Source: Psammoneis japonica (taxonomy: Eukaryota). From it: a DNA stretch of 35,653 nt. A program made the position numbers and the translations under genes. The stretch spans positions 1 to 35,653 of the forward strand of contig QPGO01000382.1 of NCBI GenBank assembly GCA_008632985.1, written 5' to 3'. The notes under the pieces are model-generated. The model made no database searches and was not told where the DNA came from. It was given only the letters and a program-made list of their open reading frames with translations. How positions within the stretch are numbered: the first letter of the stretch is position 1; each line of letters opens with the position of its first letter. Positions 1 to 35,653 of this stretch are shown one piece after another.

Positions 1-3000
1 TGGACAGAAAACCTGCTGCAAAGGAGTGGCTGTGCCTGCATTGGCAGCAGCCGGCACTGCATCATCTTCCCACACAATGTGTGGGGGAGTGCCGCCAACT
101 CAATTTCTGAGCTTTTGATGCTGGTGACTCTCCAGGGATGTGGTGTGGAGAGGCAAAAGCCAATGTGTTTTGGCCATTTGCAAAAAAGTGCACAAAGAGA
201 GAAAAAGCCTCACTGGACTGTGATCTGGTGGGGCGGCATGTTGCTTTCAAGAAAAAAAGAATGACGCGGGTTTCTGCCGACCGAGCAAAATGTTGGCTCT
301 CCAGAAAGAAGTGGGCTGCCATTCACAGGGACCCAAGTCCACTGTTGCAGAATGTTTGGTCATTTTGTGCACACATGGTGCTTGCATTCCATGCAGCTCT
401 TGTGGCAGCTTTGGTGGCTGGGAGCAAGGTGAGACGAGAAAGCAGGGTGCGTGACTGACGCCCTTGACACCAACTTTGATCAAATCTTCAGCGGCTTGAT
501 CCTCAAGCCCATGAGGTGGGGCATCTTCATGAAAAGCTCCCTGCATTGATGATGCAGAGTTGGCACATGGGGTGGTGCAGGCAATGTTTGTTTGTTTGTT
601 TGCCCATCAGATTCTGAGGTGGACGTGTCTTTGGCCAAAAGGTGGCCCATGTTTGCTCTTGTGCAAACAGTGCACCTGCTGGCCCATGACTGCAACAATG
701 GAACAACAGAGTCAGTGCATTGGGCATTGCTTGTTTGTCTGTCAGGTGCATGGGTGGCACACATCTTGAGCCACAAGGCTGTGCATTCTTTGCTTTGTGT
801 GCACAAACAACACCAGCTGGCCCACACTCACAAAGGCACCACCGCCAGCACAGTTCCACCAAATGCCTCAATGGTTGTGTGAATGGCACAGAAATGGCAT
901 GTGGGTGTTGTTTGTTTGTCAAGCATGCAGAAGAGGAGTGAGGTGCATGTCTTGAGTTGCAAGGGGGCTTTTCACTCTTGCTTTGTGTGTGCACACAAGC
1001 AACACCTGGCTGCTGTGCTCACAAAGGCTGGCTCAACTCTGCCAAGTGCCTCAACAGCTGTTGCTTTGAATGCTCATTGGCTGTCTTGCATCTTGGCTGC
1101 ACAACCCACCACCATTTGTGCTCCAGCAGTGGGAGAGAGTTCCCCAAGCTCTGCTTTGAGTTCATGTGAACTCTCTCTCCTGGGACTTGTTCCAGTCTCA
1201 GGTGCACACATGCACAAAAAAATGCCCTTTTCAACAGAGTCAAGGGTGGAAAATCCCTTGTTTTGGGGGGCATTTTAGCAATTTCACAGGCAAAATGGCT
1301 AAAACAAGACAGTGATTTTTGCAAACGCGCACAATCAATGGAAAAACACACTCAAACGGCTTGAGTGTGAATGCCGAGCGAGCTCACTGTGCAAACAACA
1401 ACACAACACAATGGCCGAAATGCCATTTGTCAAACACAGTGGAGGTGGGGAGGCCTCCAACTTTCTTCACAAGTTTGTCACCCACATCAAACATGACACA
1501 CTTGTGAAAAAAAGGTCAAGGCTGCCCCACTGAGTTTTCAAGAAAGAACGGCATTTTTTGGCCATTGTTGTGTTGTTTGCACAGTGAGCACAGAATGGGT
1601 TGGCGTGTGTTTTTCCACAATTGAGTCACAAATGAACAAGACACCACCAGTCATTTTTGGTGCTTTTTGCACCAAATGCATGAAAAAAAAGCAAGAGATT
1701 TCCCACCCTCAAAACCCAATGAATTTCAAATGTGTTGATGTGGGCGTGCATGCAGAAAGGTCTTGTTTGTGCAATCATGTGTGCAAAACTGAGGATGCAC
1801 AAGATGACATGGGAGCTCAGTTTTCCAATGAGCAGTTTGTGGTCCCAAGCACAAGTTGCTCTCAATGGAATGAATGAAAACACTTGTCATTGACAAATGA
1901 GTTTTAGAAGACATGAGAAGATGTGAAACTCAGCCCATGCAATGGAGCCAGCTTTGGACACTTTTTCACCACTTTGATGACACAAATGACTGGGAGTGCT
2001 TGTGCCAGTTGATGGTTGATGACACGGAGGAAGCGCACATGGCAGTGTGAAAAAGAGCTTGCCCTCAGAGACCAACTGTGAGTGAAATGAGGCTCAATTG
2101 TTGATGCTGACAGATGTGTTTTTTTCTGCTGTGCTGCAGATTGCAACAGGCATTTTTTGTCATTGCCATTGATGGCACAGACTCTGTGAAATGCCATGGT
2201 CCTTGTCATGTCATTCAATTTCCACAAACTGAAAATGGCAGGCTGTCATGGTTGCTGAAAGCCATGGCCATTTGGCTGTGTTGGTTGGCTTGAATTTCAT
2301 CTTTGCAGCTGATGTTGAAGAAAACACAAAATGTTTGTTTTTTGTGAAAAAAAAACTACGAGGTCCCACCTGCCAGGGCTGGAACTCATCACAAAACTGG
2401 GTCCATCCTGCTGGATTTTCTTTCCACTTTGTTCTCTCCACAGTTCTTCCAGCAGGTCTTGTAGACTGGGAAAGGTCTGCACTGCCTTGCACCATCTTTG
2501 ACCTGCAAATCATCACTGAACACAGCCATGCAGTCTAAAACTTGTCCATCTCTTTCTCTCAAATGCTTCGCTCTTTCTTTGAAAAGTGCTGTGTTGACAG
2601 AATCTCTGTCTTCATTTTCTGTGTGTGTGTGCTTTGTGTCCTTGGGCAGCTGCTTTCATTTGTCATGTCCATGTCTGCAAGTGTGACTTTTCCATGATCC
2701 CAGAAGCGCTTCAGAAGCTTTCCCCATTTTGGGTCATCCTTGAATCTGTGCATGTCATGCAGCTCGTCCATGCAGCACTTCACCCAATCTTGGAATTCCA
2801 CACGTCTCTTTGCACAAAGGACAGATGTTGCAACCCACTGGTGCTCTGGCTGCCTGGAATCACCTGCAGACACTGCGTTCATCCCTCCGCAAGGTTTTCC
2901 CAGGCTGTGCTTTAATGTGGCTTTCAACACATCAAAGTGCATGGTTGTACATGCAATGCCATTCATTTTTATCTTGTGATGTGCAAGACTGCCTTGTGGC

Positions 3001-4670
3001 TTCTTCTGTCTCCCTCCGACACAGCTGAAAAAGCAACCACATGTCTTGACTGGTGTGAGCAGTGCAAGCTCCATTTCGGCCAGAGATGTGTGGGGCAAAC
3101 AGCGCACCCACAGCGTGCGACAAGCACTTTGTCAAGAGAGCACAAAATGGGTCAGAGCACAACACAAAGGAGGCAAGGATGACATGCGTTCATCTGCCAG
3201 CATTGGCCCTGCCGGGCACACAACCCTTGCCGGACCAAATGCAGCTTTGCAATGGGACCACTCACCCCGGGTCCACCGTTGGAACATTGGGCAGCCTGTC
3301 CCCTGCCGTCGATGTGGACTCCAGGGTTTTGAGGGGGTGGCAAACCTCTCTCCAACAAAAAAAAGGGAGGAGCTGGAGACAAAATCAAGAAGGCCCTGAG
3401 TGAGCACAGCTGCACGCACTGCAAGAAGCCTGGTGGTCTCCAGTTGTGTGGGTGACACTTTGGGCCAGCAGCGCACCTCTTTGGGTCTGCAGTTTGGCTT
3501 CTCCATTGTGGAGCTCACCACAGAGGATGTGATGGGGGCAAGGGTGGGGGTGCAGTGCCCAAAGCCAACCTCAAAGACTTGGGTGGAACTAGCTCACTTG
3601 TTCAAGCTGAGGTCTGACTGTGCCACATTTTTTCCAAAGCTTCTGTCCATGCCAAAAAATTGCTGCATCAAGTGGAAATCAAACCAGGAGTTGGCAGTGC
3701 TCAAAGACTCAATTGAAAATGACTGCTGTGAGCTCCTAGAGAACCCGGCAGCTGTTTTCCAGCATGGTGAAAGCAACCCCCAAAGCAGCCAAGAGGTGGA
3801 GCAAGTCTCCAGTGAGTTGGCCCAAGCTGAGGTTGAAGTCTTGCTGCTGGTTGCACTTGAGCCAGAGAGCCCAATGCCAGCAGCAGCACCACTGGTTGAC
3901 TGCTCTAGCACAACAAGTGGCCCATGTTGCAAGCACTGTGAACAATGATGGAAAGGGGCCAACCAAAGACAGTGCAGCGCAGCTCCTTTTGGGTGCCCCA
4001 GACCAGCCAGTGAGTGTTTGTGGCACAGACAGGAGGAGTGCATGCCAGTCAAACAAAAGAGCATTGCTGTGAGTGTGCCAGAAGCTGCAGAAGGGTGCAG
4101 TTCTTGGGTGAGGCAGTGGCACAAAAACAAGCGCCGTGCAGAGAGGGCTGCAGAGCTCTGAAAGAAAAAGAAACAGCAGCAAGTCACACTCAGTTCTGTG
4201 CAAAAATCAGTGCCAAGCTCTGTGGCAAAAAACCAAAAAACATCAGGCCCACATTGCAAGAGCACCGGAGAGAGCTCCTTTGGTTGTTGCCACAAGGGCT
4301 GGGTGGCACACAAGCTTGAAGCAACACCACACTGGGGGGCCAGCGGCCACAAGCTGGCAAACAACAGCAAAAAAAAGAGTGGCGGAGTTGGGCACAGTTG
4401 CCCATGGCTAAAGAAGACAGAGAAAAGTCGAGCTGTGTGCTGACTGTGAGCAGGGATGAGCGCCACACTGTTCACCACCCAAGCACAGCCACGTTCTTTT
4501 CTCTGCACTTTTCGACGTTGGCCTGAGGACTGGAGCATGCTGCCATTCTGCAACAGCCTCAGCAGACCAACATCTCTTGAAAATCAAGTGTGGCAAATGG
4601 GTAACAGTCCACTGTCACTGCCAGTTTGGGTTGATCCGGCTGGTGGTGGCATTGAAAAAGGTCAGCACAA
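1..4670. mobile_element. Heavily decayed repeat/transposon-derived block, depleted of TpA and CpG (runs off the window start)
   Basis: Only about 15 TA dinucleotides seen by eye in 4.67 kb; TG/CA-rich; six-frame ORFs are Cys/His/Gln-rich and almost Tyr-free; contains a helicase relic. Boundaries approximate. Confidence 0.6.
2570..2960 (-). pseudogene. Relic of a PIF1-family (SF1B) DNA helicase, possibly from a Helitron-like element
   Basis: Minus-strand KPCGGMNAVSAGDSRQPE resembles PIF1 motif III (xPFGGxxVxxxGDFxQLxP), followed by ELHDMHRFKDDPKWGKLLKRF (motif IV-like, LxxxxRxxxDxxxxxLLxxxR). After a frameshift comes QLPKDTKHTHTENEDRDSVNTALF (NxxxDxxN motif). Confidence 0.65.
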
Positions 4671-4901
4671 AAAAGTCTAGAAAACGTCGCGTGCGGACAG
4701 ACCACCACTGCGAAATGCTGAACGTGTGGTGACACCCAAGTTCTAGAGGGATGACAAGATCTACTGTGTTGTGAACTACACTACCCTGTGTTGCAACTAT
4801 GAGCTTGGTTCTCAGTGTTGTAGTTTGTTACCCAATGATCACGAATGCACCTGTCAGATTTTGAGCGCATCTTTTGCCCAAAACAATTTTTGCGCACCGC
4901 G

Positions 4902-6984
4902 TTAAGCGCATTGCTTGTTTTGACCATTTCCTGTGAATCCATTGCAGCAATTGCTGCAATTTCCAGTGCATGTCACACCTGCACCATCACAAGGAGGTGG
5001 ACTTGCCACTGGCGCTGGCGTTGAACCGGGTTGACCGTTGCACGACTTGTTGTTGCCGCTTCCAGAGTATCCATAGCAGCAATCGTTGCAGGCACCACCC
5101 GAGCACGGACCTGGTCCGAGGCACGGTTCTGTTGGAGAAAACGATGGTGACACAGTCGGAAAAGGCGTCGAGCTCAACGTTGGTGATGCGGTCGGAGAAG
5201 GCGTCGGGCTCAACGTTGGTGAAGGCGACGGTTCCGGCGTTGGAGGCGACGCGCCTCCCAAAACATTGCAGGCTGCAGGATAATGCGCCTCCATCATCTC
5301 AGGCAGGACCACTTCTCCAAAGGCCGTGAGTACATCTTCCTGCATGTCCCAAAAGTTGGCTCTCAGATATCGCGGGAATTCAATTTGAACACCATCAATC
5401 GAACCTCCAGACTGACTTCCGTGAGTTTCAACGTTGTAGCCACCCTGAAAATACGATTCTCCTTCAGCTGGAGCGCTAACCATGGGTGATGGAACGGACA
5501 AGTATCCAGACGCGTTTGCAGCAGTCGGCAGCTCAAACAGTGCCCCCATACTCCAGATGCCACGCACGATACTTGAAAAGGAAGCGTTATTGTGCGTGGG
5601 CATGTTCTTGATAGAGCTCGTATAAGCCAGGCCGTCCACAAAAGAGTCATCTTCGCGTAATTGACTAGAAGAGAGCTTGTATCCTAGTTCAATGCGCGCT
5701 TCGGGATGAATGTGTCCATGAAAGTCAACAAGCAGACCGGCACCGCATGGGTGGTTGTTTTCAATGTCTGCTCGTGCGGCGGTGGCAAAGATGTGGAAAT
5801 CGTTGTATGTGTCAATAGCCGTTTGGTCAAACTGCGCCGCCTCGTCGATTTCGCGATTGGGGATCGAGCTTGATTCGACCAAGACGATTGATGACTAAAT
5901 GGCATGTCTCTCCCGTATACGCTTCAAAGACGTCATTAGCTCTGCGAGCCATGTCTTGGGTGTTTTCGTCGTTTGCGGTAACGGCACGACAATTGGTCGA
6001 ATCCTCTGGTGTACACGTTTTGCTCCAATCACAACTTGTACCATCCCAACATCCGTGGGTACGGTCGTCAATGTCGCCGGGATAAAGGTCGCCATCGTGA
6101 CCCGTGAGAATGATGCATGCCGCCGTTCCGGGAATGTATTCAGTGTACCCGTTGGCTCCGCGTTGACCTGTGCGAATCGTAAAGGGAGTTGATGGTGCTT
6201 GGTAGTCAGAAAGACGAATTGAAGAAGTTGACGTTGTCTTGAAGCGTTTGCGATTGACCATCCACTCCTTGAGGGTATCCAGTGTCGCAGACTGCACAAG
6301 AAGCATATATTAGAAAAGAACGGAAAGATGGTGAGAGGAACAGTTTCCAAAAATAAGTTGTCCTTTGTATCTTGGTTTTTGACTTTTTTGCCTTACCTTG
6401 GCATACCAGGGTCGGTACCAAAAGCTATCGGAGTGATCGAATGAAACCGCCGATACTCCATCCACGAGACCGGTGGGCACGGCGCTCTGATCCGATCCCG
6501 ATACGCTAGCGCAATCTTCCCAACCTCCCGTTGAGTCAAACGCAAAAATCAAGCTAGGGCTGGTCGTGTCTCCTTGATAGATAATGAGCTGGTCACCATT
6601 TCCAGTGGTAAACGAGACAGTACCAGACAAAACCTCCCACTCCAACCCTTGTCCTTGGGGAGTGCTTTCGTCCTCAAATTCAAAAACGCTGNGCCGACAC
6701 GGCCGTTTGAGCGGTGAATTTGATGACAGATTCACCGGATTGAAAGCCACTACAAGTCCACCCCTTGTCGGTAAAAAAGATTTCCGTTCCTGCTTCCAGT
6801 GACACCCAAGTCACAAATGCAAAAGCGTCGGGGTCATCCGAAGCAAAGGCAACAATCTGAATGTCGTTTGGAGAAAGGACTGTTGCAGCGTTGGTAAGGA
6901 TCAGTTTGCTCGAGGAAAATAGTAACGCCGCCACCAGTGTCAGAGCGGCGTTGGACAAAAAAGAAGCGGTGATGAGCTAACCAT
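4902..6984 (-). CDS. Secreted multidomain protein: signal peptide, N-terminal extracellular beta-type domain, N-formylglutamate amidohydrolase-like (Zn hydrolase) domain, Pro/Ser/Thr linker and two Cys-rich repeats
   Basis: Assembled from ORFs 6680..6958, 6310..6750, 5827..6306 and 4902..5882. ATG at 6984; hydrophobic N-terminus; motifs GHDG, DENT, INRLGRIKLDPNR, DFHGH, YFQGGY and GVQIEFP; PTPSPTASPT linker. One intron (6292..6396) and apparent frameshifts at ~6960 (A-run), 6691 (the N) and ~5860 (G-run). Confidence 0.75.
6292..6396 (-). other. Spliceosomal intron (105 nt)
   Basis: Minus strand AAG|GTAAGG ... CTAAT ... TGCAG|TCT; removal joins WYAK to SATLDTL in frame. Confidence 0.75.
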
Positions 6985-7374
6985 GGTCAAGAGTGAAGAT
7001 GAAGAGGCAGGAGAGCGACGAGACAACAGACAAGCGAGTCAAAACAATGTTTCTTGAAGCCAATCTGAAATCCGTGTTGTGTTTTTTAGCATAATACTTG
7101 TATAACTTCAAGTGACTCTCTTAAAAAGTAAGATAGTCGTATCGTACGACAGTTCGAGTCTTGGTTCAAGTTCAGTATTTATTGTCAATGACCTTCTCCA
7201 GGCACTCTCCACCGTGAGCCTCGCTGCGCGCTGTATGGTAGGGCCCGCTTACCGCTTATTTGCCAATCCGTTCTGCGGTGCCTATCATATGTGGATATGG
7301 TAGAGGTAGTAGAGCAGGGAGCATTTTGACGTCGGGAAGTCTATTATTTGCATTACTATATTTTTCAAAACATC

Positions 7375-8643
7375 ATGTCAGAGGAGGAAGCAACCAGCAA
7401 GATGGAACTGCCAATCCAGAAGCGCATTGACAGGCTTCCCCGGGACTGCATCACTTGTGACTGTAAAGAGTGCGGCAAGGCGTCTCCGTCAAAACGATGC
7501 TCTCGGTGCAACTGCGTTTATTACTGCTCCCAGTCTTGCCAGAAGAAGGACTGGCATCAGCACAAGCCGGACTGCAATCTTGGTTTGCACGTGTTGAAGC
7601 AGCAGGGGCTCAATGCAGAGTTGGTAGACAGAGAATCCGCAGACGTTACACCCGTCAATAATGCGAACGAGTGTCCCATTTGTTTGACTACCGAAATGCA
7701 GAATCCCGTCATCCTTAGAGCGTGCAGGCATCAGTTTTGCTTCGCGTGTCTCAAAGCGTGGCAACAGCGGCCAAACGCAAATTCCTGTCCCATGTGCCGG
7801 TCACAAGCAGAAGATGTACAAGAGAGTGCCATGGAGAAAGCAAGGATGCTTGCGACGAGGGCGGTTCAGTTGGAACGAAAGCGAAACGCGAACAGCGAGG
7901 AGATTCAAGATATTCGCCGAGAGGCGCTCCAGGAGCTAGAAAATGTTCTTACCGGGACGACGCAACCTCATCTTCAAGCCATGATTACAAAGGCAGAAAT
8001 TCTGGTCCATTCAAAAGAATATTCAACAGCCATTGACCTTTTTGATCGAATCATCGAGATTGACAACGAGCGACACTCGAAAATGAATAGGGCCAAAGAG
8101 CTAGTGGAACGACATGATCGAGCGACTGACATGGGTTTGGTCGATGCAGAAGCAGAGCGTGAGCTGGATGAGCTGGACAAGGAAATGAAATCGCAAGGCG
8201 TCGCAACACGATTGAAGGGTGAAGGTCCAACTCGGCACATTGAAATTCTTCTCGTGAAAGCTTCGACGTACGAGAACATGGAGCAGTGGGACAACGCCAA
8301 GCAAGTCCATCTTAGTCTTTTGGAGATGCCTGGTTTTGACGAGGGATCGACACCTCCACAGCAGCGAGCAGTCTTTATGGGCCTTTCCAAGTGTGCGTTT
8401 CACCAGGGCGTGTACGACAAATCGATTGAATGTGCCGAAGCTGCATTGGAGATGAACCGACACTTTCCCTGGGTCCACAAGTATATTGCACTCTCACAAA
8501 AGGCCCAAGGCAACCTCACGGGAGCAGCAGAAACCATGAATCGGGCGGTCTTGTACGAAACACCGTGGGACGATGATCATCGAGAAGAAGTCCTTCAACT
8601 CTACGAGCAACTCAAGGCGGAACTTGATGCAGAATCAAGCTGA
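7375..8643 (+). CDS. MYND zinc finger + RING finger + TPR protein (putative E3 ubiquitin ligase)
   Basis: CKECG...RCSRCNCVYYCSQSCQKKDWHQHKPDC (zf-MYND); CPIC...CRHQFCFACL...CPMCR (C3HC4 RING); C-terminal TPR-like helical repeats. First ATG at 7375. Confidence 0.88.
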   Translation: MSEEEATSKMELPIQKRIDRLPRDCITCDCKECGKASPSKRCSRCNCVYYCSQSCQKKDWHQHKPDCNLGLHVLKQQGLNAELVDRESADVTPVNNANECPICLTTEMQNPVILRACRHQFCFACLKAWQQRPNANSCPMCRSQAEDVQESAMEKARMLATRAVQLERKRNANSEEIQDIRREALQELENVLTGTTQPHLQAMITKAEILVHSKEYSTAIDLFDRIIEIDNERHSKMNRAKELVERHDRATDMGLVDAEAERELDELDKEMKSQGVATRLKGEGPTRHIEILLVKASTYENMEQWDNAKQVHLSLLEMPGFDEGSTPPQQRAVFMGLSKCAFHQGVYDKSIECAEAALEMNRHFPWVHKYIALSQKAQGNLTGAAETMNRAVLYETPWDDDHREEVLQLYEQLKAELDAESS

Positions 8644-8836
8644 AGAGGGGAGCATCAGTTACGATTCACTATACAGAAAGTCGAGCCGTGCAAGACCAGA
8701 GGAGCTAAAGCATTAGCAGTGTGGGATGTTTAACTCAAACATCTCTCACCCATGTCCTCCGATTGCCAATGACTTTTCGACAAAGCAGTAGTCTGTGGCA
8801 CGTAAAGTCATTGCCAAGCGCATGTCATAGCCTCTC

Positions 8837-10378
8837 TTAGTAAGTGCACATCCACCTTGCGACGCAACTTATCAAGCTCTCGGCGTCTTCTTGCCATTCA
8901 CCATCTCGCTGTGGTTGCTCAGAACAATCCAGCTCAATAACATGCAGCTTTGAATCCCTAGCACCCACTGCTGTTCGACTCTTGTCTATCATGACGGGGT
9001 CTGACCATATCTCCCCGTCAACTTTCCATCGACAACTTTCCTGTCCGCCCTTTGATAGTTTGATGATGTCCCCGGCTGTGGTACAGACAACAATTGAGTC
9101 ATTCTCCAATGTCAACGGTTTCGAGTAAACCACTGAAAGGCAATCGCACTCCCAGCACAAGGATAAATCTGAACTGTTGACACACCGAACAATTCCATCA
9201 TGGCAACCAAACACAATCGTTCCATTTGACAAGAGTGCTGGTCCGCTAAAGATGGGCTTGTTTGATACCTGACGTTTTCTTTCGGAGCCACTTCTGACAT
9301 TGACGGCATGGAGATTGCCACAGACATCACCGAAAAGCACCGAATTGTCACTTGTTGTCAAAAGATCAGAGTGCACCAGGTACTCAACACCAGGAATGTG
9401 TGTCACCGTAGATCCTTTGACCATTGCCAAGCCTGCATCCCAGTCGCTAAAGGTGCAAAGGCAACGATTCAGTTCCAGACGGAAGTTCAAGTACAGCAGC
9501 ATCACTGCCATCTTGAGCACTCAGAATATGCAGGCGTTTCCCGGAGACAACGTAGACTAACGAATCGACATGGACTGGCTGAGATTTAATCATTCCATTC
9601 AATTCCCTGGTCCATTTTGCTTCTGATAAATCCAGTTTCACAGCCGCTACAATCCCACTCTCCAGTTCTGAATCATACCCGTACACAATTATAGAGTCAT
9701 TAACGACCGCCAAATCTGCTTGAATGCTACACCCCAGCTCGTAAAGTGATGCTACCTCGTTTCCACTTACAATCCTTTGGATGATGGCACCCTGGCAGGC
9801 ACCGTAAATGTCTACGCCGTGTGCCAGTGGTGCTGCATCTACGCAAGCTTTGAACTGGACTGCCACATGTCCCTCTCTGACAAACGCAGAATGTCCCTTT
9901 TCTCAAAGGGCTCTTGTGTCTGAATTTCATTCTCTGGTTGCCTTTGCTTCAAGCATCGTTCATCATGAATCAAACCCTTGAGTTCCCTAATGCTGCATGC
10001 GTTCAGAATGTGCCATGCTGTCATTTTGTTTCCACATTTCCCAGTTGCTTGCAATTTGTACAAGAGTGTAATTGCGAGGGCAGAGTCTCCTCCCATTTCA
10101 ACAAAAGACTTGGCGGCACCAAGAACTTGTCCGCCAAGAACCTCTTGTAAAATAAAATCAACTTTGTCTTTGCATTCTTCTCCATCCTTTTGCTTGTCTT
10201 TTGATGAAATCTCTGTTGCATGTTGCCGCACTCGAGCTCGCTTGATTTTTCCAGTGCTCCCAGATCGAGGAAGAGACTTGACGCATGACGCATCCTTGGG
10301 GACCAGATTCCAAGGAACTGCAACCGTGTTTCTCATTTTCTCTCTACCAAACAGCACCTGCTGTTCCACCACCAACAT
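8837..10378 (-). pseudogene. AASDH-like (adenylation-thiolation-PQQ beta-propeller) gene; 3' half recognisable, 5' half degenerate
   Basis: LPRSGSTGKIKR (A10-like end of an adenylation domain); SFVEMGGDSALA (phosphopantetheine site, ~10081-10105); PQQ-type repeats KACVDAAPL, KPIFSGPALL, VFGCHDG, DGEIWSDPV, VGARDSKLH. Frameshifts at ~9860 and ~9460-9520. No recognisable upstream A domain in the TpA-free sequence 10380-11550. Confidence 0.7.
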
Positions 10379-11554
10379 GCCAACATTGGAATTTACAGTG
10401 CATGCCGCGCAACATGAAATCTTGTGAGAACATCCATGACAACAGCTTCAAAGTGGCAGAGTGCCACTTTGCAGTGGACAGCTCACCACGGTTGATGGCA
10501 GCAACATGGGCTTGGCTCATGGTGGAACAACAGGATGTCAGAAACCTGGAGAGGCTCATCCAATCTCAAAAAAGGAAAAGTGAGAGCAATCTCACCGGAA
10601 AGTGGAGAGGACACCAGCATGTGAAAATTGAAAATTGCACGGGAAGGACAAGCATTGGCTGACATCATGTCAGTTCAGCAAACGCAGCCCTCTCCGATTC
10701 CCACGCTCATCCAATCAATGAAGACAAGAAAGAATCCAGGTTTCATTCCCATGTGACGGGTCCGTTTTCATCACACCACTCATCATCGTGATGGCGCGCA
10801 TTTCGCGAGAAGAATGAGAAAACCCCAAAGACGTGGTGGCAAATTTCATTTTGACCAAACCCTCCAGGGAATGCATGTGTGCACATGTGATTGACATCGA
10901 CCGGATGGAGCTGGCAATTCCAGTGCAACAGTGCATGAGCATTTGAATCCACACACACTGCATCCCTGGGAGAGGAAAAAATTGGACACGCCAAGAGGAA
11001 AGGCAATGACCATGGGCCTCAAAGCGGCAAGAAGAGGGGCCCAACATGGGTGTTCAAGAAAAGAGCAGCAAATGGACTGAAAAGCCACACTGACATCACC
11101 CATGCAGGACTTTGATGGCACTCAGACCGCGTGTGTGAGGATCATGTGCTCCTTGCAAGAAAGCTCACCATTGAAAGGTGTGGCAACACAGGCCAGAGCA
11201 CAAGACAATCCTCAGCCACCAACCACAGTCAGCACAAATGCAGAGAAGGTGGGAAGTGCAACCACAGGACAGCGCAGAAATGGCGTGGCAACAATGGCAC
11301 CAACGCACGAGACACTCCCGGCTGCGAAAGCAGACCACATTGGGGGGATTTTCAATGTAGACTGACAGGGGGAGAAAAGAAACCATTCGATTTTCATCAT
11401 TGGCATCTCCCAGGAGACGCCTCCGACAGCACCATGGTGTCTCCCATCCTGCCAGACAATGAGGGATCCCTTGGGCTGGCCTCGTTCCCGAGTGTCCAGC
11501 TCATCTCGTCTGTTGTCCGTCCTTCAACCCATTCCGCTCCTGTGGCTTTGTTCA

Positions 11555-14500
11555 TCGTGACGATCCTTCAAGTGGGATTGCACGCAATCTCGTACAAAAC
11601 GCAAATGGCTCTAAAATGTTGACAGCAACTAAAAACAGATGTTGCATCTTTGTCCCCGTACAAATTCTACAGCAGCCACACAAAATTGAAAAATTCACTC
11701 AGCCTCTCGATCTTCGTTCTCCGCGACGCATCGAACAAACTTGAACTCAAAGTCGATGGCGCAGCGGTGCATCTTGAATGTTTTGACAAGCTTGTCGAGC
11801 GCAATCGGTCCAAATTCATGGACCCGCTTGGTGTCCTCAATGCATCCATTGTCAATTGCATGGCAAGCCTGAATGCACTGTCGTGCTCTCTTTGCAAACT
11901 TGCACATGCGTTCCAGCATCAACACCTCTTCTGACAAGCAATGCTCAACTGACTTCTTGAAGTTTTCTTTCCCTCGTTTCTGTGACAGGTCAAGGTTTCG
12001 GTGCTCACCTTTGGAGCATGCCCAAAGATGCTCCATTCCCTCCCCTGCTAATTCTGCATGGCATTTTGGAGTCAAGATGACTCGCACTCCCATTCGACGC
12101 GCATGATGTTGAAGCAGTGTCGTTTCGTTCGCGAAGTCTTCGCAGGAGGCAAGCATCTCTGCGGGCTCGGTGTTTTCCATGTGGTTCCCATGCTCATCCT
12201 TTGTCCCCCCTTTTGTGTGCTTTGGGCTTGCATCAATCAACCCCCTTTCTGTCAAGACTTGCAACAAGCCTTTGGGCTTGCCGCTCCAACCGGGCAATGT
12301 TTTCTGTGCTCTCTTTTTGGTTGATGTGCCGGCATTCTCACAGTCTTTCTGCAGATCCTTCTTTGTGGTGCCCTTTAGAACCACACAGGTTGGATCATTG
12401 GCCTTCAAGTCATTTTCTAACTCTTCCTTGAGTTTGTCAACAGTCTTCCATTCATCGGTCGGCATGTCATGCTTTCGTCACACCCGTTCTTCTGGGTCCA
12501 TCAGGTGAGGTCCCTCGTCATCGTCCTGAAATGCCATTTCTTGCGTCTCACCACTTTGCAATCGTTGAGAATTCTTGTGCTCTCCAATGCATTTGTCTGT
12601 GAGGGTGCTGCTTCTCATCTTGCATTTTCCACCCCACCCCAGGTTCATCTTGTCGGTCGACAACCCGTCCTCCCGCTGCTTCGAATGACCCGCCGAGTGG
12701 TCAAAAAAAAAGATGTGCTCAAATTCCGGACACATTTCATCCAGAACATCAACACAGTCTTCCAGCTGCGTTGCCATGTGGTTGCAATTCCAATGACCCT
12801 CGTTGTTCTGGCCGCACTCGAACTTGACCATGAACGGGCTCGTTTCCAAATCTTTCTTGGTGGCTGATCCTCGGGCTTCTTTCGCTGCTTCTTCGTCACT
12901 GCACTTGGTCCCTTTCCTGTTCTCATTGATTCGCTTGAGTGATTCTTCCTTGAGCGCTTGGATCAAGCCAAACTCGCGACATGTGAAAAGCGAGAGCATG
13001 ACTCCAAGACCTTCGTCCTTCGGAACAAGAGCGGTCTCGCCATGGGGTCCAACCCAAGCCCTGCCAGTCAATGGGAATTGCTTGAAAACAGCCTCATCTT
13101 GTCCCCGTGAAATGACTGGCTTTTCACCCGCAGGAAACCAACAGCTTAGATGGCCACCGCATTGCTTGGCTTTCAAATCGTCGGATTGCGCAATCTCATC
13201 ACGAAAGCCACTCCAGTCGTCGACGTGAAAATCCACGAACACGTTCCCGTCTCGAGTGAACAGAGAGCTCTCACCACGAGTTGGAACAAGCGACTGGTTC
13301 ATGAGATCAGTTGCCTCCTCCAATGGAATTTGAATCCATCTGCAGCACCGCTTCTCCAACTCGAGACACTCCTTGTTAAACTTCTTTCGATGCGACTTCG
13401 TGGCAGGCTTCTCGTGTCCATCAACATGAAAGCCTTTGAGCCCATGCGTGTGCTCAAATCCCAAGAGACGCATCCAACGGGCTGCTGTTGATGCAGAAAG
13501 TGACCTGAGTTTACACTGTTTAAGAAACAAACTTTTGGCTTCTTCCTCTTCTGCAGTCGGTTCTCTGGATTTGCCCAACGACTCCATCGCGTTCTCAAAG
13601 TCGTCATCATCAACTGCCACAACATCTTTCTTTGCGTTCAGCATCAGCGCCGGTGTGATTTTGTTGTGAACATGCTCGTGCATCAGTTCAACAGAGAGGT
13701 CCTTCAAGTTCTTGACTCCACAGCAAATAAATGCATTCTTCACCTCAGGATTCTGACTGAAGAAGGGCGGCAGTTGCGATTCGCTTCGGTTCCGGTGCTG
13801 AGGAAAGCAGTCACCTGCCTCAGCAAGCCGCTTGTGCCACCGCTGCACCACCTGCCAATTGGTTGTCGCAGTGATGCCATCTTCTTTTAATCGAGAAATG
13901 GCATGTTGACAGCACTGACCCCAACTCATGTTGTCCTCGATCTCCCTTCCTTCACCCTTGAGATTGTCAAGGGCCGCCTGAAGGGACACCATGATGCAGA
14001 GTGCACGATGACGAATGGACACCTTTTCAAACTCAGTTGCAAGTTTCTTGTCATCCTGGTCAGGCAAAACAGATTTACATCCTTGTGGATGATTGACAAC
14101 AGCAGAAAGAACGTTGATCCTGTCTTGTATGACCGACTTGACATCTACATCCGCGGGGTAAACCGACGTCGGCGCGAAGATGTTGCGTGCTCTCGTCGAA
14201 TCCCAACAGTTGAAGCGAGGAGCACCTTGTTGCCTTGCAGTCTCCAACTCTTCCTCAGACATGTCGTTCCCATTATTTTCACTTTCGATGCGTTGTTTCT
14301 TCTTGGCTCGTCGGGCCTTTTCTGTATTCTGGATGTCGGGATCCGTCTCCGAAAACTCTGCCAGCATGTCTGCTCTTCGCACCGAGCCTCTGCCCATTTT
14401 CTTTCAGACCGCCCCACTCCTCAGCCAGCCTTCAACATTTGTTGTTGTTGGCGGACGAAGAAACCGACTAGGAACTCCAACAGTAACAAGAAAGAACGTG

Positions 14501-15017
14501 TGAGGAGCTCTTTTTCCATTGAGCTCGCAACTGCACTCTGTCTTGTGCAAGCTCACACCGTCGGCGACAATGTTGTTTTCTGTCGTAACATTGGAAACTC
14601 CAGCCACATTTTTGTAAATCTTCTTTATTTCTCTGCCCATCACACGAACATTCTCATCGGTTAAACCAAATTTAGCATTGCAACACTCCGCCCAAAGGTC
14701 AGTGGACATCCAACAGTTGTGAAAACGCTTGTCGCCGAAGACGAGCTGCACGTGCTTGGCAACGAACGATTTTCTGATGTCGGTCATGATGATTTTTTTT
14801 GTTAGTGGTTGCAGGGAGCTTTACTGATATGTTTAGAAGGTGGAACCGCACAGTAACAAAAAAAGTCATGAGTTTTGGGGAAATTGTGGCCATCATCGTG
14901 AAGCGACCGCTTACGTGGTATTTCTCGTGCTTCGTAAACTTCCCTCCGAGAAATAAACTTCAACTTGATGACGTGTTATACTAATTACGTAGAAATCTAC
15001 TTAAAGTTTCGTCACGA
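11555..15017 (-). mobile_element. IS630/Tc1/mariner-like DNA transposon (~3.46 kb), inactivated
   Basis: Contains a DDE transposase reading frame and is bounded by a candidate imperfect inverted repeat, 11555..11601 versus 14972..15017 (34 of 46 positions match, one gap). A clean TSD was not found. Confidence 0.65.
11695..14787 (-). pseudogene. DDE transposase pseudogene (~1030 codons, two in-frame TGA stops)
   Basis: ORFs 14404..14787, 12478..14397 and 11695..12465 share one frame, separated only by TGA at 14404-14406 and 12478-12480. Motifs HVDGHE, GQDEAVF (D1), FFFDHSAGH (D2) and LTPKCHAELAGEGMEHLW (E) match the long-spacer IS630/Tc1-like family (YxDGHE, DE, FDxSxxH, PKxHxELxxxExxW). Confidence 0.85.
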
Positions 15018-15169
15018 GTCGTCTTGGCTGCGAGGAACTCACGCCACGGACATGCGCCATGCGCCGTGCCACATGCCACCAGTCTAACTAACTGCGTTTC
15101 GACTGTTGTTTGCCGTGTCCCATCGCAACAGAACGGATCACGAGAACTGGAATCAACTGACACTATATC

Positions 15170-15961
15170 ATGTTCAGCAGTTCCAATTCTTTTTTTACGG
15201 CTGTTGAACGGGGAGAGGTGGATCGAGTTCGAAGCATCCTTCAAGAAGGACAGGACGTGAACGCAACGCGAACAAGACGTGGCTTTTTAGAAATTCCAAT
15301 CTTTTTAGCTCTCAGAGTCCGAGAAGACGCCATGTTAGAGCTCCTCCTGGAACACGGTGCCAACATGAACCAGGTCTCGACATCTTTCGGTGTTGCGCCG
15401 CTGCACAAGGTGGCTCTCTACCCTCACGGGTTTAGATCCGCATCCAAAGCACAGTTGTTGCTGTCGCATGGGGCTGAAGTGGATCCCAGAGATGTTGGGG
15501 GCTCCACGCCTCTGCACAATGCTGCCAGAGTTGGGAACGAGGCTGTTGTAGAAATTTTGTTACAGAATGGCGCTGATTTGGACGCAGTTGACAAATTGGG
15601 GCGGACCCCGCTTCATGACGCATGCATCGGCAAGCGTGGAAATGAAAATGTGTTGCGCATGCTCATTGAACGAGGCGCAAATTTGAATGCAAGTGACAAC
15701 AGCGGGCTCATTCCGATTAATGAGGCAATCAGAGAGGCCCACGATCACCTGACGTTGCTCTTGATGGAAGCTCACGCGAAACATTTGATGGCTGTTGACA
15801 ACTCCCATCCTGGTTTATGGGCGCAAGCGTTTGCAACAGTCGGAAGCAAGAAAACTCCGGGCAGGTTGAGTTTGCTATTTTCTCTGCTTCAACAGAAACC
15901 CGATTTATTGGACTACTCACAGTGCAAGCAGAATGCAAGGAAGCGCAAGAGGTCTGATTGA
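15170..15961 (+). CDS. Ankyrin repeat protein (~5 repeats)
   Basis: GSTPLHNAARVGNEAVVEILLQNGADLDAVD, GRTPLHDAC, APLHKVA and LLLEHGANMN ankyrin consensus repeats. Confidence 0.93.
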   Translation: MFSSSNSFFTAVERGEVDRVRSILQEGQDVNATRTRRGFLEIPIFLALRVREDAMLELLLEHGANMNQVSTSFGVAPLHKVALYPHGFRSASKAQLLLSHGAEVDPRDVGGSTPLHNAARVGNEAVVEILLQNGADLDAVDKLGRTPLHDACIGKRGNENVLRMLIERGANLNASDNSGLIPINEAIREAHDHLTLLLMEAHAKHLMAVDNSHPGLWAQAFATVGSKKTPGRLSLLFSLLQQKPDLLDYSQCKQNARKRKRSD

Positions 15962-16800
15962 TTTGTTCCTTCCTTCCCGTGGTACATTGTTCTTTCAAAT
16001 ACCGCAAGACACTGGGTTCTCTTCAAGTGGCATTAGTTTGTTTCTCTGTAAGAGCATTAGATTTCAAAGCAGAACATCATGTGTCAGAGCACAGTGCTCT
16101 ATGTCAGACTCAAGTTCTATTGTAAATTGGTGTTATATTCACTGCCACTCTTATTCCTCAACGGGAATCGGACTACGGCACGAAGCCGAGCACCTCATCC
16201 ACGACAAACCGTGCAACTCTATGAAAAAGGAGCAGCACAGTTATAGAAGAATCTCCAAACGAATCATTGTGGTCACGATCGAAACCTTTTATGCGCTGTT
16301 TCTAGGAGAGATCTGAAAATGTTAAGAACTCGAGTCTCCTTTGTTGTTTGTTCGATAGAGCTCGTTTTGCTAGGGCCCTACGCATGGTAAGCTCCTCAGT
16401 TGAAGACCGACTGCTTGCAACATTGATAGCACTTATGCTCCTACTTATCTCTTGAATTAAGGATCCAAGAAGAGCTTCAACTTCTCAGCATGCTCAGGCT
16501 CGAAACGAATGGAACGTGTGCTACCAATCTCGTGGTAGTTTACTTCTTTTGCCGCTATTGAGACTGTCTTCAAAAAACACAGCTAGAGTGCTTTATCACA
16601 TAGTCGCACCTAATAGCATATTCCTCAGACGATATTTCACGCACAATTTATTCGTAGTGGCATTTATGACTTCAAGACTCAGCTCCGCAGCTCGCAACTT
16701 TGATTATCAAGCATCAATATTCCCAACAAGCTCATGGTTCTGGAACAAAACTAGCCTGCTCCATCATTTATCCCGAAGCATCAGTGATACAGTAGCTCTA

Positions 16801-19800
16801 TCACGCCGCAACGTCTAATATCGTGTTGGTGCTCTCCATTGTTATCTTGAAAGATGCATCCTTTGGTTGATTTTTCTCCAGACAAAATCGGCTAGAATCC
16901 TCTGCAAGACTCTCACGCTGAAATCCTTCTGGATGCTTTGAATGTATCGCTTCTATTTGCTTACGGAGGCCTGAGTTCTCAGGATACCAGACGTTCATCG
17001 ATTCTTGAACATGCGGCATTCGGCTGGCGATGAGTTTGTCATAGAGTTCCTTCCAACGCCCTCCATCACACAGGACGTTTTTCGGATTTAAAGGAAAGGT
17101 GTAACCGCCATCAATCTTCTCGCTGAGGAAGTCTTGTAATTCATCTACGTTGAGATATTTCCAACACACGTTCCCTGGAACGGTGTCTGATATGACCAAG
17201 TATTCGTCGTCTAGATCCTGAGGAAAGTAGTAATTGAAGCACTCTGCTCCGTGCCTTACTGGACCGGCGGTACTTGTAAGGCGGTGTATTGTGTTTTCCA
17301 TTGTACTGTACGACACTGGGTCTCCAAATCCCAGCTGGGGGACCTTGGGGTGAAAGCCATCATTGGCCGAATCCCTGAGCACTTCCAGCCATCGGCTAGT
17401 CCAGCTGTGAGGTCGTGGAGGGCTTTCGAGTATCTCTTCGATCTTATCTACACACCATGTCAGCACCTCCAATTGATCAGGCGGGAGCGGCGCAGAGTAT
17501 CTCACATTTCGTGTACCAATCAAGAAGCAGTCAAAGTCTGACACCACCGGCAACACACGGCCATTTTCTTCGTACGCCATTACGAACTCAAATGGACTCA
17601 GCGGGTCGTCCGTGCCGTATTGCAGAACGACTGCTTTTGGCATGCCTTTGACGTTCCTGGTTGACCTGTTGCGCAGCGAGGCAAAATTCATGTCTTGAAA
17701 GGGAGGAAGGGAAGGACGTCCCGTATCAAATTCAGAACCTGCTCTCCGAGTGCAGTCTTGCCTAACAAAACAAGCTTCCCAGAAAACACGGACAGATAGG
17801 TCCATCCCATATGACTGCGGAGAATAGTCATCAATATAGATGATGGAGGGATCAGTGACGTCCAACAGCATGCTCTTAAGCGCATCCCGCTGTGATGACT
17901 CACTAGCACGATCGTTTGAAAGTATCTTCGAAGCCTGTCGGACAGTCTCGATCATGTCTTGACCGACGGCCTCCAACTTGGCGGCAGCAACCTCTCTCGC
18001 ACGTTTATTCTTGAAGAATAGCCGAACTCTACCGTCCTTTGGAAGCGTCCGAACTTTGTACTTGTGCCTGTTTTCGTTGATCTGTAGGAATGGGACAAAT
18101 CCAGACAGCTTTCCACGCTTCGCGGACTTTCCTTTTATGTCTAGTCCTTTCCCCGTGCCTTCGTTCAGCATCATTCTACGAATCGCATCGAAGCTTGTCG
18201 GTCGCCAAATACTAAATACCATTGGAGCGAGATCGGTCCCTCGAAGTAGATCAGATATCACGTCCCGATCAATGCCATCCTGAAGGCTGTATGCCTTCTC
18301 TTGTGTGACAATGTTGACAGCGCTGAGGATCTGATAGCGAGGATCAACTCGACGAAATGTGGTCGACCAAATCTTTACTCGATCGGCTTTGCGAAGCGCA
18401 GCAGCAGGACGAACGGGCACTGAGGCTCGCCTGTGAATATCAAGACTTCCAGCGCTAAATGACTTGACGTCGCCCGTGGATGCGCTTTTTGCGGGCATTG
18501 AAAAAGACTGGCTTCTTTCTACCTTTGTCGAAAAAGAAAAGCCATCGTCCTTGTCATTTGTGGACGACACTGTTGTTTCGCCTATAGTGTCTACCGGTGT
18601 CTCTTCAAACTTCGCCAACTTTTCCAGGTCATAGGTATACCGTTCACTTTTTGGGTTGAACCGATAAAAAAGATGCTCATCTTTCAACGGATGCTGTCTA
18701 GAAACGTGCTCGAACAAGTTAAAGGCTCTCGCCAACAACTGGCCAACGTGCACTGCGTCTTCACGCGAAAGTGATGCGTCTCTCGAAACAAGAAAGTCCA
18801 CAGCGTCGCTGCCTACGAATGTATCCTTGTAGACACGTAAATGATGGCGATTCTCCGAAGTCTTGACTCCTTTTCCAAACTCAATAGCAATTTCGTTGAG
18901 CTCTCTCAAGTCCACAACAGTGTCGTCCGTGATATCATCGTGGGCCCCCCTAGGTTTGAGTTCTCCCATGTTGACAAAGCGGTAGAAGAGGTACGCATCT
19001 TTAAACTCGTGTTGCCGCACGCAGTGCTCAAACAAATTAAATGAGGTGGCCATCTGTCGTCCAAGCACTACAGCATGTTCACGAGTCTCTGCTAAGCCCT
19101 CCTCCACTAAAAAGTCGACCGCCTCTCTTCCGATGAAAGTGTCCTTGTATGTCCTCATGCGATACTTGTTGTCTGCAACCCTGACATTGGCTCGAAGACT
19201 TTGAGCAATCAAATGCAGCGAATCGGACTCGCTCGTCATGTCACTTGCAAAGGATTCTTTTCGACGTGCCTTTTCTTTCTCTGAAGTAAATTTGAAGAAC
19301 AGATAGTCATCTTTAAAGGAATGATCGCCAGTCACGTGTTCAAAGAGATGCATTTCGGATGCCAGCCTCCGACCAAGTACCACGGCTTCCCGCCGAGTCT
19401 GAGCAAAACTGGAATTGACGAGGAAATCGACAGCTTGGCTCGCAACAAATGTATTCCGGTACGACTTGAAGCGCCAAACATGGGTCCCAACATGGACTCC
19501 TTTACGAAATGCATTTGCCACCTGAAGCAAGGATGGAGTGTTGCCGGAATTGCCCACGCTGCTCACATGGCTGTGATCAGAATATGCGTCTGGCAACAAC
19601 ACGTCGTGCTGCGAGTCTTCGTCATCGGGTGTAATACGCCGTTCTGGAGGAACAAATCTATAAAAGAAGTAGTCGTCTTGAAAATCATGCTCGTTGCAAA
19701 CGTGTTCAAAAAGGTTGTACTGATGGACAAGCTTCCTCCCCAGCCTGACTGCGTCCTTTCTTGTTTCGGCAAGCTTGGACTTGATCATGAAATCGACCGC

Positions 19801-20889
19801 CTTGGAACCCACAAAAGTCTTTTTATATACCTTTAATCGGTACATGTGATCTTTTATAGGCATTTCATTCTCAAACACAAATGCAGCCTCTTGCAGCGGA
19901 GGGCATGACTTGTCATGTTGCTCGGCGTGGCTCGTGTCGTTATGGTCAGCATCGGAATGCGCGAATCTCTCGTCTTGAGGAGTAAAGGAGTAAAAGAGAT
20001 AGTCGTCTCTAAATTCGTGCTGATTTAGCACGTGCCGAAACAGATTGTATTCTCTGGTGAGTGCTCTCCCTAGTTCCACAGCATGGTGTCTGGATCGGGC
20101 CATTCCTGATATCACCATGTAGTCGACCGCGTCGCTTCCAATGAAAACATTATTGTACGTCTGAAAATGATACCGTAGATCTTTTGTTTCGATTTCATTT
20201 TCAAATGCCTTGGCCAATTCACTCAAGTCTTGAAAGGATGATGCCGAGTTCAAGGACAAGGATCCGAGAGAGCCTTCCTCCGAGTCGTCATCAAGCAATG
20301 CATGTCCATACGTATGCATAAAACACCCAACTTCGTCTTGGATGGACACGAATCGATGATGCTTTGGAACAAATTGAAAGAATAAATATTCGTCTTTAAA
20401 CGAGTGCTGTCGACAAACATGCTCCATCAAATTGTACTCCTTCATGAGGGCATTTCCAATCTGCACAGCATGCTTTCTCGAGTCTGCGAGCTTGTTTTTG
20501 ACCAGAAAATCGACCGCCTCTCTAGCTACAAAGCAATTTGGATAATTCCGAAAGTGATACTTGTGATCCGATACCTTCATGCCGTTCTCAAATATTTCTC
20601 CAATGCGCATTAGACTCATACCGTCCAACGAGCTCGCCAGGGAATATCCCGATTCGGATCTAGTAAAGTCGTCTGTAAAGCTGCCGCCTCTCGAGTTGAT
20701 GGAAATATCTCTGGGCGGTGAAAAGCTCAGACCGTTTTCATAATGACTTTCTTTGTTAGTTTCGTGAGAGACAACCAATGTCGACATGGATGATAAGCGT
20801 GGATCACTGACGGGTGGTGGTGGTTCGGACGCGTGATCAAGTACTTCTAGTCGATCATCTTGCTTGCAACATTGAAAGATGCGCTTCAT
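16801..20889 (-). CDS. Six tandem DEP domains fused to a C-terminal anthrax EF/CyaA/ExoY-like (class II) nucleotidyl cyclase domain
   Basis: Uninterrupted 1362-aa ORF. Six repeats of the form xxYxxxFxG/AxxAVDFLV...R..AV..G..L....LFEHV...H.FKD.YLFYRF (DEP; ~18650-20590). C-terminal motifs WRPT...GKGLDIKGKSAKRGKLSGFVPF, PVVSDFDCF and VRHGAECFNYYFP. Confidence 0.88.
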   Translation of the reverse strand: MKRIFQCCKQDDRLEVLDHASEPPPPVSDPRLSSMSTLVVSHETNKESHYENGLSFSPPRDISINSRGGSFTDDFTRSESGYSLASSLDGMSLMRIGEIFENGMKVSDHKYHFRNYPNCFVAREAVDFLVKNKLADSRKHAVQIGNALMKEYNLMEHVCRQHSFKDEYLFFQFVPKHHRFVSIQDEVGCFMHTYGHALLDDDSEEGSLGSLSLNSASSFQDLSELAKAFENEIETKDLRYHFQTYNNVFIGSDAVDYMVISGMARSRHHAVELGRALTREYNLFRHVLNQHEFRDDYLFYSFTPQDERFAHSDADHNDTSHAEQHDKSCPPLQEAAFVFENEMPIKDHMYRLKVYKKTFVGSKAVDFMIKSKLAETRKDAVRLGRKLVHQYNLFEHVCNEHDFQDDYFFYRFVPPERRITPDDEDSQHDVLLPDAYSDHSHVSSVGNSGNTPSLLQVANAFRKGVHVGTHVWRFKSYRNTFVASQAVDFLVNSSFAQTRREAVVLGRRLASEMHLFEHVTGDHSFKDDYLFFKFTSEKEKARRKESFASDMTSESDSLHLIAQSLRANVRVADNKYRMRTYKDTFIGREAVDFLVEEGLAETREHAVVLGRQMATSFNLFEHCVRQHEFKDAYLFYRFVNMGELKPRGAHDDITDDTVVDLRELNEIAIEFGKGVKTSENRHHLRVYKDTFVGSDAVDFLVSRDASLSREDAVHVGQLLARAFNLFEHVSRQHPLKDEHLFYRFNPKSERYTYDLEKLAKFEETPVDTIGETTVSSTNDKDDGFSFSTKVERSQSFSMPAKSASTGDVKSFSAGSLDIHRRASVPVRPAAALRKADRVKIWSTTFRRVDPRYQILSAVNIVTQEKAYSLQDGIDRDVISDLLRGTDLAPMVFSIWRPTSFDAIRRMMLNEGTGKGLDIKGKSAKRGKLSGFVPFLQINENRHKYKVRTLPKDGRVRLFFKNKRAREVAAAKLEAVGQDMIETVRQASKILSNDRASESSQRDALKSMLLDVTDPSIIYIDDYSPQSYGMDLSVRVFWEACFVRQDCTRRAGSEFDTGRPSLPPFQDMNFASLRNRSTRNVKGMPKAVVLQYGTDDPLSPFEFVMAYEENGRVLPVVSDFDCFLIGTRNVRYSAPLPPDQLEVLTWCVDKIEEILESPPRPHSWTSRWLEVLRDSANDGFHPKVPQLGFGDPVSYSTMENTIHRLTSTAGPVRHGAECFNYYFPQDLDDEYLVISDTVPGNVCWKYLNVDELQDFLSEKIDGGYTFPLNPKNVLCDGGRWKELYDKLIASRMPHVQESMNVWYPENSGLRKQIEAIHSKHPEGFQRESLAEDSSRFCLEKNQPKDASFKITMESTNTILDVAA

Positions 20890-21376
20890 TTCTTTTATTT
20901 AAGTCAGTACCAGAAGTCAGATACCTTGAGCGCCTCAATCTATGAGAACTTAGCTAGAAGGGGAGTCAAAGAGAAAGAATAGATAAGGCATGCACAAGCA
21001 ACACACACTCTTGAAAAATGCTCTTGCGTGTTGCGTGTTCCATCGCGAAGTTGCTCGCATGTTCGAGTGAAGGTCACGTTTGTCTTTGTTTATTGTGACA
21101 TTTACAGAGATGTAGAAAATCGTATTATGACATAAGAAGGTCATATTCAATATAACGTAATTTAGAAAGCGTCCGATTCTTCAATTAACATTAAAATAAA
21201 AAGGAATGTCAAAGTCATTTTGATAGGTTACAGAGAAACCGATCACAAAAAATGACGCTCCGCTTGACAAAACTGCTTCTTTCCCTTTCCCCGCCACAAA
21301 CATCGCATTACTTGAGTTGGCTATTGCATCTGACCATCGCTACTCCCCAATTCAACTTCACAAAGACGACCGCGAC

Positions 21377-22761
21377 ATGAAGAATGGGTACAGCAGCAGG
21401 CCCCAAAACCGGAGCGTTGTCGTTCATTGGCGTGCAGTGACGTTTGTATTTTGATTGGTCTCTCGTTTCGTGGATTACACACAAACTTGAACGTGTTTCA
21501 CTTGTTCATTCCAAAGTTTCTCGGCGAACAGACTCTAAGAGCGTTCGAAAGCAACGGTTTGTTTTCCAGCTCGTATAAAACAAAACTACCAGAAGCTCTT
21601 TTGCCCGTTACTTTTTCAGGCTGTTGCACCGGACACAGTACGATATTACATGCGACATGCCTTACAGAGAAAGCTTGCAATGTTTCGCATTATCCTTTTT
21701 CCTCACCACAAGAGGCGTCATACTTTAAAAGGTCGGTGCTTAATGGTACAGAGAAGATGGAGTTGAGAAGAATTTGCATGCAAGCTGCAGAGCGAAAACC
21801 GCCTCCCCTGCGGTGGTGCTCATCCCAAAATCTGCCGACAGATGAGAAATATCCCATGGGTTGTAGTCAAATTTCCATGGGCGGTGGGTCCGGGCCGTAC
21901 GACCGAGTCTTGTTGTTTCCGCAAGGAAAGCTAGCATTTTGTGGAATACCCAAAGCCGGAGTCACGCAGTGGATACAGTTTTTGCGATTTACCTTTGGAG
22001 CAAAGGATTACCAAAGCCCGCCATACTCCAAATCAGACGTGGGATATGCCATGTTTGATACTATGTGCAAAGAAATACGAGACGAAATTTGGAATGATGA
22101 GTCTTGGACCAAGGCGATCTTTATTCGCAACCCGGCTGAACGTTTGTTGTCGGGATATCTCGACAAGATTGAGGGCAATCAAAGATTCGTTGGAGCGAAC
22201 GTGACGTTTGCAGACTTCGTTGATTTTCTTGCAATGAAGCAAGTACTCAGATTAGATTCAGACAAGGGCCGATCACAAGGCATGTTCACTGGACTCTCCT
22301 GGAAAACTGATCCGCACTTTCGACCGCAGGCTTGGGCTTGCGGATTGTCTGAGGAATTGGACAGGTTTCAATACGTCGCGTCAATGGACCGTGTCGCCTA
22401 CCATACAAAATCATTGCTACAGCAAGTAAATATGTGGGATTCCTTTGGACGTCACTATCGTTTGTCAAATGGGACAAATTCAAATGACACCGCAAATGTA
22501 AAGTGGCCTCCCGATCCTCTGCAGCAACAAGACGAGGAACTGGGTTTCCAGCAACAAGTTGGTAAGATTACCGACTCGGCAGGAGCGCACAACACTGGTG
22601 CATCAAGCAAGATCGAAAAATACTATACTCCAGAACTAATGAAGAGAGTACGAGATCTGTATGCGATGGATTTTGCGTTGTGGGATGCACTGCAAGTCGC
22701 CGACAAGGAAGGCTTTGTACGCGGCAAAGACATTGTGAAGAAACTGAACCCAAAGTGTTGA
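21377..22761 (+). CDS. Golgi-type carbohydrate sulfotransferase (Sulfotransfer_2/CHST-like), copy 1
   Basis: FCGIPKAGVTQW (5'-PSB), FIRNPAERLLSGYLDK (3'-PB) and DPHFRPQ. Alignment with copy 2 puts the start at ATG 21377 (MKNG), with a 1-nt deletion near 21450. Confidence 0.85.
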
Positions 22762-23697
22762 ATGCAAGAATAGACATTTTGCATTCGTTGCTTCTCCATT
22801 CCGCTCGCTCTTACTTGCTACAGGTTGACTCGCTCACTTTGATCGTGCAATCACTGACGCCGACTAAGGAGCTGTTTATCCTTGCAGCTTTACTTTTTTC
22901 AAGTACGACAAAACAACGCTGCTGTTCCGTGACCGTCTTCCGCCAAACGTGAAGCTACAAACAAAACTATGATTCAAAAAGCTACGTCGACGTTATTGTT
23001 ATCGCTTTTGCATTGTTTTGGATAAGATCGAAGAAAATGAAGTAGTCCTTCAAGTGGGGTCTCAAACACCCGCTTCCTCGAATGGTGCACTTCCCTGAAT
23101 TCTGGAAAAGATGATCTCTCTACGAGCCACGTCAGTTTCAACTAACAAACCCTTCAGCTGCTACCAATACTACTGCCGACACTGAAATAAGTTGGCATTT
23201 TTACTGGTTCGGCCTCTGGAAGCGAGAGTCACGATGCCCTCAAACCCTACTTTCTAGAGATAAGTACTGCATTATTTTCTAGAGTGTTTCTAAAATTACT
23301 CGCTCATCGGTTCATTGGATATTCAAAATGTGAGCAAACGTACTATGTCATGGATTCCATAAAAAGAAAGCGAACCACTGCATAGACATGAATTACATTC
23401 GCTAATGGATATGATAATATTTCATTCCGCGACCAGAAATATCGGAGACATTCGAATTATTTAACGCAAATGACTGCAAGTGACAAATCCGGGATCACTC
23501 AATCACAGCATTTGTAATTCGTAATCCGACATCACATCCGCTTCGCCGATCCCAATTTATGATAACTTCTATATTTCGCACCCTCCCGCCTCCCAAACCT
23601 CCCGCGGCTTTCCTCATTCGCTTTCACGCCTCGAAAAACGAGTCGTTTATTTTGAGTAGCCTATCGTATTTGACGATCGCTTGAAGCAGAACGTGAC

Positions 23698-25131
23698 ATG
23701 ACGAACGGGCAAAGCAGGCAAAAATATCAGATCGTGAATTGGCAGACGTTGGCGTTTGCGAGTTTGATTGGTCTCTGTTTTCATGGATTCCAAACGAGCT
23801 CAAGTTCCTTTCACTCTTTCATTCCAGAGCTCATAGGCGAACCGGCTCTGAGAGCGTTGGAATTCAACTATTTGTTTTCAAGCGATACTTCTCGCGAAAG
23901 TTCGCTTGAAACAGAGCTGCCAGATGCTCTTCGACCGGTGTCGTTTTCAGGCTGTTGCAGTGGACATTTTTCGGATTTCCATGCAACATGCCTTACAGAG
24001 AAAGCTTGCAATGTCTCCTATTATCCATTTTCATCTCCGGAAGAGGCGTCATACTTTAAAGGATGGGAACTAAGCGGAAAAGAGAAGATGGAGTTGAGAC
24101 AAAAATGTCTGGAGTACGCCGAGAGAAAACCTCCTCCTACACGATGGTGTTCATCAGAGAAACTTCCAACAGATGAGAAATACCCCATGGGTTGTAGCAT
24201 GAATTCCATGGGCGGTGGTTCAGGGCCTTATGATCGTGCATTAGTATTTCCGCAAGGAAAGCTGGCATTTTGTGGCATCCCCAAAGCCGGAGTCACGCAG
24301 TGGCTTCAGTTTTTGCGATTTACCTACGGTGCAAAGGATTACCTAAGCGTACCATATTTCAAGTCAGATGTAAGTTATTCTAGGCTCGATGTTTTGAGCG
24401 AAGAAGTGAGAGACGAAATTTGGAGTAACACATCATGGACCAAGGCGATCTTTATTCGTAACCCGGCTGAACGTTTGTTGTCTGGGTATCTTGACAAGAT
24501 TGAGGGCAAACCAGTACATGTCGGTCACGCGAATGTGACCTTTGCAGAGTTCATCGATATCCTTGCAATGAAGAACATCACCAGACTGAATTCAAAGAAT
24601 GGCCCATCAACAGGAATGTTCACTGGGCTGTCATGGCATACTGATCCGCACTTTAGACCACAAGCTTGGGCATGCGGATTGTCTGAGGAATTGGACATGT
24701 TTCATTACGTCGCATCAATGGACCGTGTCGCCTTCCATACAAAATCATTGCTGCAGCAAGTAAATATGTGGGATTCCTTTGGACGTCATTATCGTTTGTC
24801 AAATAATGAAACAAACTCTATATTGACACCATGGAAAGTGTGGCCTCCCGAACCCCAGCTACAACGAGAAGGGGAGGCAGAACTGGGTTTCCAGCAACAA
24901 GTTGGCAAGATTACCGACTCGGCGCGAATGCACAATACTGGTGCAACAAGCAAAATCGACAAATATTATACTCCAGAGCTTATGAAGAGGGCGCGAGATG
25001 TTTATTGGATGGACTTTGCTTTATGGGATGCACTACAAGAGGCAGACAAGGAAGGCCTTGTACACGGCAAAGACATTGCAAAGAAACTTAACCCAAAGTG
25101 TGGAATGCAAGAGTCGCCTTTAAAAAGCTAG
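23698..25131 (+). CDS. Golgi-type carbohydrate sulfotransferase (Sulfotransfer_2/CHST-like), copy 2
   Basis: Intact 477-aa ORF with an N-terminal signal anchor and the same PAPS-binding motifs; clear tandem paralog of 21377..22761. Confidence 0.9.
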   Translation: MTNGQSRQKYQIVNWQTLAFASLIGLCFHGFQTSSSSFHSFIPELIGEPALRALEFNYLFSSDTSRESSLETELPDALRPVSFSGCCSGHFSDFHATCLTEKACNVSYYPFSSPEEASYFKGWELSGKEKMELRQKCLEYAERKPPPTRWCSSEKLPTDEKYPMGCSMNSMGGGSGPYDRALVFPQGKLAFCGIPKAGVTQWLQFLRFTYGAKDYLSVPYFKSDVSYSRLDVLSEEVRDEIWSNTSWTKAIFIRNPAERLLSGYLDKIEGKPVHVGHANVTFAEFIDILAMKNITRLNSKNGPSTGMFTGLSWHTDPHFRPQAWACGLSEELDMFHYVASMDRVAFHTKSLLQQVNMWDSFGRHYRLSNNETNSILTPWKVWPPEPQLQREGEAELGFQQQVGKITDSARMHNTGATSKIDKYYTPELMKRARDVYWMDFALWDALQEADKEGLVHGKDIAKKLNPKCGMQESPLKS

Positions 25132-25467
25132 TCGAGAAGTAGTGTTTTCGCTCGACAGACTAGAACTCCCTCGCTTTTCCGTTTTTCTCCCTGTGAATTC
25201 TATATGCTAGGCTACAGTAGTTGAGAAAGACAAACAAACAGAAATTAAACTATATAGCCAAAAGGCCCTGATTTATATATCTAGAATGGCGATGTCGCCA
25301 GAAGGGTGTTGAAATATTAGTACACAAACCCGTATACAGACCTCCCATGTTGGGAGCGATGCAAAACCAATTTTGTAATATACCACTCATGTATGCAAGT
25401 ACAGAAAACGTAAACACGAACACAGCACACCAGATGGACCAAACAACCCTCGACATGCACAACCAAC

Positions 25468-25501
25468 ACACAAACCCCAACACAAACCCCAACACAAACC
25501 C
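25468..25501 (+). repeat. Short tandem repeat, 12-bp unit ACACAAACCCCA, about 3 copies
   Basis: acacaaaccccaacacaaaccccaacacaaaccc read directly, just beyond the 3' end of the minus-strand gene. Confidence 0.8.
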
Positions 25502-25517
25502 ACTACATAACCGTTCC

Positions 25518-26734
25518 TTACAAGGACGCATTTTTTGGAAAATGATACCGCGCCGCCAATTTGGGAGAAATGGCATTTTTCAAACGACGAACAACTTGCT
25601 CCACCAAGAATGCACGAGGCGACAAATCTTGCTGCTGAAGCGCCTTGGTTGTCCAGGGAACAGCATGAAGGGGCGTGTAACAAATGGAAATGCCCGTGGC
25701 GACATGAAAATAAGGTGCCAGGGCGTCTTGGATGGCTGGCATTCTCGAGAATACGTGTCCAACTCGGCCATGTCCACAATGTTGGATGCCGTTTCGTCAT
25801 AGATACCATTGTTACCCACCGCATCCATGTGGGCCTTCATCTTGACGAGCTTCTGCTGGACGCTTTCGGCTAGGGCCGGAAAGGCAGGATTATCCAGCAT
25901 TCCCAACAAGGTGTGCGCAATCTTGTAGAATTGATAAATTTTCGACATGGCGTAGACATAATTGTACTTGAAAATCTTGTAGGTCGGGATCAAAAGCTCT
26001 TGCCCTTGAATGGTTTCGTGGCGGTCGGGATGATCACTGGGATTGGTTGCGTCCGTGCCGGTAAGCACGACGCGAAAGTTAGTCATGCCAACAAGACACT
26101 CTTGCAGAGCCGTGCACAAGTTGGTGACGGACGCAACGTTGCGGGCAAAGGGATTCTCACCCGTATGACGACCCAAGGTAAAGTACACGGTAAAGATCTT
26201 GTCGGGAGCATTTGCCTTGTAATCTGCAAGGGCCTGTTGGAAAACATTCCTGAATTCGTCGGAACCCACGTCTGCAACATCCAAGTGGGATTTGGGAATG
26301 TGTACAATGTTGGAGGGAAGATCCTTGACGGTGGACCGTGAAACAGTGTACACCTTGTCGCATGACCCCGAGAGCAACTCGACAAGGGTTTCTGAAATGG
26401 AGCTAGGTTTAGCTGCGTACTTGCCACCAAACACAATTGGAAATTCATTGGCGTTGGGCTGAAGCTGTTGCACGTCGGCCCATATTTCCTTTTCTTGCTC
26501 CCACATGTCTTTATTGATATTGCGAAAGAATTCCAACACTTCTGGCATTGCTTCTGTTTCGTCCTTGAACTCTGGAAGAGAGACGAAGTGCTCCAGCTTT
26601 GCACGAATCGGAGTAGTCATCAAGAGCCTGTAATAAGCGAGTGTAGGAGAACCGCCAGTGGCCTTGACTGCCTCCTCTTGTTCAGCCAATAAGGCCTTCA
26701 TATGTGCTTCTGCCGATTTATTTGTCGTCGACAT
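25518..26734 (-). CDS. Uncharacterised ~405-aa protein, possibly an atypical NAD(P)-binding Rossmann/SDR fold
   Basis: ORF 25580..26734 with a probable frameshift near 25740 into ORF 25518..25742, which reads as more natural protein. IVFGG...VYTVSRS and a YAMSK (YxxxK) motif suggest an SDR-like fold. Confidence 0.6.
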
Positions 26735-26951
26735 GGTGTACAGTTCTAATCACAGGAGAAAGAGAAATAATGAAGTTTCCTCCCTTCTCGTATTGTTGTC
26801 GTTGCCGCTGTGAGCGCTCCTGTGCGTCCGCCGCGCTACTGTACTGTGCGTGATGATGCACGAATCGAATAAAATGCGATACTGTAATGCACGGATCAAA
26901 ACAGCCAGAGCGCGGAACTATTTTGTTGCAGCATCAAAACTCACCGGCATT

Positions 26952-29751
26952 ATGCGTCGTCGTGTCAATGATCCGCCCGCACGAAGCAGGCTGAAATTCG
27001 ATGATCTTGGGGAAGAAGGGAGGCCTCTGGTTTCAGAAGGCACATCACTCAATGTTGAGTGGGTCGGCCTTACATCAGAAGCATGCCCTCTTCACGGGGG
27101 CGTTGAATGCCCCCGTGAAGAAACGTTGCTTCGGGATCCTTGGGGCGGAGAAATTGAAGCTTATCAAAGACCGTCATCAATGGGTCCGAGCAAGCAGCTT
27201 ATTTACATTATCCATCGTGGACCTGACACAAAAGCAGGCTCAGTGAATCCTTTGGCGCATGCCTTGGAGCAGTTCGGGGTTGAGCGCTTTGCCGACGAAT
27301 TTCACGAGGATCACTCGATGCCCACGGGGCACTCGAATTACAAGTCCATGCAGCGTGGCCTCTATAGTTGTTCCCATGTGGCGGTTGTGCTGAGCAGAAA
27401 TTTCATGGAATCGGAACATTGCACTCGAGAGGCTAACACTGTTCTCAAACGAAATTACGATGGAGATTCCGTCACAATTCTGCCGCACTGCTTCGGAGTC
27501 GACATTGACGATCCAAGATTCAACGAGTTTAACAGGCTTATTCGGCAAAATCAACCAGGTGGAACATCTGGCATTGTTCAACAAGGCAGCGGCGAACGAC
27601 AATTTTTGATAAAAATCGCGTCTGACATCCTCCTTCATTTTGGGAAAGTTGTTCAACCCGAGGAAATAAAGCGAGTCGTCATCAACTACAACACACAACT
27701 GCACGAAGAACCGTCAGCCGTGGAAGCGAGGCATCGTTCCTGTTGGCGCACCCACAGCAGGCGCTATCCAAGGTGCAGACCTGGGTGGGGAATCATCTCA
27801 CTGCCAGTGTGTTTGGTGATTCTGGGTGTCATCTCCAATGTGTTTTGCGCCCGCAGGAGCTGGTGCGTCGAAAGACATCGATGCAACGCAATTGCTCGGG
27901 ACATTCCATTCGGTCTGTCACTTTCAAGGATTGAAGAAATTGTTGATGTTGTGAACAACCACTCATTGCTCGGGTCTCATGTTGGATGTCCCGCCAGTGA
28001 GTGTAGCGCGACCCCGGAAACTCAGGCCTTGGCTTGGTTAATTGAACGTGACCAAAAGCAACTGTTTTCTTCAAGCAGTTGTGTGGAGCGGCACGTGTTG
28101 GTAACTTTATGGTTTGCTGTTGGGTCGTTCGGGAATTCAGAAGGATGGCTTACGCCCACTGACCACTGTACATGGCAAGGTGTGGAATGCGTCTCGAGTT
28201 GTACATGGCACGGTGTCGAATGCAGCTCACGTCAGGCTCATGTCGTGTCCCTTCGCTTACACAAAAGCAAGCTCAGTGGGCAATTGCCAATCGACATTGG
28301 TCTCCTGAATGGAATTCGTTCCATAGATTTGTCGGAGAACTGGTTGACTGGCACAATTCCGTCATCTCTCAGCAGACTGACGAGTTTAGAGAGGCTTATA
28401 ATAAACGGAAACTCACTATCTGGTCCGCTCCCTGCTGAGTTCTCCATTCTATCAGGCCTTGAAATGGCTTGGCTCTTTCAGACGGGCTTGGCTGGTACTG
28501 TACCGCATAGTTGGTGCAGAAATCGGGACCGAAAGCCATGTGACCACTGCTCTGAGGACTCCGCAGAGTTTGGCTTGATCAGTTTGATGCCACAGAGTCA
28601 GCTGTGCATGCTGTACCTGTTGTTCCAATGCTAGACCTTGTAAGCCTTTCAATATTACCAGAGCTGTGGCGGAATCTCCGATTGCGAAACTCATCCGAAA
28701 TGTTTCAGATGTTCCTGAGCTTGATTACCCTATGTACGGTAAAGCCAGGCGAGAAGCGGTCGTACTTGCATGGCTTCTTTTCGAGAATTCAATCGAACTC
28801 TCTGTCCAAGACTTGCCGTGGAAGATAGAGCAGCGCTATGCGCTTGCTACGCTTGTGTTTCCACTTTCGTCTTCTCAAGCTTTCCGTAACTTTGGGGGTG
28901 TCGACGAGTGCGATTGGAACTTCGTTGTTTGTCAAGATGGAGTTGTCGATGAGATCTATATGCAGTGGGATACGGCGTTTGGTGGTGCTTCTGCGGTGAA
29001 TGGTATCTTCATTTCGCCTGACCTTGCCATGCTGTCATCTTTAAGAAGACTTTATATTTACAATGCTCGAACCTTCGGTAAGCTTCCGTCCTCCCTCGAT
29101 CGTATGCGCCAACTGGAGAGTTTCATTATCGATTATGGAGATCCCAATTCTCTCCACGGAACTATTCCTTCATCGATTGCTGGTATGACGAGGTTAAAAT
29201 ATTTTTCCGTGCGGAAGGCAAAGCTCACAGGCACTATCCCATCTGAATTTGGTCTCTTAAAAGGCATCGAGGGGGTGAGCCTTCCGGAAAACGCACTTAG
29301 GGGATCACTGCCTCACGAAATTGGTCTTTTGAGACAATTAAAGGTACTGAATGTCGAAAAGAACTTATTGACGGGATCCCTCCCCCCTTCCTTTAGTATG
29401 CTAACAGACTTGACCACCCTGACTTTGAAAGGCAACAAGCTTTCAGGAACGCTACCAGCATCCATGGGTAGATGGACGGATTTAAGAGACCTCGACGTAA
29501 GGGGTAATTCTTTCGCGGGCACGATTCCCCGGATAACTGCACACTATCCAGACAAACATTATTATGTTGATTTGAAAGGCACAAACTTGACTGGTACGAT
29601 GCATCTGTGTTCAGAGAAAGAGTTGAAAGGATGCATTCGTGCTGATCTCGACAAAGTTTCTTGCCCGTGTTGCCGCGACTGTCTTGAGCGAACTATAGGG
29701 GGTGCCTTGAGTTTGGACCGACCCATATTAAGAGGACCCCCATTCTACTAG
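26952..29751 (+). CDS. TIR domain - transmembrane helix - two LRR modules (predicted type II membrane receptor)
   Basis: TIR at ~27190-27650: IYIIHRGPDTK...LAHALEQFGVERFAD...VAVVLSRNFMESEHCTRE...ILP. TM GIISLPVCLVILGVISNVFCA at ~27789-27851. LRR caps QALAWL/HCTWQGVEC and LAWL/ECDWNFVVC; plant-type LxxLxLxxNxLxGxIP repeats; VSCACC and VSCPCC C-caps. The two ORFs join via an apparent frameshift at ~28585-28600. Confidence 0.8.
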
Positions 29752-29848
29752 CCAAGTCAGATTAAGTTTGGCGCTAGATCAGAACTTTTGTGACCAAAAA
29801 AATGAAATGCAAAGAGGAAAATGACCGAACTCCGCCCTGCCTACAGTA

Positions 29849-32828
29849 CCCTGATTATCATAGAAAATCTGTACGAAAATCAAAATCTGTACCTATTTTT
29901 GAGGGGCTTGATGGACCGGCTGCGCTCTCATGGTACGGCCGGTTAAGTGTTTCGCCTCACGGGGAGGGACCCGGAGAGGCGTCTTGCAGTCAGGTGGATG
30001 TCAACTAAGCATTATGTACCCATCAGGGCCTGGAATTTCAACTTGTTTTTCGGAATTTTGAAAAAATGGGACCTCGTTGGTCGGCGAAAGGAGGAGCAAA
30101 CGGAGCGAGATTTTTCAAACCGGATGGATGGGTCTGACTTTTATGGACCAAGTGCAATGCATGAAGGTGGATGAGGAAACGATGGTTTCAGGGTTCTGTC
30201 TACGTTGCCATGCATGGAACACCGATCGTGAAGTTGAGACCAAAATTCAGAAAAAGAGCTCGCAACATGCTACACGATTACATAAAAGCAAAAATATCTC
30301 CAAAATGGTTCTACAGATTTTGTTATGATTCGCTCATGTTATGCAGCTGAGTACAAGAGATGTTTTGGAAACGAGAAAAGTGGGGGGATTCTGACTCGTT
30401 TTCGAGATAGAAGGCATTAAAGTTATAAAAAAATAGCACAAATGACGTCACTTCCTGAAAAAGTATTCTTTGATGAGAACGCATGTGAGGAGTTGTAAAA
30501 ATTGTTCGTGAATATAGAAGTATGATTGTGTGACGCTAAGTTCGCTAATCGTGTTTTTGAAGGGCCATACGACAGTGTTGTGATGATTATGACCCAGTCA
30601 TACAGTAGAATAAATATGATCACATCATGTCATGACACATGTTGTGACATCAACAAATTGCCTTTGTTTCGATGTGGCTTGTTGTAATTTGTCGTTGCGA
30701 CAAAAGAAAGAGCATTTCATTTATGTATTCTTTTCCTTTGACGAAAATATCGCAAATCTTAGGAAGAGTTTTCTGATTGGCCAAAACACATAAATGCAAT
30801 GCCCACTGACAAAATATCACATAAGACCAATAAAACAACACTTAAGCCCCTTAAAATGACACAACACCCATCTGCCTTTGCATGTGTTGTGCCACTGTGT
30901 TCGCACCAGCGAAAGACAAAACAATGACAGGCGACGGGATGCCTGCAGCCAATGGCACAAACATTGGAATCCTCATCACTTTGTCAGAAGCAAAGCCTGA
31001 GAGATGTCAAGATTGAAGCAGTCCTTCGGCCAGTGCATCAAAAATGCAGAACACAGAAAAAGAGTTTTGTGCTTGCACACCATGACCATGCTTTGCAGTT
31101 TGTTCTGTCCTCGCCAGTTTGCTCTGCCCACGCTTTTCAGCGCCTCACCATGATTCATCTGTGTGTGGTTTTAAATTGCACAGAAGGTTCTCTGCTGCTC
31201 TGCATTGCCAGAAACTCCTTCACAAAATGCGGCCCACTTCCATGCGCACACACTCCATGTTTGTGTGTTGCTTCAGCACCTTGTTCAAATCATCAGCTTG
31301 TCCAGTGCATGCAAAACTTTGATGACAAGCACAAGACAGAAGCACAGCAACAACAAAACTCTTTTGCAGGGGAGCAGCTGGTGCATCTGGGGAGCAAAGC
31401 CAATTGGCGTGCTTTTTGCTGCCTCGGCAGGGTGCCCTTGCCTGTGCAGTGCTTTTCTTCTCTTCTTTTGATCCAGTGCTCCTGTTCCCTTTTTTCAAGA
31501 TCATGCACATGACCCCAGTTTGAGTTGTCTCCAGTGACTTTGCTCACCCCAGCTTGCAGCACGACCCCCCTGCTCTCACTTGCAAACCCAGCAGCCCCGC
31601 TGGCACAGCCAGAAATGAGCTTTCTTGTTGTTTTTCTTCATGTGCAAAAACAATTCAGCAGCAGCTTCACTTCAAGCAAGAGATCTGCTTCTGGCAACTG
31701 CCATCTGGGTTTGTTGGGTTGCAACTGCAGCTCTTTTGAAGAGCAAGCTGATGCATCTGGGTTGCCACCACACCTGGCGCTGGCCCCCGAGCTGCAGCTG
31801 CTGTCCACACACAGCACTTGCACCACAGCACAAACTGGGTGAAGGAAAATCCTTGAGAAGCTGGTCATTTCATGTCAAAACTGCATCTAGAGTTTGCTCT
31901 CAACTGCTTTGATGTCAAAATTGACCCCATTGCAAAACAAACAACCAGCTCATCCCGGCGAGTGGACCGAGCCGGGACTTCTCTCTTCCGCCCCAGCGCC
32001 TCTTTGCTTTTCATTTCACACTGCTTTGAGCACAAGAAGAGTCTTTGTGGCTTGACTTTGCCTTTCAACAAAGTGCAACTTGCACAGCACTTGAACTTCC
32101 TTCCATGCAACTTGCAATTCATGCCAACCATGGAGCTGTCTAAGAGCGCAAATCTTTTGTTTTTCCAACAGCAAAACCTGTGTTTGCTGCAGCGGGTGCC
32201 TTGCTGCTGTGTCTTTTGTGTGCCAGTGCACCATTTCTTGCCCCACCTGCTCTCTTCCCCCCCCCCCCCCTTGACTTCAAGCTGCACACCACAACTCAGG
32301 TTGTGCCAAATGTCCTGGATCTCCAGGAGGCATGATGGCGCTGCAGCTGGCACTCGCCTGTTGTGCCCTTGTTCTTTCTGATTTTGTCAACAGACAACCA
32401 GAGTGCCAACACTCAACATTTGCCACACCACAGCAACAAGCCTGTCACCTTGCTCTGCTGCCCCCCTCCTTGCCCACATTGGTCCATCACCCCTTTTTCC
32501 ATCAATCGTGTGCCCGCCCACCCAGCACCACCTTTCCTCCTTCTGTGGCCGCCAAAGTCTGCGCGCAACTTGAAAAAATCTGTACCTATTCTGAACGGAA
32601 ATCTGGAATCTGTACCCTAGTACAAATGTACGTAGGATGTACGTATAACGCGCCAGGCCTACCTGGGAAGGGGCTCTTCAAATCTGAGAAAATCCAAAGC
32701 CAGTTTTAGCGAAATCAATGAAAATCTATACTTTTTCAGAATCTGTACCTATTTCTCCGGAAGCCTTTGAAAATCTGTACCTATTTTTAACCAAAATCTG
32801 GAGTACAGATTTTCTATGATAATCAGGG
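29849..32828. mobile_element. TIR DNA transposon (2.98 kb) with TA target-site duplication (Tc1/mariner-type insertion), non-autonomous or decayed
   Basis: Perfect 26-bp inverted repeats CCCTGATTATCATAGAAAATCTGTAC (29849..29874) and its reverse complement (32803..32828), each flanked by TA (29847-48, 32829-30); subterminal AATCTGTACCT repeats; no recognisable transposase inside. Confidence 0.9.
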
Positions 32829-33083
32829 TACCCAGCCAGAGGGCGATAGGTCTCAACATTTAACTAGTGCTATTGCCCTTTAGTTTTTCAAAATTCAGTA
32901 GAAGCTACATACGCGTGACCAGTACAAATCCTCTACGGTGTAACATACTGTACCAGCAGTATTTTGAGGGTTGCGATTTCTTGTGGTCACTGCACTTTTC
33001 ACAATTATTTTAGAAGACACATTTCATGTGTATTCTACACCAACAAAAGCAACAACAGTCACCACAGCAACTGATTGTTCACG

Positions 33084-35164
33084 ATGGTGTTACCAGTCAA
33101 GTCTTCATCGATCTCTGACAATGACTTGTATACGGGAAAACGAAAAAAGGGACGACGACAGGGAATTTACAATCTCGCCGTTCTTGGTCTTTGCATGGTG
33201 TCCTTTGTCGCGGGGTCTTTATGGACGACACTGGGAAGCATGTCCGCTCTACAAATTGAAGCCATGGTACAACAACGATTGAATGAAGAACGCATCAAAT
33301 TGTTTGGTGGAAAACAACAACAAGATTCTCTCCTGAGACAACGCAAGGCCATGTCACAAGCAGACCCAAAGCATCGGCAACAAGAACCTTGTACCAAGAG
33401 TGGGGAGGGACCACGATTTCCAAAAACCATGAGGCATTATGCAAGAGGCATGGCTCGTGTCGATCGAGGAAATTTTACTCGAACGCTCGATTTGGGAGTA
33501 CCGATTGGTCCTTTGAAATACAAGGGAATTGAAGACGTTTTGTTTTTATACAAGAGCGACAATGCCGCTCCCAATCGTCAATCAAAGATTTTTGCAGATG
33601 GCGAAATTCCACAGATGGATGCGGAAACCGCCATGTCCAACTGTGAAACGCTCCAAGTCATCTTGACGGAATTCGCGACACGAAAACAGTGCGTGGCCAT
33701 TGTACCGCAGTACCCGTCCATGCACATTTTACGATACCAGCGTGTGCCACCCGCCAACCTTGACAAAATGAACACGGTGCGACGAGTCGATCCATCGGAA
33801 AAGTTGCGTTTGGTAGGACGAGGCCTTCGATCGGATGGAATTGACGAGTTTAAGCCTGCCGCAAAGGATGCCACCGAACGGCACTGGAGGAATTTGAGGA
33901 ATTTCTTCAATTCCGTCGACCGCGTCACGGAGGATTTAAAAGTGCTGGCCCAACGTGTGGCGCGAGACAACACCATTGTGGTCATGGTGTGCAATCATGG
34001 GCAGTCCGAGATTTTGATTAATTTTGTCTGTTCGGCGCAAGCACGCAACATTGACATTAGTCACATTCTGCTCTTTGCGACCGACATTGAAACCCTGCAG
34101 CTGGCCCAAGCCATGGGTATGACTGCCTACTACGACAAAACTGTGAGTTTGCTGCAACTTTATATGGCTTCCACTACTTTTGCTTGATTTTGTGACTCAA
34201 TAATACTTGTCCTTTATCCATTTTTACTCGCTTCTACAGTTGTTCTCGGATGTCCCAACCCAGGCGGCTGTTGGATACGGCGACGGCACCTTTGCCGCCA
34301 TGATGATGTCCAAGGTGTACTGCGTCCAACTCATTAGCTCGTTGGGATATGATTTGCTATTCCAAGATGTTGATTTGATTTGGTACAAAGACCCAATCTC
34401 CTTTTTCAAGGAAAACAAGGACGATGAATTTGACATTTACTTTCAAGACGACGGCGGACGGAGTTTGCGGTATCAACCCTATTCGGCCAATTCGGGCTTT
34501 TACTATGCCAAGAGCAATCGCAAAACCATTAACTTTTCAACTCGTTGCTAATGCAGAGTGACATGATATTGACCAATCGTAGTCATCAACAATCCATGAT
34601 TGCCATTTTGGCCGAGCACGCGTCACTCTTTGGGCTTGGTGTCAAGGTGATCTCAAAGGATCGATCCGAATTCCCTGGCGGTGTTCATTATCATATGGAT
34701 AGGGCCTTTATGAAGGCCATGATGAAGGGAGAGACTGATCAATATGGTAAGTATGCGCACGTTGTTTTTTTCTGCTATGCTTGTCGTGTCGTCGCTGAAG
34801 TTCGAAGCTTACACATCACTTCCTTCTTTTCTTCGTTTTTCTCTTTCTAGTTTTCCACATGTCTTGGACACAAAACAAGGACAACAAGCTTTTGTTTTTG
34901 AAACAAATCGGTGAATGGTATGTCGAGGATCAGTGTGTTGGAGCGAAAAACAGCGACATGATCGAGTTCGGCGACGACGACTTTAGCTTGCAAGACAATT
35001 GCTGCTCTGCCGATCCACTCTTTTCGTGCCATTACAGCGACAAACCCAGCAAGTACCCATGCAATGACAAACCACCCATTGACAAGGGAGCAATGCCGTT
35101 TTGGAATGAAGATGAGGATGCGCCGACTCCTCCCAAAGAGTATAAGAAACTCTCCACCAAGTAG
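33084..35164 (+). CDS. Nucleotide-diphospho-sugar transferase (GT77-like glycosyltransferase), type II membrane protein, 3 exons
   Basis: N-terminal TM; LGYDLLFQDVDLIWYKDP (DxD), DIYFQDDG, NSGFYY, HQQ and FHMSWT motifs. Introns 34143..34239 and 34747..34850 restore the frame; 1-nt deletion in a T-run near 34535. Confidence 0.88.
34143..34239 (+). other. Spliceosomal intron (97 nt)
   Basis: ACT|GTGAGT ... CTACAG|TTG; in-frame join YYDKT-LFSD. Confidence 0.85.
34747..34850 (+). other. Spliceosomal intron (104 nt)
   Basis: TATG|GTAAGT ... polypyrimidine tract ... TTCTAG|TTTTC; in-frame join DQY-VFHMSWT. Confidence 0.85.
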
Positions 35165-35245
35165 GCTATTTGTAACCATAGAGCGTCGATGGTTTTTACT
35201 GCTGCTTTTGGACTCGCTTCCGTGGGATGTAGGGAAACAGCTTTG

Positions 35246-35653
35246 CTACAAAAGCCGCTGCGTGTCATCATCATCTCCATTTTCTGCTTGGACGTTTTCT
35301 TGTGTTTGTAAAGTTGTCAAGGTCTGTAGTTCGTTTCTATGATGAAGCACCGACGCTCTCCAATACCCTAGAATGGCCAACACGGCACTCACCACAACCA
35401 ATACCTCTAGTGTCAAGATATCGTGGCCGTGATGATTTTTGTCCTTGTACTCGTCGACACAATACGCCCCACTATTACGTCGGCGGCATGGAATGGCAAA
35501 CGAAAACACAAATCCCAGCGCCATAAACACACCCGTGTGCAAGGTCATGTTGGCAAACGCGGCTTGTTCGCATTGAAACAATTGACAAAAGACAGCACGA
35601 AGTGGTCCTTCGTACGTAGCACGACCCATGCCTTGCAACGAATAAAATAGTCA
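35246..35653 (-). CDS. 3' end of a multi-pass membrane protein, possibly MFS/UNC-93-like (partial)
   Basis: Hydrophobic segments LFYSLQGMGRATYEG, GVFMALGFVFSFAI and LEVLVVVSAVLAILGYW; acidic tail ending in a dileucine; frame is open to the window end. Confidence 0.6.

Follow-up and report, generated by a model that had tools for sequence, protein, structure and literature searches.

Near-complete loss of TpA from discrete domains of a diatom-like genome probably reflects a regional A:T-to-G:C mutator

TpA dinucleotides are nearly absent from three discrete domains of a diatom-like genome, within a 35,653-nt stretch of DNA (the whole stretch analysed, hereafter the window), and one of these domains contains the interior of a mariner-like transposase. 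A regional DNA mutator, which acts specifically at TpA to change A:T to G:C in discrete, presumably silenced domains, is probably the explanation for this erasure. The sole earlier description of TpA-specific hypermutation in this direction is a 2026 preprint on the alga Bigelowiella natans.

Results

TpA loss is confined to three discrete domains

In the transposase interior (11670-14070; 2401 nt), only 9 TA dinucleotides are present. Base composition would predict 146 (O/E 0.06), and the 37.2 TA/kb typical of normal DNA in the window would predict 89 (Poisson P(<=9) = 1.7e-27). In the same interval, CpG remains plentiful (n = 112, O/E 0.76). A two-state model of TA versus CA/TG sites called three erased domains in the window.

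1..4668: TpA-erased domain A, running off the window start; TA O/E 0.05, CpG O/E 0.20, CA/TG O/E 1.8 (two-state model and dinucleotide tables)
10159..14070: TpA-erased domain B, containing the transposase interior; 17 TA among 742 TA, CA and TG sites, CpG O/E 0.67 (two-state model and dinucleotide tables)
30857..32581: TpA-erased domain C; 3 TA in 1725 nt, CpG O/E 0.29, GC 0.51 (two-state model)

The proportion TA/(TA+CA+TG) was 0.013, 0.023 and 0.008 for domains A, B and C, respectively, compared with 0.16-0.22 in the rest of the window, and the domain edges, as judged in 500-bp windows, are a few hundred bp wide. Within the domains, TA O/E was 0.03-0.10 and CA/TG O/E was 1.4-1.8, with raised GC content, and the density ratio of AA/TT between erased and normal DNA was unchanged (0.98). 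The loss is local, specific to TpA, and directed from TA toward CA and TG. Only 2 of the 68 TAs remaining in erased DNA are preceded by A, compared with 28% in normal DNA, suggesting, as judged from the surviving TAs, that ATA/TAT is the most heavily struck context.

The signature of fungal repeat-induced point mutation (RIP), TpA excess with AT enrichment, is absent from these domains (TA O/E 0.03-0.10, CA/TG O/E 1.4-1.8). In the normal DNA of the window, TA is already under-represented (O/E about 0.55). The flanking host ORFs, described as normal in the initial annotation, have Tyr contents of 1.1-3.7% and TA O/E values of 0.30-0.68, far above those of the erased blocks, although their TA baseline is itself rather low.

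TpA loss is independent of CpG decay

CpG is also low in two of the three erased domains (O/E 0.20 and 0.29), and in three of four erased sub-blocks when these are considered separately (O/E 0.20-0.46). The mass balance per kb shows a CA+TG gain of 58.6, compared with a TA loss of 33.9 plus a CpG loss of 28.8. However, about 90% of the TA is gone from the transposon as a whole (O/E 0.09) at a CpG O/E of 0.77, and the TA loss is therefore independent of CpG events. Conversely, two metagenome relatives of the transposase (L072 and L054) have CpG O/E values of 0.03-0.08 with TA O/E values of 0.52-0.54, indicating that CpG decay alone is insufficient for TA loss. The distinction drawn earlier from 5-methylcytosine (5mC) decay, and the opposition to RIP, are borne out by the TA O/E of 0.06 at a CpG O/E of 0.76 and by the rise in CA/TG.

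These data also bear on the earlier suggestion of pol-eta-like synthesis. In one form of this idea, deamination of 5mC leaves T:G mismatches in methylated repeats, and these set off error-prone patch repair at WA motifs. Among the WA motifs, TA is struck hardest in antibody hypermutation, and CpG decay does accompany the TA loss in the three sub-blocks mentioned above. Such repair would, however, also strike AA, which is spared (AA/TT ratio 0.98), and conserved Lys and Asn residues of the transposase are retained at 15 of 18 and 3 of 4 columns, respectively. Together with the extensive TA loss from the CpG-retaining transposon, these observations make the pol-eta route very improbable.

The transposon in domain B is a distant mariner-like element

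Domain B overlaps a transposon, whose features are as follows.

11555..15017, minus strand: degenerate Tc1/mariner-like DNA transposon, about 3.46 kb, with borders proposed from an imperfect terminal inverted repeat
11695..14403, minus strand: main transposase frame; its 903 codons include a single Tyr, and there is one internal stop (translation)
14404..14787, minus strand: N-terminal part of the transposase, continued in a different frame (frameshift near 14403) and resembling the N-termini of homologues
12478..12480: in-frame TGA stop, where run contig X1 reads CGA (Arg; position 12480 A>G)
11555..11588: left terminal repeat arm, within erased domain B (inverted-repeat comparison)
14984..15017: right terminal repeat arm, outside erased domain B, with its TAs retained (inverted-repeat comparison)

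The terminal arms are 34 nt long and 74% complementary. They are flanked by the dinucleotides CA and GT, and no TA target duplication is visible at the borders; six run contigs part from the assembly after 15001, near the proposed border. Five of the seven TAs in the right arm are read as CA or TG in the left arm, one is kept and one is otherwise different, and no TA to CA/TG changes are seen in the reverse direction, although the two arms were perhaps never identical at origin. TA is just partly lost from the N-terminal continuation (18 per kb). The TGA stop is a product of CpG decay (CGA>TGA) and not of the TpA process, since the run contig has CGA there.

The transposase ORF has homologues in a family of 2647 representatives. 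Pfam searches gave no families at E<=0.01 for the ORF and no transposase families at E<=1 among five homologues, a sequence profile search of the PDB gave nothing below E 0.5, and Foldseek gave no match for a homologue at E<=0.001 (best E 0.5). The Atlas lead for the family was DDE_3 (score 0.90). An AlphaFold model of the homologue P0003, built from a 28-sequence alignment (pLDDT 79), could be structurally aligned with Mos1 transposase chains (Z 14.1-14.3, rmsd 9.5-18 Å) over 249-304 of 336-342 residues, and the next unrelated entry had a Z of 7.3. This match identifies the element as one of the IS630-Tc1-mariner type, with a helix-turn-helix and an RNase-H-like DDE/D domain, in which the GQDE, FDHS and CHxE motifs would provide the putative catalytic residues by motif reading. 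As the Pfam profiles do not match, the family forms a distant, unprofiled branch of this group.

Tyr residues of the transposase have been replaced by His and Cys

The minus-strand frame at 11695-14403 contains one Tyr in 903 codons (0.11%), compared with 2.5-5.1% Tyr in the first seven homologues and 1.1-3.7% in eight host ORFs of the window; these values and the dinucleotide counts agree with the initial description of about nine TAs, a single Tyr and plentiful CpG. At 17 columns, Tyr is the residue of at least 70% of 28 homologues. None of these Tyr residues is retained in the window (0/17), which reads His at 8 of the columns, Cys at 7 and Phe at 2, whereas 199 of the 255 other conserved columns (78%) are retained (Fisher P 4e-11). 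The coding strand carries 8 CAY and 7 TGY codons at the Tyr columns, so that both of the proposed products, TAY to CAY and TAY to TGY, occur on one strand, and the mixture of His and Cys outcomes shows that both DNA strands were struck. There was no signal of strand clustering of the two outcomes (7 runs, compared with 8.5 +/- 1.9 expected).

The homologue motif FEYGxNNEGYWTYxHM reads FECGQNNEGHWNCNHM in the window, EGIEYSW reads EGMEHLW, and ARxYxxAY reads ARQCIQAC. Three of the four aromatic-site motifs originally put forward are as described, and the exception is PKCH, in which the Cys is native and shared with the homologues.

The loss of every Tyr column alongside the retention of most other conserved columns shows, at the level of the protein alignment, that the TA poverty of the transposase is mutational and not native composition. 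A functional element avoiding TA under selection, for example to escape a nuclease or through a mariner-type TA insertion preference, would agree with the low TA across the window. This explanation is the least probable of those considered, since it is refuted by the Tyr columns of the homologue comparison and is further opposed by the frameshift and internal stop in the transposase, the higher TA content that is the norm for the family (see below), and the erasure of non-coding and non-transposon DNA.

The same replacements recur in metagenome relatives

TA O/E in 80 metagenome loci of the transposase family was 0.40-0.81 (median 0.63), with a median Tyr content of 4.1%, compared with 0.09 and 0.11%, respectively, for the transposase ORF in the window; the loci were fetched by patterns containing Tyr, and this baseline is biased to intact copies. 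Among the best 149 of the 2647 representatives, eight proteins are Tyr-poor (0-1.1% Tyr), with His or Cys at the Tyr columns, and these are encoded on independent metagenome contigs from JGI and ENA. Five of these proteins were set against their closest normal relatives (67-77% identity). For TA-sensitive codons, 37 of 86 showed the exact predicted change and 60 of 86 showed any change, compared with 151 of 704 for the other codons.

The erased sequence is supported by sequencing-run contigs

The X1 contigs over erased DNA are 1.2-1.8 kb long, with 2-4 differing letters and a word depth of 54-62, compared with 57-65 in normal DNA. Those over domain A cover 1-1466 and 2252-4018 at normal depth, with 2 and 4 differing letters, respectively. 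The X1 word depth shows no half-depth split by strand over erased DNA. X1 is possibly the source data of the assembly and thus not fully independent. None of the 16 listed contig pieces lies wholly over the transposon, where the support consists of bin depth and of variant contigs that are equally TA-poor. For run X2, the normal stretches were covered, cover was zero over 1-4669, and word depth was 0-1.1 over 10006-14674; the domains may be absent from this library, and the uncovered part provides no evidence. No sequence of run X3 could be placed on the window.

These contigs are relevant to the idea that a modified base at TpA is miscalled as CA or TG while the true sequence is TA. Adjacent TG/CA alternatives between the assembly and the run contigs are what strand-specific misreading would produce. 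However, the X1 contigs pass through erased DNA unsplit and at normal depth, the Tyr to His or Cys pattern recurs in the eight proteins from separate metagenome assemblies, and the corresponding signal in B. natans consists of new mutations in Illumina-sequenced mutation-accumulation lines (bioRxiv 10.64898/2026.01.13.699255). A base-calling artefact is thus a far-fetched explanation, and the depletion persists in the X1 contigs and the eight metagenome proteins alike.

The adjacent TG/CA double differences (8 of the 30 assembly-versus-run differences listed) were considered as independent hits on an ancestral TA, but an ancestral CG accounts for them equally well; only residue 693, which is Ile in the homologues, clearly indicates an ancestral TA. 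TA/CA or TA/TG alternatives make up 3 of the 30 differences listed, which hints at recent activity of the process.

Domain borders do not coincide with transposon borders

The DNA beside the transposon and the surroundings of domain C include two further features.

8930..10411, minus strand: 5'-truncated ACSF4-like gene, with the end of the AMP-binding domain, a carrier domain and a beta-propeller (Pfam, homologues P0266 and P0267, tblastn)
29846..32831: probable second transposon, with a perfect 29-nt inverted repeat at its borders (self-blastn)

Domain B excludes about 950 bp at the 5' end of the transposon, including one terminal repeat, and reaches 1.4 kb into the DNA flanking the transposon, including part of the truncated ACSF4-like gene. 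The upstream 253 nt of this gene (10159-10411) are erased, with 2 TA compared with 9.4 expected (P 0.004). The sole homologue Tyr in this part aligns to Gly, and the Tyr comparison is uninformative there. A tblastn search with P0266 and P0267 for the absent AMP-binding half found nothing upstream of 10411.

None of 38 ORFs from domains A and C and from 10715-11523 had a credible Pfam match, the single hit having an E of 0.049, and domain A and 10412-11554 have no recognisable origin in the Pfam comparison of their ORFs. As the origin of domains A and C is unrecognisable, they are at most candidates for foreign DNA. The interval 29846..32831 is probably a second transposon, whose ends retain TA (50 and 92 per kb, GC 0.39-0.41) and whose interior is domain C (GC 0.51).

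Given that domain B spares the 5' end of the transposon and takes in flanking DNA, the erasure is better described as directed to silent domains than as targeted to transposons, as had been proposed. Dependence on repeats, which was put forward there as one of two alternatives (repeats or heterochromatin), finds no support here. The offset between domain B and the transposon borders suggests that the targeting signal is chromatin and not sequence homology.

Discussion

At TpA sites of either strand, the proposed mutator would convert A:T to G:C and so leave TpG or CpA. It would work within separate domains, kilobases in size, whose DNA is presumably silenced and which include dead transposons and their surroundings. 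With time, nearly all TpA would be removed, and TpA loss would outpace ordinary methylated-CpG decay in the same DNA. In coding sequences, Tyr would be changed to His or Cys, and Ile to Thr, Met or Val, and stop codons would never be made. We infer silent chromatin in these domains and a role for the process in genome defence.

For the chemistry, enzymatic deamination of adenine preceded by T to hypoxanthine in DNA is a tentative proposal, with somewhat less than an even chance of being correct; hypoxanthine would be read as G in the next round of replication. The same regional mutator could instead act on thymine, with JBP/TET-like oxidation yielding 5-hydroxymethyl- or 5-formyluracil, which mispairs with G and gives T>C. 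5-Hydroxymethyluracil in dinoflagellates prefers TpA, and 5-formyluracil is mutagenic. In addition, T>C outcomes (8 His) and A>G outcomes (7 Cys) are balanced, so that the attacked base is not readable from the sequence. The authors of the B. natans study favour adenine deamination, as a proposal (bioRxiv 10.64898/2026.01.13.699255), and we regard the thymine route as unlikely.

The initial annotation knew of no described mechanism of this kind, a statement now superseded by the TpA-only A:T>G:C hypermutation measured in B. natans. In mutation-accumulation lines of this alga, A>G or T>C changes accounted for 230 of the 231 mutations found in two viral regions, and the GC-biased mutations were all at TpA according to the authors (Mettrop et al., bioRxiv 10.64898/2026.01.13.699255). 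Mutations arose at about 6e-7 per site per generation, the de novo rate being raised about 1000-fold, and TpA-poor coding sequences were enriched in DDE endonuclease and reverse transcriptase domains (bioRxiv 10.64898/2026.01.13.699255). The preprint proposes an ADAT2-like (ADAT2/ADAT3-like) DNA adenine deaminase as the candidate agent and describes the large NCLDV region as single-copy and transcriptionally silent, which indicates that repeats are not required there (bioRxiv 10.64898/2026.01.13.699255).

As in B. natans, TpA alone is struck in discrete regions, with TpG and CpA as products, and the long-term footprint is TpA-poor, CpA/TpG-rich DNA. The two cases differ in the host, which is a diatom-like stramenopile here and a chlorarachniophyte there, and in the target, which is a mariner-like DNA transposon with its flanks here and a giant-virus or virophage insert there. 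Furthermore, the erasure is near complete here (TA O/E 0.03-0.10), in contrast to a TA O/E of 0.45 in the NCLDV region, CpG decay co-occurs here, and the rate, which was measured there, is inferred here from the footprint. The process in the diatom-like genome is probably the same phenomenon. It is possible, although doubtful, that a TpA base editor is an old defence common to SAR protists, or at the least to Rhizaria and stramenopiles, acting on single-copy and repeated DNA, outpacing 5mC decay, bounded by chromatin state and not by the invading sequence, and causing the generally low TpA of these genomes.

The occurrence of the footprint both here and in eight independent environmental sequences of the transposon family indicates that the process is no single-strain oddity, and its presence here places ordinary cut-and-paste transposons within reach of the process. 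A literature search turned up no description of TpA hypermutation for diatoms or any other stramenopile, and the passages on diatoms in Hoguin et al. 2023 (PMC9998398) present a RID-like DNMT4 without a mutation signature. Candidate editor genes would be those common to the lineages with the footprint and missing from diatoms with copies showing CpG decay only. A natural editor that acts on double-stranded DNA and changes A:T to G:C at one particular dinucleotide would be of interest to genome-defence biology and to base-editing technology.

RIP causes C>T changes, most of them at CpA, and enriches TpA. The process here resembles RIP in its local, heavy transitions that kill mobile DNA, in its dinucleotide preference and in its action on both strands, but differs in that TpA is destroyed and GC is raised (0.39-0.41 at the ends of the second element and 0.51 in its interior). 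Chromatin targeting, if true, would set the process further apart from RIP. Methylated-CpG decay likewise yields TpG and CpA and occurs in the same blocks, but the target here is TpA, and the two are separable (TA 0.09 with CpG 0.77 in the transposon; CpG 0.03 with TA 0.54 in the relatives). Deaminase-like clusters of transitions on selfish sequences are also produced by ADAR and APOBEC in animals. However, APOBEC causes C>T, in contrast to A:T to G:C here, and ADAR edits RNA, whereas the changes here lie in heritable DNA, within a cut-and-paste transposon and the DNA flanking it. The preference of ADAR for a 5' U matches TpA (bioRxiv 10.64898/2026.01.13.699255, Discussion).

TpA loss in three domains

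The interior of the mariner-like transposase, 11670–14070 (2401 nt), contains 9 TA dinucleotides, compared to 146 predicted from base composition and 89 predicted at the window's normal 37.2 per kb (Poisson P 1.7e-27), while CpG is plentiful (n = 112; observed/expected ratio, O/E, 0.76), as the initial annotation had described. The single Tyr that it reported in about 900 codons was also found upon counting (1/903 codons in the main frame, minus strand, 11695–14403); eight host ORFs of the window have 1.1–3.7% Tyr and TA O/E values of 0.30–0.68. The TpA-loss signal extends beyond 11670–14070. A two-state model across all TA, CA and TG sites of the window called three erased domains, which exhibited no mutual DNA similarity:

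1–4668: domain A, TA/(TA+CA+TG) 0.013, CpG O/E 0.20
10159–14070: domain B, TA/(TA+CA+TG) 0.023, CpG O/E 0.67
30857–32581: domain C, TA/(TA+CA+TG) 0.008, CpG O/E 0.29

Outside these domains, the model gave TA/(TA+CA+TG) values of 0.16–0.22 and CpG O/E values of 0.90–1.00. The normal stretches of the window also have a low TA O/E (0.50–0.56; CA/TG about 1.2, CpG near 1.0); the same mutator acting weakly throughout the genome would account for this.

Replacement of conserved Tyr residues

In alignment A3, comprising the main frame and 28 homologues (23 uninterrupted metagenome-locus ORFs and five database proteins), 17 columns contain Tyr in at least 70% of the homologues. The window frame reads His (CAY) at 8, Cys (TGY) at 7, Phe at 2 and Tyr at none of them, whereas 199/255 (78%) of the other equally conserved columns are retained (Fisher P 4e-11). 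These results bear out the proposed TAY→CAY/TGY changes at expected Tyr positions, and rule out native composition as the cause of the TA poverty. Among the motifs initially cited, the Cys of PKCH is native, whereas the other His and Cys residues lie at Tyr columns. Conserved Ile was retained at 3/8 columns, with replacements including Thr, Met and Val, as expected from the ATA and T|AT contexts. Conserved Trp was retained at 9/11 columns. Across 80 family loci, fetched with two Tyr-containing peptide patterns and thus biased toward intact copies, TA O/E was 0.40–0.81 (median 0.63) and median Tyr was 4.1%.

Mutation spectrum

Relative to normal density, the pooled erased domains showed TA at 0.09, CpG at 0.46, CA/TG at 1.39-fold and AA/TT at 0.98; the losses of TA (33.9 per kb) and CpG (28.8 per kb) approximately balance the gain of CA+TG (58.6 per kb). 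The His:Cys ratio of 8:7 indicates no strand bias, in agreement with the initial view that both strands are affected, and no clustering was seen in the order of the two outcomes along the frame. WA-type error-prone repair, and likewise the pol-eta-like error-prone synthesis suggested initially, are contradicted by the unchanged AA/TT density and by the retention of conserved Lys (15/18). Surviving TA are preceded by A in only 2/68 cases, compared to 28% in normal DNA (P 3e-7), which makes ATA/TAT a possible preferred context. The erased domains also showed density ratios of 0.73 for ApT and 1.31 for GpC; conversion of ATA/TAT and GTA/TAC contributes to these shifts through the flanking bases, and by a rough count accounts for only about half of the ApT loss.

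TpA loss is separable from CpG decay, as had been claimed. The transposon of the window has a TA O/E of 0.09 with a CpG O/E of 0.77, whereas its relatives L072 and L054, from other metagenomes, show the opposite (CpG 0.03–0.08, TA 0.52–0.54), indicating that TpA is lost first and quickly. Five relatives (L072, L054, L014, L044 and L012) have CpG O/E 0.03–0.30, CA/TG about 1.6 and normal TA (0.51–0.55); their hosts decay methylated CpG in the element but leave TpA unerased.

Run contigs and independent copies

The public runs X1, X2 and X3 derive from one sample of one study, and X1, which contains 74% of the sampled words, is possibly the source data of the assembly. X1 contigs cross erased DNA at 1–1466 (2 letter differences) and 2252–4018 (4 differences), at word depths of 54–62 compared to 57–65 across normal DNA. 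Strand-by-strand misreading would be expected to yield two half-depth versions of such DNA, and the depth is unsplit.

The same pattern was observed in independent proteins. Among the best 149 family representatives with sequence (of 150 listed, from a 1.84-billion-protein library), eight have 0–1.1% Tyr (next lowest 2.2%, median 3.9%). All eight originate from JGI and ENA metagenome contigs and carry His/Cys at conserved Tyr columns, in patterns unlike between copies. Five were compared with their nearest normal relatives (67–77% identity), using the relatives' DNA. Of the codons at which a TA change alters the residue, 60/86 were changed, compared to 151/704 other codons, and 37/86 had exactly the predicted residue. 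The full X1 depth and these proteins contradict a read artefact, including the base-calling artefact that the initial annotation had considered.

Summed X1 word depth was 378 at 2002–2668 and 542 at 11340–12006, compared to about 60 for single-copy DNA, with contig breaks at 2077, 2115 and 11901. Short high-copy repeats appear to be embedded within the erased domains.

The transposon and the offset of domain B

The transposon has the following features:

11555–11588 and 14984–15017: imperfect 34-nt inverted repeat, fitting the ends of a 3.46-kb element
12478–12480, minus: internal TGA of the main frame
14404–14787, minus: N-terminal continuation of the transposase, in another frame after a frameshift

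A run contig reads CGA at the internal TGA, indicating that the stop is a CpG-decay event; six run contigs part from the window sequence after 15001. The family has 2647 representatives at E ≤ 1e-3 and no Pfam profile; the window ORF matched no Pfam family at E ≤ 0.01, and five homologues matched no transposase family at E ≤ 1. The AlphaFold model of the homologue P0003 (pLDDT 79) gave no significant match by Foldseek alone; compared with the Mos1 mariner transposase it scored Z 14.1–14.3 over 249–304 residues, the next unrelated structure scoring Z 7.3.

Erasure had been described as transposon-targeted. The transposase interior is erased; however, domain B leaves out the 5' 947 nt of the element (14071–15017; 30.6 TA per kb) and reaches 1.4 kb to its left. 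This flank includes an unrecognisable stretch of 1143 nt that contains one TA, and 253 nt of the following gene, with 2 TA compared to 9.4 expected (P 0.004):

8930–10411, minus: ACSF4-like gene, 5'-truncated, without its first ~420 codons

Against homologues, this gene aligns in three pieces and two frames (joins near 9869–9875 and 9451–9459), and is either a pseudogene or a gene that has short introns and has lost its 5' half.

The repeat arms provide an internal control. Of seven TA in the outside arm, five are CA/TG in the inside arm, one is kept and one is otherwise different; no change in the reverse direction was found between the arms.

Domain C lies within a probable second element:

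29846–29874 and 32803–32831: perfect 29-nt inverted repeat bounding the element

Its TA-rich ends are untouched (GC 0.39–0.41; interior 0.51). A short subterminal motif (AAATCTGTAC, or its complement) recurs several times inside the repeats, at 29875–29900 and 32745–32800; these copies look like putative transposase binding sites.

A precedent in Bigelowiella natans

These results support a DNA-level, TpA-specific A:T>G:C mutator that acts on both strands of silent domains with dead mobile elements. The initial annotation knew of no described mechanism, whereas the same process is reported in B. natans. According to the bioRxiv preprint (10.64898/2026.01.13.699255), two integrated viral regions in mutation-accumulation lines mutate at ~6e-7 per site per generation, a thousand times background; 230 of the 231 mutations convert A to G or T to C, all of these placed at TpA by the authors. 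The large NCLDV region, present as a single copy, is silent in transcription; the 324 TpA-poor CDS show enrichment of domains for DDE endonuclease and reverse transcriptase, and an ADAT2-like deaminase is put forward as the candidate agent (10.64898/2026.01.13.699255). The process in the window is of the same kind, which extends the record from integrated viral regions in B. natans to a stramenopile and to metagenome copies of the window's transposon family. No literature report of TpA hypermutation in diatoms was found. As candidate chemistry, adenine deamination is our first choice and thymine oxidation the second. The erased domains presumably represent silent chromatin, and the process may serve as defence.

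Gene content of the window

The gene content is eukaryotic and intron-poor, and includes a TIR-LRR gene, a MYND/RING/TPR gene and the following:

16801–20898, minus: six-DEP-domain protein, 1365 aa, single exon, with a long C-terminal region without a Pfam match
21334–22761 and 23674–25131: two sulfotransferases (PF03567), in tandem

Organism-named matches of the MYND/RING/TPR protein are diatoms except for two, one from the raphidophyte Heterosigma and a distantly related one from oyster; its top match overall, which is not among the named ones, has 57% identity. The top named match of the transposase is from Fragilaria crotonensis (36% identity). These matches point to a diatom or close relative as the source, and not to B. 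natans. The sulfotransferase pair, 78% identical in DNA across 1385 nt, is the product of a recent local duplication and has normal TA; in this case duplication has not by itself drawn the TpA process.

What the first reader, a model, noticed from the sequence alone, without database searches (positions are those of the whole stretch)
26952..29751. Inverted Toll-like receptor architecture: cytosolic N-terminal TIR, TM helix, extracellular LRRs
Seen: a TIR-like segment (HRGPDTK, F.D, VVLSRNF..S..C..E with Glu at 27429-27431) precedes a basic stretch and one hydrophobic helix, then two capped plant-type LRR modules; there is no signal peptide. Known: animal TLRs are LRR-TM-TIR, plant TNLs are soluble TIR-NB-LRR, and the Glu of the WCxxE motif is the catalytic residue of NAD+-cleaving TIRs. 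Inference: an independently assembled type II surface receptor whose ligand-induced clustering could activate a TIR NADase, making it a candidate algal innate-immune receptor.
Basis: partly seen in the sequence, partly recalled or inferred. Interest (0 to 1): 0.82.

Follow-up and report, generated by a model that had tools for sequence, protein, structure and literature searches.

The report
Inverted TIR–membrane–LRR receptor gene, frame-broken
This algal gene puts a plant-like TIR signalling domain inside the cell and plant-like leucine-rich repeats outside, the reverse order of an animal Toll-like receptor; relatives elsewhere show the design is real, but this copy has a one-base frame break in the middle of its outer part.

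Summary

The junction is not an intron. Both ORFs are collinear with one uninterrupted 902-aa homolog, P0125, and the frames meet at a single extra base, 28587. As assembled the protein stops at 28634, so this is an assembly error or a recent frameshift.

Four of the 96 TIR relatives found have the same TIR-TM-LRR order. Their flanking charges place the TIR in the cytosol. The TIR is of the plant/bacterial kind, and close relatives of this TIR also occur fused to NB-ARC-TPR. This supports assembly independent of animal TLRs.

NADase activity and an immune role are inferred only. Seven literature searches found no description of this architecture. I rate it a new variant of a known kind, interest 0.62.

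The parts
26853..26954 (+). Candidate start codons of the CDS in frame 0: ATG at 26853, 26856, 26874 and 26952. The upstream in-frame stop is just before 26814.
   Evidence: The divergent neighbour gene on the minus strand starts at 26734, so there is no room for an upstream signal-peptide exon. Homologs also begin 30-50 aa before the TIR with no hydrophobic stretch.
27201..27650 (+). TIR domain (aa 84-233). It includes HRGPDTK at 27213-27233 and the catalytic-position Glu (aa 160) at 27429-27431 in the motif S-E-H-C-T-R-E.
27726..27785 (+). Basic juxtamembrane stretch (aa 259-278) on the TIR side of the helix.
   Evidence: Five K+R and no acidic residue in the 15 residues before the helix.
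27786..27854 (+). Single transmembrane helix (aa 279-301), a presumed signal-anchor.
   Evidence: Kyte-Doolittle 2.47 over 19 residues, the only such peak. A hydrophobic segment of 21 or more residues lies downstream of the TIR in P0125, P0128, P0183, P0180, P0134 and P0122, about 60-80 residues after it in five of them and about 210 in P0180.
28008..28223 (+). N-terminal cap of LRR module 1 (an A-L-x-W-L ... C-x-W-x-G-V-x-C type). It contains a 33-nt tandem duplication (28167-28199 / 28200-28232) that doubles the CxWxGVEC motif.
   Evidence: LRRNT_2 scores 15.5 bits, below its cut-off of 20.7. The region aligns to P0125. The duplication is 26 of 33 identical. This region is modelled as capping helices in the AF2 ectodomain model.
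28242..28517 (+). LRR module 1: four 24-residue plant-type repeats (aa 431-522).
   Evidence: LRR_1 26.6 bits. Four motif hits spaced 24 aa apart. AF2 pLDDT 94-98 across the repeats. Foldseek top hits are BAK1, SERK1/2, BIR3 and SOBIR1 ectodomains at E 1e-10, rmsd 1.6-2.4 over about 144 columns and about 30% identity.
28509..28641 (+). C-terminal Cys cap of module 1, split by the frame break. The frame-0 part runs 28509-28586, base 28587 is surplus, and the frame +1 part (a C-x-x-x-x-C-x-C-C-x-C-C cluster) runs 28588-28641. The as-assembled stop is TAG 28632-28634 in frame 0.
   Evidence: Three-frame translation compared with the same stretch of P0125. The pairwise alignments end at P0125 residue 474 for ORF1 and restart at 528 for ORF2.
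28753..28932 (+). N-terminal cap of LRR module 2 (frame +1), ending in E-C-D-W-N-F-V-V-C.
   Evidence: It aligns to P0125 residues 572-646.
29041..29607 (+). LRR module 2: about eight 24-residue plant-type repeats (frame +1).
   Evidence: LRR_1 47.3, LRR_8 35.8, LRR_14 40.7 and LRR_4 29.7 bits, all above cut-off. Six distinct motif hits. Collinear with P0125 residues 647-870.
29608..29751 (+). C-terminal Cys cap of module 2 (29608-29682), a short tail, and stop TAG at 29749-29751. There is no second hydrophobic segment.
   Evidence: aligned to the C-terminal cap of P0125...C-P-C-C.

Best explanation
The locus is a member of a small family of single-pass type II membrane proteins, so far unnamed and probably from diatoms or other ochrophyte algae. 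The order is: N-terminal cytosolic TIR of the plant/bacterial (enzyme-type) kind, a basic juxtamembrane stretch, one signal-anchor helix, then extracellular plant-type LRR modules with Cys caps.

Shown: the domain identities, their order, collinearity with an intact 902-aa homolog, recurrence of the architecture, retention of the catalytic-position Glu, and a SERK/BAK1-like fold for the first ectodomain module.

Inferred mechanism: a ligand, or a co-receptor, bound by the outer LRRs brings two or more chains together. The cytosolic TIRs then self-associate as other TIRs must, and either cleave NAD+ to make a nucleotide signal or nucleate other TIR proteins. The likeliest role is surface surveillance of microbes or viruses.

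In this assembly the CDS carries a +1 frame break at base 28587, inside the C-terminal cap of module 1. As written it would give TIR-TM-four LRRs plus a 15-residue out-of-frame tail. Module 2 is still a perfect 387-codon open frame, so the break is either an assembly or sequencing error or a very recent, possibly allelic, frameshift.
For: - Catalytic Glu: the column is at least 90% conserved in 56 sequences and invariant in the five-member subfamily. It is the RUN1 E100 column, because the wild type scores 43.7 bits and the E100A chain 39.5 over the same range.
- One ORF spans TIR, TM helix and LRR module 1.
- Collinearity with P0125: ORF1 aa 84-522 matches residues 34-474 (35% identity, E 3e-75). 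ORF2 aa 21-362 matches residues 528-891 (29% identity, E 3e-35).
- Recurrence: 4 of 96 HMMER hits (P0125, P0128, P0183, P0180) are TIR-TM-LRR. P0134 is TIR-TM-DUF285 and P0122 is TIR-TM-Cys-rich ectodomain.
- Topology: K+R counts in the 15 residues on the TIR side versus the far side are 5v1, 5v2, 7v0, 2v2 (with four acidic residues on the far side), 6v3 and 4v0 in the six homologs. Relatives with the opposite order also keep the charge on the TIR side (0v6, 1v6). A Pro/Thr/Ser-rich stalk follows the helix in 5 of 6 homologs. All four N-glycosylation sequons in the window protein lie after the helix.
- Ectodomain: the model (pLDDT 82.4) matches extracellular plant LRR receptor domains, with 124 hits at E<=1e-3.
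- Module 2 is open by far more than chance.
Against: - The reading frame is broken in this copy, so the full protein may not be made here.
- The window protein's own charge flanks are ambiguous (5 v 4) and it lacks the Pro/Thr/Ser stalk.
- The Trp of the WCxxE motif is His here. Across the subfamily it is His in 3 of 5, Asp in 1 and Trp in 1, so catalytic competence is not assured.
- The family is thin. All four other TIR-TM-LRR proteins are singleton clusters from unnamed assemblies. Neither this protein nor its neighbour is in the 15-billion-protein collection.
- TIR-TM-LRR proteins fall in two separate TIR clades in a quick, weakly resolved tree.
- No ligand, partner or activity is known.
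Confidence: 0.55

Rival explanations
1. Same architecture, but the TIR is a non-enzymatic scaffold. Receptor clustering would recruit soluble TIR proteins by TIR-TIR contacts, as TLRs recruit MyD88/MAL. A candidate partner is the TIR-NB-ARC-TPR class, which carries a TIR from the same group in the tree.
Against: The catalytic-position Glu is invariant in the subfamily and at least 90% conserved among 56 relatives. The best sequence and structure matches are NADase-active TIRs (AbTir, RUN1, RPP1, L6/L7, SPARTA), not adaptors.
Confidence: 0.25
2. This particular copy is a pseudogene or a truncated allele. The +1 frameshift is real, the protein ends at 28634 without its cap cysteines, and module 2 is a recent relic. 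This is compatible with the family reading above.
For: The frame break falls inside a conserved cap, with no intron-sized gap. Long neighbouring ORFs such as the 4.1-kb DEP gene are unbroken, so the assembly is not riddled with indels. The cap of module 1 also carries a 33-nt duplication. The far-side flank of the helix is unusually basic.
Against: Module 2 keeps 387 open codons (P about 2e-9), all its cap cysteines and its repeat consensus. Any decay must therefore be very recent. A one-base surplus is also what a consensus error looks like. The window holds one N (6692) and other split genes.
Confidence: 0.4
3. It is a surface receptor or adhesion protein for non-immune signalling, such as cell-cell, mating, bacterial-partner or developmental cues. 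The TIR would be a generic signalling module.
For: The closest structural relatives of the ectodomain, the SERK/BAK1 and BIR co-receptors, serve development as well as immunity (their roles are established knowledge). There is no defence-gene context in the window: the neighbours are DEP, sulfotransferase, RING/MYND/TPR and ankyrin genes.
Against: In bacteria, plants and animals, TIR domains with the catalytic Glu are overwhelmingly immune or cell-death modules (established knowledge; PMC12489294, passages read, reports TIR genes induced in virus-resistant Gephyrocapsa). Shuffling of this TIR onto NB-ARC-TPR, NACHT, Kelch, Ank and Sel1 partners is typical of immune receptor repertoires.
Confidence: 0.2
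4. The topology is the opposite (TIR outside, LRRs in the cytosol), or the hydrophobic segment is not membrane-spanning.
For: In the window protein itself K+R is 5 before and 4 after the helix.
Against: Homologs have clearly more positive charge on the TIR side, and Pro/Thr/Ser stalks follow the helix. The Cys-capped LRR modules match extracellular plant domains. All four sequons lie after the helix. A 280-residue folded domain ahead of a signal-anchor normally stays cytosolic (established knowledge).
Confidence: 0.04

Closest known systems
Animal Toll / Toll-like receptors (type I: signal peptide, LRR ectodomain, TM helix, C-terminal TIR)
   Same: It is a single-pass membrane protein with extracellular LRRs and a cytosolic TIR. 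The expected logic is ligand-driven association of TIRs.
   Different: The order and topology are inverted: TIR first, no signal peptide, a type II anchor. The LRRs are the plant 24-residue type with plant-like caps. The TIR is closest to plant and bacterial TIRs. None of the 24 PDB sequence matches is an animal TLR, IL-1R or adaptor TIR, so it is not a TLR by descent.
Plant TIR-NB-LRR (TNL) and TIR-only immune proteins (RUN1, RPP1, L6, Roq1, AT1G72930)
   Different: There is no NB-ARC. A TM helix separates the TIR from the LRRs, so the LRRs are outside the cell. His replaces the Trp of WCxxE.
Plant LRR receptor-like proteins and SERK/BAK1, BIR and SOBIR1 co-receptor ectodomains
   Same: Module 1 folds as a small capped plant-type LRR ectodomain: rmsd 1.6-2.4 over about 144 columns at about 30% identity.
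   Different: The plant proteins are type I, with a signal peptide and a cytosolic kinase or short tail. Here the cytosolic part is an N-terminal TIR, and there are two capped modules in tandem.
Haptophyte (Gephyrocapsa huxleyi) ectodomain-TM-TIR proteins (PMC12489294, passages read)
   Same: They are algal membrane proteins with an intracellular TIR that keeps the catalytic Glu, proposed as antiviral sensors.
   Different: Those are described as extracellular region, then TM helix, then C-terminal TIR, and the paper states its TIR genes carry no LRR or NBS domains. Here the TIR is N-terminal with LRR ectodomains.
FG-GAP-TM-TIR relatives of this TIR (P0140, P0158, P0165)
   Same: Their TIR domains are relatives of this one, among the 96 hits (E 9.7e-9 to 4.8e-6), and they are single-pass membrane proteins with the charge on the TIR side.
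   Different: The order is the conventional one: ectodomain first, TIR last.

Membership tests
TIR domain (Pfam PF13676 / PF01582) | Profile score above the curated cut-off | tested here: met
   TIR_2 41.5 bits against 28; TIR 25.4 bits against 21.3.
TIR domain (Pfam PF13676 / PF01582) | Flavodoxin-like alternating strand/helix TIR fold | tested here: met
NAD+-cleaving (enzymatic) TIRs | Catalytic Glu on helix alpha-C (the RUN1 E100 position) | tested here: met
   Glu160 (27429-27431) is invariant in A2 and at least 90% conserved in A1. The column equals RUN1 E100, since the wild type scores 43.7 bits and E100A 39.5.
NAD+-cleaving (enzymatic) TIRs | Trp four residues before the Glu (WxxxE / WCxxE) | tested here: not met
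   It is His here. Across the subfamily it is His in 3 of 5, Asp in 1 and Trp in 1. That this Trp matters for activity is recalled, not tested.
NAD+-cleaving (enzymatic) TIRs | NAD+ consumption, nucleotide products and self-association | not testable with these tools
   This needs a biochemical assay.
Animal Toll-like receptor | Signal peptide, LRR ectodomain N-terminal to the TM helix, and TIR C-terminal | tested here: not met
   There is no N-terminal hydrophobic segment. The order is TIR (aa 84-233), TM helix (279-301), LRR (from 353).
Plant TNL | NB-ARC between TIR and LRR, in a soluble protein | tested here: not met
   There is no NB-ARC hit at E<=1, and a TM helix is present.
Plant-type extracellular LRR domain (LRRNT_2 cap plus 24-residue repeats) | 24-residue repeats with the L..L.L..N.L.G.IP pattern | tested here: met
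   Four repeats in module 1 and at least six in module 2. LRR_1, LRR_8, LRR_4 and LRR_14 are above cut-off in ORF2.
Plant-type extracellular LRR domain (LRRNT_2 cap plus 24-residue repeats) | LRRNT_2 N-terminal cap | tested here: inconclusive
   LRRNT_2 scores 15.5 bits, below its cut-off of 20.7. However, the modelled cap plus repeats superpose on SERK/BAK1 ectodomains.
Algal TIR-TM-LRR family defined here (P0125, P0128, P0183, P0180) | Collinear TIR, basic stretch, TM helix and capped LRR module(s) | tested here: met
Algal TIR-TM-LRR family defined here (P0125, P0128, P0183, P0180) | One uninterrupted reading frame | tested here: not met
   There is a +1 break at 28587 and a frame-0 stop at 28632-28634.

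The most novel reading that the evidence does not exclude
Diatom-type algae have independently built an 'inside-out Toll-like receptor'. It would be a type II surface receptor whose extracellular SERK-like LRR modules directly gate an N-terminal, plant-like TIR enzyme in the cytosol. Pathogen sensing at the cell surface would then be converted straight into an NAD+-derived nucleotide signal. Close relatives of this TIR also head soluble NB-ARC-TPR STAND proteins, so surface and intracellular receptors would feed one TIR-based immune network.
Probability: 0.3. Interest if true: 0.85.

Novelty: new variant of a known kind. Interest (0 to 1): 0.62.

Why it matters
LRR-plus-TIR surface receptors are regarded as an animal invention, and TIR-LRR proteins of plants as cytosolic. 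[quoted passage not shown]

A recurrent TIR-TM-LRR type II architecture would be a third, convergent way of wiring LRR sensing to TIR signalling. It would also give diatoms, which are major marine primary producers with almost no characterised immune receptors, a concrete candidate.

The design couples an enzyme-type TIR directly to an ectodomain. That makes a testable model for how TIR NADases can be switched on by extracellular ligands.

The caveats are that this copy is frame-broken and that all function is inferred.

Tried and rejected
- Intron at the junction: rejected. I enumerated GT...AG pairs by eye, and any candidate would delete residues that align with P0125. The homologous frame-0 and frame +1 codons are one base apart.
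- Programmed +1 frameshifting: I saw no stop-codon or known slippery context at 28584-28590, by eye only. I judge it unlikely but did not test it.
- RNA evidence: no RNA holder was listed for 26700-29900, so no reads could be laid.
- Whole genome: none is held.
- Word-index protein searches. The whole ORF1 query was swamped by LRR proteins; none of the 120 listed rows carried a TIR family. The TIR-TM region alone found nothing at 308-980 aa. The alignment query at longer lengths returned 47 proteins, mostly plant TNLs, and missed P0125 and P0128 although they were in the query, so it is not exhaustive.
- ESM Atlas: it gave only bacterial TIR+LRR clusters at 0.86, which is a lead only. A neighbour-gene query gave no taxon.
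- Exact look-ups: three ORF1 start variants and the neighbour gene are not in the collection. Relatives carry almost no names; the one taxon name is Gedaniella sp. in the P0122 cluster.
- Metagenome scan: 8 loci, all short and distant, none near-identical.
- Earlier findings of this scan: none.
- Tandem Repeats Finder found nothing in 26700-29900. The 33-nt duplication came from a direct comparison.
- The bacterial promoter/terminator scan is irrelevant here and was empty.
- Literature: seven searches and passages of five papers gave no description of a TIR-TM-LRR protein. Subscription journals and supplements were not seen.
Full report
**What is in the sequence**

The stretch 26814-28634 is one open frame on the + strand (frame 0). 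Candidate ATG starts lie at 26853, 26856, 26874 and 26952. A second open frame, shifted by +1, runs from 28588 to the stop at 29749-29751.

Counting from the ATG at 26952, Pfam places a TIR domain on aa 84-189 (TIR_2 41.5 bits against a cut-off of 28; TIR 25.4 bits against 21.3). It places LRR repeats on aa 452-490. In the second frame LRR_1 (47.3 bits), LRR_8, LRR_4 and LRR_14 are all above cut-off.

- A hydropathy scan finds one segment only, aa 279-301 (Kyte-Doolittle 2.47 over 19 residues). Nothing signal-peptide-like occurs in the first 70 residues, and there is no hydrophobic segment in the second frame.
- All four N-glycosylation sequons lie after the helix.
- Both frames are open far beyond chance. 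The second has 387 codons (P about 2e-9; 0 of 20,000 shuffles stayed open), while the alternative frames hold 17-25 stops.

**The TIR is real and of the enzyme type**

An AF2 model of aa 55-275, built on 56 aligned relatives, reaches mean pLDDT 86.4 and pTM 0.83.

- Foldseek against the PDB gives 31 matches at E<=1e-3, and all listed rows are TIR domains.
- By sequence, a profile of the five-member subfamily hits 24 PDB sequences, all plant or bacterial TIRs. The best are AT1G72930, Roq1, L6, L7, RPV1 and RUN1. No animal TLR, IL-1R or adaptor TIR is among them.
- The Glu is at least 90% conserved in the 56-sequence alignment and invariant in the subfamily.
- It occupies the RUN1 E100 position. 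On the profile, the wild-type RUN1 chain scores 43.7 bits and the E100A chain 39.5 over the same residues (with the entry title).
- One caution: the residue four before the Glu is Trp in the plant motif but His here. In the subfamily it is His in 3 of 5, Asp in 1 and Trp in 1.

**The ectodomain is plant-like**

Module 1 has four 24-residue repeats spaced exactly 24 aa apart, and module 2 has at least six clear ones.

An AF2 model of aa 301-545 has pLDDT 82.4, rising to 94-98 across the repeats. It superposes on the small capped ectodomains of BAK1, SERK1/2, BIR3 and SOBIR1 (E about 1e-10, rmsd 1.6-2.4 over about 144 columns, about 30% identity). There are 124 hits at E<=1e-3. The LRRNT_2 profile itself is below cut-off (15.5 against 20.7 bits).

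**The junction is a frame break, not an intron**

The best full-length relative, P0125 (902 aa), has TIR, TM helix and two capped LRR modules in a single protein.

- ORF1 aa 84-522 aligns collinearly with P0125 residues 34-474 (35% identity, E 3e-75).
- The second frame, aa 21-362, aligns with P0125 residues 528-891 (29% identity, E 3e-35).
- Inside the cap between the modules, P0125 reads ...G-L-V-S-L-K-A-D-C-R-L-V-L-C-T-C-C-T-C-C.
- The window reads G-L-I-S-L in frame 0, ending at 28586. It then reads C-H-R-V-S-C-A-C-C-T-C-C in frame +1, starting at 28588.
- One base, 28587, is therefore surplus; equivalently, two bases are missing.
- No GT...AG pair can restore the frame without deleting aligned residues.

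As assembled, the protein ends 15 residues later at TAG 28632-28634.

I could not decide between a consensus error and a real, recent frameshift. No RNA run was listed, no genome is held, and the window's proteins are not in the large collection.

- For a real break: long neighbouring ORFs are intact.
- For an error: the downstream module is perfectly preserved.

**The architecture recurs**

An exhaustive HMMER search with aa 1-330 found 96 relatives (13 at E<=1e-10; best 1.1e-23 at 43% identity). I scanned all 96 against Pfam and for hydrophobic segments.

- TIR, then TM helix, then LRR: four proteins (P0125, P0128, P0183, P0180).
- TIR-TM-DUF285: P0134.
- TIR-TM-Cys-rich ectodomain: P0122.
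- Opposite order (FG-GAP-TM-TIR): P0140, P0158, P0165.
- Soluble: TIR-NB-ARC(-TPR), TIR-NACHT, TIR-Kelch, TIR-Ank, TIR-Sel1 and TIR-Roc.

The only taxon name attached to any close relative is the diatom Gedaniella sp., in the P0122 cluster. The other clusters are unnamed singletons or near-singletons. The organism of the window was not determined. A diatom or another ochrophyte is the likeliest source.

**Topology**

In the six homologs with a helix after the TIR, K+R counts in the 15 residues on the TIR side versus the far side are as follows:

| Homolog | TIR side | Far side |
|---|---|---|
| P0125 | 5 | 1 |
| P0128 | 5 | 2 |
| P0183 | 7 | 0 |
| P0180 | 2 | 2 (plus four acidic residues) |
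| P0134 | 6 | 3 |
| P0122 | 4 | 0 |

- Five of the six have a Pro/Thr/Ser-rich stalk after the helix.
- Relatives with the opposite domain order also keep the positive charge on the TIR side (0 v 6, 1 v 6).
- The TIR is therefore always on the cytosolic face, and these proteins are type II.
- The window protein itself is ambiguous (5 v 4) and lacks the stalk.

**Origin**

In a quick maximum-likelihood tree of the 97 TIR domains (138 columns; many forks unresolved), the window's TIR sits in a group of 11 rows with SH-aLRT 94. That group holds P0125, P0128, P0122 and P0134, and also the soluble TIR-NB-ARC(-TPR) proteins P0121 and P0124 and the TIR-Sel1 protein P0137.

P0183 and P0180 lie in a separate clade with SH-aLRT 99. 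The TIR has thus been shuffled onto different partners, and the TIR-TM-LRR arrangement may have arisen more than once. With the plant/bacterial character of the TIR, this supports assembly independent of animal TLRs.

**Mechanism (inferred)**

The ectodomain resembles co-receptor-type LRRs that work by ligand-induced association. TIR enzymes need self-association to form their active site (established knowledge for SARM1, plant TIRs and AbTir).

The simplest model is that ligand-driven clustering of the ectodomains assembles the cytosolic TIRs. These would then cleave NAD+ into a signal, or recruit other TIR proteins.

**Literature**

Seven full-text searches found no description of a TIR-TM-LRR protein.

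- PMC12489294 (passages): Gephyrocapsa TIR proteins have an extracellular region, a TM helix and an intracellular TIR. The paper says its TIR genes carry no LRR or NBS domains.
- PMC7075850 (passages) and PMC2858798 (no occurrences of my terms): neither mentions such an order.
- 10.64898/2026.10.11.758280 (passages): not relevant.

Only open-access text was searched, and no supplements were read.

**Verdict**

The domain observation is confirmed, and the inverted architecture is real at family level. The claim of one ORF fails in this assembly because of a one-base frame break at 28587. The NADase and immune readings remain plausible inference. I rate it a new variant of a known kind, interest 0.62.

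Noticed in passing
window 28167-28232 (+): There is a 33-nt tandem duplication (26 of 33 identical) inside the N-terminal cap of LRR module 1. It doubles the C-x-W-x-G-V-E-C motif. P0125 has one copy. Tandem Repeats Finder did not report it.
   Followed up: partly
window 11695-14403 (-): This is a long frame of about 900 codons interrupted by a single in-frame TGA at 12478-12480. Both halves look like complex coding sequence, and neither has a Pfam match. It may be a broken gene or a stop inside an intron.
   Followed up: no
window 2559-4583 (-): Three same-frame ORFs are separated only by single TGA codons at 3132-3134 and 3594-3596. There is no Pfam match, and the sequence is partly of low complexity.
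   Followed up: no
window 16801-20898 (-): An uninterrupted 1365-codon ORF carries six DEP domains (PF00610, 346.7 bits). That is an unusual multi-DEP protein.
   Followed up: no
window 21334-22761 and 23674-25131 (+): A tandem pair of Sulfotransfer_2 genes (78.5 and 70.7 bits) lies just upstream of the TIR gene's divergent neighbour.
   Followed up: no
window 8840-9902 (-): An ACSF4-type beta-propeller is split over two overlapping ORFs in different frames (profile positions 2-124 and 177-329). This is an intron or another frame break.
   Followed up: no
window 6692: This is the single N in the window. It lies inside an ORF on the minus strand.
   Followed up: no
proteins P0140, P0158, P0165 (relatives, not in the window): Relatives of this TIR also occur in the conventional order FG-GAP ectodomain, TM helix, C-terminal TIR. 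Other fusions are to NB-ARC-TPR, NACHT, Kelch, Ank, Sel1, Roc/Ras, SAM and DUF285. This is a diversified TIR repertoire in unnamed algal-type assemblies.
   Followed up: partly
window 7330-8643 (+): One ORF combines a MYND finger, a RING finger and TPR repeats.
   Followed up: no
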